Virus record (IMG/VR): IMGVR_UViG_3300046011_010468
Location: 1-56,528 of that record
Length of the DNA stretch: 56,528 bases
Source of the DNA: a virus
Taxonomy: Duplodnaviria > Caudoviricetes
Direction: 5' to 3' (one strand)
Part shown: positions 1-56,528 of the stretch, piece by piece
Layout: the number at the start of each line of letters is the position of its first letter
Numbering within the stretch: position 1 is the first letter of the stretch
Made by a program: the position numbers and the translations under genes
The notes under the pieces: model-generated
The model's input: the letters and a program-made list of their open reading frames with translations, nothing else
Databases searched by the model: none
Told to the model about the DNA's origin: nothing

Positions 1-712
1 CGTTGAAGTCGGCGAGGGCTTTGGCCGCTGGACCTTGTGACGGTGACGGAGGTGTCACGCGTGACGTGACGTTATTCGTGACGTTATTCGTCACGGGTGG
101 TGTCATGGCGCTGGCGACGGTGGGAAGTTGGACAGCGGGCGGGGCTGCGGGATTGCGGGCGGTTTGGCGTGGCACCTGAGCCTGGGCGGTTTTCAGGGCG
201 GCGAGGGTTTGGGCGGCGGGTTGGCCGTCGATAGTGCCTCCTGGGCGTGGTGCGGCCGGGCGTTTGAGCGTGGGGGGCAGCACGGACGGACTGGATGGAC
301 CGGGTTGACCGGGTTGACCGGATTGACCTGGTTGACTGGTGGGGGTGTCTGGCTGCCAGATGGAGGAGCCGGGGCTGTGGCCGGGGATGAGTTTGCCGCC
401 GGGTTTGACGGCGGCGGGAGCGGGCGCGGTAATGTTGCCGGCGGCGTCCATGCTGTGGCCGGTGGCGGCTCCGGCCTGGTTGTAGGCGGCGACTTTGGCG
501 TCGAAGGTGCCGTCGGTGCGGGCGGCGAGGATGTTATCCCGGCGGTTCGGAGGGGTGACTCCGGGCATGGCTGGAGAGGTCATGCCATTGTCCATGCGGG
601 CGCGGAAATCGCCCCGCGTTTCATCGCGGCGGCGGACTCCGCCGACTGGAGTGTTGGGGCGGGCGGCCATGCGGGCGGCGTCCTGGGCGACAAGGGTCGA
701 GGTGGTTCTCAT
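1..712 (-). CDS. Pro/Ala/Gln-rich protein, runs off the window start (possible internal virion/ejection protein)
   Basis: Not in the ORF track. ATG at 712 overlaps the stop of the 709-993 ORF (ATGA). I read the frame open to base 1 (MRTTSTLVAQDAARMAARP...AKALADFN). Confidence 0.7.
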   Translation of the reverse strand, partial: MRTTSTLVAQDAARMAARPNTPVGGVRRRDETRGDFRARMDNGMTSPAMPGVTPPNRRDNILAARTDGTFDAKVAAYNQAGAATGHSMDAAGNITAPAPAAVKPGGKLIPGHSPGSSIWQPDTPTSQPGQSGQPGQPGPSSPSVLPPTLKRPAAPRPGGTIDGQPAAQTLAALKTAQAQVPRQTARNPAAPPAVQLPTVASAMTPPVTNNVTNNVTSRVTPPSPSQGPAAKALADFN

Positions 713-993
713 GGCTTGGGTTTGAGCTTGTGGGTGGCGGTGAGCTTGTCCCGGCGGCAGGCGGTGACGATCTCGTGGAGGCCGTGGTAGGTGGCGATGT
801 CTTTGGGTGAGGGAGACTCGCCTTTGGCGTGGGCGGCGAGGATGGAGACGGCGGCGGTGTCGTAGGCTTTGAAGAGCTTGGGGGCCAGCCATTGGGTGAA
901 GCCGTGGCAGCGCTCCAGCGACTCGATGTGGGCGAGGGTGCGGGAGGCGTCGGACTGCTCGGCGGCGGTTTTGAGCTGTTGCGGCGTTGCCAT
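709..993 (-). CDS. Small helical protein downstream of portal
   Basis: 94 aa, starts immediately after the portal stop; typical position of a small conserved head-associated gene. Confidence 0.7.
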   Translation of the reverse strand: MATPQQLKTAAEQSDASRTLAHIESLERCHGFTQWLAPKLFKAYDTAAVSILAAHAKGESPSPKDIATYHGLHEIVTACRRDKLTATHKLKPKP

Positions 994-3186
994 TTAGATC
1001 GCGGGCTGGGGTGGTTCGGTGGGGGCTGGAGTGGCTCCGGGGGTGGCACCGGGGCCGGTGGGTGGGATGAGGGCCATGAGAGGCGCGATGACCTGGTCGG
1101 CGTTTTTGATGCCGTTGGCCTTGAGGATCTGGCGGAAGAGCGGGGCGAGGCGGGCCTGCACCTCGACGTTCGGCTGGGCGTAGTAGTTGGTGGCGGCGTT
1201 GGCGGCCTGGCTGTTCTGTTGGAGTTCCTGCTCCCCTCGGTATTTGGTGAGCTGGAGGTCCACGTCGAGGGTGAGGTTCTTCACCTCGTTGGGCTTGATG
1301 GTGGAGAGGGAGCCGAGGTTGCCATCGAAGAAGCGGAAGGTTTTGGTGCTCTGCAAATTGGCGGCGGCGAGGAGCATGAGCGACTTCAAAATGTCGCGGA
1401 TGCCGGCGCGGAGGTCGGATACCATTTTGTCGGTGAGTTCCTGGCCAGACTTCTCCATGTTGCGGACGCCGGTGGCGAGCTTGGTGGTGTCGAGGCCGAG
1501 GGCTTGGCCGTCGTTGACGTTGCTGACACCACTCATGTTCATGGCGATTTGCATGAGGAACTCGATCATCTCACGGAGCGGCTGGCCTTTGGTGTCGTAA
1601 ATGTCCACCTGCTGCACGGTTTCGGCGAGGGTTTTGCCGGGCTTGAGGTGGAGCGTTTCGCCGCCGTTGAGTTCGAGGTCGGGGTCGGCTTCGCCCTCGG
1701 TGGTGTTCTCTGGCTGCCAGGCGATGATTTTGCCGCTGCGGGACATGGAGAACTGCCAGCGGTTGAAGAGGAGGTCGATGGCGGTCTGGAGCGGCTCGAA
1801 CAGCTCGGCGAGGCCTTGGCCGTGGGCGCGGCCGGGGATTTTGTTGATGGTGGGCAGGCGGTAGGGGCGGCGTTTGTCGGGCGTGATGTTCTCGATGTAG
1901 TCGTAGAACAGCGGCACGGTGCCGTCACGTGTCATGATGAGCAGGATGTTGCCCTGGTTGCCGGTGTTGAGGGCGTCATACCAGAGGCAGAAGCGGGACC
2001 AGTTCACCTGCGGCTCACGTTTGTCGGTGCCGAGGCTGTCGAGCGGTTCATTGAGGTCGGCTCGGCCTTTGTTCGTGGCGGCTTGTGCCTCGGGGGTGGC
2101 GACGGTGAGGAGACGGTGGGTGAGGTTGCTGACATACTCCATGACCTGGTCCGGGGCCACGTCGTCGAGGGTGAGCAGGCGGTGGACGAGGGTGATGAGC
2201 GGCTCGTCGTAGTGGTGGACGGTTGTGTCTGCGAGTTCGAGGTTTTTGCAGTTGAGCGGGTAGAGGAAATCCGAGGGCAGCAGGATTTCGGCCTGGGGTC
2301 CTTCTTCGACGATGGTCCTGCGCCAGATGATCTGCTGCTGGTAGTTCTCTGTCCCTGGGTGCGGAGTGGTGCCGTCGCGCTTGAGCACGAGCTGGCCGGT
2401 GGGCTGCATGATTGGCTGACCGGTGGCGGGGTCTGCGGCGGGCTGCTGGGTGGCTGGATCAATGACGGGGGCCTGCTGCTCGATGAATTCGTCCTCGCCC
2501 TGGATGATGTAGTCGCCATCGGTGCCGACGACGGGCTGGCCGTCCGGTCCGAGGAGGATGGCTTTTTCGGACTGGTAGTAGGAGACGCGTTTTTGATGGA
2601 ACAACGACACGGGGCATTCGCCGCAGATGACGACACGCTCAATGATGCTGGCGAGGCTGCCTTTGGTGTCGTTTTCGGAGTCGAGGACGTGGCGGAGCCA
2701 TTTATCGAGGCGGTCGGCGAGGTCGGCGTCCTCAATTCCCACGTCGTAGGCGGCGAAGTAGGGGTCTGAGCCGAGGTAGTAGTTGATCATGCGGGCGATG
2801 ACCTGCTGGAGGATGCGCCGCGTGAGGGGGATGTGGAGATTGGAGTCCGCGAAGATGCCGCCGAGCACGGCGGAGCGATATTCGAAGCGCATCTGGTAGG
2901 ACATGAGGGCCATGTGGCGGGTGTCGAGGTGCCGCCGGCGGAAGGTGCCGTCTGCGTCGAAGGCGGAGGCGTGCCAGTTCGGTGAGTCGAAGTCGCGGAG
3001 GCCGAGTTCGTCGGCGAGTTCATCGGCGCGGTTCTTCGCGTGGATGAGGAGCGCGTCCTCCTGCGCCCGGTTCATGGACTTCGACAAGGGCGAGGGGATG
3101 AGCACGCGGGGCTTGTCTGGGTCTGGCTCCAGGAGCGGGGGTAGCTTGGAGGCGAGGGCCTGGGCCTGTGGCAGAGCGGAATCCAT
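994..3186 (-). CDS. Portal protein (P22/podovirus-type)
   Basis: About 730 aa with portal-like segments RRPY...IPGRAHGQGLAELFEPLQTAIDLLFN and MSGVSNVNDGQ...KLATGV, and a Q/P-rich tail. Start placed at MDSALP (3186) or MPRM (3195); the track's 3387 start translates a tandem repeat. Confidence 0.75.
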   Translation of the reverse strand: MDSALPQAQALASKLPPLLEPDPDKPRVLIPSPLSKSMNRAQEDALLIHAKNRADELADELGLRDFDSPNWHASAFDADGTFRRRHLDTRHMALMSYQMRFEYRSAVLGGIFADSNLHIPLTRRILQQVIARMINYYLGSDPYFAAYDVGIEDADLADRLDKWLRHVLDSENDTKGSLASIIERVVICGECPVSLFHQKRVSYYQSEKAILLGPDGQPVVGTDGDYIIQGEDEFIEQQAPVIDPATQQPAADPATGQPIMQPTGQLVLKRDGTTPHPGTENYQQQIIWRRTIVEEGPQAEILLPSDFLYPLNCKNLELADTTVHHYDEPLITLVHRLLTLDDVAPDQVMEYVSNLTHRLLTVATPEAQAATNKGRADLNEPLDSLGTDKREPQVNWSRFCLWYDALNTGNQGNILLIMTRDGTVPLFYDYIENITPDKRRPYRLPTINKIPGRAHGQGLAELFEPLQTAIDLLFNRWQFSMSRSGKIIAWQPENTTEGEADPDLELNGGETLHLKPGKTLAETVQQVDIYDTKGQPLREMIEFLMQIAMNMSGVSNVNDGQALGLDTTKLATGVRNMEKSGQELTDKMVSDLRAGIRDILKSLMLLAAANLQSTKTFRFFDGNLGSLSTIKPNEVKNLTLDVDLQLTKYRGEQELQQNSQAANAATNYYAQPNVEVQARLAPLFRQILKANGIKNADQVIAPLMALIPPTGPGATPGATPAPTEPPQPAI

Positions 3187-3217
3187 GCGGGGCATGGTGG
3201 GTGGCAGAATGGCGGAA

Positions 3218-3241
3218 TGGCAAGAGGGTTTTGTTGCGTCA
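3218..3241 (-). promoter_or_regulatory. Conserved box TGACGCAACAAAACCC plus -35-like TTGCCA upstream of portal
   Basis: 15/16 identical to boxes at 8231 and 31224; same 2-nt spacing to a TTG hexamer as at 8231. Confidence 0.65.
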
Positions 3242-3293
3242 GTGGGAGAAATGCGGTATGGTGTGGGACCATGAAACGCCCCCTTCGTGAGTT

Positions 3294-3361
3294 TGACCGG
3301 ATGCCTGACCGGATGCCTGACCGGATGCCTGACCGGATGCCTGACCGGATGCCTGACCGGA
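3294..3361. repeat. Perfect 12-bp tandem repeat (TGACCGGATGCC) x about 5.6
   Basis: Directly visible; no spacers; intergenic. Confidence 0.95.
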
Positions 3362-3373
3362 GGTGTGGGGATT

Positions 3374-3516
3374 TGTGGAACATCCAAAGATCACGCGACC
3401 TCTGGGGCGCGTGGCCAGTGACAACTTTCAAGCACCTCAAAATATGATCAAAGAAAATCAACTTCCTGAGTCCGACAGCCGAGCCCCAGATGGTCGCATT
3501 TATCCGCTTGTTCTGG
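3374..3516 (+). mobile_element. attC-like site 0
   Basis: AAC 3379-81; GAT-CAC-GCGACCTCTGGGGC (3389-3408) pairs with GCCCCAGA-t-GGTCGC-attt-ATC (3483-3504); GTT at 3510-12. The long loop contains ATG 3444. Confidence 0.6.
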
Positions 3517-3923
3517 AATCGAAGCCACCAAGCGTTGAAGAACCCTGTGAAGATGGGTTGGATGAGACGGCTTATTCTCGGTTGCGCCGAACGCTATGCA
3601 ACGTCCTTCTTGCTCTAGGAAATGGTGCTGCGTGTTCGCAAGATGCGTCTATCGAGTTCATGGAGATGATCCCCGCCGAAGTGGAAGCGGTGCGCAAAAA
3701 GTGGGAACGGAACCATAGCCGGGAGTTGGCGCATGCCCGCAAAGCGGAAGCCGCCCTCGCTGATGCCGCGCAACTGCTGGCGGAAATCATGCGCGACGAG
3801 GTGAACCACCAGGACGAGGCCGAGAAGTGGCTGAGAGCTTACGCTCCGCAGCATCTTTTTCCCGAGAACGACAAGGCTGAGGCACTGAGCCTTAGCGAAG
3901 CTGATCCTCTAGCCGCTGGTTAG
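3444..3923 (+). CDS. Hypothetical protein (cassette 1)
   Basis: 159 aa from MIKENQ. Starts inside attC-like site 0, reads through attC-like site 1 and stops at the TAG in G|TTAG. Confidence 0.7.
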   Translation: MIKENQLPESDSRAPDGRIYPLVLESKPPSVEEPCEDGLDETAYSRLRRTLCNVLLALGNGAACSQDASIEFMEMIPAEVEAVRKKWERNHSRELAHARKAEAALADAAQLLAEIMRDEVNHQDEAEKWLRAYAPQHLFPENDKAEALSLSEADPLAAG

Positions 3924-3925
3924 CT
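3862..3925 (+). mobile_element. attC-like site 1
   Basis: AAC 3867-69, 5-nt spacer, GGCTGAGG pairs with CCTC-t-AGCC (3906-14), 4-nt spacer, GTTAGCT 3919-25. Confidence 0.7.
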
Positions 3926-3995
3926 GGCTGGTTTTGAGCTTTAAAAACGCGACAGCGCAAAGGTGATGAAAATAAATCAAATCTCCATTTGCTAT

Positions 3996-4009
3996 CCCAA
4001 GCGCTTGGG
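3996..4009. promoter_or_regulatory. Palindromic operator CCCAAGCGCTTGGG in the cassette 2 promoter
   Basis: Perfect 14-bp palindrome between TTGCTA (3989-94) and an AT-rich -10-like stretch. Confidence 0.6.
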
Positions 4010-4052
4010 TTATTTATACAGGGTCAGACCAAACCGCAACTCACCCAAATAT

Positions 4053-4250
4053 ATGAAAACACCACGCTACAAAGTCGAATACAACGTCTCTACCGGAGAC
4101 ATCCACGAAGTCGCTCAATTCACGAACAAGGCTAAAGCCATCGCTGAGGCCAAGTGGAGGTTCAAAACCGAAAATAACGACGCTGGCACCGAATGGCGCG
4201 TCTATGACGAAGAGGCTGGCAAACTCATCTACCGCAGCGAAAAAGCATGA
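4053..4250 (+). CDS. Small hypothetical protein (cassette 2)
   Basis: 65 aa from MKTPRYKVEY; its stop overlaps the next ATG. Confidence 0.7.
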   Translation: MKTPRYKVEYNVSTGDIHEVAQFTNKAKAIAEAKWRFKTENNDAGTEWRVYDEEAGKLIYRSEKA

Positions 4251-4396
4251 ACAATGCCGCCCAACAACTCGGACGCCTCGGAGGCCGCAAAACCTCCGAG
4301 GCAAAAGCCGCCGCAGCAAAAGCAAACGGTGCAAAGGGTGGACGGCCTCGGAAGACACCGAATGCCGAGACGCCTTCTGAGCCAGCTAACGACTAA
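4247..4396 (+). CDS. Small basic GG/KGGRP-motif putative DNA-binding protein (cassette 2)
   Basis: Not in the ORF track. MNNAAQQLGRLGGRKTSEAKAAAAKANGAKGGRPRKTPNAETPSEPAND*, 49 aa; ATGA-coupled; the stop lies within attC-like site 2. Confidence 0.75.
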   Translation: MNNAAQQLGRLGGRKTSEAKAAAAKANGAKGGRPRKTPNAETPSEPAND

Positions 4397-4480
4397 GTGC
4401 TGGCACCACCATGAGCGCAAACGACTTACTTTTCACGCTGGACTCCGCCGCTCATGGTGGTTGTCCAGCCACGTCTTGGA
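4380..4480 (+). mobile_element. attC-like site 2
   Basis: AGCCAGCTAAC (4380-90) is the exact reverse complement of GTTAGCTGGCT (3919-29). GCTGGCACCACCATGAGCG (4399-4417) pairs with CGCTCATGGTGGTtgtCCAGC (4449-69). The right core is degenerate (G|GA). Confidence 0.7.
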
Positions 4481-4588
4481 CTGTGTTGAATTTGTATGCG
4501 GGCCTGGGCGGGAATCGGAAGCACTGGAACGCCAAGGTGACAGCCGTTGAACGCCAACCGGACATTGCGGCGGCCTATGCTGCGCGTT
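4411..4588 (+). pseudogene. N-terminal fragment of a C5-cytosine DNA methyltransferase, truncated by cassette 3
   Basis: VLNLYAGLGGNRKHW...VTAVE..PDIAAAY matches SAM-binding motifs I-II; similarity ends at the GTT at 4586. Confidence 0.7.
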
Positions 4589-4723
4589 CTGCTCCTTGCG
4601 GAGTCTTGCGGCCTTTCGAGCTTCTTGCAGCGCGGCTTGTTGCTCTGGCGTGATCTTGCGGCGGCTTGCTTTGCCGCCTTTGCTGCCGATCTCAGCGAGG
4701 TATTTCTTGAGGTCTTTTTTCAT
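4433..4723 (-). CDS. Small basic KGG-motif putative DNA-binding protein (cassette 3)
   Basis: KYLAEIGSKGGKASRR. The C-terminal half past 4586 is probably read-through across the cassette junction. Confidence 0.65.
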   Translation of the reverse strand: MKKDLKKYLAEIGSKGGKASRRKITPEQQAALQEARKAARLRKEQNAQHRPPQCPVGVQRLSPWRSSASDSRPGPHTNSTQSKTWLDNHHERRSPA

Positions 4724-4911
4724 GCCTTCGAGAGATCGACGCCAGTTTTCCAGTTAGCCACGAATATGCGCAGCAGGATAGCCATCGGGAAGGATGCGCC
4801 TCGCTTTTCGAGGTATGCCATGAGCGACGGAACGCAGTCAGAAGGCACGCGGACTACTGATTCGAGCACTCCATTGACGGAGATTTCCGCCACCGATTCA
4901 GAGGCTTGCAT
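4720..4911 (-). CDS. Small hypothetical protein (cassette 3)
   Basis: 63 aa, overlapping neighbours on the same strand. Confidence 0.5.
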   Translation of the reverse strand: MQASESVAEISVNGVLESVVRVPSDCVPSLMAYLEKRGASFPMAILLRIFVANWKTGVDLSKA

Positions 4912-5104
4912 TGTAGTCTGCCTCCTGGATGAGATTGTTGATGCGTGATGCCTCCGACCAGTCAGTTGACCGAGGGCAGGCGCGAAGGATGCGGGCGGCC
5001 TGAGTGTATAGGCGGCGGGCCTGCTCAGGGGTTGAGTCGCACCGATCAGCGGTGGACATAAGGGCTTTGGCGTCGGCGATGTATTCAGCGTTCATGTGTG
5101 TCAT
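4898..5104 (-). CDS. Small hypothetical protein (cassette 3)
   Basis: 68 aa, first gene after the palindromic promoter region. Confidence 0.6.
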   Translation of the reverse strand: MTHMNAEYIADAKALMSTADRCDSTPEQARRLYTQAARILRACPRSTDWSEASRINNLIQEADYNASL

Positions 5105-5108
5105 GTTA

Positions 5109-5125
5109 TCATAAGCCGCTTATGA
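5109..5125. promoter_or_regulatory. Palindromic operator TCATAAGC-c-GCTTATGA in the cassette 3 promoter
   Basis: 8-bp inverted repeat directly upstream of the 5104 start; shares an AAGC/GCTT core with the 3996 palindrome. Confidence 0.6.
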
Positions 5126-5156
5126 CGCAAGCGGTATTTTGAAGGTTCTCACCAAC

Positions 5157-5218
5157 GGAGCAGAACAATGAGATGCAGTCCAACGGGGCTAAGGCCCCGT
5201 GGCTGATCTCAAGCGACT
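5157..5218 (+). mobile_element. attC-like site 3
   Basis: GGAGCAGAAC (5157-66) is the exact reverse complement of GTTCTGCTCC (4586-95). Stem GAGAT-g-CAG-t-CC-a-ACGGGGC / GCCCCGT-GG-CTG-ATCTC has single-base bulges. The right end is G|ACT. Confidence 0.72.
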
Positions 5219-5459
5219 CACATCCTGGATGCCGGTGGTGGAGTTGCCGAGGATTCCTCGGCAGGTGGATGCGGCACTGCTGCGCGACTCACATCCTGGA
5301 TGCCGGGGTAATGTGCGTGACGTGCAGAGCCTGCTGGGGCATGCGAGATTGGAGACGACGATGATTTACGTGTATGGGGACGGAGAGCGGGTGAGGAGTC
5401 CGCTGGACACGCTGGCGGACTTGCCTGTGAATGTGGTGCCGTTTCAGCAGGCGGCTTGA
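5213..5459 (+). pseudogene. C-terminal relic of an integron-integrase-like tyrosine recombinase
   Basis: MRHCCATHILDAG in one frame, then NVRDVQSLLGHARLETTMIYV...VRSPLD after a frameshift near 5306; 23-bp duplication at 5213-35 / 5284-5306. Confidence 0.8.
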
Positions 5460-5501
5460 GAGGTGGACAACAGGGCGGAGTGATGCCTATGAGCAGGGAT
5501 T

Positions 5502-6272
5502 GTGGCGAAGAAAACGAGCCAGAAGCCCCCAGCCAACCCCCGCACCGAGCCTGTGCCTATGAGCACAGTGGCGGTGCCGTCGTCTCTCGGTAAGGGGGAA
5601 GTGAGGCTTTACGATTTGAGAAAAAGCAGCCTGCCGGAGGTGGCTGTGCCGCCTCCCGAGGCGGAACTGGCAGACTGGGCGTTTTGGCTGGTTCATTTCC
5701 CGTCCCGCCGTTGTGCGCCGGTGAAGGGAGATCGCGGCGAAGCGCTGGCGGTGATGAAAAAGCTGGGGCGCGGGCAGGATGTGGCGGGTGTTTTGCCTGT
5801 GAAACCCGCCAAAGAGTCGCGTGCGCGGGCGTGTGTGTGTGTGCAGGATGGGGAGCAGCAGGAGCCAAAGCCGCCGGCGAACCGGATGGCTTACACGCCG
5901 GTGCCGGAGGGTGCGGACTTTGACCAGGCGATGGCGCATGTGTTTCCGGTGGCGAGGCTGACGCAGCATTTTGAGCGCCTCCTCATGGCGGAGGAGGAGA
6001 TTTACGACAAGGAGGGGAACTGCACCGGCTCCAAGCCGGCGTTCACGACGCAATTCCAGACGCTCAAGGCGCTGACTGAATGGCACCAAGGGAGGCCACG
6101 GGAGAGGGAAAAGAAAAAGGAGGCGAGGCCGGTGCTGGGCATCCAGGAGCTGCGGCAGAAGCTGCTCATCTCCCCGGAATACCGGCAGGCCATGCTGGAG
6201 ATGATCCGCGACTGCGAGGCACAGGCGGCGGCGATGGCAGGCGGCGGCACCAAACCCCCGGTGGGAGGCTGA
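5502..6272 (+). CDS. Putative terminase small subunit
   Basis: 256 aa directly upstream of the large subunit; positional call only. Confidence 0.45.
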   Translation: MAKKTSQKPPANPRTEPVPMSTVAVPSSLGKGEVRLYDLRKSSLPEVAVPPPEAELADWAFWLVHFPSRRCAPVKGDRGEALAVMKKLGRGQDVAGVLPVKPAKESRARACVCVQDGEQQEPKPPANRMAYTPVPEGADFDQAMAHVFPVARLTQHFERLLMAEEEIYDKEGNCTGSKPAFTTQFQTLKALTEWHQGRPREREKKKEARPVLGIQELRQKLLISPEYRQAMLEMIRDCEAQAAAMAGGGTKPPVGG

Positions 6273-6276
6273 ACCC

Positions 6277-8229
6277 ATGGCCTACTACGCACACGACAAC
6301 CTGACCAGCACGGGCACGATGAAGGCCGTGCATGCGGTGGAGATGCAGGGCATGCGGGAGGAGACGCATGAGGACATTGACCAGCTCGTGGTGCGGTCCC
6401 GGCCTGGGGCGTGGTTTGAAACGGAGGGGCACATCATCGACAAGGCCGCTGTGGAGCGTGGAGCGCGGAGCGAGGACGGTGTGGCGCTGCATGCGAACTG
6501 GCTGCAAAAGCGGCTGTTTGAGATCGCCCAGTGGTGCCTGGACAACAATGAGCCGTGCAGGCTCCTGGTTTACAAACCTCGGCAGAAAGGGTGCAGCACG
6601 GGCACGATGGCGCTGGCTTACTGGTGGAGTCGGCGTCAGCGGTCGAACTGCTTGCTCATGGGTGGGCAGTATTCGCAGGTGGAAAACCTGTGGGGCATTT
6701 TCAGCCATTACGCGAGCAAGGACCGCTTCGAGTGGGGGAACTCCATCGAGAAGCTGAACACGGATTCAGCGACTTTTTCCAACGGCAGCGAGTGGCAGTG
6801 GGAGACGGCGCGAGATCCCGAGGCGGGGCGCTCTGGGACGTATCAGGTGGCGGTGCTTACGGAAGTGGCACGCTGGGCCGAGCAGGGCGTGGCAAATGCT
6901 TCCAAGGTGCTCAACGGGGTGCAGAACTGTGTGCCAAAGATCCCGGGAACGCTGGTGATCATGGAGACGACCGTCAAAGGCGGCTTCGGCGAGTTTTACC
7001 ACAAGTGGGTGGGCGACAAGGATAAGAATGTGCCGGGTGCGGTGAGCTTCGAGGACTTCAAGCGGGGTAAGCGCGGGAACGGATGGATCAAGGTTTTTGC
7101 TCCGTGGTTCGTGTTTGAGGACAGCCGGATTGCATGCCGCGATGAGCAGGAGGCTGCGGACATCATGGCAGGCATCGGCGCGATCTCCGAAGAAGAGAAG
7201 AGCGCGGAGCAGGAGATGATCCGGCGGTTCCGTCTGGGGCCGGAGCAGATCAAATACTGGCGCGATGTGCTGATCAATGAGTGCCAGCGCGATCCTGACA
7301 ACCGGGACCGGGAGTATCCGCCGACGCCGGAGGCTGGGTTTAAGAGCACGCTGCCGGGTCGATTTAACCGGATTGGGCTGCGGAAGCTGCGCGAGGGTGC
7401 GGAGCAGCAGCGGGACGCCATGCGGCGCATCATCCTGGAGAATCCGAGCGGCGACCGGAAAAACTACGTCCCACGCATCGTGCGCGAGGACAGCGAGGCG
7501 AGCTACTACATCTGGGAGCCGCCGAAGGTGGGGTATCGCTACCTACTGGCAGCCGACTTGGCGGCCGGTGAGGAAGTCACCGAGGGCGGGGACCGGGACT
7601 GCCAGACCGTGCTGGTGATCCGGCAGGGATTCATGAGTGCGCAGCGCGGCTGCTGGATGCCGCCCAAGGTGGTGGCGACAATCAAGCCGAACTGCCGCGT
7701 GGACCAACTCGTGCTGGCGGACATGGCGTGGCGTCTTGCCCGCTACTATGGCGGCTGCTTGATCGTGCCAGAGGTGAACTATGACAAAGGATTCATCCGG
7801 GCGCTGCGGGATCGCGGAGCGCACCTTTACGAGCGCGAGAGGGCGGCGACGGACAAGGAAGACCAGAAGCCCACCAAGAAGTTTGGATTCCTCACACGCG
7901 GCACCGATGGCGAAGGCATGCGGGGCTGGTGCATTGAGCGGCTGGCGGCGGCGATTCGCGAGTGGGACGTGCAGGGCAGCGGCATCGACTGCCCGGCGGA
8001 GTTCATTCTGGCTGAACTGGAGAACTTTATCCGCACGGAATCCGGGCGCGAGGAGGCGGCCCCTGGCAAGCATGACGACTGGGTGCTGGCGCTGTGCATC
8101 GCCCTGGCGACGATTGACGGCGCGACGCTTTACCGGGCGGAGGTCACGCGGAATGCGGAGCCGGCGTATCGGGAGAAGCAGCGGCAGCGGGAGCTGGCGG
8201 CAAAGCGGGGGCAGCGGGGGATGCGGTGA
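6277..8229 (+). CDS. terL: Terminase large subunit
   Basis: Walker A KPRQKGCST, Walker B VLTEVARW, coupling motif METT, RNase H-type nuclease residues AADLA, PEVN, GKHDDWVLA. Confidence 0.93.
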   Translation: MAYYAHDNLTSTGTMKAVHAVEMQGMREETHEDIDQLVVRSRPGAWFETEGHIIDKAAVERGARSEDGVALHANWLQKRLFEIAQWCLDNNEPCRLLVYKPRQKGCSTGTMALAYWWSRRQRSNCLLMGGQYSQVENLWGIFSHYASKDRFEWGNSIEKLNTDSATFSNGSEWQWETARDPEAGRSGTYQVAVLTEVARWAEQGVANASKVLNGVQNCVPKIPGTLVIMETTVKGGFGEFYHKWVGDKDKNVPGAVSFEDFKRGKRGNGWIKVFAPWFVFEDSRIACRDEQEAADIMAGIGAISEEEKSAEQEMIRRFRLGPEQIKYWRDVLINECQRDPDNRDREYPPTPEAGFKSTLPGRFNRIGLRKLREGAEQQRDAMRRIILENPSGDRKNYVPRIVREDSEASYYIWEPPKVGYRYLLAADLAAGEEVTEGGDRDCQTVLVIRQGFMSAQRGCWMPPKVVATIKPNCRVDQLVLADMAWRLARYYGGCLIVPEVNYDKGFIRALRDRGAHLYERERAATDKEDQKPTKKFGFLTRGTDGEGMRGWCIERLAAAIREWDVQGSGIDCPAEFILAELENFIRTESGREEAAPGKHDDWVLALCIALATIDGATLYRAEVTRNAEPAYREKQRQRELAAKRGQRGMR

Positions 8230-8230
8230 T

Positions 8231-8254
8231 TGTCGCAACAAAACCCGTTTGACA
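8231..8254 (+). promoter_or_regulatory. Conserved box TGTCGCAACAAAACCC plus TTGACA upstream of scaffold/capsid
   Basis: Box at 8231-46, consensus -35 TTGACA at 8249-54. Confidence 0.7.
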
Positions 8255-8285
8255 GTTGGGGTGTCTGCTGCCTCCCATCAGCGGC

Positions 8286-9467
8286 ATGTCTGAGGTTTCA
8301 ACCCATGCAGCCCCGCCCCACACCGACACGGTCCAGCCTGTCGCAGGAGCACCCACGTCCGCGCCCGTCCCTCCGACGGGTGACAACGCCACCCCCAACC
8401 CCAACGCAAAGCAACCGGCAGCGACTTTGGAGACGCAGGCTGGAGCGGGAGGGGGCGTGGACTTCACGAAGATGGATGCAAATGCGTATGAGCGCTACAT
8501 CGAGAGCCTGCCGGATGACGGCGAGGTGATCGAGTCCGAAGACCTGGGGTCTGCTCCTGCTACCAATCCTGCTGCTGCCCCGCCCGAGGTTAAGCCCGGC
8601 GAGGAGCATGAAGAAGGGATTCTGGCTCCGGGTAAGCTGCCCAATCGGCTCAAGGTGCCCACCGATGACGAGCTATCCTTCCACACGGCCCGGTTTTTCA
8701 AAGAATCGCGGCAGGGCGGCGGGAAGATGACCTTTGGCGAGGCTGAAACGCTGGCAAAACAGATGCTCGGCATTGCTGACGCGGCCCCGGCTGCGTCAGG
8801 TGATGTTGCTGCAAATGTGCAGCCTGAGCCTGTGGTGGTTGAACCCACCGGGCGTCTGGCGGAGCTGACGCAGCAACTCGAAGCGGCCACGGCCAATTTT
8901 GAGCAGGCGGCCGAAGGTTTTGATGCCAAAGGCCAAGCAGCGGCGCTGCGCGAGGTGAACCGGCTGAACCGGGAGATTTCAAAAGCGATGGCGGACTCCC
9001 AACGCGAGGAGGCCGATGCGGTGACGCAGCAGGCTGCCGCGCAGGAGACTTTCATGCAGCAGTGGCAGGCCACGGAAGCGCAGGTGCATGGGATGTATGC
9101 CCATGCAAATGCCGCCGACCCGGCCAGCCCGCTGCACCAACGCGCCGCCGAGATCCAGGCCAGCTACCGCGACAGCCAAGACCCGGCCATGCAGGCGATC
9201 TACAACAGCCCAAACTCGGTGCTGCTGTATTTCACCCAGGCCGCCGGCGAACTCGCCATCCAACCGTCTGCGGCTCCTGCCGCGCCGGTTTCTCCATCTT
9301 CGACCAAGTCCACGCCTCCCCCCGTTTCACGACACGTCCCCGTAGGAGCTGCCCTCCTCGCCACTCAGCAGAGTGGCAACCCGGCAGCCTTTCAGGGTAG
9401 GACGAATTACCAGCCGCAATCGCTCCACGAACTCGAACAGCTCGTGGAACGCATGGCAGCAGCGTAA
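8286..9467 (+). CDS. Putative capsid scaffolding protein
   Basis: Acidic, Pro/Ala-rich with coiled coil, immediately before the major capsid gene; start MSEVST at 8286. Confidence 0.65.
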   Translation: MSEVSTHAAPPHTDTVQPVAGAPTSAPVPPTGDNATPNPNAKQPAATLETQAGAGGGVDFTKMDANAYERYIESLPDDGEVIESEDLGSAPATNPAAAPPEVKPGEEHEEGILAPGKLPNRLKVPTDDELSFHTARFFKESRQGGGKMTFGEAETLAKQMLGIADAAPAASGDVAANVQPEPVVVEPTGRLAELTQQLEAATANFEQAAEGFDAKGQAAALREVNRLNREISKAMADSQREEADAVTQQAAAQETFMQQWQATEAQVHGMYAHANAADPASPLHQRAAEIQASYRDSQDPAMQAIYNSPNSVLLYFTQAAGELAIQPSAAPAAPVSPSSTKSTPPPVSRHVPVGAALLATQQSGNPAAFQGRTNYQPQSLHELEQLVERMAAA

Positions 9468-9509
9468 CGGACCTCACTTTGAAGGGGTGCCATATCCCAC
9501 AACAATCAT

Positions 9510-11012
9510 ATGGCTTACTCAGAATCCGGCCCGAACACGGGCGACTCACTTTCTGCTCAAATGGACCCGAAGGTCCTTTGGGCAGCGGGCATTGACCTCG
9601 CTGAAGCGGAAGAAGATCCACTCATGCAAATGGAAGGTGGCGCAGACGCCATCATCACCACCAAAACCGAAACCAGCGCTGGCGCTGGCACCACCATCAA
9701 GTTCCAAGTCACCTCCGATTACGGTGACGAGGGTAAACAGGGAGATGAAATTTTCGAGGACGAAGACGACTTCGAAGAGGAAATCTTCAACGATTTCGAA
9801 CTGACCGTGGACTGGGTGCGTCATGCGACGCGCTTCACGAAGCGCTCCGGCGAGATCATGGGCCTGCTGGGCGAACTCAAGCGCAAGATCCCGATCAAGC
9901 TCGGGCGCTGGCTGGGCAAATACAAGTGCCACAGCATGCTTATGACCATGCTGCACAAGACCAACGCGGCCAATCACTTCTACACGGCCAGCAGCCAGGA
10001 CAGCATCAGCGCCGGCGACGGCCTGACCTATGACGAGATCGTCAAGGGTGGTGCGATTCTGAAACCCCTCGGCGGCCAGCCGGCGGTGATCGGTCGTGAA
10101 GGTAAAAATTCCATCTGGGGTGCTGTCGTTCTCGCGACGGATAACGCCACCTATGGCCTCAAGCTCGATCCGATCTACCGCCAGAACCTCCAGACGGGTT
10201 TTGTGCAAGGTCGGGATAACCTGCTCTGGAAGGGTGGCGTCGCCAATGTGGATGGCCACCTCATCAAGGAATACGTTCCTCTTCGTGGCGACATTGAAGG
10301 CGCGGTGGGTTCTCCCCTGAATCCGCAGGCGCTGCTCGGAGTCGCCGTCGCTGGTGGCACCACCGCCCTGCAAATCAAAGGCGGCGGCAACGCCACCTCG
10401 GCAGCCAAGACCAAGAAGAAGTATTTCAAATACTTCCCCAAATACGCCTTCCGCTGGCGTCCAGGTCAGGGCACCCGCACGGCAGACACACTGTCTGCCA
10501 CGTCCGAAATCTGCTGGGACCTCACGGCCCTGGGCGAGGACGGTGCAACGGCGAACGTGTTCTACGTCCGCATCACCAATCCGCCGAACGCGGCCACGGA
10601 CCCTGGCAAGTGGTGCATCTACGAAATCACGACCAACGATGGCAACATCATGACGACCTCCGCTCGTCTGGGTGCCACCGACTCCGGTCAGCGCTACCAG
10701 ACGGTCGGCGCGGTGACGTGGGATGCCAACAAGCACACCGTGACGCATGGTGAAGGCTCGCTGGTGACGCTGTGCAACGCGGCTGGGGTTTCCCTCGGTG
10801 CCACGCTCTTCCTCTACCGCCAGGCGGCGTATCGGGGCTACGGCTCGGTGCGCAACCAGCGCCAGGAAGACAGCAAGAACGGCAACTTCGTCCAGGAGCG
10901 CTACATCGAGAGCGTCTTCGGCCAGTGCCTCCGCGAGGACACTCGCGGCAACAAGCCGGCCATCGCGGTGATCAAACACGCGATCTTCTATCCGGGCATC
11001 ATTGATGCTTAA
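9510..11012 (+). CDS. Major capsid protein (N4 gp56/DUF4043-like)
   Basis: GTTIKFQV...GKQGDEIFED.....EEI.NDFELTVDWVRHA resembles the N4-type MCP N-terminal signature; strongly biased codons; followed by a terminator. Confidence 0.8.
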   Translation: MAYSESGPNTGDSLSAQMDPKVLWAAGIDLAEAEEDPLMQMEGGADAIITTKTETSAGAGTTIKFQVTSDYGDEGKQGDEIFEDEDDFEEEIFNDFELTVDWVRHATRFTKRSGEIMGLLGELKRKIPIKLGRWLGKYKCHSMLMTMLHKTNAANHFYTASSQDSISAGDGLTYDEIVKGGAILKPLGGQPAVIGREGKNSIWGAVVLATDNATYGLKLDPIYRQNLQTGFVQGRDNLLWKGGVANVDGHLIKEYVPLRGDIEGAVGSPLNPQALLGVAVAGGTTALQIKGGGNATSAAKTKKKYFKYFPKYAFRWRPGQGTRTADTLSATSEICWDLTALGEDGATANVFYVRITNPPNAATDPGKWCIYEITTNDGNIMTTSARLGATDSGQRYQTVGAVTWDANKHTVTHGEGSLVTLCNAAGVSLGATLFLYRQAAYRGYGSVRNQRQEDSKNGNFVQERYIESVFGQCLREDTRGNKPAIAVIKHAIFYPGIIDA

Positions 11013-11018
11013 CCCCTC

Positions 11019-11064
11019 GGCAAGGTGGGGAGCCTTCGGGTTGCCCACCTTGCCTCCTTTTTTT
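11019..11064 (+). terminator. Rho-independent terminator after the capsid gene
   Basis: GGCAAGGTGGG / CCCACCTTGCC stem with an inner TTCG loop and a T-run. Confidence 0.85.
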
Positions 11065-11098
11065 CTTCCTCCTCCCTCTTTCCCCAGCCCCTTTTCTT

Positions 11099-11809
11099 AT
11101 GAAGCAAGTCCTTGGCCTCATTCACTTTCCCCCGTCATTGTCGCGCAGTGTGGCGCGTGTGCGGGACTTCCGGCGCTGCCCGGAGCATGACAACGTGCTG
11201 GCTTATGAAGGCCGGGCTTTGTCCGTCGATGAATTCAATCGTGTGGCTCCGAAACTGATCGGGGAAGGTAAGGGCCTGTATGGCGTGCAGCCCATCGCCA
11301 AGCTCGTCGAGGTCGAGGTGGCGGACTCTCCGCCAGTCGAAGCGCCGGCGGCAAAACCTGTGCGTGTCGCCAAACCTGCGCCGGTCATTGACCTGCCTAA
11401 AGTCACCTTGGAGCCGTCTGGCGACGGCTTTGTGCTGGTGAATTACGAAGGCGACGAGGCCCGTTACATGGGCGCGTCGCAAGCCTGGGAGTCTGATGTC
11501 TCCCTGGTCATTCCTTTTGCCTCTGAGGACGAAGCCCGTGCGGCTTGTCCTGGGGTGCTCGTTGACAAAGCTCCGGCTATCGACGAGCCAAACGAATCTC
11601 TGGCTGAGGACTCGGGGGCGAGTCCAATGTTGGTTGAGGAAAGCGCCCCGGCTCCACAGGAGCCGGTGGCGTCACCCTCCCCGCCTGCGGTCGATCCGGC
11701 GAACATCCGCAACACAGTGATGAAGGCCCAGGCTGAAAAGCGGGCTGCCAAAGCCGCCCGGAATGCCCCGGCTCCCAAAAAAGTCACGCCGCCCCCTGCG
11801 GCCAAGTAA
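11099..11809 (+). CDS. Hypothetical protein, Pro/Ala/Lys-rich C-terminus
   Basis: 236 aa ORF in the head operon. Confidence 0.7.
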   Translation: MKQVLGLIHFPPSLSRSVARVRDFRRCPEHDNVLAYEGRALSVDEFNRVAPKLIGEGKGLYGVQPIAKLVEVEVADSPPVEAPAAKPVRVAKPAPVIDLPKVTLEPSGDGFVLVNYEGDEARYMGASQAWESDVSLVIPFASEDEARAACPGVLVDKAPAIDEPNESLAEDSGASPMLVEESAPAPQEPVASPSPPAVDPANIRNTVMKAQAEKRAAKAARNAPAPKKVTPPPAAK

Positions 11810-11817
11810 CCCCTGCC

Positions 11818-12717
11818 ATGCTCCTGCTGCACGTCGTTATGACCATCGCGCAACTCTTCACGCAAATGTCGCAGAACCTCTCGAAGGTTCCGTCGGCCAT
11901 GGATGCGTTGCAGCAGGCGGCCTTGGTGCGGGCGGCGAACGCTGGCTTGGCGGAGTTTGTGGATCTGCTGCCGGACCTGCGCAAGACCGAGGCCAAGACG
12001 GAGCGGCTGGGGGCTGCGGAGTCCAAGACCATCACCGCGACGGCGGCGAGTAAAGCCTTCACTCTTACCTGGGCCGAGCAGGCGAACTTCCTCGGTCGCA
12101 CGGTCGTGGTGGGGAATGACAGCAGCCGCTACAACCGGCTGCATGCCCTAAACACGCTGCTGTTTGCCCACGAGGGTGCCACGGGGAGCACGACGCTGGA
12201 AGTGCGGGCAGATGCTGTGCTCCTGGGGAGTCTGGAGGATGCCGTGGACGGCGAGGTGACGCTGGTCTGGGAGACGGGAGCCAAGGAATTGCTGCATGGC
12301 CGTCCTGAGCACCAGCGGCCCGAGGATGTGCTGGCTCTGGAAGTCGGCGAGCCGGAGCGCTGGTGGATCGAACCTTTGAACGGCATCACGGGCGGGGCCA
12401 CGCCGCTCTACCTGCTGCGCCTGTGGCCGCAGCCGGACGCGGTGTATTCCCTGCTCTACACACGGCGTCTGTGGCCGTCTGCGCTGACGACCGCCCTGCT
12501 TGCCAGCACGACTGAACTGCCCGTCCTGCCCCGCGAGGAGCAGGCGCTCGTGGCGATGTGTGAGCGTGGGATGATCGGCACGGCGCTATGGATCGGCTCG
12601 GCTGACCAGACGATTGCGCTCCAGAATTACCAGCACGGTGTCGGCCAACTGGCGACCCGCAGCACCAACCGAGGCCACAGCCAGCGGGCGAAAATTTACA
12701 CCAAACGAGGATACTGA
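11818..12717 (+). CDS. Putative head-tail adaptor
   Basis: Helical N-terminus and LRLWPQPDAVYSLLYT motif typical of podoviral adaptor proteins; the start may be 11839. Confidence 0.55.
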   Translation: MLLLHVVMTIAQLFTQMSQNLSKVPSAMDALQQAALVRAANAGLAEFVDLLPDLRKTEAKTERLGAAESKTITATAASKAFTLTWAEQANFLGRTVVVGNDSSRYNRLHALNTLLFAHEGATGSTTLEVRADAVLLGSLEDAVDGEVTLVWETGAKELLHGRPEHQRPEDVLALEVGEPERWWIEPLNGITGGATPLYLLRLWPQPDAVYSLLYTRRLWPSALTTALLASTTELPVLPREEQALVAMCERGMIGTALWIGSADQTIALQNYQHGVGQLATRSTNRGHSQRAKIYTKRGY

Positions 12718-12718
12718 C

Positions 12719-13015
12719 ATGCTGACCATCTCCCACGTCCCCGCCCAGAACCGCAGCGGCAGCATCGATGCCGGTGGCACGGCACAGGATGTTTACACCG
12801 CCACTGAGCAGCCCAAGTATGGGTTCGAGTTTTTCAACACTTCCGACACGGTGATGTATCTGGATTGGGACACCGCCGCGACGGCCGCCAACGGTGTGCC
12901 AGTGCCTGCGGGCGGCAGTTATTACATGCCGGGTCCTGGTGGCGTGGTGCCTCATGGAAGAATGAGCGTGCTGTGCGCCACGACCGGGAAAACCTTCACC
13001 TGCAAAACTTTCTAA
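12719..13015 (+). CDS. Small beta-rich virion protein
   Basis: 98 aa from MLTISHV, 1 nt after the previous stop. Confidence 0.65.
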   Translation: MLTISHVPAQNRSGSIDAGGTAQDVYTATEQPKYGFEFFNTSDTVMYLDWDTAATAANGVPVPAGGSYYMPGPGGVVPHGRMSVLCATTGKTFTCKTF

Positions 13016-13019
13016 CGCC

Positions 13020-14000
13020 ATGCCTGCGGGATCTACACCTTCGACGTTCGGAACTCTTACCGGCGCTCCCAGCGACAACGCGGCGCTGGCAGCAGCACTG
13101 GCTGGTGCCGGAGGATTCATAGACACCGACGTTGCTTACCTGGACTCCACAGGCAACGACACCACAGGCGACGGCTCCCCTGGAAACCCTTGGTTGACCG
13201 CTCAAAAGGCGGTGGATGAGGGCTTTACCATAATTCGCGGCGGCGTCGGAAATTTTGGAAATATTTCCAGCTCCTCGGCGCTTAACATCACACTCATTGG
13301 CCTTGGCCGATACAATACTGTTTTTGGCACCATCTCCGCCCCATCTGGCAGCGTCACGGGCAACGGAATGGACATGCTGACAGTCGGGGCCATTACCTTC
13401 ACGGCCACACCAAACGGCACCACGGGGGCGACTGGAGAAGAGGGTGGTGGACCCGGTGGAGATGGACAGTCAGCAGCCAATGCAACCTCATCTCAATGCA
13501 GTCACCTTACAAGCTCTGGAGACATTACTCTGGTTGGCGCTGTTGGTGGTGCAGGTGGGACTGGTGGCGGTGGAACAATCGGCGGCGTAGGTGGCAATGG
13601 TTCGGGTGGCGGTGATGGAGCCACTTTAAGCCTAACCAACTGCCGCTATCAAAGCGCCATCAGCGCAAGCGGGAATGGCGGCGCAGGTGGGACAGGTGGC
13701 GATGGTAGCGACGGCAATGGAGGAAATGGAGGAAATGGCGGCCAAGGTGGTTCAGGGGGCGCACTGGAGATCGTTGGATGCATTGAATTAGTCGGCCATA
13801 GCACTCCCGCTGGCGATGGCGGTGGCGCTGGCACTGGCGGCGGTGGAAGTGTTGGCAATGGATCCGAAGGGGGTGCCGGTGGCGCTGGCACCAATGGAAC
13901 CACGCTGATCACTCACTTTTCCAGCGTCGTCGCTGGAACAGTCACGACTGACACAGTGGTTGCCAGCATGGTTGATGGAAACTTCGTCGCGAGTGCATAA
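13020..14000 (+). CDS. Glycine-rich tail fibre/spike-like protein
   Basis: YLDSTGNDTTGDGSPGNPWLTAQKAV (beta-helix cap-type motif) followed by GGxGG repeats; codon usage differs from neighbours. Confidence 0.65.
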   Translation: MPAGSTPSTFGTLTGAPSDNAALAAALAGAGGFIDTDVAYLDSTGNDTTGDGSPGNPWLTAQKAVDEGFTIIRGGVGNFGNISSSSALNITLIGLGRYNTVFGTISAPSGSVTGNGMDMLTVGAITFTATPNGTTGATGEEGGGPGGDGQSAANATSSQCSHLTSSGDITLVGAVGGAGGTGGGGTIGGVGGNGSGGGDGATLSLTNCRYQSAISASGNGGAGGTGGDGSDGNGGNGGNGGQGGSGGALEIVGCIELVGHSTPAGDGGGAGTGGGGSVGNGSEGGAGGAGTNGTTLITHFSSVVAGTVTTDTVVASMVDGNFVASA

Positions 14001-14013
14001 AATTAACAACACT

Positions 14014-14214
14014 ATGAGCCACGAAGAATCCTCCGCCATTGAAGCCCTTCGTCAAACCATTCGCTGGTTGATCGGCGGTGTTCTCGGATTGCTCGCTGGC
14101 GCTCTACCCTGGGCGGAGTGCCATGAATACGACCGCGACACGCCGGCCAGTTTCCCGGCAGCGTGGCTGGCCCAGAACGGACTGGAACCCTACACCCCTG
14201 TCATCGCACCATGA
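14014..14214 (+). CDS. Small, possibly chimeric membrane protein
   Basis: Hydrophobic WLIGGVLGLLAGA segment followed by an unrelated-looking polar tail. Confidence 0.4.
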   Translation: MSHEESSAIEALRQTIRWLIGGVLGLLAGALPWAECHEYDRDTPASFPAAWLAQNGLEPYTPVIAP

Positions 14215-14528
14215 GTGAATCCATTCTCCGCAACCTGAAGGCATTTGGCCTGACACCGTGGCAGCTCGTGCTAGGAGCGGCGATAGCCTACGGGTGGGTG
14301 AACTCGTTGATGCCGATGCCGGCGGCAATGCAAACGATGAACACCGAGGTGCGGGCGCTCAACAAGACGGTGCAGGAGCTGGGGACCAAGGTGGAGATTC
14401 ATTCCGTGCTCATCGCCCAAATTTCCGACCTCAAAACAGAAGTCTCCGGCATGCGGCGGGAGCTTTCGACCATCGAGGGGCGGCTGGCGCATTCCGCGAA
14501 CTACCGGACCAAGGGAAGCGAACCTTAG
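14211..14528 (+). CDS. Membrane protein with coiled coil (holin-like candidate)
   Basis: Start MSESIL at 14211; one TM segment then a heptad-repeat region. Confidence 0.55.
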   Translation: MSESILRNLKAFGLTPWQLVLGAAIAYGWVNSLMPMPAAMQTMNTEVRALNKTVQELGTKVEIHSVLIAQISDLKTEVSGMRRELSTIEGRLAHSANYRTKGSEP

Positions 14529-14539
14529 ACTGTGTGACC

Positions 14540-14992
14540 ATGTGGCCCTTCACCTCCAAGCCCAAACCAACCCGCCGCCGTCTGAACGGTGCCACGGTGC
14601 ATTCGCTGGTGGCGCGGGCGCTGGAGGGCAAGACGCTGCCGAACTTTCGTCTGTTCATGCAGAAAAGCCTGCTGGCCTGCCCACCGAAGGTGATGCTGCG
14701 CAAGGCGGCGGATCAAGCCCTCAAACCCTGGCGAGCGAACGTGTGGGAGTGCGAAGACCAAGCCCGTGCGCTGGTGCATCAATGCCAACTCATCGCCGCC
14801 AGTGAAGGCTGCTCTTGGGCCGTGGGCACGCTCCGCGCCAGTGCGCCGGAGGGCAGCACGGGCACGCTGCACGTTTTCGTGTGGGCCATTCTCGACCTAC
14901 CGGAAGGGCTGCAATTCACACTTTTCGACCCGACCGCTGACGATTGGGCCGATGTGCCGGACCTGACCGGCGTGGACTATGCCATCACCTGA
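14540..14992 (+). CDS. Papain/transglutaminase-like Cys-His-Asp protein
   Basis: Start MWPFTS at 14540; WECEDQARAL, LHVFVW, LFDP in the order and spacing of a transglutaminase-like triad. Confidence 0.55.
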   Translation: MWPFTSKPKPTRRRLNGATVHSLVARALEGKTLPNFRLFMQKSLLACPPKVMLRKAADQALKPWRANVWECEDQARALVHQCQLIAASEGCSWAVGTLRASAPEGSTGTLHVFVWAILDLPEGLQFTLFDPTADDWADVPDLTGVDYAIT

Positions 14993-15056
14993 CAAAGCTG
15001 ATTGACACTCCCCTGCCCTCCCACCCTTTTTTTCAAAGCACCCCAACACCACCCCT

Positions 15057-15848
15057 ATGAAACTGACCTCCCTCCTCCTCGCCACGGCTCTGCTGTGGCT
15101 TTCCCATGTGCCTGCCTCCGGGCAGAGCGTCTCCAACATCACCCAGACGCGCCAGGGTATCTCCTATGCAGCCTCGTCCAAGACGGTCACGGCGGCCTAC
15201 ACGGCCACCCGTGAAGATCACACGATTCTGGCAAACGCCGCCTCGGCGGCTTTCACGGTTTCACTGCCGCCGGTGAGCACGAAGGCTTACCCTTACCTGG
15301 TGATCAAGAAGATCGACAGCACCGTCAATGCCGTCACGGTCGATGCCTACGGCAGCCAGACGGTTGATGGGCAAACGAGCCTGACGCTGGCGGTGCAGTA
15401 TGCGGGCGTTGTCCTGCATGCGGACGGCACCGAGTGGCGAGTGATCGCCACTATGCCGGTGATCGAACTCACGGAGAACACCACGGCCACCAATGCCATC
15501 ACAGCGGCGGAAAGTGGCAAAACCTTCCTGCTCAATTCAGCCACCGAATTTGTGAGCACGCTCCCGGCACCAGCGGCGGGTCTGCGCTACACTTTCATCG
15601 TGGCGGCGGCTCCTTCGGGGGCCAGCTACACTGTCGTCACCACCAGCTCGGCCAATGTCATCAAAGGCATGCAGGTGTGCGCGGCGGATGCCGCCGGCGA
15701 TACCGGCACGGCGGATGACACCATCACCTTTGCCGATGGGCAGGCGGTGGCTGGGGACATGGTCACGGTCTGGTCCGATGGCACGTCCTGGTTTGCTGTG
15801 GCGCATTCCCGTGTGGCCGCCGGCATCACCTTCACGCAGGCCAGCTAA
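15057..15848 (+). CDS. Fibre-type beta-repeat protein with N-terminal signal-peptide-like sequence
   Basis: MKLTSLLLATALLWLSHVPASG then two related units (TILANAASAAFTVSLP; TFLLNSATEFVSTLP) each ending in DGTxW. Confidence 0.65.
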   Translation: MKLTSLLLATALLWLSHVPASGQSVSNITQTRQGISYAASSKTVTAAYTATREDHTILANAASAAFTVSLPPVSTKAYPYLVIKKIDSTVNAVTVDAYGSQTVDGQTSLTLAVQYAGVVLHADGTEWRVIATMPVIELTENTTATNAITAAESGKTFLLNSATEFVSTLPAPAAGLRYTFIVAAAPSGASYTVVTTSSANVIKGMQVCAADAAGDTGTADDTITFADGQAVAGDMVTVWSDGTSWFAVAHSRVAAGITFTQAS

Positions 15849-15861
15849 TCTTTGCCGCCCT

Positions 15862-16350
15862 ATGCGCACGATCACGGCTGACGACCAACCGGATGCTCGT
15901 CCTCTTCGGGACGCGGGCTTCCTGTGGGGCAAGCCGTGGTATCGGGTGCAGTCGGAGTGGGAGCTGGAATACAATGGTATTTTAATCCTGGCGCGGAAGA
16001 ACTACGGCTTCGACGCGGCCAGCGTGCCCCGGCTCTGCTGGGGACTCATGGGCTACACGCCGGACGGTCTCCACCGGGCGGCGGCGCTCGCCCATGACAT
16101 CGGCTGCGAGCGAGAAGGCATGCTCATCGCTGGGGAGGCCATCGGGCGGCCGGAGTATGAGGCGGTTCTGCTGGGGGATACCAGTGTGCGCATCACGCAG
16201 AGCCATTTTGCCGGTCAGATGGAGTCTGTTGAGGTGCATCAGATGTTCCGGGACATTCTCGACGCCACGGAGGGGAGCCGTCCGCGCAAAAATAAACTTT
16301 TCCATGGCGCGGTTCGCACCTTCGGGCCGCGCTGGAACACGCTGCAATGA
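15862..16350 (+). CDS. DUF1353-like protein
   Basis: GFDAASVPRLCW...AAALAHD motif; start MRTITA at 15862. Confidence 0.7.
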   Translation: MRTITADDQPDARPLRDAGFLWGKPWYRVQSEWELEYNGILILARKNYGFDAASVPRLCWGLMGYTPDGLHRAAALAHDIGCEREGMLIAGEAIGRPEYEAVLLGDTSVRITQSHFAGQMESVEVHQMFRDILDATEGSRPRKNKLFHGAVRTFGPRWNTLQ

Positions 16351-18167
16351 GTAAAAACTTCGATTGGGTGGATCTGCCAAACCCGACTTTGCGCGGGTTC
16401 GCGATTGTGGCGAAAGAATCCGACCGGGATGTGGACATCCCGGACTTTCTCGCGACGCCCACGACGTTTGCGGACTGCCCGGCCTGGATCACTCATGGCT
16501 GCGGCGTCATCAGTCCGCTGGACGAGTATTTGCTCATTCAAGCCCAAAAAGCCGGGGAATTGCAGCGGCGGTTTATTTTTGCGCCGCCTCTCACCAATGA
16601 GCAGGCGCAGACTCCGTACCGAACTTATCGCGAACTGGAGCCGAGCATGTTCTGGCCGAAGGTATTGCTTCGGATTGAAACGTACAACCGCTTGTCGGAT
16701 GGTACACAAGTTGCACGGCCACGCTACAAAGAGGCGTATCAGGGGCCGACACTCATGCTGATCGAGGAGTTTTATTCGCCAACGCCGTTCACCATTCCCT
16801 CCTACGAGCCGATGATTGACCGTGGCCTCAACGATGAAATTGGGGTTAGTGTTGCAAGTGGCTTTCAGCTCTACTGGCATTCAGTCGGCAACCTGAATTT
16901 GGATGCCTGTCTTCATGGAGCGATAAATCTCGTGGTGCCTTTGGACCCGCCAATTAGTATCTATAATGGAGGCATCGAATTTGTTTACAGCTTCGCCTAC
17001 CTGTCAGACGACGCGACCAATTACACGGACTGGCCCGAAGAATTGGTCGTAGATGACCGGCAGCGCGAAGTCCTGGGCGGGTGGAGTCGTCGCCGTGTGA
17101 CGGCGCTGCGTCCGATCATCACCCGCGTGACGGCACCCACAAGTGGCTCACTGTCCTACACACTGGCAACCCTGGGGGGCACCGTGGCGACTGACACCAA
17201 TGGCAGCATCGCGGCTCGTGGCGTGGTTTTTGCGCGGACAGCGCAGGACGATAACCCAGAAGTGGGCAACACGTTGGCGTCAGTGGCCGTCGCCATAACT
17301 GTCACTGTCAACCCATTGCAGCAGTTTGCGGGAACCGTCACAGGGTTCAACTTGGTGGTAAGCAGCACCACGGGCATGTTTGCCGGGCAGACTGTCACCA
17401 GCCCTGGTTACACCGGCACTGTTTCGTCTGTCACGAACGGCACCACTGTGGTACTCACTGGTTCGCCTATCGCTGGCGTGGGCACATTCACCTTTGGCAC
17501 GACGGGCGCTGTGTTTGTCACGGGTGTCACCAACACCACTGGCTCGGCCACACTTGCCCTTGCGACTGCTCAGCCAGGGCTGTTCGTTGGACAGCCAATA
17601 GCTGAGGTGGGCATTCCCCGTGGCACCACGATCACCGCCATTTCCGCCGACGGTTTGACGGTCACAATGTCAGCCGTGTCAGAATCGGCGGTTACTGCGT
17701 TCACCGCAGGCACCACGGGCACCACAGGTATGTTTACCGTCGCGGTTACAGGCTTGAGGCCAAGCACAGCGTACAGCTTCAAGCCTTGGGCGCTGACAAG
17801 TCAAGGTGTGCGGGCCTATGGGCTATTGAGCACTTTTACGACAACCGCGTTGGTCACAGCTCCGACGAGCACTGACCTGACCAGCAGCGGAGCTACGCTT
17901 GGCGGCTTCCTAGCTTCTGGCAGCGGTCTCACAGTGACTGAACGAGGCGTGTCCTATGCACTGACCGCCAACAACGCTGACCCCGAAGTCGGTGGCTTGC
18001 ATGTCACCACGCCGTCTGCCATCACAGGCGGCACCACCGGTGCGTTTAGCCAGGCGGTCACAGGCCTGACATCTATCAGTGCTTACAGCTTCAAGCCGTG
18101 GGCGCTCACCACCGAGCATGGGCGGATTTACGGTCCGGTTGGAACCTTCACCACCGCTGCCCCATGA
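16347..18167 (+). CDS. Virion/tail protein with two Fn3-like repeats
   Basis: Repeated ATLGG...RGV...F...VTGL....AYSFKPWALT..G..YG...TFTT; Thr/Gly-rich. Confidence 0.7.
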   Translation: MSKNFDWVDLPNPTLRGFAIVAKESDRDVDIPDFLATPTTFADCPAWITHGCGVISPLDEYLLIQAQKAGELQRRFIFAPPLTNEQAQTPYRTYRELEPSMFWPKVLLRIETYNRLSDGTQVARPRYKEAYQGPTLMLIEEFYSPTPFTIPSYEPMIDRGLNDEIGVSVASGFQLYWHSVGNLNLDACLHGAINLVVPLDPPISIYNGGIEFVYSFAYLSDDATNYTDWPEELVVDDRQREVLGGWSRRRVTALRPIITRVTAPTSGSLSYTLATLGGTVATDTNGSIAARGVVFARTAQDDNPEVGNTLASVAVAITVTVNPLQQFAGTVTGFNLVVSSTTGMFAGQTVTSPGYTGTVSSVTNGTTVVLTGSPIAGVGTFTFGTTGAVFVTGVTNTTGSATLALATAQPGLFVGQPIAEVGIPRGTTITAISADGLTVTMSAVSESAVTAFTAGTTGTTGMFTVAVTGLRPSTAYSFKPWALTSQGVRAYGLLSTFTTTALVTAPTSTDLTSSGATLGGFLASGSGLTVTERGVSYALTANNADPEVGGLHVTTPSAITGGTTGAFSQAVTGLTSISAYSFKPWALTTEHGRIYGPVGTFTTAAP

Positions 18168-19162
18168 TGCCGGAACTACGAGCGCTTTTCAATGCGCCTC
18201 GCCGCTTGTGGGCTGGGGTAGGAACCAAAATCCGAGGCTACGCCGACAAGAAGACAATCTCTGGAGCGCAGACAACCGGAGCGCCAGCTATGTTCACGCT
18301 GAGGCGTTCAGACTCATCCGCGCCTATGCCGGACCAAGGCACGGAAGAAAACCCGGTGGAACTGCGCGCAGGGCAGGGCATGCGGCTCCATGGCTACGGC
18401 GGCATTCACACGCTGGAGCGGCTGCCAGTTCCTGTTGAAGACGAAATAGCCCTTGGTGGCCCTGCCCGGCTCGAATGGGATATTGAAACCTTTGAGGGTT
18501 ACGCGTCAGTATGCTCTCTGGGGGAGAGTTATGTGTCTCCCGGCTCATGGGTGCTGTCGTCGGAACTCGTGGTTGTCACCACGCTCGCTGGAGGTTGGAC
18601 AGATACCTTTAGTGCCAGCGGAGTGATCACCGGCTATGGTCCGGGCGAGTCACCAGACGCCTGCGCAGACCCCATCTTTGCCACCACCAAAGATGATGGT
18701 GTGGATTATGGAGATGGTGTATCTTCTTCATACTCTGAAGACACCTTGCTATTTACCGACTTGATTCCTGTGGCAATTGGAGCCGTAGCCCCATGGGCAT
18801 CAAGTAACTCTGCGCACGAGTGGACGCCTGAATTCTGGCGTGCAGTCAGCGAGGGGGTGCCACCTTGGCCGTTCAGCGTTCTCTTGGGATTTGTTGATGG
18901 GGGGGTGGACTCTTCTGGTGCCATCGCTCGCAACGTGCGTTTTCGCCTCCGCAACCGTGGCAGCGTCTCTTTGCGCGTGGACTGCGGCTTCTACGGTTCT
19001 GGCCTTTCAGGAGGGGCGGCTGACATCCCCGCCGTGCTCGACCTTGCCCCTGGGGCCAACAGCGCGTGGCAGGAGGTGCCATCCATTGACCCTGACCCCG
19101 ATAAATCCCGCTACGCGGCGATCAGCCGGGTGAGGATTGGGCGATGGAGGATGATACCTTAG
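18164..19162 (+). CDS. Hypothetical (tail-associated) protein
   Basis: Start MMPELR at 18164 overlaps the previous stop; converges on the integrase. Confidence 0.65.
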   Translation: MMPELRALFNAPRRLWAGVGTKIRGYADKKTISGAQTTGAPAMFTLRRSDSSAPMPDQGTEENPVELRAGQGMRLHGYGGIHTLERLPVPVEDEIALGGPARLEWDIETFEGYASVCSLGESYVSPGSWVLSSELVVVTTLAGGWTDTFSASGVITGYGPGESPDACADPIFATTKDDGVDYGDGVSSSYSEDTLLFTDLIPVAIGAVAPWASSNSAHEWTPEFWRAVSEGVPPWPFSVLLGFVDGGVDSSGAIARNVRFRLRNRGSVSLRVDCGFYGSGLSGGAADIPAVLDLAPGANSAWQEVPSIDPDPDKSRYAAISRVRIGRWRMIP

Positions 19163-20358
19163 GCGACGGTGTCCGATATGGCGCGTTTTAGCACGGCTGC
19201 CAGCTTGGAGGCGCTGCGGTGCGTGTAACGTTCGTTCTGCCGGGCGCTGGAGTGCCCGGTGATGTCTTTGCGCACCTCATAAGGCACGTCGGCTTCATCG
19301 AGCAGGGTGTTGGTCGTGTGGCGGAAGCTGTGGAAGGTTTTATTCGTGAATCCGCGCCCTTTGGAGTTGGGGTCTTTTTCCCGGCGCTCCCGTGCGACGC
19401 CAGCGTCGCCGAGAATGTCGCTGAATTGCTCGCTGAGGCCGCCGTTTCCTCCGGTGGGTGTTCCGGCCAGGCTGGGAGCCAAAGGCACGCCAGGGCGAAG
19501 CTGGAGCGTGAGCAGGTGGCTTTCCAACGGCTCCACGATGGGGACGTGGACGAGTTTCCCGGTTTTACCCTGCGTGTTGTGCCACACGCGGGGTTCTTTT
19601 TTGGTCGGTGGGGTGAAATCCTCCGGCTTGGCATCGGCGCAGTCCTGGAAGCGCTGGCCGGTGCAGATGCCGAGGAGGCACACAGTCAGCCAGTCGGTCT
19701 GCTGCGTTTTCCGCAGGTGCGCGAGGATCTTGGCGAGATCGTCGGCATTGAACGGCTCCCGGATGTCGGCCGTGCCATACTGGCGTAGCACCAGCTCAGC
19801 CGGATTGCGTGGGCAGAATCCCTCGGCGCGAGCGCGGTCAAAGATGGCTTGGAGCGTCTTCACGGCGTTGTTGGCAGTGGCCGGCTTCCGGCCTTCGTCG
19901 ATCATGTCGAAATACCATTCCTGGAGCGTGTCGCCGTCCATGAGGTTCAGCGGACGGGTTTTGTCGTCCCCCAGCCAGCGGGTGAGCAGCCGCACATGGC
20001 CGGCGTAGGATTCCAGTGAGCGGGGCGCGATGCGCGACTTTTGCAACGCCAGCCATTCCTGGGAGTATTCATCCCAATTCCGGGTTTCCAGCACGGGCCG
20101 GTGTCCGGCGATTTTGAGGATGTCGTTCACTACCTCCAACACGTCTTCCCGCGTGAGGCGCACGGTGCTGCGGTCTGGCGCGACTCGAAACGCCGCGTTC
20201 TGGAATTCATCGGCGACCTTCTGCGCCGTTTTCGCCTCGCTGCACTTCGTTGATTTCATGACCCTGCGCCAGCGGCCTTGGCTGGCGTCGTAAACCCAGA
20301 ATTGAGCCTGCCAGAACTGGCTGTTGGGGTGGTGGCGAATGGAGGCGGTGTAGCTCAT
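19159..20358 (-). CDS. int: Phage tyrosine integrase
   Basis: Catalytic R (TGQRFQD), K (QGKTG), HxxR (FHSFRH), H (TGHS), Y (RYTH); N-terminal arm-binding-like domain; adjacent attP. Confidence 0.95.
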   Translation of the reverse strand: MSYTASIRHHPNSQFWQAQFWVYDASQGRWRRVMKSTKCSEAKTAQKVADEFQNAAFRVAPDRSTVRLTREDVLEVVNDILKIAGHRPVLETRNWDEYSQEWLALQKSRIAPRSLESYAGHVRLLTRWLGDDKTRPLNLMDGDTLQEWYFDMIDEGRKPATANNAVKTLQAIFDRARAEGFCPRNPAELVLRQYGTADIREPFNADDLAKILAHLRKTQQTDWLTVCLLGICTGQRFQDCADAKPEDFTPPTKKEPRVWHNTQGKTGKLVHVPIVEPLESHLLTLQLRPGVPLAPSLAGTPTGGNGGLSEQFSDILGDAGVARERREKDPNSKGRGFTNKTFHSFRHTTNTLLDEADVPYEVRKDITGHSSARQNERYTHRSASKLAAVLKRAISDTVA

Positions 20359-20530
20359 CGGGCGGGGGCGGGATGGACGATGTTCAACGCAAACTTCAAC
20401 GGTGGTTCCGCTGTTTCTTCAACAGAAAGCAAACAAGCGAATCGCGCAACTTAAAAAGCAAAACGGGCACTTTCCCTGCGTAGAGAGTGTTTTGTGGAGG
20501 TGTTGGTGATGGTCTTTAAAGAGGTTCTAT

Positions 20531-20563
20531 CGTGTCGGCGGTTCGATCCCGTCCCGGGCCACC
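20531..20563 (+). mobile_element. attP core = 3' part of a tRNA (most like tRNA-Phe)
   Basis: CGTGTCGGCGGTTCGATCCCGTCCCGGGCCACC: variable loop, T-arm (GGCGG-TTCGATC-CCGTC) and 3' acceptor strand; no 5' half upstream. Confidence 0.85.
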
Positions 20564-20594
20564 TCAAGGCTGGAAGCCTTGATTTTCCTTGAAT

Positions 20595-20617
20595 GCAGCG
20601 CCCTCGCTGCTTTTTTT
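20595..20617 (+). terminator. Terminator downstream of att core
   Basis: GCAGCG-ccct-CGCTGC plus T7; preceded by a TCAAGGC/GCCTTGA hairpin at 20564-82. Confidence 0.7.
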
Positions 20618-20693
20618 GTGGGTGGCATTCAACGCAAAGTTCAACAGTTTAAGCTCATGTTGCGCGTTTCGCTCAAATGGCTAATTTGCTCCC

Positions 20694-20951
20694 GTGCCAA
20701 TTGCTGACCCAGATGCCCGACGAGATTACATGCGCGAGTACCATGCTGAGTATCGGCTGGGCCTGCGGCGGACGGAGGCTCTGGCGGTCGTCGATGCGCG
20801 GATGGATGAGCGGCGGGCGGAGCGTGAGGCTTATCTGCGGGACTGGGCTGCGGTGAATCGAGCACGGCGGGCGGCGGCGCGGCGAGAGCAGCGGCGGGCG
20901 GCACGGCACGCGGCCTTGGCTGGGGCGCTGGGCAAAGTGAACTTTTCATGA
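20694..20951 (+). CDS. Small Arg/Ala-rich protein
   Basis: 85 aa; ATGA overlap with the next ORF. Confidence 0.5.
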   Translation: MPIADPDARRDYMREYHAEYRLGLRRTEALAVVDARMDERRAEREAYLRDWAAVNRARRAAARREQRRAARHAALAGALGKVNFS

Positions 20952-21604
20952 CTATGAGCACGACACAAATCACGACATTGGAGGTGGAGATCGAAGGAAT
21001 CTCGAAGGCAGAGCGGGAGATGCTGGCCGACATTTTGAACGACGCGAGGCTGTCGGCTGAGCGGTTGGCGAAGGCGGCGGCGAAGTGGGTGTCGCTGGCG
21101 GTGGAGTCTCGCGAGAAGATCGCGGCCCAAAGTAACCCTTCGCTGCGGGATTTTTGGGCGCGGTTGACGAAGGTGGGCGAGGGCCTGCTGCATCCGCAGC
21201 TTGTGATGATCGGAGGCCGGGCGGCGACGTGTTTGGGAAAACTGCCGCTGGAAGATCAGGAACGGTATCTGCGGGAGAGGCTGCCGGTGGTGGTGCGGCG
21301 TGGTCGCGGCTTTGATGTGCGGCTCGTGGACGTGGCGGAGATGACCGAGGACCAGCGGCGGCAGGTGTTCAAGGTGGCGGACTCGGGCGCGGTGACGGTG
21401 CGCGATGATGAGGCGCAGAAGGCCTACTTTGCGAACCGGGCGGCGCAGATGCTGGTGGAGCAGGAGCGCCAGGACGGCATGAAGAAGGTGGAGCGCGTGG
21501 GATGGCGCGTGGAGGGCGGCAAGGTGTGGGTCAAGGAGGACAAGGTGGAGAGTGGGATCACGCGGCGAGATCTGCTGACGATGCTGCGGGATCTAGGTGA
21601 GTAG
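20948..21604 (+). CDS. Hypothetical protein
   Basis: 218 aa with normal globular composition. Confidence 0.75.
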   Translation: MTMSTTQITTLEVEIEGISKAEREMLADILNDARLSAERLAKAAAKWVSLAVESREKIAAQSNPSLRDFWARLTKVGEGLLHPQLVMIGGRAATCLGKLPLEDQERYLRERLPVVVRRGRGFDVRLVDVAEMTEDQRRQVFKVADSGAVTVRDDEAQKAYFANRAAQMLVEQERQDGMKKVERVGWRVEGGKVWVKEDKVESGITRRDLLTMLRDLGE

Positions 21605-21727
21605 GTTCCTGGGCGTCGAGGTAGGCTTGGATGAAGACGGCAGCGTCTTGCGGGACGATGGCGTTGCCCGCGCCTCGAAGGAGCGCAGGGCGGATACTCC
21701 GGCGTCGTGCTCATTGTAGTAGTTCAT
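21593..21727 (-). pseudogene. Internally deleted phage C5-cytosine methyltransferase
   Basis: N-terminus MNYYNEHD joined out of frame to the C-terminal motif X LRGAGNAIVPQDAAVFIQAY. Confidence 0.7.
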
Positions 21728-22083
21728 GGTTTGGGGCGTTTGAGAAGAGGCAAAGAAGCGACGAGTTTGGGAGATAGGCGTGGGCGTTTGATGACTTGAA
21801 TGCCTTGGATGAAGCCGCCTTCGGCTTCCCAGGTGGACCATTTGAGAATACCAAATGTTTTCATGGCTTCAGGGTCGTGCATAAACCTGGAAAGACTGCC
21901 GGACATGAGGCGGTCATGTTGGAATTGCCGCCCAAAAACCATGCGGCACATGGCGTCAAATTTGGGGCTGCTCCCGAATTGTAGATCTTTGGGATACCAT
22001 TCAAAGACGTGCGTCTTGGGCCGCAGGTCGGGAGGGGTGAGGTGCGGGCCTCGGCAGCGGAAACGGCGGGGGTAGCGGATCAT
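21724..22083 (-). CDS. Hypothetical protein
   Basis: Start MIRYPR at 22083, coupled to neighbours. Confidence 0.6.
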   Translation of the reverse strand: MIRYPRRFRCRGPHLTPPDLRPKTHVFEWYPKDLQFGSSPKFDAMCRMVFGRQFQHDRLMSGSLSRFMHDPEAMKTFGILKWSTWEAEGGFIQGIQVIKRPRLSPKLVASLPLLKRPKP

Positions 22084-22718
22084 AGAGGGAGTTTGGCGGG
22101 TGGGGTGTCGCGGAATTGTTTCCAGAGTCGGGTGTGGTCGCGCATTTGGGTGTCGGGGATCGCGATGGCTCCGCACTGGAGGGCGAGTTCGTGCTTGCGG
22201 CGGGTGAGGTCGTAGTGCGGCACGAGCTTGTTTTGATACCAGCGTGGATCGAGGGCGAGGGCACCGAGGGCGAAGGTGTGGAGGTAGTCCTCCCAGCCGG
22301 GCAGGCAGTGGAGGTGGCTGGAGCCGTCTTTAAAGCATTTGCGCTCGGTGGGCCAGATTTGCAGGCGGTCGGTGTAGATGAGGCTCGTTGCTGGATGCTG
22401 GATGCTGGATGCTGGATCGGAGTCAGAAGCGTCGATGAGAAAGCGGGAGATGTAGTCGGCGATGGGTTGCCATTGGACCCAGTGCTTGGCCCAGGGCTGG
22501 GCGTTGACCCAGAGGAGGTAGTCATGCGGGATGGCGCGGAGGTGTTTGCCGGCGTGGGGACCGACGGGGATGAAGTCGTCCGGCATGAGGACGCGGCTGC
22601 TGTTGCGGCGGGCGTAGTGGGGGATGCCGGCCTTGGCGGCGCGGCGGGTGGGATCGATCTGGCGGCCGTTGAAAAGGCGGTGACGGCGTTGGTCGTCGTG
22701 GTTGAAGATGACGCTCAT
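22080..22718 (-). CDS. DUF3820-like plus DUF4031-like two-domain protein
   Basis: PVGPHAGKHLRAIPHDYLLW, then IYTD...SHL...LHTFA...WYQ...HYDLT...ALQCGA. Confidence 0.7.
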   Translation of the reverse strand: MSVIFNHDDQRRHRLFNGRQIDPTRRAAKAGIPHYARRNSSRVLMPDDFIPVGPHAGKHLRAIPHDYLLWVNAQPWAKHWVQWQPIADYISRFLIDASDSDPASSIQHPATSLIYTDRLQIWPTERKCFKDGSSHLHCLPGWEDYLHTFALGALALDPRWYQNKLVPHYDLTRRKHELALQCGAIAIPDTQMRDHTRLWKQFRDTPPAKLPL

Positions 22719-22751
22719 GAGCGTTCGGTGGGGGCGGTGGGTGTCATAGCG

Positions 22752-23012
22752 TTAAAACGGGGCGAGTTCGAGGCGTAGGGAGGCGGTGAGGCGGGAGACG
22801 GCGGCGTGGCCGGCGTCGGTGATTTCGTAGAGGGGGGAGTGCTGCCGGTTGTCGGCATAGGCGGGATTGGCGCTTTTGGTGAGCCAACCTTTGGTCACCA
22901 TGGGTTCAAGGTGTTCGGCGCGAAGTCCGTTGATGTGGATGGCGGCGAGGGACTTGCGTTTTTCGAGGCGGGAGAAGCGGACGAGGGCTTCGATGGAGAG
23001 ATCGCAAATCAT
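22752..23012 (-). CDS. Small winged-helix-like protein
   Basis: Start MICDLS at 23012; MVTKGWL...YEITDAG pattern. Confidence 0.55.
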   Translation of the reverse strand: MICDLSIEALVRFSRLEKRKSLAAIHINGLRAEHLEPMVTKGWLTKSANPAYADNRQHSPLYEITDAGHAAVSRLTASLRLELAPF

Positions 23013-23326
23013 TTGAGGCGGAGGAGTTGGGGGGCTTTGGGTGTGGCGCGTATGACGAGGGGGAAACGCTTGCTGACGGGGTTGCGTGGGCCTTTGAGGT
23101 CGTGCCATTCATCCACGAGGCCTGCGCGAATCCAGCGGTTGACGCGCCGGCGGACGTGGCCGGAGTTGCGCTGGTTGCGCAGGGTTTCCAGTGGCAAACC
23201 TTTATCGCCAGCGGCGACGACGCGGAGGAGGTCGATCCATTCCGTGGTGCGCGGGGTGCCAGAGGTGCTGCCGAAGACTTCTTTGACAGAATCCCAGCAG
23301 TTGAGGATTTCTTGAGCGGCGGGCAT
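23009..23326 (-). CDS. Small winged-helix-like protein
   Basis: VRRRVNRWIRAGLV...RATPKA pattern. Confidence 0.55.
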   Translation of the reverse strand: MPAAQEILNCWDSVKEVFGSTSGTPRTTEWIDLLRVVAAGDKGLPLETLRNQRNSGHVRRRVNRWIRAGLVDEWHDLKGPRNPVSKRFPLVIRATPKAPQLLRLK

Positions 23327-23399
23327 GGGCGGTGGAAAAGAATTGGAGATGAGGAGTGGAGGAGACTGGGAGATGGCAGACGGGGCAGGAATTTACCGG

Positions 23400-24392
23400 T
23401 TACACAAAGGGAATGGGGTGGAGGCTGGAGAAGCCAGCGGCGTTGGGGTGGCCTCCGCCACCGGGGGCCATGCTAGCGGCGATTTCGGCGACGTTGACGG
23501 CGCTGTTGCGACGGCTGCGCAGGGAGTAGGTGGCCTTGCCGGACTTGGGGTCGATGAACCAGGAGGCGGCAAAGGGCGTGGTGGGGTAGGCTTTGAGCAG
23601 CTCGGTGCAGGCGTCGGAGATGAGGCCAGCGTCGAGGCCGTTGACGGCGGGGATTTCGTCGCCGTGGAAGTTGAGCCAGTGAGGATTGGCGACGGCGGAG
23701 AGGATGATGGAGCGGTCGATGGCGCGGATGCGGGAGCCAGTTTGGATGGCGTGTTGGAGGTTTGCGGTGGTTTGCAGTTGTTGGCTGTCGTTTGCGGTGG
23801 ATTCAGAGAAAAGCAGCGGGGTCCAGGCTTCGAAGGTGCGGGGGAGGCAGCGGAAGAGGTAGGCGTGGAGGTTGAGGGCGTCGTTGGTTCGGGGATCGTC
23901 CTGGTGGAGTGGATCGAAGGCGTAGCCGAGGTCGCGCCATTCGATGAGTTCGATGGCGCGGGGGATGGGATTGGATTGACCGGCTTGACCGGATTGACTT
24001 TGCTGGTGGAAGACGGTCCAAGCGAGTGAAGCTCCGCTGAGTTTGAGGTTGAACCAGGAGTTAAAGCGGGGGGCGGGAAGGTTTGCGCTGGGGAGTCCAG
24101 TGACTTTGTCGCGGCCGTGGCGCTCGGCAGCGGTCGAATGGTGGTCGATGATGGTGAGGGCGGCGTTGAGGAAGAGCAGTTGCTCGATGTCTTCTTGGCT
24201 GGGTGTGTAGTCGAGGTAGGTGACGTCATCGCCCAGAGCGAAGGATGCGGGGATTTGCTGTGGCCAGCCGTAGTTGACAGCTTGGATGGTGAGGTCGGTT
24301 TCGGGGATGTCTTGGGACAGCAGGGCGTGGCGGGCGATGCAGGCGGCAGCGAAGCCGTCGGCGCAGTTGGCGTGGTGGAGGAGGTGGTGCAT
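23400..24392 (-). CDS. DHH/DHHA1 phosphoesterase (NrnB-like nanoRNase family)
   Basis: HHANCADG, YLD, IIDHH, SGASLAW, YSLRS, GGGGHPNAAGF; start MHHLLH at 24392. Confidence 0.9.
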   Translation of the reverse strand: MHHLLHHANCADGFAAACIARHALLSQDIPETDLTIQAVNYGWPQQIPASFALGDDVTYLDYTPSQEDIEQLLFLNAALTIIDHHSTAAERHGRDKVTGLPSANLPAPRFNSWFNLKLSGASLAWTVFHQQSQSGQAGQSNPIPRAIELIEWRDLGYAFDPLHQDDPRTNDALNLHAYLFRCLPRTFEAWTPLLFSESTANDSQQLQTTANLQHAIQTGSRIRAIDRSIILSAVANPHWLNFHGDEIPAVNGLDAGLISDACTELLKAYPTTPFAASWFIDPKSGKATYSLRSRRNSAVNVAEIAASMAPGGGGHPNAAGFSSLHPIPFV

Positions 24393-24441
24393 GTTGAAAA
24401 TGATGAATGTAGAATGATGAATGATGAAAGTAGCGGAGCGA

Positions 24442-24774
24442 CTAGAGGACGATGTGGCGGAGGGTTTCGAGGGTGGCTGCGCGGAGTTTGGTTTTGGTTT
24501 CGGTTTTGCCGTCCTCCTTGGGGACGGTTTCGTTGCGGAGTTTGCCGGTGACGAGGATGCGATCTCCTTTGGTGAGGCGCATGGCGCGATCACGCACGGG
24601 GCCGTAGCAGACGATGCCGATGAAGTCGGTGCGCTCCTGGATCTGCTGGTTTTTGTCTCGCCACTGGTCGGTGACGGCGAGGGAGAATTCGCAACCGTCG
24701 CCGGTTTCGGTGGTGAAGGGCCGGGGGGCGGTGGTGAGGTGGCCGCTGAGGCGGGTGTCGTTGTGGTCGCGCAT
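24442..24774 (-). CDS. ssb: Single-stranded DNA-binding protein
   Basis: N...LSGHLTTAP...FSLAV...RTDFIGIVCYG...LTKGDRILVTGKL OB fold; lacks an acidic tail. Confidence 0.9.
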   Translation of the reverse strand: MRDHNDTRLSGHLTTAPRPFTTETGDGCEFSLAVTDQWRDKNQQIQERTDFIGIVCYGPVRDRAMRLTKGDRILVTGKLRNETVPKEDGKTETKTKLRAATLETLRHIVL

Positions 24775-24816
24775 GGCTGGAGGCTCGTTGCTGGATTCTT
24801 GATGCTGGATGCTGGA

Positions 24817-25569
24817 TCAGTTGTTGGCGGATTCGAGGGCGTCGAGGCGCTCTTTGTGCTCGTGGATGGAGTTGCGCAGGTTGCTGAGGACTTCGGCGAT
24901 GTTGACGCCGGCGATGGGGGCGAGCTGGAGGTCGTGGGCTTCGACCTTGGCGTGGAGGGCGACGAGGTCGATGTCGTGGGGTGGAGATGGGGGCGCGGGT
25001 TTGACGGGCTTGACCTTCTCGATGCCGAGGAGCTTGCGCATGCTGGCGATGTTGCCGGCGGTGATGATCAGGCCAGGGAATGCCGGCTCACATTCGTGTT
25101 CAGCGCCCGCCATGGCTTTGACCATGAGTGCGAAGTCTTGGGTGGCCTGACGGGCGGCGTCGGCGTCTGACTCGTTGGCGACAAAGGCGCGATTCTCATC
25201 CTGGCTCATCCATTGCTGGAGTGCGGTGCGTTCGCGGAAGGCGAGGGTGTTGGCGATGCGCTTGAGGGAGGTTTGCGGTGGTTGGCTGTGGTTGGCGGTG
25301 GTTGGCGGTGGATTGGAGGGGATGTGGAGTGTGAGGGAGACGCTGGCGGGTTTATCCCAGTGAGTCGAGAGGGCGCGGTTGAGGTATTCGTGCTGGGCTG
25401 GGCTGGTGAGGATGTCGTAGCTGTGCTGGGTGGTGACTTCTGCGATGATGACGTCGTCGCCGATTTCGGTGACGAGGATGTCGAGCAGGGCGGCGGAGAT
25501 CAGGGGGCGCTCGGCGTCAATTTGAGCGGCGAGTCTGGGGAGGGCGGTGGTGAGGGGGGTGGGTTGCAT
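24817..25569 (-). CDS. Hypothetical protein
   Basis: 250 aa in the replication operon. Confidence 0.65.
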   Translation of the reverse strand: MQPTPLTTALPRLAAQIDAERPLISAALLDILVTEIGDDVIIAEVTTQHSYDILTSPAQHEYLNRALSTHWDKPASVSLTLHIPSNPPPTTANHSQPPQTSLKRIANTLAFRERTALQQWMSQDENRAFVANESDADAARQATQDFALMVKAMAGAEHECEPAFPGLIITAGNIASMRKLLGIEKVKPVKPAPPSPPHDIDLVALHAKVEAHDLQLAPIAGVNIAEVLSNLRNSIHEHKERLDALESANN

Positions 25570-25614
25570 AGGAGGGGAATAAGTTTGCGGTGGTTGGCTG
25601 TGGTTGGCGGTGGT

Positions 25615-26154
25615 TTAAGAGGCGGGTTGACTGGGTTGGGGGCGTTTGGGGAAGAATTTGTGGAGTCGGCGGATTTGGCGGATGATTTCTTGCTGCTCCT
25701 CGGCGGCGGCCCCTTCCCCGGCTTTTTGGGCGGCGGGTTGCATGACGGCCTCGATCTCGGCGAAGCTGGCTTCGCGGACGATGGCCTGGGGGCCGTTGAG
25801 GGTCTGGAGGAAAAAGGTGATTTTCTCTGGGGAGAAGAGGTGCAAGCAGCGGGTGGCGGGGACTTCGCGATGGAGGCGGATGATGCGGGCGCTGGGGTCG
25901 CTGGGGGTGGCTTTGACGACGTAGAGGGCGTAGCAGAGGGGTCGCGCAAAGGTGGGATCGGCGCGGATCTGGGCGCGGTGATCGACCTCGGCCTGCTCGT
26001 GGGCGCATTCGAGGTGCATGGGTCCGCCTTCGGTGGTCTGGCGGAGGACTTCGACGGGGTCGGTGAGGAGATAGACGTGGAAGCGTCCGAGGGGTTGGCC
26101 GCAGCGCGGGCAGGTGAAGGCGGCGAGGTGGGTGAGTGTGTGGGGGGAGAGCAT
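25615..26154 (-). CDS. Hypothetical Zn-binding protein
   Basis: CPRCG...MHLECA. Confidence 0.65.
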   Translation of the reverse strand: MLSPHTLTHLAAFTCPRCGQPLGRFHVYLLTDPVEVLRQTTEGGPMHLECAHEQAEVDHRAQIRADPTFARPLCYALYVVKATPSDPSARIIRLHREVPATRCLHLFSPEKITFFLQTLNGPQAIVREASFAEIEAVMQPAAQKAGEGAAAEEQQEIIRQIRRLHKFFPKRPQPSQPAS

Positions 26155-26209
26155 GATGAGGAGAGAAGTTAGAAGAGGCGGTAGGATGAATTAGTGATGA
26201 CTGAGGCGG

Positions 26210-26497
26210 TTATTGGCACATGGGGAGATCGGCGAAGGGCATGCCGAGTTCGGCGCAGTGGGTGCTGGCCTGGGGATGGCTGGAGGGCCGGCGGTGGTGG
26301 TGGAGTCCGTGGTTGGCGGAGAGTAGGCTGCGGGGTAGCTCCCAAAGTCCGGTTTCTGGCATGAGGGTGCCATCGTCGTCACGGGGTGCGAGGTCGGACA
26401 GGATGCAGGGGGCGATGTCGCGGAGGAAGCAGCCGCTTGGGAGGGCGGCGCAGAGGTGGCAGTCGCCGTCGTGGTCGGCGTCGTTGGGGCAGGTCAT
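26210..26497 (-). CDS. Small Cys/His-rich protein
   Basis: MTCPNDADHDGDCHLC; ATG 26497 overlaps the rep stop. Confidence 0.5.
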   Translation of the reverse strand: MTCPNDADHDGDCHLCAALPSGCFLRDIAPCILSDLAPRDDDGTLMPETGLWELPRSLLSANHGLHHHRRPSSHPQASTHCAELGMPFADLPMCQ

Positions 26498-27648
26498 GCG
26501 GCGTGGGGTTTTGTTGTGACAGTGGGGTGGCGGTGGACGCCGGTGGCGGCGAGGAGGCCGGCGAAGGCAGCGGCGTTTTCGGCGGGGGGAAGTTCGGGGG
26601 CGGGGGGTGGTGTGACGCGTGACGTGACGCGGGGCGTGACGGCGTCGCCGAGGCGTGGTGCTCCGGCTTGCTTCCAGGCGGTGGTGGCGCGGTCGAGCAG
26701 GGCGGCGAGGTCGTGGCAGAGGTGTGCGCGACGGGCGGAGACTTTGACGGGGTCTTTCTGGCCGGTGTTCTGGGCGCTGTTGGCCCATTTGAAAAACCAG
26801 GCGAGGAGGTGCCAGTCCTGGTCGTCGAGTACTGCGAGGTTGTGGCGGGCTTCGTAGAGCGCGGATTCCTCTTCGGCGCTCCAATGCGGGGTCTTGGTCC
26901 AGCTCGGGCGGAGGGCGTTGATGCGGCGTTTCAGGGTGCCGAGGGGGTCGGGGTCTGGTGGAGTTGACGGTGGTTGACGGTGGTTGACCTGGTTGACGGG
27001 GTGTTCTGAATCAGAGTCAGAGATCTTAGATTCAGAGATAGATAAAGAAGAAGATAAAGAGGGCGTTACGTTATTCTCTTCGTGACGTTGCGTGACGCGT
27101 GACGTGACGCGTGACGTGACGGGGTTGGATGCTTGATCCTGGATGCTGGATGCTTGCTGCTCCTGATTTTCGGCGTCGGTAAGTTGTTCCACGGCGGCCT
27201 TGGCGGCTTTTTTCTTGTCGCGAGAGCGTTGAGCACGCCTCGCGGCGGCGGTCTTACTGCGCTCTCCGTTTTTGTCGGGCGCGTTGTGTTCCACAAAGCG
27301 GGGGAGGGTGACGGTGTGGGCCTCGGGGTCGTGGATGGCGTAGCCGACGGACTGCATGGCCTCGCCGAATCCGGGGATGTGGGCAAGGGCGTCAAGGTAG
27401 GAAAGGTCGGCGTGACGGAAGACGCCGTCGGTGGTGTGGTCGTTGGCGGCGAACCAGACGCGTGACAGGCCCATCACCGTCACGTCACGCAGGGCGTTAC
27501 GCGTCACGGTATCCGTCACGCTTCCAAACAAGTCTTTGGCCTGGCTGGTGAGGATGTAGCCGGGGGCGGATTTGGCGATGTGGGCGGCCATGCGGTGGAC
27601 GCGTGGGTCGCTTTCGAGGTCGGCGCGGATTTTGATCCAGGAGGGCAT
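26494..27648 (-). CDS. Phage replication initiator
   Basis: N-terminal WIKIRADLESDPRV...W....H..DG...PGFGEAM..VG family pattern, AARRAQRSR helix, internal iterons. Confidence 0.8.
   Translation of the reverse strand: MPSWIKIRADLESDPRVHRMAAHIAKSAPGYILTSQAKDLFGSVTDTVTRNALRDVTVMGLSRVWFAANDHTTDGVFRHADLSYLDALAHIPGFGEAMQSVGYAIHDPEAHTVTLPRFVEHNAPDKNGERSKTAAARRAQRSRDKKKAAKAAVEQLTDAENQEQQASSIQDQASNPVTSRVTSRVTQRHEENNVTPSLSSSLSISESKISDSDSEHPVNQVNHRQPPSTPPDPDPLGTLKRRINALRPSWTKTPHWSAEEESALYEARHNLAVLDDQDWHLLAWFFKWANSAQNTGQKDPVKVSARRAHLCHDLAALLDRATTAWKQAGAPRLGDAVTPRVTSRVTPPPAPELPPAENAAAFAGLLAATGVHRHPTVTTKPHAA
27005..27121. repeat. Probable replication origin: AT-rich tract plus GTGAC iterons
   Basis: AGATAGATAAAGAAGAAGATAAAGA next to CGTGACGCGTGACGTGACGCGTGACGTGAC inside the initiator gene. 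Confidence 0.6.
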
Positions 27649-27690
27649 GGGGGCGTGGGGCGTGATGGGGAGACTAGGAGACGGGGAGGA

Positions 27691-27921
27691 TTACTGGCGT
27701 CGGGATAGGCGTTTGGTGATGTGCCAATACAGGCGTTTGGAGTCGGTCTCGGAGAGTTTTTTTTCGTGGGCGATGGCGTCGCGGATTCGGACGGCGGGCC
27801 AGTCCTGGGCGGCGAGGTAGTCGATGGTGGGATCGACGCTGGCGTAGCCGTGCTTGGAGCGAGACGGGGTGCTGGGCTTGGTCCAGGTACGGGCTTTGGC
27901 GAGGAGGGCGTCGGCGGTCAT
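27691..27921 (-). CDS. Small hypothetical protein
   Basis: 76 aa upstream of rep. Confidence 0.65.
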   Translation of the reverse strand: MTADALLAKARTWTKPSTPSRSKHGYASVDPTIDYLAAQDWPAVRIRDAIAHEKKLSETDSKRLYWHITKRLSRRQ

Positions 27922-28013
27922 GGGCGGCTGGATGCTGGATTCTCGATGCTGGATGGGGTGCCTGCTGCGCTGCGCCTAGAGGGGATGTTTGCGCAGCAGG
28001 CCGAGGGGTGGGT

Positions 28014-28274
28014 TTACTTGCCGACGGGGGCCGTCGGTTCGGGGCTGACGAGAACGGTTTCGCCGGCGGCTGGGGTGATGAGGATCTGGCCGGTTTGGCG
28101 CGCGATGTCTGCGGCGGCCGGGGTGATGATCTTTTTGGAGACGAGGAGGTTGAGGCCGAGTTCGCCGATGGCGACGGCTTTCTGGGTGTTGGCGGGGTTT
28201 TGGCAGCTTGTGAGGGCGGCGAGGATGCCGATGAGAAGGATGCGGAGCATGCTGGTGGTGGTGTTGGTTTTCAT
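28014..28274 (-). CDS. Small lipoprotein
   Basis: MLRILLIGILAALTSC lipobox; start 28274 or 28250. Confidence 0.7.
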   Translation of the reverse strand: MKTNTTTSMLRILLIGILAALTSCQNPANTQKAVAIGELGLNLLVSKKIITPAAADIARQTGQILITPAAGETVLVSPEPTAPVGK

Positions 28275-28332
28275 GATGGGGACTGGGTTGACTTTGTTGA
28301 CTTCGTTGACGGGGGTTTGTTTGGGTGGGGGA

Positions 28333-28551
28333 TTAGGGGGCGTAGAGGAGGGGGTCGAGGGTGCTATGGATGAAGGTGTCGCGTACGAAGCTGGCGCTGG
28401 CGAAGCTGGAGAAGTGGTAAGAGGTGCCGTCTTCGAGGTCGATTTGCCCGCAGTGGATGGGGATGACCATGGAGTCTCCGCAGAGCGGGCCGCCCACGAG
28501 GTGGGCTGTGCTGGTGGCGGCAAAGGGCGGGTGGCTGTGAAGGTCGTTCAT
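28333..28551 (-). CDS. Small hypothetical protein
   Basis: LVGGPLCG motif common in small phage proteins. Confidence 0.6.
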   Translation of the reverse strand: MNDLHSHPPFAATSTAHLVGGPLCGDSMVIPIHCGQIDLEDGTSYHFSSFASASFVRDTFIHSTLDPLLYAP

Positions 28552-28555
28552 GGGA

Positions 28556-28783
28556 TCAGAGCCAGCCGAGGAGGTGGGCGGTGTAGGTGAGGAGGGTGAA
28601 GGCGAGGAAGGCGAGGCCGGCGTAGCGGACGACGCGGGCGGTGTCTTCGGCGTCCTGGCGTGCTTCGATCCGCCAGCGGGGTTCAGGGTTGCAGCCGGGG
28701 GTGAGGGAGCCGTGGGGGAGGGTGAGACTGCGGCGCAGGTCGATGTGGTTGAAGACGGGGCAGGTGTCGGGTGGGAGTTTCAT
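28556..28783 (-). CDS. Small membrane protein
   Basis: C-terminal hydrophobic helix. Confidence 0.6.
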   Translation of the reverse strand: MKLPPDTCPVFNHIDLRRSLTLPHGSLTPGCNPEPRWRIEARQDAEDTARVVRYAGLAFLAFTLLTYTAHLLGWL

Positions 28784-28816
28784 GGGTAATGTTCTATGTT
28801 TCAGGTTTAAAGTTGG

Positions 28817-29080
28817 TCAGCGCGTTGAAAGCAGGAGGGTGAGACGGTTGCTGGCCTGGACGGCGTCGAGGGCGCGGATGATGAAGCGGCGGCCTTCGTG
28901 GGTCAGGAGGTGGAGTCTCTGCTTGGGCTGCTCGGCGATGGCCTTGGCCTTGCGCGGCTTGATGACCTTCCAGGCGCTGTGGCTCCAGCCGCCGTTTTCG
29001 CGGACGTGGGCTTTGATGGGATCAAGGTCCGGGTTTGGGGTGCCGGCGAACTTATGCTCTTTGTGGGGGCGGTGCTTCAT
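28817..29080 (-). CDS. Small basic protein
   Basis: Start MKHRPH at 29080 overlaps the antirepressor stop. Confidence 0.55.
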   Translation of the reverse strand: MKHRPHKEHKFAGTPNPDLDPIKAHVRENGGWSHSAWKVIKPRKAKAIAEQPKQRLHLLTHEGRRFIIRALDAVQASNRLTLLLSTR

Positions 29081-29835
29081 GCGGTGAGTTGGAGGATATT
29101 GGAGTGTGTGGGGGGAGTGGGGAGGTTGAGGCGTCGGCGGACCCATTCGATGCCTCTCGGGGTGAAGCGGGTCTGGGTGAAGGCGTGGTCGTTCGCTTCG
29201 CCGGTGCGGAGGGCGAAGTAGCCGTCGGCCAGATGCTCGGCGTAGGGTTGGAGTTGGCCGCGCTCCCGAAAGAGGATGCGCTTGTCTTGCAGGCGGCGGG
29301 TGAAGTCCTGCGGGCCGATGCCAAGGAGCTTGGCGGTTTCGCGGATGCCGAAGGTGCCGCTGGCCTGGACGTAGTGCTCAACGAACTCGACGCTGGGCTT
29401 TTGCGCTTCGACGGTGAGTTTCAACGCCTCGGCCACGTCGTGGGTGTCTGCGAGCAGGCGGAGGGCCTCGGAGAAGGTCTTGGGGAGGTCGAACGGCGCG
29501 GGGAGGACGCTGTAGGTGCCGGTGCGGCGGAGGGTGGGGAGGACTTCGGCGGTGACCCACTTTTTGAAAGTCTTGGCCTCGGGGCGGCGGGATCGCAGGA
29601 CGAGCGAGTAGAGGCCGGACTCAGTGATGACCACCATCGTCTGCTTGCCTCCAAGGGTGTCAGCAATCCCGACACCCTTTTCATCGTCGTCGAGTCCGGC
29701 GACGGCCTCACGGTTGTTGGTGAGGCCAAGAGCGTTACATACATCCACCGCCACGAATTTGATGCCATCCTCTTCGAGGACGGTGCGGACGCGCTGGGTG
29801 CCGAAGGTGAAGGTTTGGAGGGCGGGAGTGCTCAT
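29077..29835 (-). CDS. Antirepressor (Bro-N plus ANT/KilAC)
   Basis: FVAVDVCNALG...ITESGLYSLVLRSRRPEAKTFKKWVTAEVLPTLRRTGTY; LPKTFSEALR; TRFTPRG. Confidence 0.93.
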   Translation of the reverse strand: MSTPALQTFTFGTQRVRTVLEEDGIKFVAVDVCNALGLTNNREAVAGLDDDEKGVGIADTLGGKQTMVVITESGLYSLVLRSRRPEAKTFKKWVTAEVLPTLRRTGTYSVLPAPFDLPKTFSEALRLLADTHDVAEALKLTVEAQKPSVEFVEHYVQASGTFGIRETAKLLGIGPQDFTRRLQDKRILFRERGQLQPYAEHLADGYFALRTGEANDHAFTQTRFTPRGIEWVRRRLNLPTPPTHSNILQLTA

Positions 29836-29864
29836 GGGTGGGAGAGGCCAGAGGGTGGGGAGGG

Positions 29865-30107
29865 TTAGACGGTCAGGCCGAAGTGTTTGCGGGTGATGTA
29901 GAGGTGGTCGCCGAGGCGGGAGTCGGGGGTAACTTCGCTGGCGTCGGGGCTGGAGGTCCAGAGTTCGGACTCGGGGGCGCGGAGTTCGATGATGTGGATG
30001 AGGGTGAGGGCGACGCTGGCCTCGTCGCGGCTGGTGGAGCCGTGGTAGCTGCGGAGGGTGCGCAGGAGGTCTTTGGCGAAGGCGAGTTGGTTGGCGTCGA
30101 GTGGCAT
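29865..30107 (-). CDS. Small hypothetical protein
   Basis: Start MPLDAN at 30107. Confidence 0.55.
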   Translation of the reverse strand: MPLDANQLAFAKDLLRTLRSYHGSTSRDEASVALTLIHIIELRAPESELWTSSPDASEVTPDSRLGDHLYITRKHFGLTV

Positions 30108-30272
30108 GGGGGCGGGTGATGAGGTTGACTTGGTTGACTGGATTGACGGGGCAGGAATGCCCCGGTTACGCGGCGGCGACTTGGGGGGCGAATTTGGGGC
30201 CGAGGGTGCGCTGGACGATGTCGGCGGTGATGTCGGCGGTGCGGAGGTGGACTTCGCGCTTGGGTCCATCGT

Positions 30273-30470
30273 TTAGGCGGCTTCGAGTTTGATTCCGGCG
30301 GGTTCGAGCTTGCGGTTGATGAGGCGGGCGATGAGGCCGGTGGGGGTGGTGCGCTGGAGGTGCGCGTTGGCCTCCAGGTCGCGGCGCAGCTCGGGCGGGA
30401 GCTGGCTGAGGTTGAGCTTGAGGAGGACTTCGCCGGCGTCAGTGTCGTGGGGGAGTGGGTCGTCGGGCAT
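30273..30470 (-). CDS. Small DNA-binding protein in Cro position (RHH-like)
   Basis: MPDDPL...LNLSQLPPELRRDLEANA...TGLIARLI; divergent from the repressor. Confidence 0.55.
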   Translation of the reverse strand: MPDDPLPHDTDAGEVLLKLNLSQLPPELRRDLEANAHLQRTTPTGLIARLINRKLEPAGIKLEAA

Positions 30471-30570
30471 GGGTTTGTGTGCAGTTCGTGCTACTCTGTG
30501 CATATTGCTCTTTCTGGGGTGGCGTGCAACTTCAATTTGCAAATAATGCAAGCGGGTGCATTCTGCACAT
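30471..30570. promoter_or_regulatory. Divergent immunity region with repeated TGCA operator half-sites
   Basis: AT-rich, with TGCA repeated seven times (e.g. GTGCAACTTCAATTTGCA, ATGCAAGCGGGTGCAT). Confidence 0.6.
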
Positions 30571-31182
30571 ATGACTATTACTGGTGAGGCACTTAAAGCG
30601 TGGCGCGAAGGGCGTCGGCTGTCGCAGGTCGACGTCGGGGGCATGCTGTGCGTGTCTCACTCAGCGGTGAACCGATGGGAGTCCGGCCAAGACATTCCGG
30701 GTCCGGCGCAGTTGCTGCTGGGGATGCTCATTCACGGCGAGATGCCGTTTGGGAAGCCGGAGGACACGAGCGCCGAGGAGGAGAAGCACTTCTGGCAGTT
30801 GAAGCTGTCCCTGGCCGACTGGCACAAGCTGGAAGGTCTGGCGGCGGCGGCGGGATTCGCGACGGTGCGGGATTACCTGCTGTCGCTCATTCAGGAGCAT
30901 TTGGCTTCGGAGGGTTTTGCTGGACAGTCTTATAATTATGGAAATAATAACCCTGTATGCCAGACTCCCTACTCAAATGTCGCGACTGTCATTTCCTCCG
31001 AAACCGGCCCCAAAGCGCCATCACTCCCAACCTCGGGTGCTCCTATTGTCCCGCTACCGACAGCACACTGGTCCGGGGCCGGAAAGGCCGCCGCAAAGGC
31101 GGCCGAGATCGAGGCCCAGACGCCAGTGAGCGCCGAGCGGCAGGCGGTGGGGCATGAGGTGCCGAAACGCCGGAAGAAGTGA
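30571..31182 (+). CDS. XRE-family HTH repressor (CI position)
   Basis: LKAWREGRRLSQVDVGGMLCVSHSAVNRWESG; no S24 autopeptidase domain. Confidence 0.85.
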   Translation: MTITGEALKAWREGRRLSQVDVGGMLCVSHSAVNRWESGQDIPGPAQLLLGMLIHGEMPFGKPEDTSAEEEKHFWQLKLSLADWHKLEGLAAAAGFATVRDYLLSLIQEHLASEGFAGQSYNYGNNNPVCQTPYSNVATVISSETGPKAPSLPTSGAPIVPLPTAHWSGAGKAAAKAAEIEAQTPVSAERQAVGHEVPKRRKK

Positions 31183-31223
31183 ACCACCGAAGGCACGGAA
31201 CACACGGAATCTTTGCTTATGGC

Positions 31224-31239
31224 TGTCGCAACAAAACCC
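31224..31239 (+). promoter_or_regulatory. Third copy of the TGTCGCAACAAAACCC box
   Basis: Identical to the 8231-46 copy; upstream of the HTH/RusA genes. Confidence 0.65.
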
Positions 31240-31262
31240 AACCTTAATGACGATCTTGAAGC

Positions 31263-31679
31263 ATGAAGCCGCTCCCCCCTGCCCTGCGAAATGGCCTGCT
31301 GCGGATGCGGCGGGAGAATGCGACGTTTTCGACGATCTCGAAGGCGTTTGGGGTGCCGGTGGGGACGGTGAAGAGTGTGTGTAGTAAGGAGGGTGTGAAG
31401 CCGCGCATGGAACCCCTAGTTGCGAAGGGGAAGGCCCAGAAGATGGAACCCCGGAAGAAAGAGGGGAGAGGGGAGAGGATAGAGGCGGTGCATCGGGGGC
31501 TGCGGCTGGAGGATATGCCGGGGCGGACGAGGTGGGAGCGGCGGAGCACGTTTGCGCTGTTCAAGCGGGGCGAGTGGCCCCCCCTGCACTGGCATATTCC
31601 GACGAAGCTGGAGGGCGCGGAGTTGCGCGAGATGCTGATGGAGCGGGCGGTGATGTATAAACCCAAAGCGAAGCCATGA
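31263..31679 (+). CDS. HTH-containing protein
   Basis: TFSTISKAFGVPVGTVKSVC helix-turn-helix. Confidence 0.65.
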   Translation: MKPLPPALRNGLLRMRRENATFSTISKAFGVPVGTVKSVCSKEGVKPRMEPLVAKGKAQKMEPRKKEGRGERIEAVHRGLRLEDMPGRTRWERRSTFALFKRGEWPPLHWHIPTKLEGAELREMLMERAVMYKPKAKP

Positions 31680-32230
31680 AGAGTTCCAAGTTTGAAGTTC
31701 AAAGTTCCAAGGGTGGCGCGGAGTCTCCCCTTCCCCCAGTCTTCGAGTCTCCTCGTCTTCGCCTTTGGTTGCCGGGGTATCATACGCCGTCGTTGAACCT
31801 TACGGCGGGGAAGCATTGGTCGAAGGTGCGGCGGCTGCGGCTGGAGACGGCGGCGGCGCTGTATGAGGCCATGCGGGAGTTTCAAGTTTCAAGTTCCAGG
31901 TTTCAAGTTGAAGAGGCCAAGAGGGTGTTGTCGAAGATTCTGCTCAAGGTGCCGCTGGAGACGCGGCGGGGGAAAAAGCCGGCGAAACCCGAACGTCCGG
32001 CGTGGCTGCGGATCGAGCGGGTGGCGTGCGTGCCGCTGGATGAAGAGAACTTCAAAGGGGGGACCAAGGGCCTCACGGATCTGCTGCGCTACGCGTTTCC
32101 GACCGTGCTGCTGGATGATGCGCCGGGGTATGTGGTGATGGAGCATGTGCAGACGTGGTGCCCGAAGCGGTGCGAGGAAGGGACGTGGGTCGAGCTGAGA
32201 CTCGATGCAGGAATGACGAAACCCAACTGA
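31676..32230 (+). CDS. RusA-like Holliday junction resolvase
   Basis: PSLN...LDEENFKGGTKGLTDLLR...LLDD. Confidence 0.75.
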   Translation: MKSSKFEVQSSKGGAESPLPPVFESPRLRLWLPGYHTPSLNLTAGKHWSKVRRLRLETAAALYEAMREFQVSSSRFQVEEAKRVLSKILLKVPLETRRGKKPAKPERPAWLRIERVACVPLDEENFKGGTKGLTDLLRYAFPTVLLDDAPGYVVMEHVQTWCPKRCEEGTWVELRLDAGMTKPN

Positions 32231-32254
32231 CGAATGATGAACGCTGACCGCTGA

Positions 32255-33252
<998 letters not shown>

Positions 33253-33257
33253 GGTGT

Positions 33258-33452
33258 TCAGTGTTGGAGGTTGCGGCCGAGGAGGATGAGTTTGGATTTG
33301 GCGGCGGCGTAGAGTTCTTGGTCGATCAGGCGATAGATGGTCCGCAGCTCGATGATGGTGTCGGCTCGGGAGATGACGGCGGGCCTGGGGCCGGGGGCGC
33401 TGGGGAGGCGTGGGCGGGTGTCGCGTGGTGGGGGCGTGTAGGGGCGGGGCAT
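33258..33452 (-). CDS. Small hypothetical early protein
   Basis: 64 aa. Confidence 0.55.
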   Translation of the reverse strand: MPRPYTPPPRDTRPRLPSAPGPRPAVISRADTIIELRTIYRLIDQELYAAAKSKLILLGRNLQH

Positions 33453-33492
33453 GGTAAGCGAAAAATGAAGGTGGAATGATGAAGGATGAATT

Positions 33493-33846
33493 TTAAGCGG
33501 TGGGGCGTGGTTGGGAGAGGTAGTCGGGGCGGTTTTGGTTGGCGCGGATGGCGCGGCTGAGGCGCTGCAAGAGGGGTTTGTCGTTGGTGCAGATGTTGAA
33601 GACGTGGGAGACGTTGAGGAAGTTCCCCCAGACGTGGACGAGCTTGTCGCGGCGGGCGGCGTCGCGCAGAATGGGACTAAAGAAGCCGTGGCGCTGGCTG
33701 CCGGCGGCGTAGAGGAAGTTGCCGAACTCCTCGAACTTGCGGTCGAGGGGCTCGGTGGCGAGGAGATCGAAGAGGTGGTCGAGCGATTCCTTGGGGTGAT
33801 ACGACGGTGGGCCGTTGGAGTTGATGAGGAGGATGGGGGTGCTCAT
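33493..33846 (-). CDS. Hypothetical early protein
   Basis: 117 aa, globular composition. Confidence 0.7.
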   Translation of the reverse strand: MSTPILLINSNGPPSYHPKESLDHLFDLLATEPLDRKFEEFGNFLYAAGSQRHGFFSPILRDAARRDKLVHVWGNFLNVSHVFNICTNDKPLLQRLSRAIRANQNRPDYLSQPRPTA

Positions 33847-33859
33847 GGCGGTGTGTGGG

Positions 33860-34198
33860 TTAAAGTTTAATGCCGTGCTGTTTGAGCGTGTGTTTGGTGG
33901 CGGCGACGAGCATCTGGCGTTGGTAGCGGTCTTCGGGTGTCATGTGTTGGCCTTGGTGGATGAGCACGGTGTCGAGGGCGGCGGTGACGTTGGCGAGGTC
34001 GTCGAGGAGGCTGCCGGGCTCGGTGGGGAGCGCGGGAGACTCGATGCCGCGCTTGAGGATGTCCTGGCAGCAGTGGAGGACGTAGCTGGGGCCGGATTGT
34101 TCGTTGGCGGGGTAGTTGTCGAGTTCCGCGACGAAGTTTTGCAGGTTGTTGAGGACTTGCTGGGGCGTGTAGGGTTGGGGGGCGGTGGGGGTGCTCAT
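33860..34198 (-). CDS. Hypothetical early protein
   Basis: Start MSTPTA at 34198. Confidence 0.65.
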   Translation of the reverse strand: MSTPTAPQPYTPQQVLNNLQNFVAELDNYPANEQSGPSYVLHCCQDILKRGIESPALPTEPGSLLDDLANVTAALDTVLIHQGQHMTPEDRYQRQMLVAATKHTLKQHGIKL

Positions 34199-34211
34199 GG
34201 CGGTGGGTGGG

Positions 34212-34547
34212 TTAGAGGGGGAGGAAGGCGACGGGGTCGGAGAAGGATTCACCGTTGACGCGGACGGTGTAGTCGCGGCCTTCGATCTGGACGGGTTGGC
34301 CGTGTTCAAGTTCGACAGCCGCAGCGATCTCGGCGCGTTTGGCGTCCAGTTCGGCAGCTTTCCCGGGATAGTCTGCGGTGAGGACGCTGGTGTCGCGGTG
34401 CGTCCAGGCGAGTTCGCCATGCTGGTTGGTCGGCTTGTCGCCGTATTGCGCGCTGATGCCCTCCTGGGTGCGGACGCGGATGCGTGCGGAGGTGCTACGG
34501 AAGCCTTTGACGCGGATGACTTGATCGTGGGTGAGGGGCGTGTTCAT
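34212..34547 (-). CDS. Hypothetical early protein
   Basis: 111 aa, first gene after a sigma70-like promoter. Confidence 0.7.
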   Translation of the reverse strand: MNTPLTHDQVIRVKGFRSTSARIRVRTQEGISAQYGDKPTNQHGELAWTHRDTSVLTADYPGKAAELDAKRAEIAAAVELEHGQPVQIEGRDYTVRVNGESFSDPVAFLPL

Positions 34548-34556
34548 GACAGCCCG

Positions 34557-34585
34557 ACATTACGCTACCATCTTGGTTTCGTCAA
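34557..34585 (-). promoter_or_regulatory. Sigma70-type promoter, near-leaderless
   Basis: TTGACG-17 nt-TAATGT on the - strand; -10 ends 9 nt before ATG 34547. Confidence 0.75.
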
Positions 34586-34649
34586 CGATGAAAGCGAGAT
34601 TTAAGGGCGTAGCGGGACTTTATTGACCGGGGTGACCGGATTGTCGGAT

Positions 34650-37600
34650 TTACAGGCTGGCGGCCTGGCGCACGAGGAGGGGGGCGCGTTGTTTGATGCG
34701 CTGGTATTCGCTGAGGGCGGTTTCGTAGAGTTGGCGGCTTTCGGGCGGGAGGGACTGGCGGAAGCGCTGGCGGGCGGTTTCGGCGGTGATGCCTGCTTTT
34801 TTGCTGCCGCCGATGAGAGCGGCGGGGTCGATGATGCTGAGGGTCTTGTTGACATCGCCTTCGGTTTCCATCGGGACGCCGAGTTCCTTGAGCTTGCGGA
34901 CGAGGTTCTTGATGGCGGTCGGGTTTGGCTCGTCCTGGGCGAGCTGGGCGACGAGGAGGCGTTTGGCGCGGCTGGTGACGGTGGTGCCGTAGTCGAAGCC
35001 GGGCTGGGCGTCGTAGCCGTTGGCGGCGCGGAAGTCGTCGGCCTGGCGGTAGAGGTTCGGGGCGGCGGATTTGACGTTCATGCCGAACACCGAGCGGATG
35101 ATGGTCTGCACGGGGTCGTAGGTGGCGAGGGTCTTGTTGACCTGCCGGGTGCCGGCGCGGGTGAGCGCTCCGCCTTCGCCAATGCCCACAGCGGCGGCGG
35201 CATCGGGTAGGAGCGGTGGCAGCAGGACGCCGGCGGCGTGCTGGGTGTAGGCTCCGAGCAGTTCGCGGGTGCTCATGTCGGCCTCGGTGAGGTGTCGGCC
35301 GGAGAAGGTGTCGCGATTGGTGATCCACGAGACGGCGAGATTGCCCACGGGGCCGGCGGCGGCGGTCTGACGCCAGAAGGTCTGCCAGGCGTTTTCCTTC
35401 TCCTCGAGTGGCACGATCTTCTGGCCGAGGAGATCGGCAAAGGGCATGATGGCGGAGATGTCGAACTGCTGGACCTGACCCTGGCCACTGCGCACGGGCA
35501 GGAGCATGGAGAACATGTGCAGGCCGCCGAGACCGAGGATGCCTTTGCCGCGACCGAAGAGGTCTTTTTTGATCTCGTCGCGGTCGTCGTCGTCCAAGCC
35601 CAGCAGCATGGCGCTGAGGGCGCTGATGGCAGCGGGGAAGGCCAAGGCGGCGCTCAGGGCGATGGGGCGCTCCTTGGCGGCGAGGCCGAGGATGCGGGTG
35701 GACTCGCGGAAGAAGGAGAAGAACGGGTTCACAAAGCGACCTGCAGCACGGGTGGTGGCGCTGCCGCCAAGGCGGTCGTAATACGGGAACCACTTTCTGA
35801 CATGGCCTGCGGCCATGGATGCTTGATCCTGGATGCTGGATGCTGGATTTTCAGAGGCGAAAGTGGCTTTTGCTTTGAGGTAGGCGGCGATCTTGTAGAA
35901 GTCGTCGGGGACGCGGCGGTATTCGGCGAGCTGCTCGTGGGTGGCGTGGAATTTGGCACCAAAGTCGAAGAACAGGCGCTGGATCAGGCCGGGGTTGAAG
36001 TTCTCGACGGTGGCGGCATCGGGCAGGAGGCCTTTGAGGCGTTCGCGCACGAGGCTGCTGTAGGCATCCCCACCGAGGACGCCGTGTTCGATGAGCTCGG
36101 CATACTGCGGGCCGCCCTTGCGCATGATTTCGAGGGCCTGGCGGTAGTAGGGCCAGTTGCCGGGGTTCATGATGTTGCTGCCGCCGAGGTAGGCGAAGAC
36201 GGTGTTGCCGACGGCATCGCGGATGTGGGAGCCGGGGTTCCAGACGAGCTTGCCGGACTTCCACTTGCGCAGGATGGCGTCGTAGAAGCGCAGGGCGGCA
36301 TTCGGCACGTCCATCTTGTCGAGGATCTGCGCGGCGATGTCTTTCTGCACGAATTTCCCAGCGAGCGGGCCGAAGCGGTCGTTGTCGGGAATCTCGGTGT
36401 ATCCCTGGAGCGACACGTCGCTGACCCATTCCTTGTTCTTGGCCGTCTCGTTGAGGAGTTCCATCGTCGCGGCGTTGTGCGTCTGGGCGAGCACGTAGCG
36501 GGCGATGGAGTAAACGGGGTCTTTGATCAGCTTCGGCGGGTCGAAGGGGTTTTCCTTCCGGTAGGTGGCTTTTTGGTGCTCGATGGCGGCCTTCACCATA
36601 CCGGCGAGGGCCGGGGAGAGCTTCTGCGGCGTGTCGAGGTCGGCACGGGTGAGCATGCCGATCTGACGGCGCACTTCGCGGCGCTGGGCGTGGTCGAGCG
36701 GGGCGAACATGGCCTGCATCGCCTTGTCGTTGCCGTGGCGCTCCTGGAGCATGTCGAGGGCCTGCCGGCGGATGAAGTCGGAGTAGAACGCATCGCGGGT
36801 GGCTGCATCGCGGAAGCGCCAAGCGTTGCGTCCGCCTTCCTGGCGGTTCACGGTGGGGTGCTGGCCGTCCTTCCCCTTGCGGGAGGTGTCCACGATGTGG
36901 AAGGCGGTGGTGCGCTGCTGCATCAGGTCTTTCACGCCGAGCTTGAAGGCGGCGAGCACGCTGCCGCCGGATTCCATGGCCTCGTCGAGCATGTAGCGGG
37001 GCATCCAGCCGTTGGCCTGGAGTTCCTCGAAGGTGTCCGGGTGCATGATGCCCTGGCGCACGAGTTCGGTGCCGGTGTCACGCAGCATCTGGCGCAGGCG
37101 GTTGCCGAGGGCCTGCATGGCGGGTGGCAGGCTGCTCATGGGGATCTTGTTCTCCATGGCGTCGAAGAGCTGCTCGCGGTAGGCGGGGTTCTCGGCGAAT
37201 TCCTTCGGGTAGGCGAGATCGGACAGGCGCGGGTTGCCGCTGAGGGCGCGGATGAGGTCGTTCGACTTCTCAGCTCCCCAGGCGGCCTTGCGTTGCATCT
37301 CGTGGCTGAGGGCCAGCCATTCACGCGGCATCATGGCCGTGGGCAGGAGTTGATCGACCACGACGTTTTTGGCCCAGGCACCGAGGCCGGCGGGCTGGTT
37401 CAGCCATGCGGCGACGGCATCGGGGGCTTTGCGGATGTCCTTGCCGGAGACGCGCAGGAAGCCCTGGGCGATGGCGTTGCCGGCCTTCGCGGCGGCAGCG
37501 GCGTCGAGTTCGCCGAGCTGGGTGCCGAGTTTCGCGAGGGCTTGGTTGCCGGGGAGGTAGCGGCCGGTGTTGGTCACAGCGGCGATGGTCTGGCCGACGG

Positions 37601-40600
37601 CTTTGGGGATGAGGTTCGCGGCTTGGCCGAGGCCGGTGACGGTGCGATCGAGGGCGCGGGCAGCGGTTTCGACGCGGGGGGAGGCGAAGAGGGTTTGCCA
37701 GTTTTGAGCCTCATCGCTTTGGTCCCATTCGGCAGGATCGTTGCCGTAGTTTGGCGGAAGGATTTCGGTGGGGGTGAGTTCTTTGAGGACGCGGTAATCG
37801 CTGCCAAGCACGGGTTCATTGTCTTCGCCTTCATCGACCACGGTGCCGGTGACGAGGTAGATGTGCCGGTCGTGACGTCCGATTAAGGCGTCGAGTGACG
37901 GCTCAGTTCCGTACGATGTGGCAAACTGCCAACGCCCATTTTCCCAGGTGATGGGGAAGGTGCTGATGCCTTTTTCGTAACGTGGGCGGTCTGGGGTGGA
38001 CGTGATGAAGTTCTGCGAACGTCCGCTGGCGGGTGGAATGCCGAAGCGAATGTAAAGTCCTTGGATAGCACGAGGGAAGCGGTCGGCCTTTTTCTTGGCC
38101 TCCCATTCTGCGTCGGAAAGCTGCATGGCTTCGGCGCGTCGGGCGTCTATTTCTTCGGGTGGGGCTTTGAAAAAGGCCTCGTCTGCGATCTCGCGTTTTT
38201 TGCGCAGGTCGATGGCTTCCAGCGCGGCAGCATCGGCTTTGGCAACAGCGTCTTGCCATTCGGCGACACGGGCACGGACGAAGGCGGCATCTGTGGGTTT
38301 GGTGATGCCAGTATCAGGTTGGCGCTTTGAGGATGGCAGCGGCATTGTGTCACCGAGCTCCTTGGCGATCTTGGCAACCTGCTCCTTGGTGACGGGCTGG
38401 GTGGTGTCGTGGTGGGTGAGCCACTGCTTGAGGACGGCGGTGGTGGTGGGGACGGCTTTGCCGAGGCCGGTGACGGTTTTGTCGAGGGCGCGAGCGGCGA
38501 GTTCGGCGCGGGGGGAGGCGGGGAGGCTGGATGCTTGATCCTGGATGCTGGATGCTGGGGAGGTGGTGGCTTTCGCCAGCGTGCCACCGTCACGCATGGC
38601 GTCGGTGACGATGAAGGGGATAGTATCGACCGACAAAACTGCGCCCGTTTCGGTGTCTTGAATCCAGTTGGAGGGTTTGGTGTCGGCAAGGCCGATGAGG
38701 AGGTCTTCTTTGGGGTGAGGCTTGGTCCAGTAGCCTTTCTCCTGTTTCCAGCCTGCGGGGGTGAGGTCTGGCGCTGCGGCGGGGTGTGTCCCTTCAATGT
38801 AGGGCTGTGAGATGACGATGGAAGGACCAGCGGCGTTTTCGAGAATGCCCTCGAAGCGAGTGTCGTCGTCGAGCATTTCGTTGTGAAGTGCCCAGCGGTC
38901 GAAGTATTCGGAGGGCAGGGCGTCGTCTTCCATGACGCGGGTGGTGCCGTCACGAAGCAGCAAGGCGCGGCGGGTAAGGCCGCTCAAGCCTGGGTAGGTG
39001 ACTTTGAAAATCCGGCGCACGTCTTCGGCGGCGGGTTCATAGACACGGTGTTCTCCACGAGAGTCTTTTTCAGGTCCAAGCCGTGACGGATCAAAAATCA
39101 ATTCTTGTTCTTTAGCCCAGCGGGTGAGGCGTTGGTATTCCTCGGCAATGGCTGCTCGGTTTCCGTGGAGAGTCGCGCTTGGCGGTTGCGAGCGATACCC
39201 GCGCCGATTTGTGCCGAGGATAATCCGCGAGATGAATTCAGGCGAATTTGCAGAGCTTGCTCGCGTGTCAGAGGTTGTCCGTTGGCGTCGATCATCGGGA
39301 GAAATGTTACCATCGTTTAACGAAGATTCAACACGCTTCGTCGCCATGAACAAGCGGTCGGAGCGGTCGCCGAGGGATTTGGCGCGGGCGGCGGTGTCCA
39401 GACGAGGAGACGCGGAGAGTGGGAGACTGGGAGACTGGGAGATTTCAGACTGCAGATACTCCATTTGTGCGGTGGCCCAGGCTGGACGCGTGGAGGCATC
39501 CGGGAAGTCGGCGAGCAGGTTATCGAGATCGGTCTGGAGTTCAGCGAGCGGCACGCTTGATGCGGTGGCGTCGTTGTGGATCTGCTGGAGTTGCTGCGGG
39601 GTGTGTTGCTGGCGAATGCGCTGCCATGCTGCCTCCTCCTGCGGGATCAGCACGCGCAGTTGCTCGGCGTCCTGCTTGGCTTTTTGCCGGACGGATGGCG
39701 AGACAGCGCGGTTGTTGACCAGGGTGTTGGCGTTGGCGAGCGAGACTTTGAGCCCGTCGATGTAATTGGTGGCGATGCCTTGTTTGGCGCTGGGGGCCAG
39801 CATGAGCGCCCAGGCGTTCTGCGCGGTGATCTGGGGTTGGCGGTTGCTGGCGGCGAGGGCGCGGGAGCCTGCGGCCAGAGGGTAGTGCGCGAGCATGAGG
39901 TCGAGTGGGACGACCTTGTTGTTGGGGGTGAGGTTGAAGTTGGCGGGGCGGGCGTCTGCGGCGATGATCTGCTCCTGGGGGTGCCAGTAGGTGGTGCCTT
40001 CCATGCGGTCGTCACGGAAGGTGGTGCCGGTCATTTCTTCGAGCGGCTCGAAGCCGATGGAGGCCATATAGGCGTCGATCTGCTTTTGGGTGACGGGGAT
40101 TTTTTTGCCGTCGGCGTCGCGTTTGGATTCGACGAAGGGCTGAGTGGTGATGATGACGGGGTAGGCGGCTTCGTCGGTGGTTTCGACGCCGTGGGCCTGC
40201 CAGTCGATGCCGGTGAGGCGGGAGAAGAGGGCGAGGCGGTAGAGGTATTCCGCCGGCGTGGCCTCGCGCATTTTAAGGCGGCGGAATTCGCCGGTGATGC
40301 CGGGGGCGACGTCCTCCGTGGGGACGTAGCCGTAGAGTCCGGGCAGGGTGATCTTCGTGACTTGCTTGTCGTCGTCGGAGATATAGACGGCGTGCTCTCC
40401 GCCGGAGTCTAGGTGGAGGCCGAATTGATTCTGGCGTTGCGGCTCCTGAGCCACTTCGCGAAGCGCTTCTTGTTGTGCGCTTTGATCTTCGGCGATTCGT
40501 CGCTGGTCAAAGCGTCGATTCGGGCGAGACGCTGTCTCTCCTCCGAACTGGTCGGCCAGGGATTGCCTTTGGCGAAAGTCTTCAGAGCTTCGGCGGGGCT

Positions 40601-43600
40601 CATTGGTGTGGGTCCATCGGGAGGGGTCGTTGGCATGGGGGAAGATAGCACGGAGTGCGGTGATTTGCGAGGGGTTTGAGCGGGAGGAAGACGCAAGTCC
40701 AGGGCGGACAGCGTCACTGGCGTTTTCGGCGAAGCGTTGACCAGCGCGGATGACGGCGTTGGTGAGAGTGAGGTTGGACTGATTGGGGTCAAGGTTGATG
40801 ATTTGAGCGTAACGGCGTAGGCGCTCTGGATCGCGAAGCAGTTCTTTGCGTGCTTTGGCGAGGCTGGTTTCATCCAGCCATCCCAGAGCACGAACGGCTT
40901 TGAGGTCTTCGTAGCGGTCTTCCTGAGTCAAACGGTCCGAAGACGCCAGCGGGACCATCATGTCGGTGGACATGATGCCGGAGGCGTTGCGGAGTTTGAA
41001 GGGGCCGGCGGCTTCGACGGTGGTGGCGGACTCGGGCGGGGAGAGGAGGACGGTGCCGGCGTCGTCGGCGGCCTTCACGCTGCGCATGAAGGCGGCGGGG
41101 GTGATGACCGGGTTCTGGGCGTTGAAAGCGTCCCAGACGCGTCGGATGGGGAGCCATTGGCTGCTCTGGCCGCGTTGGGCTGCGGTGAAGGCGCGTTGGA
41201 GCAGGGTGAAGGCAGCAGCGGGGGAGTCGATGAGGGCGGAGATGCCCTGGCCGGGGCGGCTGGTGGCTGGCGGCTGGTTGCTGGATGCTGGGCGGAAGAA
41301 CGCGGCGCTGGCTCCGAGGGTGGTGGGCGCGAGGGCGCGTTCGAGGGGGAGGCGCTGGCGGTTGGAGGCGTAAACGGCATCATTTTCCACTTCCGCCAGA
41401 GCGGTGGAGAGAGGTTCAGGAAGCGTTCCTGGGGTCTTTTCTGCAACGTATTCCGCCATGAGCTGGCTGTTGGCGGAGCGGTGGATTTGCTTGAGAGTGT
41501 GGGCAGAAAGAGAGGGGTGTCGCGCTTGAAGGGCCGGTAGCGAGGCACCATGCAGATTGATTAAGTGGTTCCAGACGGTGTTAGCGGCTGCCGCCGGTTT
41601 GGACTGGAGGGCTTTTGCCAACTCTTGAATCAAGGGGTGGTCGCCGTTGTCCGTCTCCTCTTCACCTGCTCCAAAGGGGATAAAATCATCGTCATTCTGG
41701 CGTGGGAGCATGTCGCGCAGTTTGTATGCACGGGCGACGGGCTGTCCCACAGCAGCGGTGATGCGCTCTTGCAATGGCTCCCAAATGGAGGATTTCCAGT
41801 TTTGGAGAGGTTTTTGCAGCAGGGATTCTTGCAATTTCCCGACGGCAACCGCCGGTAGGACGGCCTGGTTGACGAGCTGTTCGAGTCCGAGAATTTTCTG
41901 CCGCCAGTCGGGGGTGGTTTTGGGGTCGAAGTCGGACGGGTGTCCGACCAATGAGTCGTAGCCTAAAAAGGCCGGAGGAAGGACACCGAAAAGCCCACGG
42001 AGATCAAAACTGACGATGCCTGTGACTTGTGTGAGGGCTGGGATTTGGTCGAGACGTGTGATCGTGATATTGCCACGCACGGTTTCGAGGGCTGGCAGCG
42101 TCATGTCGTCTTGAAGTTCAACGTTGCCCTGAATGAGCTTGATGTTGGGTCCAACAATGGAGGATGAGTAAGCAAGGTCGATGTAACGGCGGTCGTTGGT
42201 TTTCACTGCTTGCCCTTCCTCAAATCCATCGTTGTCGTAGGGCGACCAGTCGTATGGTTGCAGGGCGGCCGCATCGGCGGCATAAGTGCCGTCGGCAAGC
42301 TTGATAAATCCTTTGGCATCCCAGGTGGCACCTGGAGCGGGTGCGACGGGGATGGACGCGAGGAAGCGGGCGCGGTCATCGGCGATTTTTTGCAACTCCT
42401 CGGCTGCGCGGCGGCTGTTCTCGATGGTGTATTCGAGGGTGCGACGAGTGCGGGGACTGTCGGACTGGACGGCGTAGTTTTCGACCTCGGGGAGGTATTC
42501 GAGGGGGATGCTGCCGTTGTTGCTGGCGGACTGGACTTCGACCACGTCGTCGCCAACGAAGCGGAGGGCGAGGAGAGAGGTACCGTTTTTGCGATAGACG
42601 GCCATTTTCCCCTGCTGGGCGTAGGTGCGGGCCAGGCCTCGGCTGGTGCACCAGTTGGGGTGGCTGAGGGCTTCCCAGGTGGCGAAGATGGCATCCTGCT
42701 CGGTCTGGGTGGCTCCGGCGGGGATCTGCGGGAGGGTCATCCATTCCCCGCCTTCGAGTCCTTCGACGGTCTGGGCGGCGTGGCGGGTGCGCAGGGCGAT
42801 CTCGGCGGCGGCTTTGGCGTGCTGCTGGTAGTGCTCCAGCATGGCGGGCAGGCTGTGCAGCTTGCCTTCGTTCCAGGCGGTGCGTGTTTCAGCGACGGCG
42901 ACGGGGTAGAGCGTGACGGGGAATGCCACGGTGCTCTTGGTGAGGTCGGCCATCGTGGCCCGGAGCATGGCGGACTGGAAGAAGGGATCGTCGGCGTGGG
43001 CACCGGCGAGGTAGTCGGCATTGGCGGCGGTGACGGCGCGGTGCTGCTCCTGGAGCTTTGGCAGCAGGAGTTCGGCGAGTTTTTGCGGGTCGTTGCCGTG
43101 CTGGCGGCGCAGCTCACGCAGGGCGGGATTGCCCTGGTTGTTGGGGTCGGCGAGGGTGCTGCTGACGTAGGGCAGCGCATCGGTGAGCGGGGTGCCGAGG
43201 GTGTTGGTGAGCTCAAAGTCGGACATCGCGGCGTTTTTCAGCGCGTCGAGCGTGGGGTAGCGGTTCCAGTCGATCCAGCGCCCGAGGTCGGCCATGATGA
43301 TCCAGTTGGCGTCTCCGCCGGCGGCCTTGTAACGCTCCACCTTGCGGTTGGCGGCGGCGAGGCGGGTGTGGTAGGATTCGGTGGTGGGCTGGAGGGCGCG
43401 GCTGAGGGGGAGACGCTCGGAGGCGAAGAGGGCCATCTGTCCGGTTGCCTCGTCTTCCATTTCCTTCTGCTTGCTGCGGATGATGGAGGTGAGGCGGTTG
43501 CGGTCTTGGCTTGAAAGTAGGCCGAGGGCGGTTTCGAGGCTGACGGTGTGGATGCCGTCCGGTTTGCGCACTTTGAAGAGGTGGACGATGGCACGGCCAG

Positions 43601-46600
43601 TCTGTCCGTTGGTAATGGCGTTGTTCCAGTCGCTGACACGCTGCGACTGCATGCCACCAATGGGTTTGGATGCCCAAGAGTAGGAGAGGATGTCGCCAAA
43701 CGGTGCCTTGAACGGTGGGTCAAAGTTCATCGACTCACGGGCACGGCGCGGTGCGGAGGCTAAAGCGCCGGGTTCCTCCATTAAGCCGTACTCTGAAAAG
43801 CTGAAATGGCGCTCCTGGCTGTGAGTCATGGCGTCTGCAAAGACTAATCCTATGGATTGGGACTGCTCGCGCAATCGACGGACGATTTGACGTTGCTGGG
43901 GAGTCGGCGCGGCGGCATTGCTTTGATCTTCCTGCACGACGTTGGTCGTTTCTAAAGTGGCGGGGAAACCCAGGGTGAAGGCATAGCCTCCTTCGCGGGC
44001 GGAGCCGAGAACGATGCGCTGGAATAACTGGGGCAGCGTGACGCTGGTGGGGATGCGCTCCACGGCGCGGAGTGCGAGGCGCGTGTCGAGGTAGAGGACG
44101 TGGTAGTGGTCAGGGTCCGCAGTGCGCAGGGTTTGCAGGTAGGGCAGTGTCTTGTCTGGGGCGTTAAGGAAAATGGAAGTTTTTAGACTGCCTGAGGGCA
44201 GGGCTTCGTAGTCGGCGACGTTGTCTTGGAACGGCGCGGTCGGCGTGGGCAGCACAGGCAGTTTGGGCTTACTGCTGCGTGTGGGTCGTTGGTCGATGCT
44301 GTCGTCGATGCTGCTAAAGATCATGCCTGACTCGCGGAAGCTGAAATAGCGTTCCCCGTTGGTCACCACATGGTCAATCAATGGCAGGCCGATGTTTTCA
44401 CCCATGGCAAGCAAGCGGCGTGTGACGCGGCGGTCGGCATCGCTGGGGCTTGGATCGCCGGAGGGATGGTTGTGGGCAATGATCCAGCCGGTCAGTTTGG
44501 ACTTGGGGTTGAGCATCCGGGCGGTGGCGATGATGCCGGCGATGACTTTGGGATCGGCGATGGCTTCATTGAGTCCGCCGACATGCACGATCTGGCTGTG
44601 AACCACCTGATTGGCGGCGTCCAGGATGGCAATTTTGAGGCTTTCAAAGTAGGGCGTGCGGACGGCCAGATTGAACGCGGCGAAATCTGCGGCGTTTTCG
44701 ATGATGGCACCACGGATGTCGAACCTGGGGATGCCACGCGAGATGAAATCATGGAGCAGGCTGGAGAAGGAATCAGACTCACGGAACGCCTCTTTGAGGG
44801 CGTCCACGTCTTGATCCATCAGCCCTCGCCATGTCCGTTGAGCGCGTTCTCGCAGGGCATCGAGTTTCCCGGCATTACCCACACTTCCACCGCTGGCGGG
44901 TAGCTCGTAGGGCTCGGTGCTGGCGGCGGCGGCACGAATGGCACGCTTGGCGGTGGGTTGCTTGCTGGCAGGGACGTTGACATTGGGGAGGTCGAGATAG
45001 CCTTGGATGGCAGACTCGGCGAGGCGCGAGGCGGAGGAGAGAGAGAGCTGCTCATAGCTGGGTGCTAGAGTGTCTTGATTCCCTTGGCCTTGCACTCGGC
45101 CTTCATTTGCTGCTTCATTATTTCGTTGAGTCGCTCGCGCTCGCGCATGTGCTCTGGCAGCGTCGAGTAGTCGAACGGCTTGGCGTGCGTCGCCGGTGGC
45201 AATGCGCTCGGCTTTGTTGAACCATTGCTTGTAGCTGTCATGGAAAAGACCATACACCAATTCGGTCGTTTCATCAAGTGGGGTGTCGGTGAGCGTGGCG
45301 ATTTTTTCGCTCAGGCGCTCGATGTCACGCGGGCTGGTGACACGCAGTTCGGTGGCGGTCAAAGTGGCGACTCCGGCGACTGGGATGCCGTTATCCTCCA
45401 GTAGGCGGCGCATCGCCATCCAGCTTTCGCCGGTGTTATGCACGTCTTCGACGAGGTAGATCGGGCCGATGGCTTGGCGTAGGGCGTCAAAATCTGGGCC
45501 GGGGATGTAACCGACCGGGTCTTCCATTTTGGCCCAAAAGCTGGTTTTTTTCTTGGCCTCCGTGCGGGCAGTGGCACTGGCGACGCGTCCCGTCTGGACG
45601 GTGGCACCTTGTTGCTCGGCGATGCGCTGGGCCAGCACGTCGGGCAGGATGTTGCGGCCACTGGTGCTGGGCATGGGTAGCAGCACGGCGTTGGCGGGGA
45701 TGTCGGCAAAGGCGGCGGGCTTGTAGAAACGGTCCACGATGTCATCCGCCATGGCGCGAGGGAAGCCGGCGGCGGTCCATGCGTCCTTGGCCGTGCGGAG
45801 TGTGGTCACGTCACGCGAGGAGGTCAGGATCGGCGTGCGACCGGAGGCGAAGAGGGTGCCGAGGATGGTGGCCGGGGTGCTGCGCACGGGCATCTTGGCG
45901 CGGATGGCCTCGGCCAGCGCGGAGTAGAAGCCGGGTTCGACGTGCTCGACGGTGCGGTTGCTGGCTTTGAGCGCACCGAGGGGTTTCTGGCCGGGGCGGG
46001 TTTCGCGGAGGAGGACGACCCAGTCGTCGGGGGCACCTTTGACATACACGCTGTCGTAGCCGGACTCCATGAGGAGCTTGGTGAGGATGTCGCCGGCGAG
46101 TTGGGCGTCCCACTTCCCTTTGCCGAGGTTGTGAGCGTGCTGGGCGGCGTATTTGCTGGCCTGGAGCCATGGGGAGTCCTTGGCGGCGTCGATGGGCTGG
46201 TCGAGGTCTTCGGACTCCTGGAGGAGGTAGAGGTCGTCGTTGATGACGAGGAACGGCGTGGCGGGTTCAGGGAATGAGATGCGCTGGACCTTGCCAAACA
46301 CAGCGGCTTCCTGCTGCTTGCGCATGAGGTAGATGCCGTTGCCTTCGGTGTTGCCGAATCCGTTGTCCTTGCCGGGGGTGATCACGCCACGGTAGCCGAT
46401 GAGGTCGTTGTTGCTCAGGCTGGCCGACCATTCGCCGAAGAGTTCAGGGAGCGGCGTGGGTGCGGGAAGCGTGGGCTTTTTGAGGCCGGGGTAGGTGGGG
46501 CCGGTGGGCTTGCGATTCGCGGCAGCGAGGGGCTGGCCGGTGGCCGGGTGAACGCGGCGGGATGCTTGGAGGGCCTCGGGCAGGGTGTTGCCGTCTTCGT

Positions 46601-49600
46601 CGAAGCTGTCGCTGAGGTCGCGGTAGAACTGGCGCTGGCGGTCCCTTTCGGCGGCTTCGAGTTCATCGAGGGTCATCGCCTCTTCGCTGTCGTCGATGCC
46701 GGCCTCGGCCATCATTTCGCGGTCGCGCTCATTGGCGGCCTCGCGGTCGGCTTCGAGTTCAGCGGCGAGTTCAGCCCGCTCTACTGGGTCAGGGAGCGGC
46801 TCGCTGAGGAGCTTGTCGTAGGCTGGAGCGAAGGTGTCGGTTTTTTTGTCTAGCGCAGGCGTGCGAGGCGCGGATCGTTGGTCCGCTCCCACAGGGCGAG
46901 GACTTCCTCCGGCGGCGTTTCCTCGTGGTAGTTGAGCGGCGTTCTGGCGCTGCTGTAGTGCCATGCGAGCAGCCTCGGGTTGAGCTTCTGCCGCAGATCG
47001 GGCGGCCAGTTTGAGGCGGGGGTCGAGGTTGCCTGAATGACTTGTTCCTGGGTAAGCACCACGCTGTAGAGCGCTGAAAGCCCGTCCTGGAGTGACAGTT
47101 GAGATTCTGTGAGGGCGGAGTTCACCGGTGTTGGGGTTGAAGTTGTAGGCGACGAGTTCAGGGGTGTCGCCTTTGCGTCCCTGGCGGGCGATCTTGACGA
47201 CGGTGGCTCCGCGAAGGCGGAGGGCGACGGCGGCGGAATCATCCCATTCATTGGTGAGCACGAACTTAGCACCAGACTGCCACGCAGGCAAGACGAAGGA
47301 ATCGAACAAGCGCAGCAGATCGTCCGGGGTGCGGATGTCGGTGGTGGAGTCGTAGTTGCTGGTGCCTTTGCGTACGGGCTGGCCGGTGGCGGTGTCGATG
47401 AGGACGCGGCCGTTTTCCGTCTCGGGCACGCCGAAGTAGGGCGGATCGATGACGAAGCCAATGCCGGGGTTCTCACGGGCGAGGCGCGGTAGGAGCGTCC
47501 AGGAGTTGGCGCTGTGGACGGTTTTGCCAACGAACACTTGATGGTAGTCGCGGATCAGTTTCTCGATGTTCTTGGCGCGGTCGGAGGTGTGCCAGTCCCA
47601 GTCGTCGAACAAACCGGTAAAGGGTTCGTTGAGGTTGCCAGCGGCGTCGAGGTCGAGCGAGATGCTATTGTCTGACAGCATCTCGGCGGCGACGTAGAGA
47701 CCGGTGGTGGCGGGGTCGTCACGGGCAGGGATGGGGCCGGGGTGCTCGGCCTTGGGCGGCGCAAACATGGAGGTCTGGCCGGAGCGGGTTTCGAGCAGGT
47801 GCTTGTCCCATGCCTGGGCGGCGCTGACCTTCTGCGCGTAGGCGGCGAGGTCGAAGCCTGCGGGCAGGGCTTGATACATGCCGATCATGACGCGGGCCTT
47901 GAGGCCATGAACCCGGGCAAAGTGGCGGGCCTTGGCGGCGAATTCTTCGGCGGTGTAGTCCTTGTCCTTGAGGCTGGTCTGGTAGCCGGAGAGGGCGCGT
48001 TTGCGGATGGTGCTCCATGCGGCGTCGCTGATGGCGCTGTGGTCGAGGCCGTTGATGAAGCCGGCGAAGGCTTTCATGGCGGCGGGGAAGTCGGTGGAGC
48101 CGGTGACGGCATCGCGGGCGGCTTCCTGGACGCGTTTCAGATCCTCGATGCCAGCGCGGGCACCACGGGCGAGGGTTTCGACCTGGGCGGGGTCGGTGAC
48201 CTGCCGCAGGAAGGAGGCACGCCACGGGGAATACTCGGAGGCATGGCCGCCGGGTTTACCGAGTCCGGCTTTGTGGATGTATTGCGTGACCGTGCCGGTG
48301 CCGAAGAACATGTCGCCAATGGCGGCGGCATGGCGGGCGAGGGCGGCGATGGCGCGGTTGTAGATGCCACGGGCGAGCAGGGAGGACTTGCCGCCCTGGA
48401 TGTTGACGGGCTTGGCGGCGTCGAGGTCGCCTTTGGCGATGAGGGGTGCGGCGGGAAGTTGCTCGTCCTCGGGATGGGCGTTCCAGCCTGCATCCATGCG
48501 CTCCTCGGGCGTGTCCGGCATGGCGGGCGCGTCGGGGGCTGGGGGCACGGCGAAGATGGAGGGGGCGTCTGCAGTCGCGTCGTTTTCTCCCAAGGCGGCG
48601 AGATCGGCTGCTGCAGATGCGGCGTTGTCGGTCTGATTGGGTGGCGGTGCGGTGATGCCGACGATCTGGTCGAGCAGGGCTGGATCGATGGCGGCGTCGC
48701 GGGCGGCGAGGTCCGGTGGCATTTCGCCGTAGCGGCGCTCGATCTTGGGGTCGTAGGTGCGGTTGGCGTCGGCTTCCTCGGCGTGGGTGGCCTCGGGCAG
48801 GCCTCGCTCGTTCATCACCGTGTTGTAGGCATTGCGCAGGTGGATGCGGCGGAGCTTGCGGAAGGTTTCGGGGCTGAGGTCGGTGGAGGCGAAGCGCAGG
48901 AGATCGGTCAGGGTGCGCAGCTTGTTCTCGTCGAGAGCGTCCTCGACGTAGGACGAGGCGGCGTCGCGGGTGCGGTTGGAGGCGGCGAGGCCTTCGCCTT
49001 CGGGGATGAACCGGGCGGTGTTGATGAACTGGTATTCCAGACCGCGCTCGATGGCGGTGTCGCGCACGGCTTGTCGTTGCGCGAGGGTCATGGAGCGGGT
49101 GTGGTCGGCGTAAATGAAGCCGTCGTCACGATCTACCTCGATGCGGACAATGCCTGCCTCTTGAAGGTGCCAGCCTTGGAGTGGTTCGCCGTCAGGATCA
49201 TAGGAGACAAGTTCAGAGTGTTCATCCACAGGCGCGAACTGGCCATCGGGGAACAACCATGCTTTTTCGCCTTTGAATTCGCGAGTGAGGGGCGCATCGA
49301 CCTGCTTGAGGGTCATCGCTCGGACCTGACTGGCGGTGAGGCGGGGGGATGCTTCGAGGCTGAGGATGTCACTGGAGTCGAGGTTGCGGTGGCGGGCGCT
49401 GTAGGATTCTGGGGGGAGTTTGAGTCCGCGCTGCTCGACGTGGTCGAGGGCTTCTTCGCGGGAGAGGAACTTCCCCTCGTCGGTGGTGACGTAGCCGAAG
49501 TCGTCGAAACCACTGCCACGGCTGTCCATCCATTCTTCGAGGGCGTATTTCCCGGCTTTGACCTGATAGGGGTCGTTGCGGCGCTGCTGGGGTGTGTAGA

Positions 49601-52600
49601 TGTTCTTCCAGACGTAGTGCGCCAGGATCTCCGGGTGCCACATGCCTTTGATGCCGGTGTAAACCTTGCCGTTCACGCTGATGGCAGGCTGGATGCCGGC
49701 ACGGTCGATGGCTTCGAGATAGACGCGGTCGGAGGCGGAGAGCGAGGTATCCTCCGCCACAGCGGCTTCGAGTTCGGCGCGGGAGGCGGCGAGGCGGTTG
49801 CTGGATGCTGGTTGCTGGATGCTGGATGCTGGTTGCCGCCCGATGCGGAGGTGGTTGGGGCCGCTGGCGAGGTTGAGGGTCTGGGTGCCGGAGACGGTGA
49901 CGCTACCGAAGCGTCCCGAGTCGAGGGTGAGGGTGCCGGTGGTTTTGTCGGCGTCTTGGACGGTGAGGGTGACATTGCCGATCTGTATCTCGTCCTCGAT
50001 TTCGAGTTCCTTGGCGAGCTGGTCGGCGGTGAAGGGCTGGCCCTGGCTGCCGGCGGCGTAGGTGGCGAAGTCCTGGGCGCTGCCGAGGTCTTCGGCGGCG
50101 CGGCGGGATTCGATGTCCTGGACACTGTCCGTGCTCTTGGCGGCGATGCGGGCATCGATGGCCTCCAAAATGGCCTGGCCGAGCGCTTCGCCGGAGTCCA
50201 CCGGCCATTGTTGCAGGGCGGCGGTGTCTTTTTCTTCGGTTTTGCCATCGCCACGGAGCGCCTGGGCGGCTTCGTCGATGTTGGAGGCGGTGCCGGGTTT
50301 AACGATGCCGTTGTCTAGCAGCCATGCAATCTTGGTGGCGGCGTCGGTGACATCGCCGGTTTTGATGCGCTGCTGGGCTTCGTAACCGCTGACGCGCTTC
50401 TTCTGCACCTTTTTGCCGGTCTTGGTGGTGACGGTGATGGTGTCGTTGTCTGCCTCTCGGTTGAGGGCATGCCACCAGTCCCAGGTGCCGGGGGTGTTGG
50501 TGGGGCCGCCGAGGCTGCCCACGCGGTCTTTGAGGTCGGAGATGATGTCTCCGCCGACGGGCGGTGGGAGGACTTTGGCGGATTCGCTGGTTTTGACGGC
50601 GAGGGAGAATTTCTTCGGGGTGAATGTGCCGTCGGGGGCGTTGGCAAACTCTTGAGCGGCTTTTTGGACTTCGGCGCGGTAAGCGCGGAGTTCTTTCCGA
50701 ATGGTGGCACCGTCTTGGAAGGTATCATCCATGATGCGCGTGACGAGCGCGTCGATGCGCTGTTGAGCGCGTTTCCCCGAAGAGTCATCGAGGAGGGCAG
50801 CGTCAAAGTCGGGACGGATGGCGAAGGCGGCGGCGGAGAGGTCGTCCTGGAACGTGATGTCCATGGGGACGGTGTTGCCGTCACTCTTGACTTTGATTTT
50901 TACCTTGCGGGGCGGCTGATTCTTGGGTGCGTTTTGCACCACGGGCGGTGCGCCTATCGCAGGGCCTTCGCTAGTGCTTCCGCGTTGTGATTGCTCGGAG
51001 GGAGGCAGTAAGCCACCCTCCATGCTTGGGCTTTGTCCGCTCCCAGTTTGACCAGGTGTTTCACCCTGTTCTTGGGAGACATTTGGCGCAGTGCCTTGTG
51101 GGTTGCGGGTTGCGTTGTTTTCATTGGGGCGGGATGACTGGGTGATGGGACGCGGGGTTTGGTCGGTGGCAAGGCCGAAGCCTTCACGGGCGTCGCTCTC
51201 GGAGCGGAGTAGGTTGGCGGTGAGGGGGAAGGTGTAATGGAGGTCGTTGAGTGCGGCCTGTTTGATGAGGATATGGTCGGTGCCTTGGGTGCTGAGGCTG
51301 CGGGTCCAGTTCTCACGCGAGTTTTCGACGTAGGCGGCGGTGGTGTCGTCCAGTTCTGTTTGGAAGTCGGCATCTTGCTCCTTCATCCAGTCGAGTTCTT
51401 CCTGGGCGGTCTGGCGCTCAGGGCTGCCTTCGAGACTGAATTCGACGCGGGCCTCGGCCATGCCCCTGCGGCTGAGGGTGTATGGGTAGCCTCCCTGGTC
51501 GCCAGAGCTGCTCTGGTCAACACCGATTCCGAGGAGGGTAAGCTGGCGGCGCTCGGTGAAGCTGATGGTGCGCCAGCCTGCGCCGGTGCGCCGACGACCA
51601 ATGCGGCCAATGGCGAGATTGAGCATGGCCTCGGCTTTATCGACGCCATAGGTTCCAGCCTGGCGGGCGGCGTTGAGTTCCTGGGTGGCGCGTTCACGCA
51701 GGAGTTCGGCGGCGTATTGCTGGGCGCGGAGACGGCGTTTCAGGGCATCGCGGGCCTGGGGGGAGCGGTTTTGCTCGGCGAGGCGGTCGCGGTTTTCGAG
51801 CGCGGCGGCCATGTCCGATGCGCGGTCGGGTTGTTCTTCGTCGGTGGTGTTTTCCTGATCGGAGAGGTCTTGGGTGGTGGGCAGGAGTCCGGACTCGCGT
51901 TGGCGGCGGGCGGCGATCTCGGCCTGCATGAGGCGTTTGCGCAGTTCGGCAGCGGCTTCGGGTGTGGCGTTGGGGGACAGCGCCAGATCGGCATTGGCCT
52001 CGCCAGCGGTGTAGGCGATGCGGCGGAGTTCGGCGAGCACGGGGCCAGGGATGGCTCCTTGGAACAGCGGTTTGCCCTCGGCCTGGGCGCGAAGCTCCGC
52101 CTGACGCAGGGCGGCGATCATGTCTGCGTGGCGCTCAGGCGGGGCGGCGGTGAAGACGTCCTGCACGGGTCCTGGCATGGACTGCACGAAGCGGGCACCG
52201 GCGAGGTCGGCCCCGGCACGGATCAGGCGGGCGTGCAGGCTGGCGAGGGTCTGGCGGGCTTTCTGTGGCTGCTGCTTGAGCAGGGCGAGGAGATCGGCAG
52301 GCGGGGACTCGGTGCGTTGGGTGAGACGGGTGACGAAGCGGGAGAGAAGCGGGGCAGATTTGGAGACTTGGAGACTTGGAGACTGGGAGAGGAGAGCACT
52401 CTGCACTTTCTGGGACACGCTGGCGTCTCCGGCCATGGCGGTGAGGAGGTGGCGGAGGAGAGCGGACTTGGGTTCCTTATTCTTGGTTCCTGGTTCCTTG
52501 TTGTTGCTGGCGCGATAGGCGCGGTAGGCGATGGACTGTAGCTCGGGGGTGAGGAGGTCGAAGGCGCGGGCCATGGCCTCGGGGGTGAGGCTGGGGTCGG

Positions 52601-55600
52601 TCTTGGCGAGGTGGTCGAACAGGACACCGCTCTGCATGGCCTGGAGGGCGATGCCAGCGGGGTCGCGCAGGTAGTCGAGGGTAGCGAGGCGGTCCTCGGT
52701 GCCTTGGCTCTTGCCTTCGTAGATGCGGAGCTGGGCGGCGATTTGATCGACCATGCCTTGCAGCTCGGCACGGAGCGGGGCATCGACCTGGCCCATGAGA
52801 TCGCGCAGGGTCTTGGAGAGATCGCGCAGCAAGTCTCGGACCCACTGGAGCAGCGAGGTGGGGGTATCGACCGTCTCGGTGATGGCCTGGGCGAAGGCCT
52901 GGTCCTGCACCAGCATGCGCAGGAACTCGTTCTGCATGTGGTATTCCTGCTGGGCGGTGAGCTTTGCGGGAAGGCTGCTCCGTCCGTAGTCGTAGGCCTG
53001 CCAGACTTTCTCACGCAGGGCCTGGGGCAGACTGCGCCACTGCTTGCGGATGGCCTCGGGGCCGTATTTCTGCGGCTGGGTGCGGGCGAGGCGCAGGACG
53101 GTGGCGTGGATGTCCTCCTCGATGCCGGTGGCGCGGATGGCATCCGCTGGATTGGCGAGGTAGTCGAAATTCGCGACGATGGCGTCGAGATCGATCATGC
53201 GGGTGATGCGTCCGTCGATCTCGGACACGGCGGTCATGGCACCATTCAAGCGACGGATGGCAGCAGGGCCGATGGCGATGGCGTCATACAGCGTGTGGTG
53301 GCGCTGGAGGCTGTCTTCCAAAGCAGCGAAGGCCTGGCGTGCCCAGGCTTTCTTTGATGGGTCTTTGATGCGTGCCAAGGCGAGGAGCTTGGCGCGGGAG
53401 TAGGCGCTGTTTTTCCGCAGCGGCGACTTACTCTTGATGCTGAGGTCCGGCCCCATGCGGGCAGCGCTGGGATCGGGGCTGGATGCTGGGGGCTGGTTGC
53501 TCGATGCTGGAGGGACGCGGTTGGAGGTGTCGGTGCGGTCACCGCTGGCGAGCGGGATGTCGGATTTTGATTTGTCGCCGAAGTGGTTGGCGGCGGCGGC
53601 ATTGGCGCGTTCGGTGGTTTTCCAGCCGAGTTTCAATTCGAGGGCCTGACGCAGTTCGGTGTGGGTCTTGGAGCCGGTGAGGTCGGCGACAATCGCGGCG
53701 GCCTGGGCATCGGTGATCTCCTTGTTGGTGAGGGCGGTGTTGATGGCGTCGAACACTGCCTTCGTGGGCTGGCCGGGGATGGCGTCGTCGAGCGCCTTCT
53801 GGAGGGCGGGCGGCAGTGTGGGATCGAGCGGACGGCCGAGTGACTCGGCTTTCTGCTTGGCGGCTGCGGCTTTGGCCTCAGCTTCCTTGCGGGCCTGCTC
53901 GATCTTGTCGGAGGCGGGTTTAGCCGGACTTTGGCTAGACGCGGGTTGGCTAGGTGTTGCTCCAGAGAACCGGAGGGGGTCGGTTTTGGACTTGGTGAGG
54001 GCTTTGCTGCCGGTGATGCCGAGTTCGGCGAAGAGGGCGTCGCGCTGGGGGCCGGCGAGTTTGTTGAAGTCGTCGAAGGTCTTGCCGGTGACCTGCGGGT
54101 GCGCGGCGAGGGCTTTGGCGGCGGCAGCGGCTTCCTGGTCGGGCATGTAACGGTCCACGAGCCAGTCGGCGAGGGACTTTTCCAGCGTGGGGACGGCGGT
54201 GGGGTCGGGGCTGGAGGCTGGTTGCTGGATGCTGGATGCTGGATCGGCTACCGGAGCGCCAGACTGTGCAGGAGGCTGCCCGCTTGATGTCGGCTGAGTC
54301 CCATTGACAGCAGGTGCTTGAACTGGGCTTGGGTTGGCATTTCCGCCAGTTCCAGCCGGAGTTGCTGGCGCTGGGCCGGGTTGAGATTGCTGAGGTCCGG
54401 GAGCGGAGGTTGCTGGTTGCTGGTTGCTGGATGCTGATTGTTGGGCATAACGGTTGCGGGTCTGAGTCTCGGTGCCTGGAATGGCATCGGCGACGGCGTC
54501 GAGCTTGTGTTTACGGAGTAGGGCGACGTAAGCGTCTTTGATGATGGGTCGTCCGCCTTTGTCGATGTCGAGGATGGCGATAGGGTTTCCTGCTTCATCA
54601 ACGGGGCCTTTGAAGTCTTTGAGCGGCTTGAAGGTGTCGCCATCACGGGTCCAGCCGACAGCGTTCAGATCGGATTCTTCGACATCGAACAGTTCTCCGC
54701 CTTGGGCGAGGCTGAGAACCACGCCGGCGCGGCGCTTCATTTGTTCGAGGGTGGCGACGTCCACGCCGTCGAATTGCATGTTCTCGATGGCGAATTCGGC
54801 CATCGCGGTGGTTTCGGGGAGGTTGGCGCGGTTGGTGGGGGCGTATTTGTCCACGCGGCTGCCCTGGAAGGCGCTGATGCCCTCCCCTGCCCCGCCGAGG
54901 GCCATGGTGGCGACGGCGAACTCTGGCAAGGTCTTGAGGAATTCAGCGAGCGCCTTGCGTCCGGCGGTGGGGTCATCGGGATGGCTGGCAGCGCCGGACT
55001 GCCAGGTGGAGAAAATTTCGTCAGGCAGTTCTTCAAGCGCAAATTCACGCAGGCCGCCTTCAAAGAACTTCTGGCCGACAAATCCGAGGCGCTTCATCTG
55101 CGTCTCGAACTGTTTGGCGAACAGTGCCTTGGCCGAGGCGGGATTGACGAGTAGGCGCTCCACACCAGAGGCTCCGCCCAAGGCGGTGAGGGCGGCTGTG
55201 ACGCCGGCGGAAAGGATGGCTGGCATCTGTGCCATGCGCAGCGCGTCCGGGTGTTCGATGCCCTGGCGGCGTAAGTTGCCGTAGATGTCGGAGATTTGCG
55301 CACCGTAGGTTTGAGAACCGCCAGCGAGCGATGCACCGGCGAGGCCTGCGCGGGTAAGGGTCTGGGTAGCCTTCACTGCCTGGGCGGCGGTGTTGCTGCC
55401 TTCGAGCACGGCGGCGAGCGCGGGGAAAAGTCGAGATCCAGCACCGGTGGCAGCGAGGCCACGGATTCCCCATTGGGCGAGTTTCGCACCACCAGCCGCT
55501 GGAAGGATGGAGGTGGCGACCTCTGGGGTCATTTCGAGCAAACCGGCGCGGAGGAAGTTCTCGGAGGCGGACCCGTAGAGTTCCTTGCTTGTCTGCATGG

Positions 55601-56528
55601 CCTGCGCCTTGCGGCCTGCCCATTGCGCGTCCTGCATCAGGGTTTCTGAACCGGTAATGCCGCCGGTGAGGCCGGAGACCTGCTGACGGAGTTGATTCCC
55701 GCCTTTGTAAAAGCTCCAGCCAATTTCCTGCGCGACACGGCGCAGGGCGCTGTCGTTCTTGCGGTCCTCAGTGAAGCGCATGGCCCATTCCTCGGGGGTC
55801 ACGTCCTGGGGGCGTTTGGCGTCGTAGTCGAGCCAGTCCTGAATCCACGCCTTTCCATAGACGCCTTCAAGCTCCTGAAAGGACTCGCGGACTCGGGCAC
55901 CGGCATTCTGGCGGATGTCGGGGAAGCGGTCGATGGCTTCGGCCTTGGCCTCTGGGGAAGCGCCGGAGGCATTGACGGCGGCGGTGTAGTCCTTCTCGGC
56001 GGTGATGGTTGGGTTGACGACGACGGCTCCATTGGAGAGCAAGCGGGTCTGGCGAGGATCGCTAGGTTTGTCGTTCCAAATGTCGCCGGCAGTCTGGGCG
56101 ATGGCGGAGACGAATCCGCCGACGGTGGCGGAGTCACGGATGGCTTTGGCCTTGGCGGCGAATTCCTCCGGGGTCTTTTCCTTCACGTCCTGCGCGTTGG
56201 AGGCGTCCCAGTTAAGGGTTTCCATGTCGGACAGGAGTCGCTCGGCTTCTTGGGGATCGACCTGGAGCGCTTCGGCGAGGTTGGCGATAACAGTGGGTCG
56301 GACTTCAATGTCGGTTTTGCTGTTGCCATTCTTGTCTGGCTTGAGGGCGGCTTGGAGTCCTTGGTAGGCAGCAGCGGCGGCCTGCTGGCGCTGCTGGCCG
56401 GCGGCGAGAATGGCCTGCTGGCGCTGCTGGATGTCATTTTGGAGGGCTTTCTGGGCCTCCTCGGGGACGCCATCCGGGTGCATGTCCGCGAGATCCTGGG
56501 CGCGGAGATCGGCCTCGGATTGCCCCCT
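34650..56528 (-). CDS. Giant polyvalent (DarB-like) multi-domain protein, more than 7,290 aa, 5' end outside the window
   Basis: Single open frame of about 21.9 kb; still open upstream of the track's ATG 56483 up to base 56528; many enzymatic motifs (see sub-features). Confidence 0.92.
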   Translation of the reverse strand, partial: RGQSEADLRAQDLADMHPDGVPEEAQKALQNDIQQRQQAILAAGQQRQQAAAAAYQGLQAALKPDKNGNSKTDIEVRPTVIANLAEALQVDPQEAERLLSDMETLNWDASNAQDVKEKTPEEFAAKAKAIRDSATVGGFVSAIAQTAGDIWNDKPSDPRQTRLLSNGAVVVNPTITAEKDYTAAVNASGASPEAKAEAIDRFPDIRQNAGARVRESFQELEGVYGKAWIQDWLDYDAKRPQDVTPEEWAMRFTEDRKNDSALRRVAQEIGWSFYKGGNQLRQQVSGLTGGITGSETLMQDAQWAGRKAQAMQTSKELYGSASENFLRAGLLEMTPEVATSILPAAGGAKLAQWGIRGLAATGAGSRLFPALAAVLEGSNTAAQAVKATQTLTRAGLAGASLAGGSQTYGAQISDIYGNLRRQGIEHPDALRMAQMPAILSAGVTAALTALGGASGVERLLVNPASAKALFAKQFETQMKRLGFVGQKFFEGGLREFALEELPDEIFSTWQSGAASHPDDPTAGRKALAEFLKTLPEFAVATMALGGAGEGISAFQGSRVDKYAPTNRANLPETTAMAEFAIENMQFDGVDVATLEQMKRRAGVVLSLAQGGELFDVEESDLNAVGWTRDGDTFKPLKDFKGPVDEAGNPIAILDIDKGGRPIIKDAYVALLRKHKLDAVADAIPGTETQTRNRYAQQSASSNQQPATSAPGPQQSQPGPAPATPAGTGGNANPSPVQAPAVNGTQPTSSGQPPAQSGAPVADPASSIQQPASSPDPTAVPTLEKSLADWLVDRYMPDQEAAAAAKALAAHPQVTGKTFDDFNKLAGPQRDALFAELGITGSKALTKSKTDPLRFSGATPSQPASSQSPAKPASDKIEQARKEAEAKAAAAKQKAESLGRPLDPTLPPALQKALDDAIPGQPTKAVFDAINTALTNKEITDAQAAAIVADLTGSKTHTELRQALELKLGWKTTERANAAAANHFGDKSKSDIPLASGDRTDTSNRVPPASSNQPPASSPDPSAARMGPDLSIKSKSPLRKNSAYSRAKLLALARIKDPSKKAWARQAFAALEDSLQRHHTLYDAIAIGPAAIRRLNGAMTAVSEIDGRITRMIDLDAIVANFDYLANPADAIRATGIEEDIHATVLRLARTQPQKYGPEAIRKQWRSLPQALREKVWQAYDYGRSSLPAKLTAQQEYHMQNEFLRMLVQDQAFAQAITETVDTPTSLLQWVRDLLRDLSKTLRDLMGQVDAPLRAELQGMVDQIAAQLRIYEGKSQGTEDRLATLDYLRDPAGIALQAMQSGVLFDHLAKTDPSLTPEAMARAFDLLTPELQSIAYRAYRASNNKEPGTKNKEPKSALLRHLLTAMAGDASVSQKVQSALLSQSPSLQVSKSAPLLSRFVTRLTQRTESPPADLLALLKQQPQKARQTLASLHARLIRAGADLAGARFVQSMPGPVQDVFTAAPPERHADMIAALRQAELRAQAEGKPLFQGAIPGPVLAELRRIAYTAGEANADLALSPNATPEAAAELRKRLMQAEIAARRQRESGLLPTTQDLSDQENTTDEEQPDRASDMAAALENRDRLAEQNRSPQARDALKRRLRAQQYAAELLRERATQELNAARQAGTYGVDKAEAMLNLAIGRIGRRRTGAGWRTISFTERRQLTLLGIGVDQSSSGDQGGYPYTLSRRGMAEARVEFSLEGSPERQTAQEELDWMKEQDADFQTELDDTTAAYVENSRENWTRSLSTQGTDHILIKQAALNDLHYTFPLTANLLRSESDAREGFGLATDQTPRPITQSSRPNENNATRNPQGTAPNVSQEQGETPGQTGSGQSPSMEGGLLPPSEQSQRGSTSEGPAIGAPPVVQNAPKNQPPRKVKIKVKSDGNTVPMDITFQDDLSAAAFAIRPDFDAALLDDSSGKRAQQRIDALVTRIMDDTFQDGATIRKELRAYRAEVQKAAQEFANAPDGTFTPKKFSLAVKTSESAKVLPPPVGGDIISDLKDRVGSLGGPTNTPGTWDWWHALNREADNDTITVTTKTGKKVQKKRVSGYEAQQRIKTGDVTDAATKIAWLLDNGIVKPGTASNIDEAAQALRGDGKTEEKDTAALQQWPVDSGEALGQAILEAIDARIAAKSTDSVQDIESRRAAEDLGSAQDFATYAAGSQGQPFTADQLAKELEIEDEIQIGNVTLTVQDADKTTGTLTLDSGRFGSVTVSGTQTLNLASGPNHLRIGRQPASSIQQPASSNRLAASRAELEAAVAEDTSLSASDRVYLEAIDRAGIQPAISVNGKVYTGIKGMWHPEILAHYVWKNIYTPQQRRNDPYQVKAGKYALEEWMDSRGSGFDDFGYVTTDEGKFLSREEALDHVEQRGLKLPPESYSARHRNLDSSDILSLEASPRLTASQVRAMTLKQVDAPLTREFKGEKAWLFPDGQFAPVDEHSELVSYDPDGEPLQGWHLQEAGIVRIEVDRDDGFIYADHTRSMTLAQRQAVRDTAIERGLEYQFINTARFIPEGEGLAASNRTRDAASSYVEDALDENKLRTLTDLLRFASTDLSPETFRKLRRIHLRNAYNTVMNERGLPEATHAEEADANRTYDPKIERRYGEMPPDLAARDAAIDPALLDQIVGITAPPPNQTDNAASAAADLAALGENDATADAPSIFAVPPAPDAPAMPDTPEERMDAGWNAHPEDEQLPAAPLIAKGDLDAAKPVNIQGGKSSLLARGIYNRAIAALARHAAAIGDMFFGTGTVTQYIHKAGLGKPGGHASEYSPWRASFLRQVTDPAQVETLARGARAGIEDLKRVQEAARDAVTGSTDFPAAMKAFAGFINGLDHSAISDAAWSTIRKRALSGYQTSLKDKDYTAEEFAAKARHFARVHGLKARVMIGMYQALPAGFDLAAYAQKVSAAQAWDKHLLETRSGQTSMFAPPKAEHPGPIPARDDPATTGLYVAAEMLSDNSISLDLDAAGNLNEPFTGLFDDWDWHTSDRAKNIEKLIRDYHQVFVGKTVHSANSWTLLPRLARENPGIGFVIDPPYFGVPETENGRVLIDTATGQPVRKGTSNYDSTTDIRTPDDLLRLFDSFVLPAWQSGAKFVLTNEWDDSAAVALRLRGATVVKIARQGRKGDTPELVAYNFNPNTGELRPHRISTVTPGRAFSALQRGAYPGTSHSGNLDPRLKLAARSAAEAQPEAARMALQQRQNAAQLPRGNAAGGSPRPVGADQRSAPRTPALDKKTDTFAPAYDKLLSEPLPDPVERAELAAELEADREAANERDREMMAEAGIDDSEEAMTLDELEAAERDRQRQFYRDLSDSFDEDGNTLPEALQASRRVHPATGQPLAAANRKPTGPTYPGLKKPTLPAPTPLPELFGEWSASLSNNDLIGYRGVITPGKDNGFGNTEGNGIYLMRKQQEAAVFGKVQRISFPEPATPFLVINDDLYLLQESEDLDQPIDAAKDSPWLQASKYAAQHAHNLGKGKWDAQLAGDILTKLLMESGYDSVYVKGAPDDWVVLLRETRPGQKPLGALKASNRTVEHVEPGFYSALAEAIRAKMPVRSTPATILGTLFASGRTPILTSSRDVTTLRTAKDAWTAAGFPRAMADDIVDRFYKPAAFADIPANAVLLPMPSTSGRNILPDVLAQRIAEQQGATVQTGRVASATARTEAKKKTSFWAKMEDPVGYIPGPDFDALRQAIGPIYLVEDVHNTGESWMAMRRLLEDNGIPVAGVATLTATELRVTSPRDIERLSEKIATLTDTPLDETTELVYGLFHDSYKQWFNKAERIATGDARQAVRLLDAARAHARARATQRNNEAANEGRVQGQGNQDTLAPSYEQLSLSSASRLAESAIQGYLDLPNVNVPASKQPTAKRAIRAAAASTEPYELPASGGSVGNAGKLDALRERAQRTWRGLMDQDVDALKEAFRESDSFSSLLHDFISRGIPRFDIRGAIIENAADFAAFNLAVRTPYFESLKIAILDAANQVVHSQIVHVGGLNEAIADPKVIAGIIATARMLNPKSKLTGWIIAHNHPSGDPSPSDADRRVTRRLLAMGENIGLPLIDHVVTNGERYFSFRESGMIFSSIDDSIDQRPTRSSKPKLPVLPTPTAPFQDNVADYEALPSGSLKTSIFLNAPDKTLPYLQTLRTADPDHYHVLYLDTRLALRAVERIPTSVTLPQLFQRIVLGSAREGGYAFTLGFPATLETTNVVQEDQSNAAAPTPQQRQIVRRLREQSQSIGLVFADAMTHSQERHFSFSEYGLMEEPGALASAPRRARESMNFDPPFKAPFGDILSYSWASKPIGGMQSQRVSDWNNAITNGQTGRAIVHLFKVRKPDGIHTVSLETALGLLSSQDRNRLTSIIRSKQKEMEDEATGQMALFASERLPLSRALQPTTESYHTRLAAANRKVERYKAAGGDANWIIMADLGRWIDWNRYPTLDALKNAAMSDFELTNTLGTPLTDALPYVSSTLADPNNQGNPALRELRRQHGNDPQKLAELLLPKLQEQHRAVTAANADYLAGAHADDPFFQSAMLRATMADLTKSTVAFPVTLYPVAVAETRTAWNEGKLHSLPAMLEHYQQHAKAAAEIALRTRHAAQTVEGLEGGEWMTLPQIPAGATQTEQDAIFATWEALSHPNWCTSRGLARTYAQQGKMAVYRKNGTSLLALRFVGDDVVEVQSASNNGSIPLEYLPEVENYAVQSDSPRTRRTLEYTIENSRRAAEELQKIADDRARFLASIPVAPAPGATWDAKGFIKLADGTYAADAAALQPYDWSPYDNDGFEEGQAVKTNDRRYIDLAYSSSIVGPNIKLIQGNVELQDDMTLPALETVRGNITITRLDQIPALTQVTGIVSFDLRGLFGVLPPAFLGYDSLVGHPSDFDPKTTPDWRQKILGLEQLVNQAVLPAVAVGKLQESLLQKPLQNWKSSIWEPLQERITAAVGQPVARAYKLRDMLPRQNDDDFIPFGAGEEETDNGDHPLIQELAKALQSKPAAAANTVWNHLINLHGASLPALQARHPSLSAHTLKQIHRSANSQLMAEYVAEKTPGTLPEPLSTALAEVENDAVYASNRQRLPLERALAPTTLGASAAFFRPASSNQPPATSRPGQGISALIDSPAAAFTLLQRAFTAAQRGQSSQWLPIRRVWDAFNAQNPVITPAAFMRSVKAADDAGTVLLSPPESATTVEAAGPFKLRNASGIMSTDMMVPLASSDRLTQEDRYEDLKAVRALGWLDETSLAKARKELLRDPERLRRYAQIINLDPNQSNLTLTNAVIRAGQRFAENASDAVRPGLASSSRSNPSQITALRAIFPHANDPSRWTHTNEPRRSSEDFRQRQSLADQFGGETASRPNRRFDQRRIAEDQSAQQEALREVAQEPQRQNQFGLHLDSGGEHAVYISDDDKQVTKITLPGLYGYVPTEDVAPGITGEFRRLKMREATPAEYLYRLALFSRLTGIDWQAHGVETTDEAAYPVIITTQPFVESKRDADGKKIPVTQKQIDAYMASIGFEPLEEMTGTTFRDDRMEGTTYWHPQEQIIAADARPANFNLTPNNKVVPLDLMLAHYPLAAGSRALAASNRQPQITAQNAWALMLAPSAKQGIATNYIDGLKVSLANANTLVNNRAVSPSVRQKAKQDAEQLRVLIPQEEAAWQRIRQQHTPQQLQQIHNDATASSVPLAELQTDLDNLLADFPDASTRPAWATAQMEYLQSEISQSPSLPLSASPRLDTAARAKSLGDRSDRLFMATKRVESSLNDGNISPDDRRQRTTSDTRASSANSPEFISRIILGTNRRGYRSQPPSATLHGNRAAIAEEYQRLTRWAKEQELIFDPSRLGPEKDSRGEHRVYEPAAEDVRRIFKVTYPGLSGLTRRALLLRDGTTRVMEDDALPSEYFDRWALHNEMLDDDTRFEGILENAAGPSIVISQPYIEGTHPAAAPDLTPAGWKQEKGYWTKPHPKEDLLIGLADTKPSNWIQDTETGAVLSVDTIPFIVTDAMRDGGTLAKATTSPASSIQDQASSLPASPRAELAARALDKTVTGLGKAVPTTTAVLKQWLTHHDTTQPVTKEQVAKIAKELGDTMPLPSSKRQPDTGITKPTDAAFVRARVAEWQDAVAKADAAALEAIDLRKKREIADEAFFKAPPEEIDARRAEAMQLSDAEWEAKKKADRFPRAIQGLYIRFGIPPASGRSQNFITSTPDRPRYEKGISTFPITWENGRWQFATSYGTEPSLDALIGRHDRHIYLVTGTVVDEGEDNEPVLGSDYRVLKELTPTEILPPNYGNDPAEWDQSDEAQNWQTLFASPRVETAARALDRTVTGLGQAANLIPKAVGQTIAAVTNTGRYLPGNQALAKLGTQLGELDAAAAAKAGNAIAQGFLRVSGKDIRKAPDAVAAWLNQPAGLGAWAKNVVVDQLLPTAMMPREWLALSHEMQRKAAWGAEKSNDLIRALSGNPRLSDLAYPKEFAENPAYREQLFDAMENKIPMSSLPPAMQALGNRLRQMLRDTGTELVRQGIMHPDTFEELQANGWMPRYMLDEAMESGGSVLAAFKLGVKDLMQQRTTAFHIVDTSRKGKDGQHPTVNRQEGGRNAWRFRDAATRDAFYSDFIRRQALDMLQERHGNDKAMQAMFAPLDHAQRREVRRQIGMLTRADLDTPQKLSPALAGMVKAAIEHQKATYRKENPFDPPKLIKDPVYSIARYVLAQTHNAATMELLNETAKNKEWVSDVSLQGYTEIPDNDRFGPLAGKFVQKDIAAQILDKMDVPNAALRFYDAILRKWKSGKLVWNPGSHIRDAVGNTVFAYLGGSNIMNPGNWPYYRQALEIMRKGGPQYAELIEHGVLGGDAYSSLVRERLKGLLPDAATVENFNPGLIQRLFFDFGAKFHATHEQLAEYRRVPDDFYKIAAYLKAKATFASENPASSIQDQASMAAGHVRKWFPYYDRLGGSATTRAAGRFVNPFFSFFRESTRILGLAAKERPIALSAALAFPAAISALSAMLLGLDDDDRDEIKKDLFGRGKGILGLGGLHMFSMLLPVRSGQGQVQQFDISAIMPFADLLGQKIVPLEEKENAWQTFWRQTAAAGPVGNLAVSWITNRDTFSGRHLTEADMSTRELLGAYTQHAAGVLLPPLLPDAAAAVGIGEGGALTRAGTRQVNKTLATYDPVQTIIRSVFGMNVKSAAPNLYRQADDFRAANGYDAQPGFDYGTTVTSRAKRLLVAQLAQDEPNPTAIKNLVRKLKELGVPMETEGDVNKTLSIIDPAALIGGSKKAGITAETARQRFRQSLPPESRQLYETALSEYQRIKQRAPLLVRQAASL
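38600..39110 (-). other. Giant-protein domain: polyvalent-type Ser/Thr kinase, copy 2
   Basis: RGEHRVY, FKVT, PSEYFDRWALHN, IVISQPYIEG, ADTKPSNW, SVD. Confidence 0.75.
39880..40420 (-). other. Giant-protein domain: polyvalent-type Ser/Thr kinase, copy 1
   Basis: GGEHAVY, TKIT, TPAEYLYRL, IITTQPFV, ADARPANF, PLD. Confidence 0.75.
42430..42760 (-). other. Giant-protein domain: PcfJ-like, followed by short LRR/L-domain-like repeats
   Basis: NWCTS...TYAQQG...LALRFVGDDVVEVQSASN; then LPALETVRGNI / IPALTQVTG. Confidence 0.45.
43780..44760 (-). other. Giant-protein domains: tandem JAB/RadC (first intact, second degenerate)
   Basis: E...ILD...HNHPSGDPSPSDAD...LIDHVV...YFSFRE; second copy HVLYLD...HFSFSEYGL lacks HNH. 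Confidence 0.85.
45330..45830 (-). other. Giant-protein domain: type I phosphoribosyltransferase (ComF-like)
   Basis: VLLPMPS...N.LP..LA; PRPP loop IYLVEDVHNTGES. Confidence 0.8.
46000..46420 (-). other. Giant-protein domain: ADP-ribosyltransferase-like (polyvalent type)
   Basis: GYRG...GNGIYL....EAAVFG...GYDSV...WVVL. Confidence 0.65.
47130..48420 (-). other. Giant-protein domain: Dam/D12-class N6-adenine DNA methyltransferase
   Basis: QGGKSSLL, DMFFGTGTV, FVIDPPY, KFVLTN, ELVAYNF in alpha-class order. Confidence 0.85.
52700..53330 (-). other. Giant-protein domain: zincin-like metallopeptidase (MPTase-like), variant motif
   Basis: GIEEDIHATV (HExxH-like), downstream NEFL and LLQWVRDLL helix; motif non-canonical. 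Confidence 0.45.

Follow-up and report, generated by a model that had tools for sequence, protein, structure and literature searches.

attC-like hairpins at gene junctions in the probable remnant of a phage integron

A textbook integron cassette consists of a self-contained ORF followed by its site, and is read away from the integrase. The attC site is about 55–141 nt long; sedentary chromosomal integrons carry near-identical attC sites, such as the VCRs, with their genes on the top strand. In T4-type phages, PeSL cassettes carry promoters and are thought to be exchanged by homologous recombination, with no integrase. The primary papers on ORF-11 and ORF-18 of attI1 and on the short ORFs of attC are said to be Hanau-Bercot 2002 and Jacquier 2009. 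According to the passages of PMC8876359 that deal with these short ORFs, their stop codon, usually TAG, comes from positions 3–5 of the GTTRRRY core of the next cassette, and the coupling aids cassettes without an initiation region of their own. The function of attC depends on structure (bulged bases, an unpaired spacer, a variable loop and the AAC triplet), the crossover separates the A from the C of RYYYAAC on the folded strand, and sites can be written into coding DNA, as described in the relevant part of PMC7439510. Stop codons overlapping attC are normal in integrons, in the account given in the pertinent section of PMC11511950, so that stop donation, one half of the original prediction for the locus described here, cannot count as unusual. 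Stop donation, ORF-11 of attI and phage CALINs have all been published already.

The locus lies in a stretch of 56,528 nt (hereafter the window) that covers a whole viral record (IMGVR_UViG_3300046011_010468; completeness 92%) with SU10-type portal and terminase genes. Positions 3300–5456, between the divergent portal and terminase-side genes, are probably the decayed remnant of an integron in a tailed lake phage. On the portal side, this island is bordered by a 12-nt tandem repeat, TGACCGGATGCC (3294..3361, no strand assigned; repeat family D1), and the backbone homology of relatives stops at that edge, at 3299/3300. The phage backbone resumes on the plus strand at 5457..6272 with the gene 5502–6272, upstream of the terminase large subunit gene (6277–8229). 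The portal gene and gene 5502 adjoin directly in 7 more distant relatives; in closer relatives the gap between them is filled by islands of differing content. A search of one-genome-per-species bacterial contigs with the terminase as a query returned no relative, and thus neither a host nor a prophage, and an Rfam scan of 3200–5600 gave no match at E values up to 1.

The island contains the broken 3′ remnant of an integron-integrase gene (5199..5459, plus strand; motifs ...LLGHARLETTMIYVY), with a 23-nt repeat inside it (5213–5235 and 5284–5306). We defined integron integrases by a whole-protein score against NCBIfam TIGR02249 over the curated cut-off of 265 bits. The remnant scored 21–23 bits, over model positions 278–315 only, which is far below the cut-off and marks it as a 3′ stub. 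All seven of its full-length relatives (70–86% identity) passed, with 268.7–275.5 bits, and the XerC/XerD models scored these proteins at only about 107–126 bits. Judged by its sequence, 5199–5459 is the remnant of a TIGR02249 member and not itself a member. The remnant used as a query in viral contigs gave two weak matches only; relatives of IntI were encountered at 70 loci of viral contigs. An intact integrase is absent from the window, as is any recognised attI.

The gene modules of the island are separated by a structured repeat that runs from (S)GAACG across a short spacer into an imperfect, bulged hairpin of variable loop, and from there over a second short spacer to TTGTTC. Site 2 (4385..4482, plus strand) is such an attC-like hairpin. 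Its stem pairs 4397–4417 with 4449–4472 around a loop at 4418–4448, and the 3′ arm has three bulged bases, which we tentatively assign to the 'bottom-like' strand. The stem includes a perfect 13-nt inverted repeat (4405–4417/4449–4461), whose 5′ arm holds the ATG at 4411; the placement of this methyltransferase ATG in the stem, as originally predicted, is thus correct. The AAC triplet lies at 4388–4390 within AGCTAAC (4384–4390), followed by the stop codon TAA of the upstream frame at 4394–4396, and a GTT is found at 4485–4487, the homologous GTT position being mutated to GGA (4478–4480). The region 4375–4485 folds at -24.0 kcal/mol, as compared with -14.0 +/- 2.5 kcal/mol in shuffles (z -3.92); none of 200 shuffles folded as well, and the opposite strand gave z -3.96.

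A covariance model built from five copies of site 2 gave site 2 itself 115.6 bits and detected 24 distinct elements in 13 related loci, all but two of them (22 of 24) on the gene strand of their own locus. In the five site-2 copies, 6 of the 21 pairs had compensatory changes and a single cell was broken. In the alignment fitted to the model, on which the following counts rest and in which 5 of the 29 rows are reverse-strand echoes, 95.6% of the cells were paired, double changes occurred at 21 of 21 pairs, and double-change cells numbered 163, against 45 +/- 5.6 in shuffles (0 of 500 as high). Control alignments slid out of register paired at 31–52%. Only 7 of 527 cells were G-U pairs, a scarcity that fits a structure formed at the DNA level.

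The elements are 55–125 nt long, with spacers of 6 and 5 nt and loops of 4 to about 100 nt, and their stems are wholly different between members while the ends are kept. AAC and GTT are retained in nearly all members, and the RYYY and RRRY parts of the cores are poorly kept; loci L022 and L027 have flanks made up of 7-mers in perfect complementarity. Site 2 and its family thus have the imperfect hairpin with extrahelical bases, the unpaired spacer and the variable loop of attC, and the family also has the length of attC and its arrangement in same-orientation arrays between genes. A search of metagenome contigs for the exact hairpin pattern returned 7 loci, of which 2 (L026 and L027) are true relatives; the other five are unrelated long palindromes. 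When viral contigs were searched with just the hairpin's 3′ half, only the contig of L022 was found. Among the 70 viral loci with IntI relatives, all 19 matches to the covariance model (in 11 loci, about 9 of them distinct) lay upstream of intI and on its strand. Together with the integrase remnant of the window, these matches place an integron integrase next to the elements in what appears to be the canonical bottom-strand geometry.

An 80-aa ORF (4411..4653, plus strand), whose ATG lies in site 2, joins a 24-codon leader to the N-terminal part of a C5 DNA methyltransferase. Methyltransferase homology ends at 4580 (4402–4580 in the comparison with the closest relative, L042), so that the gene is truncated after about 57 residues. 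A Pfam search gave no match, to PF00145 or otherwise, for the fragment 4411–4653; the protein P0002 (240 aa, PF00145) is 93% identical over the fragment. As far as sequence similarity goes, the ORF is a truncated C5 methyltransferase remnant. In L042 the gene is intact, and its hairpin ATG overlaps the stop of the preceding ORF as ATGA. The site-2 hairpin, with leader and ATG, precedes five different downstream ORFs, in frame each time: those of the C5 methyltransferase, an N6/N4 methyltransferase, a second methyltransferase-like gene, a 209-aa ORF and an unrelated 158-aa protein.

Homologues had been expected to vary at the N-terminus, with conservation beginning only after the GTT crossover, and the methyltransferases bear this out. 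Five of 14 fetched relatives are leaderless, starting M-K-(I/V/T-I)-L-N-L-Y-A-G, and these begin right where the element ends; 78 of 80 viral methyltransferase loci match P0002 only from residues 12–41 on. Codon changes in the leader were synonymous versus non-synonymous at 0:12 against L022, 1:8 against L026 and 7:6 against L042; being mostly non-synonymous, they suggest that the leader peptide itself is hardly constrained. Translation likely starts from the element-borne ATGs. GTG 4483 or TTG 4486, at the canonical methyltransferase N-terminus, are possible alternative starts, and in L022 and L026/L027 the real starts could be the TTG/GTG codons that stand at the canonical N-termini. An ATG in the element opens an ORF that runs on in 26 of 40 elements versus 58% of random windows and does not discriminate between them; ATGA overlaps are not enriched either (11 of 33 elements versus 24% of all long-frame stops).

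The ORF at 3444..3923 (plus strand) is a 159-aa chimera composed of a leader (3444–3515), a body (3516–3870) and a tail with the stop codon (3871–3923). Its originally predicted coordinates are real: the frame is open over 3363–3923, the first ATG is 3444–3446 and the stop is TAG 3921–3923. A protein of the same length, P0024, is 99% identical to the product. The body corresponds to cassette body 1 (3516..3870, plus strand), which encodes the C-terminal portion of an L014-group protein of 225 aa, ends in ...GAGAAC and is present as 355 nt at 96.9% identity across 6 loci; 114 of 127 aa are identical to the product of L014:5426–6103. The conserved 3′ block of this ORF family was considered as a DNA element and rejected, as it did not fold (z about 0). 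Its relatives differ mainly at synonymous positions, and the block is a 35-aa protein motif, intact at the C-terminus in the ORF 3444 product.

The leader of this ORF belongs to site 0 (3420..3515, plus strand; AAC 3423–3425, ATG 3444, CTTGTTCTG at 3507–3515), a linker of the leader type that has the ends of the family and the conserved leader and lacks the hairpin. The region 3405–3520 gave z +1.44 and +1.77, with 190 and 196 of 200 shuffles equally good, and a search with the covariance model R1 did not detect site 0. The ORF was originally predicted to begin inside a hairpin loop; since site 0 neither folds nor matches the model, this part of the proposal is left unsupported. The leader is nonetheless conserved: 52 of the 72 nt of 3444–3515 (72%) are identical, in frame, to the start of L003:2202, and 3439–3490 is 75% identical to L027:171–222. 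A leader conserved without a hairpin is what had been named in advance as evidence against the elements acting as translation starts, and site 0 provides an instance. A crossover had been placed at 3510; the GTT is indeed there (3510–3512), and the homology break comes 5 nt later, at 3515/3516.

At its 3′ end, the same ORF reads entirely through site 1 (3864..3923, plus strand), the frame remaining open to TAG 3921–3923; this stop lies within the DNA of the next module, and the predicted read-through and the predicted supply of the stop by the neighbour were both found. Site 1 is a short (60-nt) and weak family member, in which the TAG falls within GTTAG (GGTTAG at 3918–3923). R1 scored it at 12.6 bits (E 0.0098 in a 5.1-kb search) and its fold gave z -1.34 and -0.13; an analogous 55-nt element, L041:1202–1256, has an E value of 1.3e-4. 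Then comes cassette body 2 (3916..4391, plus strand), a two-gene module with ORFs 3963/4053–4250 and 4247–4396. Its terminal inverted repeats of 11 nt, GTTAGCTGGCT and AGCCAGCTAAC (3919–3929/4380–4390; repeat I20), would arise by chance about 0.7 times in 2.4 kb by our estimate, and are meaningful only because their arms are the ends of a 476-bp module common to another phage contig: body 2 and L041:1249–1724 are 97.5% identical along 476 nt, and the match has sharp limits, at GTT and at AAC/G. A block at 4581..5220 is inverted. On the minus strand it has three small overlapping ORFs (4898–5104, 4720–4911 and 4433–4723), and its last minus-strand gene ends ...CAGAAC/G at 4585–4592. It also contains a short minus-strand element (5162–5220, equivalent to L002:3263–3321(-); R1 E value 3.5e-4), of which 5162–5215 is 90.7% identical to L038:3016–2963.

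Homology to relatives breaks at 3515/3516, 3870/3871, 3916–3919 (at GTT) and 4391, most of these breaks falling at AAC/G. Logan contigs from two runs break at 3516 and 3870, and a third context, in a Logan contig, diverges at 4391. Homology breakpoints thus exist near the predicted crossovers, mostly at the AAC 5′ end of the element and not at the GTT to which the crossovers had been assigned. AACG occurred at 22 of 118 homology ends, as compared with 8.3 +/- 2.8 at random (1 of 2000 shuffles), TTGTT at 5 versus 1.8, and GTT alone at 15 of 118 versus 11.4, which is not significant; CGTT, the complement of AACG, was not enriched. AAC is found at both ends of the units shared by L026:92–760 with L027:560–1228 and by L037:2237–2606 with L038:2240–2609. 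The cassette border thus coincides with the attC crossover separating the A of AAC from its C, with some borders elsewhere. Breakpoints were also seen at the GTT end, at 3916–3919 and where site-2-type elements border, by their 3′ edge, on different genes, and others are at neither end (3299/3300, 3515/3516 in L014, 4580 and 5456/5457), which indicates that illegitimate or homologous recombination has also shaped the island.

The reading frames are tied to the elements as well. In 27 of 33 elements, some of which are copies of one another, the longest upstream frame reads AAC as a codon (p 1.4e-8 versus an expectation of 1/3), and in 33 of 36 cases that frame terminates within the element, as compared with 30% of random windows. 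The prevalence of breakpoints at AAC and the position relative to intI suggest that the gene strand is the folded, 'bottom-like' strand. If so, an element and its downstream gene form one cassette, the gene abutting its own site at the 5′ end, and ordinary exchange would swap C-terminal tails and stops, not N-terminal leaders. The idea that the elements act as portable starts and leaders therefore survives in part: the hairpin and leader do stand before different genes in frame, but exchange would mainly replace tails.

A covarying structure family, breakpoints, frames and an association with intI relatives are all observed, and one arrangement probably accounts for them. A 3′ integrase end would have gene modules upstream on the same strand, separated by attC-like sites, the genes lying on the AAC-bearing strand, the equivalent of the recombined 'bottom' strand, and each cassette reading site and then gene. 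Each gene would take its start codon from its own site (the relatives have this ATG in either stem or loop). Having no stop of its own, it would cross the AA/C crossover point in frame and terminate in the site of its neighbour, as TAA 4394–4396 would do for ORF 4247 and TAG 3921–3923 for ORF 3444 after the short site 1; a new neighbour would thus mean a new C-terminal tail. IntI would recombine these sites, the gene strand would be the one that folds and the ATGs would be used. The window copy is a degraded one, with an integrase stub, a methyltransferase cut at about residue 57, one inverted block and a three-part chimera in ORF 3444. We tentatively propose, as a possibility short of an even chance, that in a lake-virus lineage of phage integrons attC sites have turned into protein-coding junction modules: open-ended gene bodies on the recombined strand start in their own hairpin and end in that of the neighbour, and every reshuffling by the integrase rewrites their termini, with occasional fusions of leaders to new bodies.

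It is also conceivable, though short of probable, that the two ORFs of the window are rearrangement debris, namely a dead methyltransferase stub and an accidental in-frame chimera, with the ATGs at 3444 and 4411 unused. The methyltransferase is cut at 4580, before most of PF00145, leaving some 57 residues without a Pfam match; ORF 3444 links a 24-codon stretch from one type of gene with the C-terminal part of a different one, with the joint inside the L014 gene; and long open frames are common in such G+C-rich DNA. Against this, the 159-aa chimera has a counterpart at 99% identity (P0024), its C-terminal 35-aa motif is intact with mostly synonymous changes between relatives, and the intact L042 gene has the same leader arrangement and ATGA overlap. 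Debris of this kind would in any case concern the window copy and leave the family-level pattern untouched.

The family as a whole might instead consist of structured linkers acting at the RNA level, in which the hairpin closes the start codon until the ribosome that completes the upstream gene opens it (termination–reinitiation); modules would be exchanged without an integrase, through homologous or short-homology recombination at the conserved linker ends. Both the stop of the upstream frame and the ATG of the downstream one fall within the element in 21 of 40 cases versus 16.5% of random windows, 11 elements have ATGA overlaps, and TAA 4394–4396 immediately precedes the stem containing ATG 4411; breakpoints occur at both element ends, whose conserved GAACG and TTGTTC could act as short homologies. 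We consider this account unlikely, however, because so few of the paired cells are G-U, an integron-integrase remnant lies within the island, the 19 matches at intI relatives are all upstream and on the same strand, and breakpoints fall exactly at AAC, the crossover point of attC in the part of PMC7439510 that describes it; moreover, 5–10 conserved nt at the ends offer little for homologous exchange. An attC-like DNA site can double as an RNA hairpin, and the two roles are not exclusive. It is very improbable that the elements represent selfish repeats, small and palindromic (MITE- or RPE-like), which inserted at gene junctions and are translated accidentally, the integrase remnant being unrelated. 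The same hairpin of roughly 95 nt does appear in unrelated contexts with both flanks differing, and flanks in L022 and L027 are the complementary 7-mers mentioned above. But those flanks are inverted and no direct target duplications are seen, the elements are confined to gene junctions and form arrays of one orientation beside intI relatives, and stems that differ completely between kept ends are the pattern of attC, not of copies of one transposing sequence.

If the proposed coding junctions are real, a gene junction inside the site, with genes on the other strand, would amount to a different design rule for cassette expression. It would show natural selection using the sequence freedom of attC to encode protein, as a natural counterpart of the engineered coding attC sites, and for phage accessory genes, anti-restriction methyltransferases among them, it would parallel exon shuffling at the DNA level. 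Orphan methyltransferases are part of the cargo, which so bears on the swapping of anti-restriction genes by phages. In arrays of this kind, gene callers will put starts and stops in the wrong place, and sites overlapping coding sequence may escape attC finders. With 70 loci here, freshwater viromes may also contain more phage integrons than would be expected from the 21 phages reported so far, by the account in PMC9892861 (Qi et al. 2023).

Among described systems, VCR arrays likewise repeat one site family through the array, but the genes here are apparently not on the top strand. PeSL cassettes resemble the island in having structured repeats on either side of small accessory genes, within a hyperplastic region of a phage. 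The phage integrons and CALINs in the part of PMC9892861 that characterises them have phage-borne attC sites, integrase genes and methyltransferase cassettes, as well as mixed site orientations, several ORFs between sites and GTT-type border motifs, all features with likenesses here. By contrast with that account, the present loci have one homogeneous site family, with stop and start inside the site and genes on the AAC-end strand, and the window copy retains an integrase stub only. As with the attC-overlapping stops in the section of PMC11511950 cited above, the 3′ end of the ORF and its stop lie in or at the site; here, however, the ORF runs over the crossover point and ends in the site of the neighbouring cassette, and the frame of AAC is fixed (27 of 33). 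The coding attC sites treated in PMC7439510 (Nivina et al. 2020), in the portion concerned, are engineered, whereas the present ones would be a natural family at gene ends. The short ORFs of attI1 (ORF-11 and ORF-18) and attC, as presented in those passages of PMC8876359, are likewise site-born ORFs that span the crossover, and TAG 3921–3923 in GTTAGCT has the same position as their stop. Those ORFs specify a separate reinitiation peptide; here the ATG of the element is in frame with the gene body, so that the site would encode the N-terminal 23–24 residues of the protein.

The perfect 13-nt inverted repeat formed by 4405–4417 with 4449–4461, which belongs to a set of just eight close inverted repeats found across the window, lies within site 2 (4385–4482). 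Its 5′ arm contains ATG 4411, which opens the methyltransferase (MTase) frame 4411–4653 (+), present as originally predicted. Folded as a single strand, site 2 gave z-scores of −3.92 and −3.96, and none of 200 shuffled sequences folded equally well; the values were −1.34 and −0.13 for site 1 (3864–3923) and +1.44 and +1.77, worse than shuffles, for site 0 (3420–3515). Among related contigs, copies of the site-2 hairpin precede an N6/N4 MTase (L022), an MTase-like ORF of 230 aa (L026 and L027), an intact C5 MTase of 231 aa (L042) and an ORF of 209 aa (L146). The consensus of five copies comprises 21 pairs, with three bulged bases in the 3′ arm; compensatory changes occur in 6 pairs, and 1 of 105 cells is broken.

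We built a covariance model, R1, from the five copies. It found 15 matches over 574 kb of loci and, with filters off, 29 in 13 island loci, which represent 24 distinct elements once five reverse-strand echoes of palindromic stems are subtracted. The aligned rows keep their ends (GAACG at the 5′ side; GTTG, the outer stem and GCC-TTGTTC at the 3′ side); their stem sequences are wholly different but complementary, and the loops vary. In the model alignment 95.6% of cells are paired, as against 31–52% in slid controls, and double changes affect all 21 pairs, in 163 cells versus 45 ± 5.6 after shuffling (0 of 500); these figures are biased in favour of structure, the alignment being model-fitted and including the five echoes. 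Only 7 of 527 cells are G-U. In the window, R1 returned site 2 (115.6 bits) and a short minus-strand element at 5162–5220 (E = 3.5e-4); site 1 was a weak hit (E = 0.0098). Site 0 was not found by R1, and the hairpin predicted there is absent by fold and by model alike. Five metagenome contigs (L023, L024, L025, L028 and L029) matched the hairpin pattern only by virtue of being long, near-perfect palindromes (50–70 nt or above); their flanks are unrelated, and they may be artefacts of snap-back during assembly.

As a measure of where exchange takes place, we used 118 clustered ends of pairwise homology from 13 loci, which are counted in both partners and hence non-independent. AACG lay within 4 nt of 22 of these ends, compared with 8.3 ± 2.8 for randomly placed ends (1 of 2000 shuffles). 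At the same 118 ends CGTT was not enriched (2 versus 3.3), GTT showed a non-significant excess (15 versus 11.4) and TTGTT a slight rise (5 versus 1.8). Two shared units, each of one element and one gene, run exactly from AAC to AAC (L026:92–760 with L027:560–1228; L037:2237–2606 with L038:2240–2609). In attC, as described in PMC7439510, the bottom strand folds and is recombined, with the crossover between A and C of RYYYAAC. From this published crossover on the folded strand and the AAC-end breakpoints and units, we infer that the gene strand is bottom-like and that the cassette consists of an element and the gene downstream of it. The array position relative to intI, described below, agrees with this assignment. 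The bulged bases of attC lie on the 3′ half of its bottom strand, again in agreement with a bottom-like gene strand. The original prediction had placed the crossovers at GTT; the main one is instead at the AAC end, and some borders do fall at the GTT end (3916–3919). Together with the borders at 3515/6 within the L014 gene, at 4580 and at 3299/3300, these show that other recombination has also acted.

Of the 33 elements with both an AAC and an upstream frame of 40 codons or more, 27 have the AAC as a codon of the longest open frame entering from upstream (p = 1.4e-8 relative to an expectation of one third); a further three elements without AAC and four without such a frame were left out. The upstream frame terminates within the element in 33 of 36 cases versus 30% of random windows, nine elements having the arrangement AAC-NNN-stop, and both a stop and an outgoing ATG are held by 21 of 40 elements versus 16.5%. 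The frequency of long ATG-led ORFs issuing from the element was uninformative (26 of 40 versus 58% of random windows), and ATGA overlaps showed no enrichment over the rest of these phage sequences (11 of 33 versus 24%). The sites are attC-like and the ORFs are assembled across them; the original prediction had a real basis, and much of it was correct. In the corrected picture each element moves together with the gene downstream of it, and tail and stop come from the neighbour.

The predicted frame 3363–3923 (+), with ATG 3444 and the stop TAG 3921–3923, is also present, and by its homologies ORF 3444 is a chimera of three parts. The leader (3444–3515) matches, in frame and at 52 of 72 nt, the beginning of another ORF, of 120 aa, in L003, and shows 75% identity to L027 across 52 nt. 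The body (3516–3870), with sharp ends, is 96.9% identical to six L014-group loci, where its counterpart encodes the C-terminal portion of a protein of 225 aa; the N-terminal part of that protein looks by eye like a helix-turn-helix (HTH) domain, and a Pfam search of the protein gave no match. The tail (3871–3923) was found in the window alone. Logan contigs from two runs break at 3516 and 3870. Among 48 protein-collection relatives of ORF 3444, the only widely common part is a C-terminal motif of ~35 aa, preceded by unrelated N-terminal parts and followed by tails that vary beyond ...PEN. This motif (...AEIMRDEVNHQDEAEKWLRAYAPQHLFPEN; 3760–3870 and relatives P0025–P0071) recurs at 75–96% identity in dozens of small proteins with unrelated N-termini; a family search matched no family, and it may be a portable interaction peptide. 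That the block is a DNA element was ruled out: relative to the window, L037 to L039 carry mostly synonymous differences, and the block has no fold, so it is a protein motif. A second leader-bearing linker (AACG...ATGACTACCATGAAC...) occurs at L014:5409–5472, L041:1999–2062 and L038:2602–2681, and places identical first 15 residues (MTTMNTTNSIRAVAC) on two different proteins, the HTH-like L014 protein and a lipoprotein-like L041 ORF.

Beyond the body lies a two-gene module, 3916–4391, that is 97.5% identical over 476 nt to L041:1249–1724 on another viral contig. Its homology begins with the GTT of GGTTAG, so that the ORF 3444 stop falls in the first bases of the module, and ends with AAC before G; both ends are made of one 11-nt inverted repeat. 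The TAG was rightly placed in the next module; overlap of a stop with the site is ordinary for integrons. In another lake metagenome, a Logan contig agrees with the window over 4340–4391 and diverges immediately beyond 4391. ORF 4247 runs over the right end, its tail being D-stop in the window and 12 further residues in L041. Opposite strands encode two small KGG-like proteins, both very basic, at 4247–4396 (+; GGRKTSEAKAAAAKANGAKGGRPRK) and 4585–4723 (−; GSKGGKASRRKITPEQ), with 11-nt inverted repeats between them (4305–4315 and 4657–4667); a Logan contig of high depth links 4340 with 4668, the two lying on opposite strands.

Whether ATG 4411 serves as the MTase start has evidence on both sides. 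In its favour, the hairpin ATG is in frame with the following ORF at every listed site-2-type copy, in five contexts; it forms an ATGA overlap in L042, and the AAC-to-ATG frame offset is equal in the stem-type and loop-type elements examined by hand. The site-2 leader also occurs on proteins P0001, P0002 and P0018; in P0018 the protein that follows it, of 158 aa, is unrelated. On the other side, GTG 4483 and TTG 4486 stand at the canonical MTase N-terminus, and the leader peptide is poorly conserved. Five of 14 fetched MTase relatives begin straight at M-K-(I/V/T-I)-L-N-L-Y-A-G, three have the site-2 leader and six have other extensions; at 78 of 80 viral MTase loci, similarity to P0002 begins only at residue 12–41. 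ATGs 3444 and 4411 are candidate starts. Homology of the window MTase to L042 stops at 4580, indicating that the MTase is truncated.

The integrase remnant (5199–5459, +) matches the integron-integrase model only in its last 38 positions. Seven full-length relatives (334–353 aa, 70–86% identity over the remnant, with PF13495 and PF00589) all score above the curated TIGR02249 cut-off of 265 bits (268.7–275.5), and the XerC/XerD models gave about 107–126 bits, far under their cut-offs. Relatives of the integrase P0073 occur in 70 IMG/VR viral loci (L124–L193), many on contigs of 30–78 kb. R1 gave 19 hits, spread over 11 of the 70 loci (with L167/L169 and L126/L131 as apparent duplicates); every hit is upstream of intI on the intI strand, with none downstream or on the opposite strand; the window has the same order, plus-strand elements and then the plus-strand remnant. 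Similar 3′ integrase stubs occur in L172 and L173, and in L003 the remnant is down to 68 nt and has a small duplication of its own. Within the remnant, a 23-nt direct repeat (5213–5235 and 5284–5306, 71 nt apart) causes the ATHILDAG motif to be coded twice; Logan contig X5 has an additional G after 5304. A perfect 17-nt palindrome (TCATAAGCCGCTTATGA, 5109–5125), seen by eye just before the first of the three small ORFs that overlap on the minus strand, looks like the operator of a small operon that regulates itself and may be of the toxin-antitoxin kind.

The window is an entire viral record of IMG/VR, 56,528 bases long (completeness estimate 92%), and these features sit between an SU10-type portal ORF (994–3387, −) and a terminase ORF (6277–8229). 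Backbone homology stops at 3299/3300 and restarts at 5456/5457, which delimits the island to 3300–5456; its G+C is 0.48–0.59 versus 0.61–0.70 in the flanks. Searching with the terminase identified 19 related viral loci; in seven (L006, L007, L012, L013, L015, L016 and L021) the portal abuts the gene-5502 homologue, with 36–115 nt between tblastn ends, and in closer relatives this gap is occupied by 1–2 kb islands of differing contents. About five tandem copies of a 12-nt unit (TGACCGGATGCC, 3294–3361) stand exactly at the portal-side edge, and the unit spans the sequence of the junction between backbone and island; at the corresponding position L027 carries a tandem repeat of ~50 nt that is unrelated to it. 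One open frame of 7277 codons (34650–56483, −) takes up the last 22 kb of the record and comes within 45 nt of the record's end. The island as found in the window is badly degraded, with an integrase stub, a truncated MTase, one inverted block and a chimeric ORF 3444.

Our keyword searches of the literature found no natural attC described as carrying the start codon and leader of a cassette protein, and no phage integrons described with genes on the bottom strand. Qi et al. 2023 (PMC9892861) report integrons and CALINs in 21 phages, MTase cassettes included. Engineered attC sites are functional within coding sequence (PMC7439510), and in most resistance cassettes the stop codon is overlapped by attC (PMC11511950). 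The review PMC8876359 describes short attC ORFs that assist reinitiation, and fused cassettes, as well as ORF-11 of attI1, which crosses the crossover and takes its TAG from positions 3–5 of the cassette GTTRRRY, the same arrangement as that at 3919–3923 here.

What the first reader, a model, noticed from the sequence alone, without database searches (positions are those of the whole stretch)
3374..5459. Phage-borne integron-like cassette array beside an IntI-like relic
Seen: four bulged hairpins bracketed by AAC...G(TT) at about 3374-3516, 3862-3925, 4380-4480 and 5157-5218. Each intervening segment begins with a GTT sequence complementary to its own far end: GTTAGCTGGCT 3919-29 / AGCCAGCTAAC 4380-90 (11/11), GTTCTGCTCC 4586-95 / GGAGCAGAAC 5157-66 (10/10), and GTTCTGGAA 3510 / TTCCCGAGAAC 3859-69 (partial). 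Directly after the last hairpin is a tyrosine-recombinase C-terminus ending TTMIY...VRSPLD. Established: integrated integron cassettes start at G|TT and end with a complementary R'' (AAC) that opens a folded attC with extrahelical bases, and IntI proteins end in SPLD. Inference: this phage lineage keeps a cassette-acquisition locus between portal and terminase. The recombinase lies downstream and co-oriented, unlike the divergent intI of classical integrons. Integrons are regarded as rare in phages, so this may be an undescribed phage gene-shuffling system.
Basis: partly seen in the sequence, partly recalled or inferred. Interest (0 to 1): 0.92.

Follow-up and report, generated by a model that had tools for sequence, protein, structure and literature searches.

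The report
Decayed integron inside a lake phage
A freshwater phage carries, between its portal and terminase genes, the worn-down remains of an integron (gene cassettes with their folded recombination sites plus the tail end of the integrase gene), a kind of element already reported but rare in phages.

Summary
The observation largely holds. I built a covariance model from 35 attC-like elements that lie beside integron-integrase genes in other contigs, none from this window. The fourth hairpin (3374-3516) gets no support.

The recombinase tail (5269-5459) is the last ~62 codons of a true integron integrase. Seven of 8 full-length homologues pass NCBI's integron-integrase model.

The two GTT.../...AAC end complementarities (11/11 and 10/10) are real. 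One of them sits exactly where a truncated cytosine methyltransferase gene stops.

Related phages carry other attC-bounded inserts at the same portal-terminase junction, or none at all. More distant phage contigs have an intact intI directly upstream of terL.

This copy is decayed. The intI gene is truncated, one attC lacks GTT, another lacks AAC and is inverted, and no attI is seen.

Relative to intI the attC orientation is classical, not "co-oriented"; it is the ORFs that run the unusual way.

Integrons and CALINs in phages were published in 2023 (PMC9892861), so this is a new member of a known kind, with some interest at the level of the phage lineage.

The parts
3187..5461 (.). Variable insert between the divergent portal gene (994-3387, -) and the terS-like/terL genes (5502-6272 and 6277-8229, +). 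About 56% G+C against 60-69% in the flanks.
   Evidence: Relatives L011/L012 join q3186 to q5462 with about 50 bp between. L002, L003, L017 and the L009 type hold other DNA there. Composition.
3294..3361 (.). Tandem repeat of a 12-nt unit (about 5.5 copies) at the left edge of the insert.
   Evidence: family D1. Contigs of run X2 break here.
3374..3516 (+). Not supported as an attC.
   Evidence: z -1.8/-1.45. It fits a loose descriptor (23 bp, 3 bulges, 4 internal loops) but fails the strict one. No R2 hit at E<=10.
3516..3870 (+). Cassette body shared at 97% with six relatives (L007-L010, L013, L016). Its right end is the AAC of the next attC.
   Evidence: In L009 this block is preceded by its own attC (R2 22 bits, E 0.007). 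Contigs of three other runs end at 3870-3872.
3863..3929 (+). attC-like site 2. It is short, has both AAC and GTT, an 8-bp stem and one bulged T.
   Evidence: R2 14.7 bits, E 0.1, third best hit in the window.
3870..4389 (+). Cassette A. It holds site 2 at its left end and ORFs 4053-4250 and 4247-4396 of unknown function. Its right box GTTAGCTGGCT (3919-29) is complementary 11/11 to its far end AGCCAGCTAAC (4380-90).
   Evidence: No family found.
4384..4485 (+). attC-like site 3. It has AAC, a 5-nt spacer, a 22-bp stem with bulged T, T and C on the 3' arm, and a 19-31-nt loop. The GTT box is missing.
   Evidence: R2 30.7 bits, E 9.3e-6. Strict descriptor hit. z about -3.8.
4411..4585 (+). N-terminal 58-59 codons of a small DNA cytosine-5 methyltransferase, cut off at 4585|4586.
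   Evidence: 55/59 identical to the start of the 240-aa protein P0014. 18 of 22 hits carry PF00145. The rest of the gene is absent from the window.
4586..5215 (-). Cassette C, inverted. On the - strand it reads site 4, then ORFs 5104-4898, 4911-4720 and 4723-~4577 (overlapping starts and stops), ending in GGAGCAGAAC. That end is the 10/10 complement of the site's own GTT box.
   Evidence: A minor variant in run X2 replaces 4727-5106 by 429 other bases.
5156..5221 (-). attC-like site 4, with its bottom strand on the - strand. It has an 18-bp stem, bulged bases at positions 16, 20 and 24 counted from the GTTCTGC box, and a 4-nt loop. The AAC box is replaced (reads GTC).
   Evidence: R2 25.6 bits, E 1.7e-4. 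z -4.4/-4.9. EHB positions compared with PMC5027507 passages.
5213..5306 (+). 23-nt direct repeat (5213-5235 and 5284-5306) of the intI codons for ATHILDAG, enclosing 48 nt with a 9-bp palindrome (5245-5263).
   Evidence: D3, I23.
5269..5459 (+). Relic of an integron integrase gene: residues ~279-341 of ~341, with a 1-nt frameshift near 5304-5307 in this record.
   Evidence: 90% identical to P0001 over 50 aa. Best NCBIfam hit is TIGR02249, matching the end of the profile. Contigs of runs X2 and X5 have one more G after 5304, which puts the relic in frame.

Best explanation
Window 3187-5461 is a decayed integron sitting in the accessory region between the divergent portal and terminase operons of a temperate freshwater phage. 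It is a short cassette array (a CALIN with three attC-like sites and at least three cassettes) next to the last ~62 codons of its integrase gene.

HOW IT WAS BUILT (inferred). In an ancestor, or in a co-resident element, an intact IntI recombined folded bottom-strand attC hairpins at the AA|C of the R box. This added and swapped cassettes. That history explains why each cassette's GTT box is complementary to its own far end.

LATER REARRANGEMENTS (shown by sequence).
- Most of intI and any attI were removed.
- A methyltransferase cassette was cut at 4585|4586.
- One cassette was placed there upside down.

CURRENT STATE (inferred). The array is inert in cis. At most, site 2 could still be moved by an integrase supplied in trans.
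For: (1) An independent attC model puts its three best hits of the whole window within 1.4 kb upstream of the relic. The model's stem covaries. In 47 loci with intact intI it hits 178 times, 176 of them on the intI strand.

(2) The relic belongs to the IntI family. Its closest full-length proteins (76-90% identical to it) score 259-276 bits on TIGR02249 against a cut-off of 265, and 7 of 8 pass.

(3) The end complementarities of 11/11 and 10/10 exceed shuffles. The left end of cassette C coincides to the base with the end of homology to a full-length methyltransferase.

(4) Relatives carry attC hits inside the same variable junction: L009/L013/L016, L017, L002 and L003. All 34 hits of that call were on the + strand. 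L011/L012 have an empty site.

(5) L104 reads attC, intact intI, an ORF, then terL. L101 reads intact intI then a terL-like gene.

(6) The collinear 63-kb relative G001 has five attC hits upstream of an internally deleted intI at another locus. L102 has an intact intI at that locus.

(7) Bulged bases sit at positions 16/20/24 on the L'' arm of site 4, as described for attC bottom strands (passages of PMC5027507).
Against: - The first, sequence-specific model R1 found nothing in the window at E<=1.
- Rfam gave no hit at E<=10.
- E-values of R2 are rough because calibration was shortened, and site 2 is marginal (E 0.1).
- Site 3 lacks GTT and site 4 lacks AAC, so neither is a complete attC.
- No attI was identified.
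- The left edges of the variable region differ among relatives (q3186, 3253, 3269, 3280, 3299) and are not at a single G|TT.
- The shared block 3516-3870 excludes both flanking sites in this window. A simple cassette model does not predict that.
- Of the 7 cassette ORFs used as queries, only ORF186's shared block, plus a 21-aa motif of one other ORF, matched anything in the 236 other loci held.
- IntegronFinder and HattCI were not available.
Confidence: 0.8

Rival explanations
1. Passive capture. The segment is a piece of a host chromosomal integron picked up once by illegitimate recombination or imprecise excision. No integrase-driven cassette exchange ever took place in phage genomes of this lineage.
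For: - Qi et al. 2023 describe such captured fragments of sedentary integrons in Vibrio phages (PMC9892861, section 3.1).
- The segment has lower G+C than its flanks.
- The array is decayed.
- A short GGTGG-like direct repeat flanks the whole insert when compared with the empty site of L012.
Against: - At least four different cassette contents occupy the same junction in close relatives, all with attC hits in one orientation.
- An intact intI lies next to terL in L104 and L101.
- A second integron locus exists in the collinear relative G001.
- 50 IMG/VR stretches encode IntI relatives. One lies in a record with direct terminal repeats that is rated 100% complete.
Confidence: 0.12
2. Chance. 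The hairpins are ordinary terminators or coding-sequence palindromes, and the relic is a fragment of a generic XerC/D-like or phage integrase.
For: - Two of the four hairpins fold no better than shuffles.
- On the 86-aa relic alone, the XerC model scores nearly as well as the integron model (22.1 against 23.1 bits).
- Rfam is silent.
Against:
- The relic's full-length homologues pass the integron-integrase cut-off and score only 106-129 bits on the XerC/XerD models, whose cut-offs are 330-335.
- The inverted repeats starting with GTT exceed shuffles.
Confidence: 0.04
3. attP-type duplicate. The phage integrates into the 3' end of a host intI gene and carries a copy of that gene end so as to restore it. 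The relic would then mark the attachment site rather than a dead integron.
For: - The relic is well conserved (90% to P0001).
- It is in frame in other samples.
- Similar short C-terminal forms exist elsewhere: P0005, and P0006 on 26 contigs.
Against: - The phage's own integrase is 14 kb away at 19159-20358, not beside the relic.
- attC sites lie directly upstream of the relic.
- Relatives have the whole intI at this place.
- L003, L017 and the L009 type lack the relic but keep attC sites.
Confidence: 0.03

Closest known systems
CALINs and integron fragments in bacteriophage genomes (Qi, Rajabal, Ghaly, Tetu and Gillings 2023, Front Microbiol, PMC9892861; sections 3, 3.1 and 3.4 read)
   Same: - attC clusters without a working integrase, inside phage genomes.
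- Truncated intI next to arrays.
- attC sites in divergent directions and several ORFs between sites.
- DNA methyltransferase cassettes.
   Different: - That survey covered 10,705 NCBI phage genomes (3 integrons, 1 In0, 17 CALINs) and no uncultivated lake phages.
- Here the array sits at one fixed junction (portal | terminase) that differs in cassette content between close relatives.
- More distant phage contigs have an intact intI at that place.
- No attC of this lineage has been tested experimentally.
Classical integron (intI, attI, attC cassettes), e.g. class 1 and Vibrio chromosomal integrons
   Same: - An IntI-family integrase gene (in relatives).
- attC architecture: the model consensus has boxes GCCTAAC...GTTAGGC, an unpaired central spacer, bulged bases on the L'' arm and a variable loop.
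- The bottom strand lies on the intI sense strand, upstream of intI.
- Each cassette start is complementary to its own R'' box.
   Different: - In the window intI is reduced to ~62 codons, attI was not found, and sites 3 and 4 each lack one R box.
- One cassette is inverted.
- The recognisable genes (the methyltransferase here and two in L190) lie on the attC bottom strand with the attC at their 5' side. That is opposite to the usual promoterless-cassette layout, which I state from established knowledge, not from a call.
Phage 'moron' / accessory-gene hot spots between structural operons
   Same: A small region of lower G+C and changing gene content between conserved packaging genes.
   Different: Here the modules carry attC-type recombination sites and lie beside an integrase relic. 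That points to site-specific exchange rather than only illegitimate exchange.

Membership tests
attC recombination site | R' box with AAC and R'' box with GTT that can pair | tested here: inconclusive
   Site 2 (3863-3929) has both. Site 3 has AAC but GTT is aligned to a deletion. Site 4 has GTT but reads GTC at the AAC position (alignments).
attC recombination site | Imperfect hairpin with an unpaired central spacer, extrahelical bases on one arm (L'' side of the bottom strand) and a variable terminal loop | tested here: met
   R2 alignments and folds. Site 4 has bulges at positions 16, 20 and 24, and site 3 at about 16, 21 and 24, counted from the R'' end. Compared with passages of PMC5027507.
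attC recombination site | Significant score with an attC covariance model | tested here: met
   With a model built here: E 9.3e-6, 1.7e-4 and 0.1. IntegronFinder's own model was not available, and Rfam gave nothing.
attC recombination site | Recombined by an integron integrase | not testable with these tools
   Needs an attC x attI assay.
Integron integrase (IntI) | Full-length tyrosine recombinase that passes the integron-integrase model (which covers the IntI-specific insertion) | tested here: not met
   The window keeps residues ~279-341 only and scores 23.1 bits on TIGR02249 (cut-off 265). Its full-length homologues pass in 7 of 8 cases.
Complete integron | intI plus attI plus at least one attC cassette | tested here: not met
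   intI is truncated. attI was not identified, and no model for it was at hand.
CALIN (cluster of attC sites lacking an integrase) | Two or more attC sites close together without a functional intI nearby | tested here: met
   Two significant hits and one marginal hit lie within 1.4 kb. The only intI sequence in the record is the relic.
Integron gene cassette | The start of the integrated cassette is complementary to the R'' box of its own attC | tested here: met
   11/11 for cassette A and 10/10 for cassette C. Reached in 1 of 200 shuffles.

The most novel reading that the evidence does not exclude
A lineage of temperate freshwater phages, probably of Verrucomicrobiota, maintains working integrons as its own accessory-gene exchange platform, placed next to the terminase genes or at a second locus. 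The cassettes are built the 'wrong way round': the gene lies on the attC bottom strand with the attC at its 5' end, co-directional with intI and the packaging operon. They would then be expressed with phage transcripts rather than from a Pc promoter. On this reading the window is one decayed copy of that system, and its cassettes can still be mobilised in trans by relatives' IntI.
Probability: 0.3. Interest if true: 0.8.

Novelty: new member of a known kind. Interest (0 to 1): 0.62.

Why it matters
Integrons are known mainly from bacterial chromosomes, plasmids and transposons, and phage examples are few (21 of 10,705 genomes in PMC9892861).

Here a whole group of uncultivated lake phages shows attC-bounded cassettes at one fixed junction. 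Cassette content differs between near-identical genomes, and intact integrases occur in relatives.

If the system is active in some members, it would be a site-specific route by which phages swap small accessory genes, methyltransferases among them. It would also move integron cassettes between hosts.

This particular copy is a decayed example, so its value is as a pointer to the lineage rather than as a working system.

Tried and rejected
- Rfam scan of 2900-6300 at E<=10: no hit.
- ARAGORN: no tRNA in the window, so no tRNA-type attachment site.
- Model R1, built from two L190 elements: no window hit at E<=1. It was too sequence-specific, and was replaced by R2.
- MAFFT alignment of six L190 elements (A3) misaligned the AAC boxes and was not used for a model.
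- Pfam, PHROGs, NCBIfam and PADLOC on the small cassette ORFs gave nothing above threshold.
- PDB sequence search with the methyltransferase fragment gave nothing useful.
- tblastn of 7 cassette ORFs against 236 held loci matched only the ORF186 block and one 21-aa motif.
- terL of the window was not found in the records of L190, L211, L206, L200 and L196. Those integron-bearing virus records therefore belong to other phage groups.
- The ORF between intI and terL in L104 is not similar to the window's 5502-6272.
- Longest-ORF strand test between neighbouring attC hits: 52 plus, 29 minus, 27 similar out of 108 segments. It is suggestive only, because high G+C gives long spurious frames.
- Laying contigs of four lake-water runs showed no joint that skips a whole cassette. 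Contigs drop rare forms, so this says nothing about excision.
Full report
WHAT THE WINDOW IS

The window is a whole IMG/VR virus record of 56,528 bases, rated 92% complete.
- It encodes an SU10-type portal protein (994-3387, minus strand) and a large terminase (6277-8229, plus strand).
- It has its own conventional phage integrase at 19159-20358 and an HTH regulator at 30556-31182.
- It is collinear with, and circularly permuted against, a 62,954-base relative rated 100% complete (G001).

It is therefore a temperate phage genome, not a bacterial region. Near-identical DNA occurs in lake-water metagenomes.

THE OBSERVATION

Two of the four hairpins fold far better than shuffled sequence: 4380-4480 and 5157-5218, with z about -4. 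The other two do not. Rfam has nothing here.

Both long end complementarities exist (11/11 and 10/10). In 200 dinucleotide shuffles of 3200-5600, two GTT-initiated 10-mer inverted repeats were reached once.

THE RELIC

The 86-codon frame 5199-5459 hits the very end of NCBI's integron-integrase model best, but weakly (TIGR02249, 23.1 bits; XerC 22.1).

A search with its last 50 residues found twelve proteins, eight of them 340-358 aa long with the Phage_int_SAM_4 plus Phage_integrase architecture. Seven of these eight pass the curated TIGR02249 cut-off, scoring 268.7-275.5 bits against 265; the eighth scores 259.3. On the XerC and XerD models they score only 106-129 bits, against cut-offs of 330-335.

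The window holds residues ~279-341 only (5269-5456). There is a one-base frameshift near 5304-5307 and a 23-nt duplication of the ATHILDAG codons. In two other lake samples the contigs carry one more G after 5304, so the relic is in frame there.

AN INDEPENDENT attC TEST

An IMG/VR contig with a full-length homologue (L190, intI at 10001-11011) has repeated ~95-nt elements upstream of intI. Each reads AAC, a 5-nt spacer, a stem, a loop, a stem with single bulged bases on the 3' arm, a 4-5-nt spacer, then GTT.

I seeded a covariance model with two of these elements (R1). R1 found 35 elements in 52 other intI-bearing or related loci, all on the intI strand. I rebuilt the model from those 35 (R2). 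No sequence of the window entered either model.

The R2 structure is well supported:
- 98.2% of cells are paired.
- All 21 stem pairs show compensatory changes.
- AAC/GTT is invariant in 34-35 of 35.
- Caveat: the alignment was fitted to the model.

The model consensus boxes are GCCTAAC and GTTAGGC.

R2 was run over the whole window, both strands, filters off.
- 4384-4485(+), 30.7 bits, E 9.3e-6
- 5156-5221(-), 25.6 bits, E 1.7e-4
- 3863-3929(+), 14.7 bits, E 0.1

Hairpin 1 was not hit. A strict descriptor scan of my own gave 2 hits in the whole window, one of them 4388-4487. R1 alone had found nothing in the window. E-values from these models are rough.

ANATOMY

According to passages of Nivina et al. 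2016 (PMC5027507):
- The attC bottom strand carries RYYYAAC (R') at its 5' end and GTTRRRY (R'') at its 3' end.
- The extrahelical bases lie near L''.
- They are numbered 16, 20 and 24 in VCR2 and attCoxa2.

By this rule the + strand is the bottom strand of sites 2 and 3, and the - strand that of site 4. Site 4 has its bulged bases exactly at positions 16, 20 and 24 from the R'' end (alignment).

Sites 2 and 3 thus lie upstream of the relic, on its sense strand. This is the classical intI/attC geometry, the same as in 176 of 178 R2 hits in 47 loci with intact intI.

The sites are incomplete. Site 3 lacks the GTT box, and site 4 lacks the AAC box and is inverted.

Cassette A (3870-4389) starts with site 2. 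Its GTT box is complementary 11/11 to the cassette's far end, at the AAC of site 3.

After site 3 comes the N-terminus of a cytosine-5 methyltransferase. It is 55/59 identical to the 240-aa protein P0014, and 18 of 22 hits carry PF00145. The homology stops at 4585. The next base opens GTTCTGCTCC, the 10/10 partner of site 4's box.

So the inverted cassette C (4586-5215, three small overlapping minus-strand ORFs plus site 4) begins exactly where the methyltransferase is cut. Its other end abuts the duplicated intI fragment. The rest of the methyltransferase gene is not in the window.

No cassette ORF could be assigned a function.

RELATIVES

Nineteen IMG/VR loci encode a terL relative.

The right edge of the variable region is the same in all informative ones, at q5457-5462, which is the stop codon of the relic. 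The left edge varies between q3186 and q3299.

What each relative holds at the junction:
- L011 and L012 have an empty site of about 50 bp.
- L002 (95% identical flanks) holds about 0.9 kb of other DNA, with one attC hit and two copies of the last 68 nt of intI.
- L003 (which is G001) and L017 hold other genes, with one and two attC hits.
- The L009 type (six loci) holds a PAPS-reductase-like gene, two attC hits and the 3516-3870 block at 97% identity.

All 34 R2 hits were on the + strand. The more distant relatives (L005, L006, L014, L015, L020) gave no hit at E<=0.05.

The block's right end is the AAC of site 2. In L009 the block's own attC has a GTTCTCGG box that is complementary 8/8 to the block's end (read). 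In the window that GTT reads ATT, but in three other lake samples it is GTT (3574 A>G). Contigs of three runs end at 3870-3872, as expected where variants branch.

However, in the window the block is shared without either flanking site. A simple cassette model does not predict that.

INTACT INTEGRASES IN PHAGE CONTEXTS
- L104 (a metagenome contig) reads attC (111-236), intI (727-1728, full length), a 224-aa ORF, then terL (2289-4214; 30% identical to the window's terL; phrog_2).
- L101 reads intI and then a terL-like gene.
- L102 has a full intI next to DNA like window 31.7-37.4 kb.
- G001 has, at the equivalent place, five attC hits and an internally deleted intI of 108 codons.

Fifty IMG/VR stretches encode relatives of this integrase. 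Many have long arrays, for example 15 hits in L190 and 6 in L196. The L196 record has direct terminal repeats and is rated complete. Those records did not match the window's terL.

INTERPRETATION

The finding is a real but decayed integron in a phage genome. Shown by the sequence and searches:
- the sites;
- the family of the relic;
- the breakpoints;
- the variability of the locus;
- the intact versions in other phage contigs.

Inferred:
- that IntI activity built the array;
- that this copy is now inert.

The main rival is passive capture of a host integron fragment. Recurrence at one junction with different cassettes and intact intI next to terL weaken it, but do not exclude it.

COMPARISON WITH WHAT IS KNOWN

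Qi et al. 2023 (PMC9892861; outline and sections 3, 3.1 and 3.4 read) screened 10,705 phage genomes. They found 3 complete integrons, one In0 and 17 CALINs, including methyltransferase cassettes and divergent attC sites. They also showed that five of six tested phage attC sites recombine with IntI1. The kind is therefore known.

Three full-text searches gave no other paper on integrons in phages beyond that one and passing mentions. None concerned uncultivated lake phages or a terminase-adjacent integron. I did not see that paper's supplements.

Cury et al. 2016 (PMC4889954, passages) report integrons in Verrucomicrobia and describe the 'inverted integrase' group. These loci do not belong to it.

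One feature may be unusual. The recognisable genes (the methyltransferase here and two in L190) lie on the attC bottom strand, with the attC at their 5' side. A crude strand test gave 52 against 29 of 108 segments in that sense. This needs proper gene calling.

VERDICT

It needs correction on orientation, on activity and on novelty. This is a new member of a known kind. Interest is moderate to high, because the lineage and not this copy may hold working phage integrons.

Noticed in passing
window 34650-56528 (-) and 2-892 (-): A giant open frame of at least 7,292 codons runs off the right end of the record. The frame 892-2 runs off the left end on the same strand. If the genome is circular, as the permutation against G001 suggests, they may be one gene of about 7,600 codons lying downstream of the portal gene.
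   Followed up: no
G001 22962-24235 and 25303-25563 (L186 8963-10236 and about 11304-11564); L102 38-1039: There is a second integron locus in relatives. G001 has five attC hits upstream of an internally deleted intI (108 codons: residues 1-43 joined to 294-339). L102 has a full intI at the equivalent place. The window has only about 400 bp there (31082-31484).
   Followed up: partly
window 5304 and 3574: In contigs of other lake-water runs an extra G after 5304 puts the intI relic in frame, giving a ~95-codon ORF from 5173. There, 3574 is G, which restores a GTT box. The frameshift may be a strain variant or a homopolymer error of this assembly.
   Followed up: partly
window 4727-5106: A minor variant in run X2 (depth 31 against about 130-155) replaces the two small minus-strand ORFs by 429 other bases. 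The breakpoints lie just outside the two genes, so a gene-pair swap has occurred inside a cassette.
   Followed up: no
window 3294-3361: Five and a half copies of a 12-nt unit lie between the portal start region and the array. Contigs of run X2 break there. If the portal ORF is read from TTG 3387, the repeat encodes PVRH repeats, so the true start is probably further downstream.
   Followed up: no
L012 7170-7195 compared with window 3235-3250 and 5457-5475, and L017 and L003 edges: The empty site reads GTTGCGAC-GGTGG-ACAAC. Occupied genomes have a (C)GGTGG-like word at both edges of the insert. In L003 and L017 a GTTCGG box lies directly before the right-hand copy. This could be a target duplication or the crossover site of the whole array.
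   Followed up: partly
L190 3988-9405, and the 47 loci: The recognisable cassette genes (two N6/N4 methyltransferases in L190 and the C5 methyltransferase in the window) lie on the attC bottom strand, co-directional with intI. The longest-ORF test between neighbouring sites gave 52 plus, 29 minus and 27 similar out of 108.
   Followed up: partly
L009 2574-3251 and L190 9718-9984: By eye, the N-terminal ~95 residues of the L009 junction ORF resemble the small ORF that sits directly upstream of intI in L190 (MTFA.QLQAA... and a shared KGQN.DS stretch). This was not tested with an alignment tool. It may be a regulator that travels with the integrase.
   Followed up: no
proteins P0005, P0006, P0012, P0013, P0015: Truncated or internally deleted versions of both the integrase (89, 102 and 113 aa; P0006 is on 26 contigs) and the methyltransferase (111 and 114 aa) recur in public assemblies. 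Decay of these cassettes and of intI is therefore common in this gene pool.
   Followed up: no

Follow-up and report, generated by a model that had tools for sequence, protein, structure and literature searches.

The giant protein encoded on the minus strand of this stretch of phage DNA (the window, 56,528 nucleotides) is punctuated by a short recurring peptide, L-x-A-S-x-R, which is a selected junction signal; the protein is of the phage polyvalent type, and the signal separates modules that can be exchanged. Its most likely role is that of a proteolytic processing site, a reading in which the cutting is inferred and to which we give about an even chance.

The phage is uncultured and carries an integrase, and a MAG of Prosthecobacter (Verrucomicrobiota) contains a close relative. 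Completeness of the record is put at about 92%; the absent 8% or so lies next to the giant gene, the 5' end of which is truncated by the contig edge. A second contig (P0002) carries the same protein with 7757 residues against 7277 here, and about 480 N-terminal residues should therefore lie outside the window. The main features of the gene are the following.

34650..56483, minus strand: giant ORF, 7277 aa within the window; its frame continues open up to the window end, 56528
53553..56483, minus strand: conserved N-terminal region, aa 1-977, without a junction site
55161-55217, minus strand: hydrophobic segment, aa 423-441, the only one in the N-terminal region
52710..53408, minus strand: family-wide conserved domain, aa 1026-1258, candidate built-in zincin-like peptidase
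37674..49793, minus strand: variable central region, aa 2231-6270, with 20 junction sites
44325..44672, minus strand: RadC-like JAB domain, aa 3938-4053, within a 426-aa module (102.9 bits)
40032..40199, minus strand: Kinase-PolyVal-like stretch, copy 1 (23.4 bits, module scanned alone)
38772..38915, minus strand: Kinase-PolyVal-like stretch, copy 2 (19.8 bits, below cut-off)
34653..37673, minus strand: conserved C-terminal domain, aa 6271-7277, without a junction site
35595-35651, minus strand: hydrophobic segment of the C-terminal domain, aa 6945-6963
35181-35237, minus strand: hydrophobic segment of the C-terminal domain, aa 7083-7101

The N-terminal region is common to 12-29 of 32 relatives, with the fewest near its C-terminal end, while the C-terminal domain is common to all 33 giant relatives. 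Both Kinase-PolyVal-like copies are singly below the Pfam cut-off of 27 bits, and scanned jointly in a 3778-aa piece they reach 27.8 bits. The precomputed Pfam lists of the relatives contain PF18760, PF18762, PF18763, PF18796, PF18798, PF18814, PF18823 and PF18853, which we take to be ART-PolyVal, LPD and ddrB-ParB families.

With near variants included, the protein has 21 junction sites in the window. All 18 peptides in the 15 entries of the earlier note were recovered in ORF 34650-56483 (minus strand), about 10 nt or less from the positions given there. The central sites were read from the ORF translation.

49779-49793, minus strand: junction LAASR
49725-49742, minus strand: junction LSASDR, absent from the earlier note
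49341-49358, minus strand: junction LEASPR
48972-48989, minus strand: junction LAASNR
46554-46571, minus strand: junction LQASRR
46512-46529, minus strand: junction LAAANR
45954-45971, minus strand: junction LKASNR
45837-45854, minus strand: junction LFASGR, absent from the earlier note
45024-45041, minus strand: junction LSSASR
43746-43763, minus strand: junction LASAPR
43413-43430, minus strand: junction LFASER
43344-43361, minus strand: junction LAAANR
41358-41375, minus strand: junction VYASNR
40932-40949, minus strand: junction LASSDR
40680-40697, minus strand: junction LASSSR
39861-39878, minus strand: junction LAAGSR
39840-39857, minus strand: junction LAASNR
39402-39419, minus strand: junction LSASPR
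38508-38525, minus strand: junction LPASPR
37674-37691, minus strand: junction LFASPR
53535-53552, minus strand: degenerate junction LASGDR, aa 978-983, absent from the earlier note

The central segments between the sites measure 17, 128, 123, 806, 14, 186, 39, 271, 426, 111, 23, 662, 142, 84, 273, 7, 146, 298 and 278 aa. A comparison with shuffled sequence, proposed earlier as a check, bore out the enrichment: L.AS.R occurs 11 times against a mean of 0.50 in 300 residue shuffles of the giant protein (sd 0.73, max 3; 0/300 reach 11), and the analytic expectation is 0.40; the enrichment is about 25-fold. The broader L.[AS][SA].R has 19 occurrences against 1.95 expected (shuffle max 8). Neither scrambled motifs (R.SA.L, A.LS.R, S.AL.R, L.AR.S) nor substituted ones (L.AT.R, L.AS.K, I.AS.R, L.GS.R, L.AS.E, L.AS.Q) occur in the giant protein, and the control V.AS.R occurs once. 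A six-frame scan of the window gave no L.AS.R outside the reading frame of the giant gene, and the looser L.[AS][SA].[RK] was met elsewhere only as LAAAIR (terminase) and LVAATK (a 186-aa ORF); the motif was not found in the capsid, scaffold or portal proteins of the window. The logo from 125 non-redundant sites in 12 proteins has a compact core, L-[AFP]-A-[SA]-[P/x]-R, and shows no conservation on either side of it. In composition, the site flanks of the window's protein resemble linkers no more than randomly chosen positions do: their order-promoting fraction is 0.23 and 0.26, compared with 0.27 (p = 0.09 and 0.58).

Module boundaries were taken as the ends of BLASTP matches to 32 giant relatives. 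A match end lies within 15 aa at each of the 20 central sites, and among the 105 match ends in aa 2200-6300, which are mutually non-independent, 60% are within 15 aa of a site versus 13.5% for random positions (median distance 11 versus 72 aa). The earlier statement that the motif stands at almost every domain boundary is too strong: when match ends are clustered, only 20/43 clusters are within 15 aa of a site and 16/43 are more than 30 aa off. Long stretches without an internal site are aa 984-2235, 2505-3310 and 4381-5042. The giant protein has about 19 segments with separate homology patterns, and their positions are shuffled, as for aa 3816-4244, which matches P0006 2546-2974, P0019 5102-5523 and P0030 5346-5793; the junction positions are conserved across relatives.

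At the DNA level, the sequences on either side of the sites show no relationship (31-34% pairwise identity, which is background), in line with the earlier description of divergent DNA, whereas the 18-nt cores are 63% identical. This is approximately the value expected, since the peptide together with the strong codon bias of the gene gives about that identity. The motif Ser is encoded by TCC, TCT, TCG and also AGC, that is, by both Ser families. The background flanks, the use of both codon families and the occurrence of lineage versions at the same joints indicate that the motif is selected as a peptide, as had been supposed.

The lineage versions found in relatives at the same joints include LFAAxR, LxSAxKR, LxAAxKT, LGSRAMRG, LAKASTT and LAKSxV. 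At the aa 978-983 joint (LASGDR here) relatives have LAAAER, LAAAKK or LAAAQR, and the joint after the '...ITPQMRxxVxxGQxLF' module reads, by lineage, LFASQR, LFAALR, LFAAPR, LFSAPKR or LFSAAKR, with LFAASKT, LFSRSMRG, LFATDK and LFASRR as further versions. The remaining joints of each protein follow that protein's own version, which amounts to concerted change, and the versions track the tree of the C-terminal domain. Among 102 family proteins of at least 2500 aa, the best Leu-anchored motif, chosen by search, beats all 30 shuffles per test in 29. Since all sites of one protein change together, one co-evolving reader is argued for, and since a module found in different lineages bears each host protein's own version, the peptide is re-fitted after transfer. 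It is very likely that the junction signal has a specific reader.

The favoured candidate for this reader is the protein's own domain at aa 1026-1258, in which two features are of particular interest.

53106-53120, minus strand: EEDIH, aa 1122-1126
52926-52928, minus strand: invariant downstream Glu (NEFLRM)

The domain was found in 111 representatives among 1.84 billion, nearly all of them giants, in which it lies 1100-1800 residues from the protein start, and here junction sites bracket the module that holds it (aa 983 and 2235). E98, H101 and E161 of the E..H...E pattern are invariant in 16/16 aligned family sequences. Predicted models (pLDDT 86.5 and 88.7) give the order N-terminal helices, three strands, the EEDIH helix and a later Glu helix (H2-12, H17-40, E43-46, E59-64, E67-72, H87-110, H152-168); E161 sits on helix 152-168 and may be the third metal ligand. 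The predicted topology is zincin-like and has the MPTase layout that Iyer et al. 2017 (PMC5512222) describe. Where an MPTase is expected to have HExxH, on the first C-terminal helix, the window's domain reads E-E-D-I-H. Glu takes the place of the first metal-binding His in this protein and in most others of the family, HExxH being in the aligned position only in a sister clade (P0016, P0020, P0021, P0024-P0027), and the domain may for this reason be inactive or no peptidase. HExxH and EExxH do not alternate in step with the motif version, both forms being found among LAK-type lineages. Pfam, including MPTase-PolyVal, gave no match at E<=1 for the segment or 16 family members, a PDB sequence search nothing beyond helical-bundle noise, and Foldseek with the domain models no match at E<=0.001. 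In the wide VIA search the best Z for the domain core was 5.5, in a range that the tool calls unreliable, and SPRTN 6mdx (Z 5.3, rmsd 3.5, 97 aligned), lethal factor 6psn (Z 5.1, rmsd 5.5, 142 aligned), ArdC 6sna (Z 3.9, rmsd 4.5, 100 aligned) and YbeY, minigluzincins and PPEP-2 (Z 3.9-4.6) are all below its trusted level; these weak fold neighbours comprise many zincins together with phage polyvalent, MuF-like and virion-RNAP proteins. The earlier suggestion of an MPTase-like protease near 53100 thus gains from the family-wide conservation, the invariant Glu/His/Glu, the HExxH of the sister clade and the predicted topology, but loses from the missing first His, the lack of a Pfam or PDB sequence match and zincin-fold scores of Z <=5.3. 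That this domain reads the motif is put forward tentatively, at clearly less than even probability.

A cysteine protease within the giant protein is excluded by its single Cys in 7277 residues, most family members having 0-2. The cysteine protease that had been suggested near 14540 (ORF 14258-14992) is without Pfam support, even at E<=1, or PHROGs support.

An effect of composition would be conceivable in a protein with 13.8% Ala, 9.2% Leu and 7.0% Arg, but it is refuted, to the point of being practically negligible, by the 11 occurrences against 0.4-0.5 expected (at most 3 in any of 300 shuffle runs), by the absence of scrambled motifs and by site positions conserved across relatives. The motif could also lack any reader and be a scar or facilitator of in-frame module exchange by recombination, since all sites are at homology boundaries and modules are shuffled among relatives. 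This we regard as very improbable, as only 18 nt are common, with codons 2 and 5 variable and flanks at background identity, Ser comes from both codon families, and modules bear each host protein's version.

A cleavage site read in trans, by an assemblin/HK97-type head protease, by the small CHAP-domain protein whose gene lies just upstream of the giant gene in a close relative, or by a host protease, is rather unlikely, although phage head proteases have the assemblin fold. L-x-A-S resembles herpesvirus assemblin sites such as YLQA-T and VQA-S of pseudorabies virus (PMC4498786), and assemblin-like peptidases are described at the C-termini of some polyvalent proteins (Iyer et al., PMC5512222). 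In the close relative L006 an SU10-type portal gene is followed by genes for a Cys-free protein of 371 aa and a CHAP protein of 180 aa (25.8 bits versus a cut-off of 26), and then by the giant gene; the corresponding stretch is missing here. However, CHAP domains are usually cell-wall hydrolases, and L007 has no CHAP gene in that place. Upstream of the giant gene L007 has a 601-aa ORF, a terminase by eye, with no Pfam match. Neither a head protease nor any other protease family was found in the other ORFs of the window, of which 34 ORFs in all were scanned against Pfam and 31 against PHROGs, L.AS.R is in no other probable gene there, and a host protease fits poorly with versions that differ between closely related phages. 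An uncut docking or handling peptide, which ties the chain to the capsid inner surface, the portal, packaged DNA or a chaperone and could load, order or thread it, is likewise of low probability; the cargo-loading peptides of encapsulins are an analogue. Concerted change within a lineage fits any co-evolving reader, protease or other, the core of hydrophobic, then small, then basic residues suits groove binding, S-P-R is present at 4/21 window sites, and long disordered linkers are not evident in the flanks. In addition, Iyer et al. (PMC5512222) state that the N4 vRNAP, an MPTase-bearing virion protein, is uncut when packaged. Against docking, the motif is missing from the conserved N- and C-terminal parts, the likeliest virion contacts, and from the Cys-free portal neighbour in L006, and doubled sites 7-39 aa apart better fit the release of spacers.

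In the preferred reading, proteolytic processing, the sites would be read by a phage-encoded enzyme co-evolving with the motif, favourably the zincin-like domain with its E-E-D-I-H ... E. Full cutting would leave about 1460 aa as the N-terminal piece (480 of them from outside the window), 1252 aa with the peptidase-like domain, some 14 modules of 84-806 aa with 7-39 aa spacers at doubled sites, and a 1007-aa C-terminal piece with hydrophobic segments. Against this reading stand the composition of the site flanks, the large multi-domain stretches that contain no site, and the uncut N4 vRNAP. A protease recognition signal, as first proposed, is still the leading reading; the bond cut, the timing (head or infected cell), the cutter, and the packaging and injection of the giant protein are what we infer. 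For packaging and delivery, the low Cys content of most family members and the hydrophobic segments at both conserved ends are indirect hints.

Iyer et al. 2017 (PMC5512222) likened polyvalent proteins to eukaryotic-virus polyproteins and proposed that their domains are released by an embedded MPTase peptidase. The idea of processing is therefore already in print, and a junction signal with lineage versions adds to it; the main text of that paper gives no cleavage or junction motif ('linker' occurs 0 times), and we found no junction motif of such kind in print. Like phage polyvalent proteins, the giant here strings unrelated domains (RadC-JAB and Kinase-PolyVal-like), is encoded near the portal gene in L006 and has an embedded domain with predicted zincin-like layout and residues. 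Unlike them, it has its joints marked by a six-residue signal with lineage versions, and its candidate domain matches no Pfam MPTase model and has EExxH, not HExxH. Eukaryotic RNA viruses and large DNA viruses have polyproteins that a virus protease cuts at short consensus sequences. The short consensus at unit boundaries that changes with lineage is similar, as a putative cleavage site here, whereas the candidate here is metallopeptidase-like and not a Cys or Ser protease, and the units are accessory modules shuffled between relatives. The head proteases of T4 and of phiKZ/SPN3US-like phages use the motifs L/I-x-E and A/S/G-x-E. These proteases process packaged and ejected proteins (PMC10052503, PMC5694885). 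If the proposal holds, here too proteins would be packed in the head, delivered with the DNA and read by a short motif, but no head protease was found in the window, and the motif is not in capsid or scaffold genes. The 2811-aa polyvalent protein gp47 of the short-tailed temperate phage phi24B, with LPD and metallopeptidase domains, was detected in virions and is proposed to be an ejection protein (10.64898/2026.04.10.717836). By description it resembles the giant here in its very large size, in LPD (here in relatives) and in a metallopeptidase(-like) domain, while the available account of gp47 describes no junction motif.

It is possible, though we suggest it with reserve, that these phages possess an evolving junction code, in which each lineage places its own 6-8-residue version at every joint, to be read by its own E-E-x-x-H metallopeptidase. 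If this is true, the giant chain would be a self-dismantling toolkit giving about 20 defined pieces after delivery, phage polyvalent proteins would have, for the first time, a cleavage code defined by sequence, and for more than 100 uncultured phages the products could be predicted from the sequence alone.

The giant protein is encoded by a single open reading frame, and the junction motif L-x-A-S-x-R, with its near variants, recurs through its centre.

56483 to 34650, minus strand: giant ORF, 7277 aa from the first ATG, in a frame open to the window end

All 18 peptides in the 15 entries of the earlier note were found where it had placed them, and three further sites were identified. Enrichment over shuffled sequence was confirmed, with 11 occurrences of L.AS.R against 0.40 expected by composition and a mean of 0.50 (maximum 3) in 300 shuffles. 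The looser pattern L.[AS][SA].R occurs 19 times (1.95 expected), ten scrambled or substituted forms of the motif have no occurrence in the giant protein, and a six-frame scan of the window found no L.AS.R in other probable genes. Apart from a degenerate site at aa 978-983, the sites are restricted to aa 2231-6270, and none lies in the conserved N-terminal region or in the conserved C-terminal 1007 aa. Five joints are doubled (aa 2235/2253, 3310/3324, 3510/3549, 4357/4380 and 5541/5548), with spacings of 17, 14, 39, 23 and 7 aa, respectively.

A search with the C-terminal domain gave 33 giants of 4329-7757 aa, all metagenomic and several possibly partial, and BLASTP of the window protein against 32 relatives revealed a conserved N-terminal third, a mosaic centre and the conserved C-terminal part. 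Each of the 20 central sites has a match end within 15 aa, and 60% of the 105 central match ends lie within 15 aa of a site, compared with 13.5% for random positions, where it should be considered that the match ends are BLAST-dependent and not mutually independent. Single modules occupy differing positions among the relatives and are excised exactly at the motif; aa 3816-4244 matches residues 2546-2974 of P0006, 5102-5523 of P0019 and 5346-5793 of P0030. The motif had been said to stand at almost every domain boundary. While every central site does coincide with a match end, only 20 of 43 match-end clusters fall within 15 aa of a site and three long intervals between neighbouring sites span 1252, 806 and 662 aa, and the statement is therefore too strong. 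In a test for long disordered linkers, the composition of the site flanks was not measurably more linker-like than that of random positions.

The modules themselves gave few family matches. Pfam (the whole giant and 21 segments) and PHROGs (the same 21) returned nothing beyond RadC and Kinase-PolyVal. Identities as DPPY methylase and phosphoribosyltransferase, suggested by motifs seen by eye, are unsupported, since PDB sequence searches with the 820-aa and 271-aa modules gave no matches. No protein of 61-195 aa was found to be a free-standing copy of the 111-aa module (aa 4247-4357). The module has seven longer matches, and these provide no independent test because the five examined carry the same junction motif and resemble fragments or remnants of family members.

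The DNA of the sites had been described as divergent, which holds for the flanks, at background identity (31-34%), but is somewhat overstated for the 18-nt cores, which are 63% identical. This core identity is about what the peptide and the strong codon bias of the gene impose. Since, in addition, the motif Ser uses both codon families, the proposal that selection acts on the peptide is borne out.

A separate feature of the DNA is about a dozen tandem arrays with 4-5 copies of the heptamer CCAGCAT, spread over window positions 22389-54444 on the minus strand.

Examples of CCAGCAT arrays, all on the minus strand
22389-22417
24776-24817
27126-27154
27927-27955
32921-32953
35816-35848
38522-38558
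41258-41291
49799-49836
53475-53510
54210-54244
54408-54444

The pattern CCAGCATCCAGCA, with at most two mismatches, has 45 matches (3.2 expected), all but one on the minus strand. Arrays within the giant ORF encode PASSIQQPASS and similar peptides, and two of them immediately precede a junction site. Read on the plus strand the arrays give GCTGGAT/GCTGGTT, and some copies include GCTGGTGG, which we take to be the E. coli Chi sequence. At equivalent protein positions P0008 and P0006 have other runs (NSEQRT, PSTTVN), and strict period-7 arrays are absent from four relatives' loci (L006-L009) and occur once in a fifth (L004). The arrays may be a polar DNA signal.

The main new result is that the motif exists in lineage-specific versions. 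De novo gapped-word counts for each relative, with version calls resting on exact-word counts, yielded Leu-anchored motifs in which the shape is kept and the letters are changed.

Motif versions and the proteins that carry them
LxASxR: P0001, P0003, P0007, P0034
LFAAxR: P0004, P0019
LxSAxKR: P0010, P0011, P0013, P0014
LxAAxKT: P0018, P0023
LGAxKK: P0017
Lx[AS]R[AS]MR: P0012
LxKAST: P0025
LxKGRT: P0026
LAKSxV: P0029, P0030

The joint that follows the conserved '...ITPQMRxxVxxGQxLF' module reads, by lineage, LFASQR, LFAALR, LFAAPR, LFSAPKR, LFSAAKR, LFAASKT, LFSRSMRG, LFATDK, LFASDR or LFASRR. The versions track the tree of the C-terminal domain, and modules common to several lineages bear the version of the protein in which they reside. 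With a threshold two log units past the extreme value from 30 shuffles, 29 of 102 family proteins of at least 2500 aa have a best Leu-anchored motif that exceeds it, in a test that is conservative because at least four exact repeats are required. A sequence logo built on 125 non-redundant sites (12 proteins) reads L-[AFP]-A-[SA]-[P/x]-R; the Leu is preceded by A or P, and positions farther out are not conserved. Short shared DNA serving recombination does not explain why all joints of one protein change together, for which a single co-evolving reader is the simplest cause. Judged from the sequences, the motif is very probably a junction signal with a specific reader.

Among possible readers, the RadC-JAB domain was rejected for the family as a whole because precomputed Pfam lists place it in only 7 of 33 relatives, and a Cys protease within the giant protein was rejected because there is 1 Cys in 7277 aa. 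The Cys protease that had been proposed near 14540 lacks support, as ORF 14258-14992 matches nothing in Pfam or PHROGs.

Catalytic-looking residues are found in one conserved domain of the family (aa 1026-1258; window 52710-53408), where E98, H101, Y139, P147, E161, R164, M165, E178 and L194 (domain numbering) are invariant in 16 aligned sequences. E98 and H101 sit in E-E-D-I-H (53106-53120), the 'EEDIH' of the earlier note, and E161 lies 60 residues downstream within N-E-F-L-R-M. The aligned residues are H-E-x-x-H in the clade of P0016, P0020, P0021 and P0024-P0027; the first His of HExxH is Glu in the window, and the giant protein there has no HExxH. A domain profile searched against 1.84 billion representatives found 111 proteins, nearly all of them giants in which it lies 1100-1800 residues from the N-terminus. 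AlphaFold models (pLDDT 86.5 for the domain and 88.7 for its core) predict N-terminal helices, three strands, the long EEDIH helix, an insert and the E161 helix, in this order. The same layout, including variable inserts between the two helices, is described for the MPTases of polyvalent proteins in the main text of Iyer et al. (PMC5512222).

No Pfam model matches the domain at E<=1, PDB sequences gave no match beyond helical noise, and Foldseek gave none at E<=0.001. The core was modelled separately because the C-terminal helical hairpin swamped the fold search with the whole 233-residue model. A search of the core independent of Foldseek gave weak scores (best Z 5.5) and a list in which zinc hydrolases are notably frequent; by title they make up at least 13 of the best 50 matches, their assignment to the zincins being partly our assumption.

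Selected fold matches of the modelled core
SPRTN 6mdx: Z 5.3, rmsd 3.5, 97 aligned
Lethal factor 6psn: Z 5.1, rmsd 5.5, 142 aligned
YbeY proteins, jannalysin, abylysin, selecase and PPEP-2: Z 3.9-4.6
ArdC 6sna: Z 3.9, rmsd 4.5, 100 aligned

A viral fold library listed ART-PolyVal polyvalent proteins, a MuF-like protein, SprT-like proteins, metallopeptidases and N4-like virion RNA polymerases, all at E >0.09. For the MPTase-like domain suggested at about 53100, the location of EEDIH in a family-conserved domain with invariant E/H/E, the HExxH of one clade and the modelled layout speak in favour, and the Glu in place of the first His and the empty Pfam, PDB and Foldseek searches speak against; we read it as a divergent zincin-like domain of uncertain activity.

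The window is a linear IMG/VR record with a length of 56,528 bases and is estimated to be 92% complete. The contig end truncates the giant gene (window 56483-56528 and 1-892), and the genes between giant and portal are also missing. P0002, on another contig, is the same protein at 7757 aa, so the window lacks about 480 residues of the N-terminus.

994-3387, minus strand: SU10-type portal
6277-8229: terminase
8256-9467: scaffold-like Ala/Gln-rich protein, read from sequence, without a family match
9510-11012: major head protein
19159-20358, minus strand: integrase

A replication initiator and an antirepressor are also encoded. In L006, the locus of a close relative, the giant gene is preceded by the portal, a 371-aa Cys-free protein and a 180-aa CHAP-domain protein, a stretch missing from the window; ORF 2-892 (minus strand), cut off by the start of the window, resembles the N-terminal part of the 371-aa protein, which is Pro-rich. 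Neither the C-terminal domain (tblastn) nor window bases 1-25000 (megablast) matched any of 50,697 phage GenBank records. A Prosthecobacter sp. MAG has a C-terminal domain 79% identical to that of the window, which makes a host among the Verrucomicrobiota probable. Assemblies from this phylum contain relatives or remnants of the giant gene (L004, a contig of a Prosthecobacter sp. MAG, and P0139), with an L[PFY]AAxR version and no Cys in 4045 aa. Together with the integrase, these relatives point to a temperate phage of that phylum.

We give an even chance to the motif being a proteolytic cleavage site. Cutting at all sites would produce the segments delimited by them, and at the five doubled joints it would release short spacer peptides of 7-39 aa. 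The L-Q-A-S of the window is similar to the assemblin sites YLQA-T and VQA-S presented in PMC4498786, whereas LAK-type lineages differ in having the basic residue at +2 instead of +5; the exact cut bond cannot be placed from the motif. That the built-in domain at aa 1026-1258 is the enzyme we consider possible and somewhat doubtful. A protease acting in trans is unlikely. Pfam and PHROGs searches on the ORFs elsewhere in the window found no protease. In L006 the CHAP/NlpC-P60-like protein directly upstream of the giant gene (L006:4688-5230; 25.8 bits, cut-off 26) could be either a virion cell-wall hydrolase or such a trans-acting protease. As improbable as a protease in trans is that the motif is a docking or handling peptide in a chain that stays uncut.

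Given the family type, the position of the gene near the portal in L006 and the analogy to phi24B gp47, which is reported as detected in virions (preprint 10.64898/2026.04.10.717836), we infer that the giant protein is packaged in the virion and injected. Cys is scarce across the family, with 0-1 in 31 of 33 relatives and, among 70 more giants listed for the family, 0-2 in most; in L006 the portal has 7 and the CHAP protein 3. A guess is that such proteins cross an oxidising compartment or exit the capsid in an unfolded state. Strongly hydrophobic 19-residue segments (aa 423-441, 6945-6963 and 7083-7101; window 55161-55217 and 35181-35651) are confined to the conserved ends, with none in the module region, which suggests that these ends may contact the membrane. 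Both features would fit a chain threaded out of the capsid, and prove nothing.

The giant protein belongs to a known kind, the phage polyvalent proteins, and release of their domains by an embedded zincin has already been proposed in the main text of Iyer et al. 2017 (PMC5512222), where the word 'linker' occurs 0 times. In a full-text search of main texts no junction peptide was found for phage polyvalent proteins, a result on which supplementary material such as the FTP files that accompany Iyer et al. could bear. What is special here is the large number of sites, the occurrence of nine or more lineage-specific versions at homologous joints, and a candidate peptidase that reads E-E-x-x-H.

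The polyvalent proteins of many phages and plasmids are regarded as their opening move, and whether and where they are cut has so far been conjecture. The junction peptide supplies exact, testable cut sites together with a concrete candidate enzyme, and its lineage-specific versions are natural specificity swaps for probing enzyme-site co-evolution. The motif also offers an easy way to break up more than 100 giant proteins from metagenomes into functional units, the majority without a known family. If the sites are docking peptides, they would reveal the organisation of an 800-kDa chain within the capsid.
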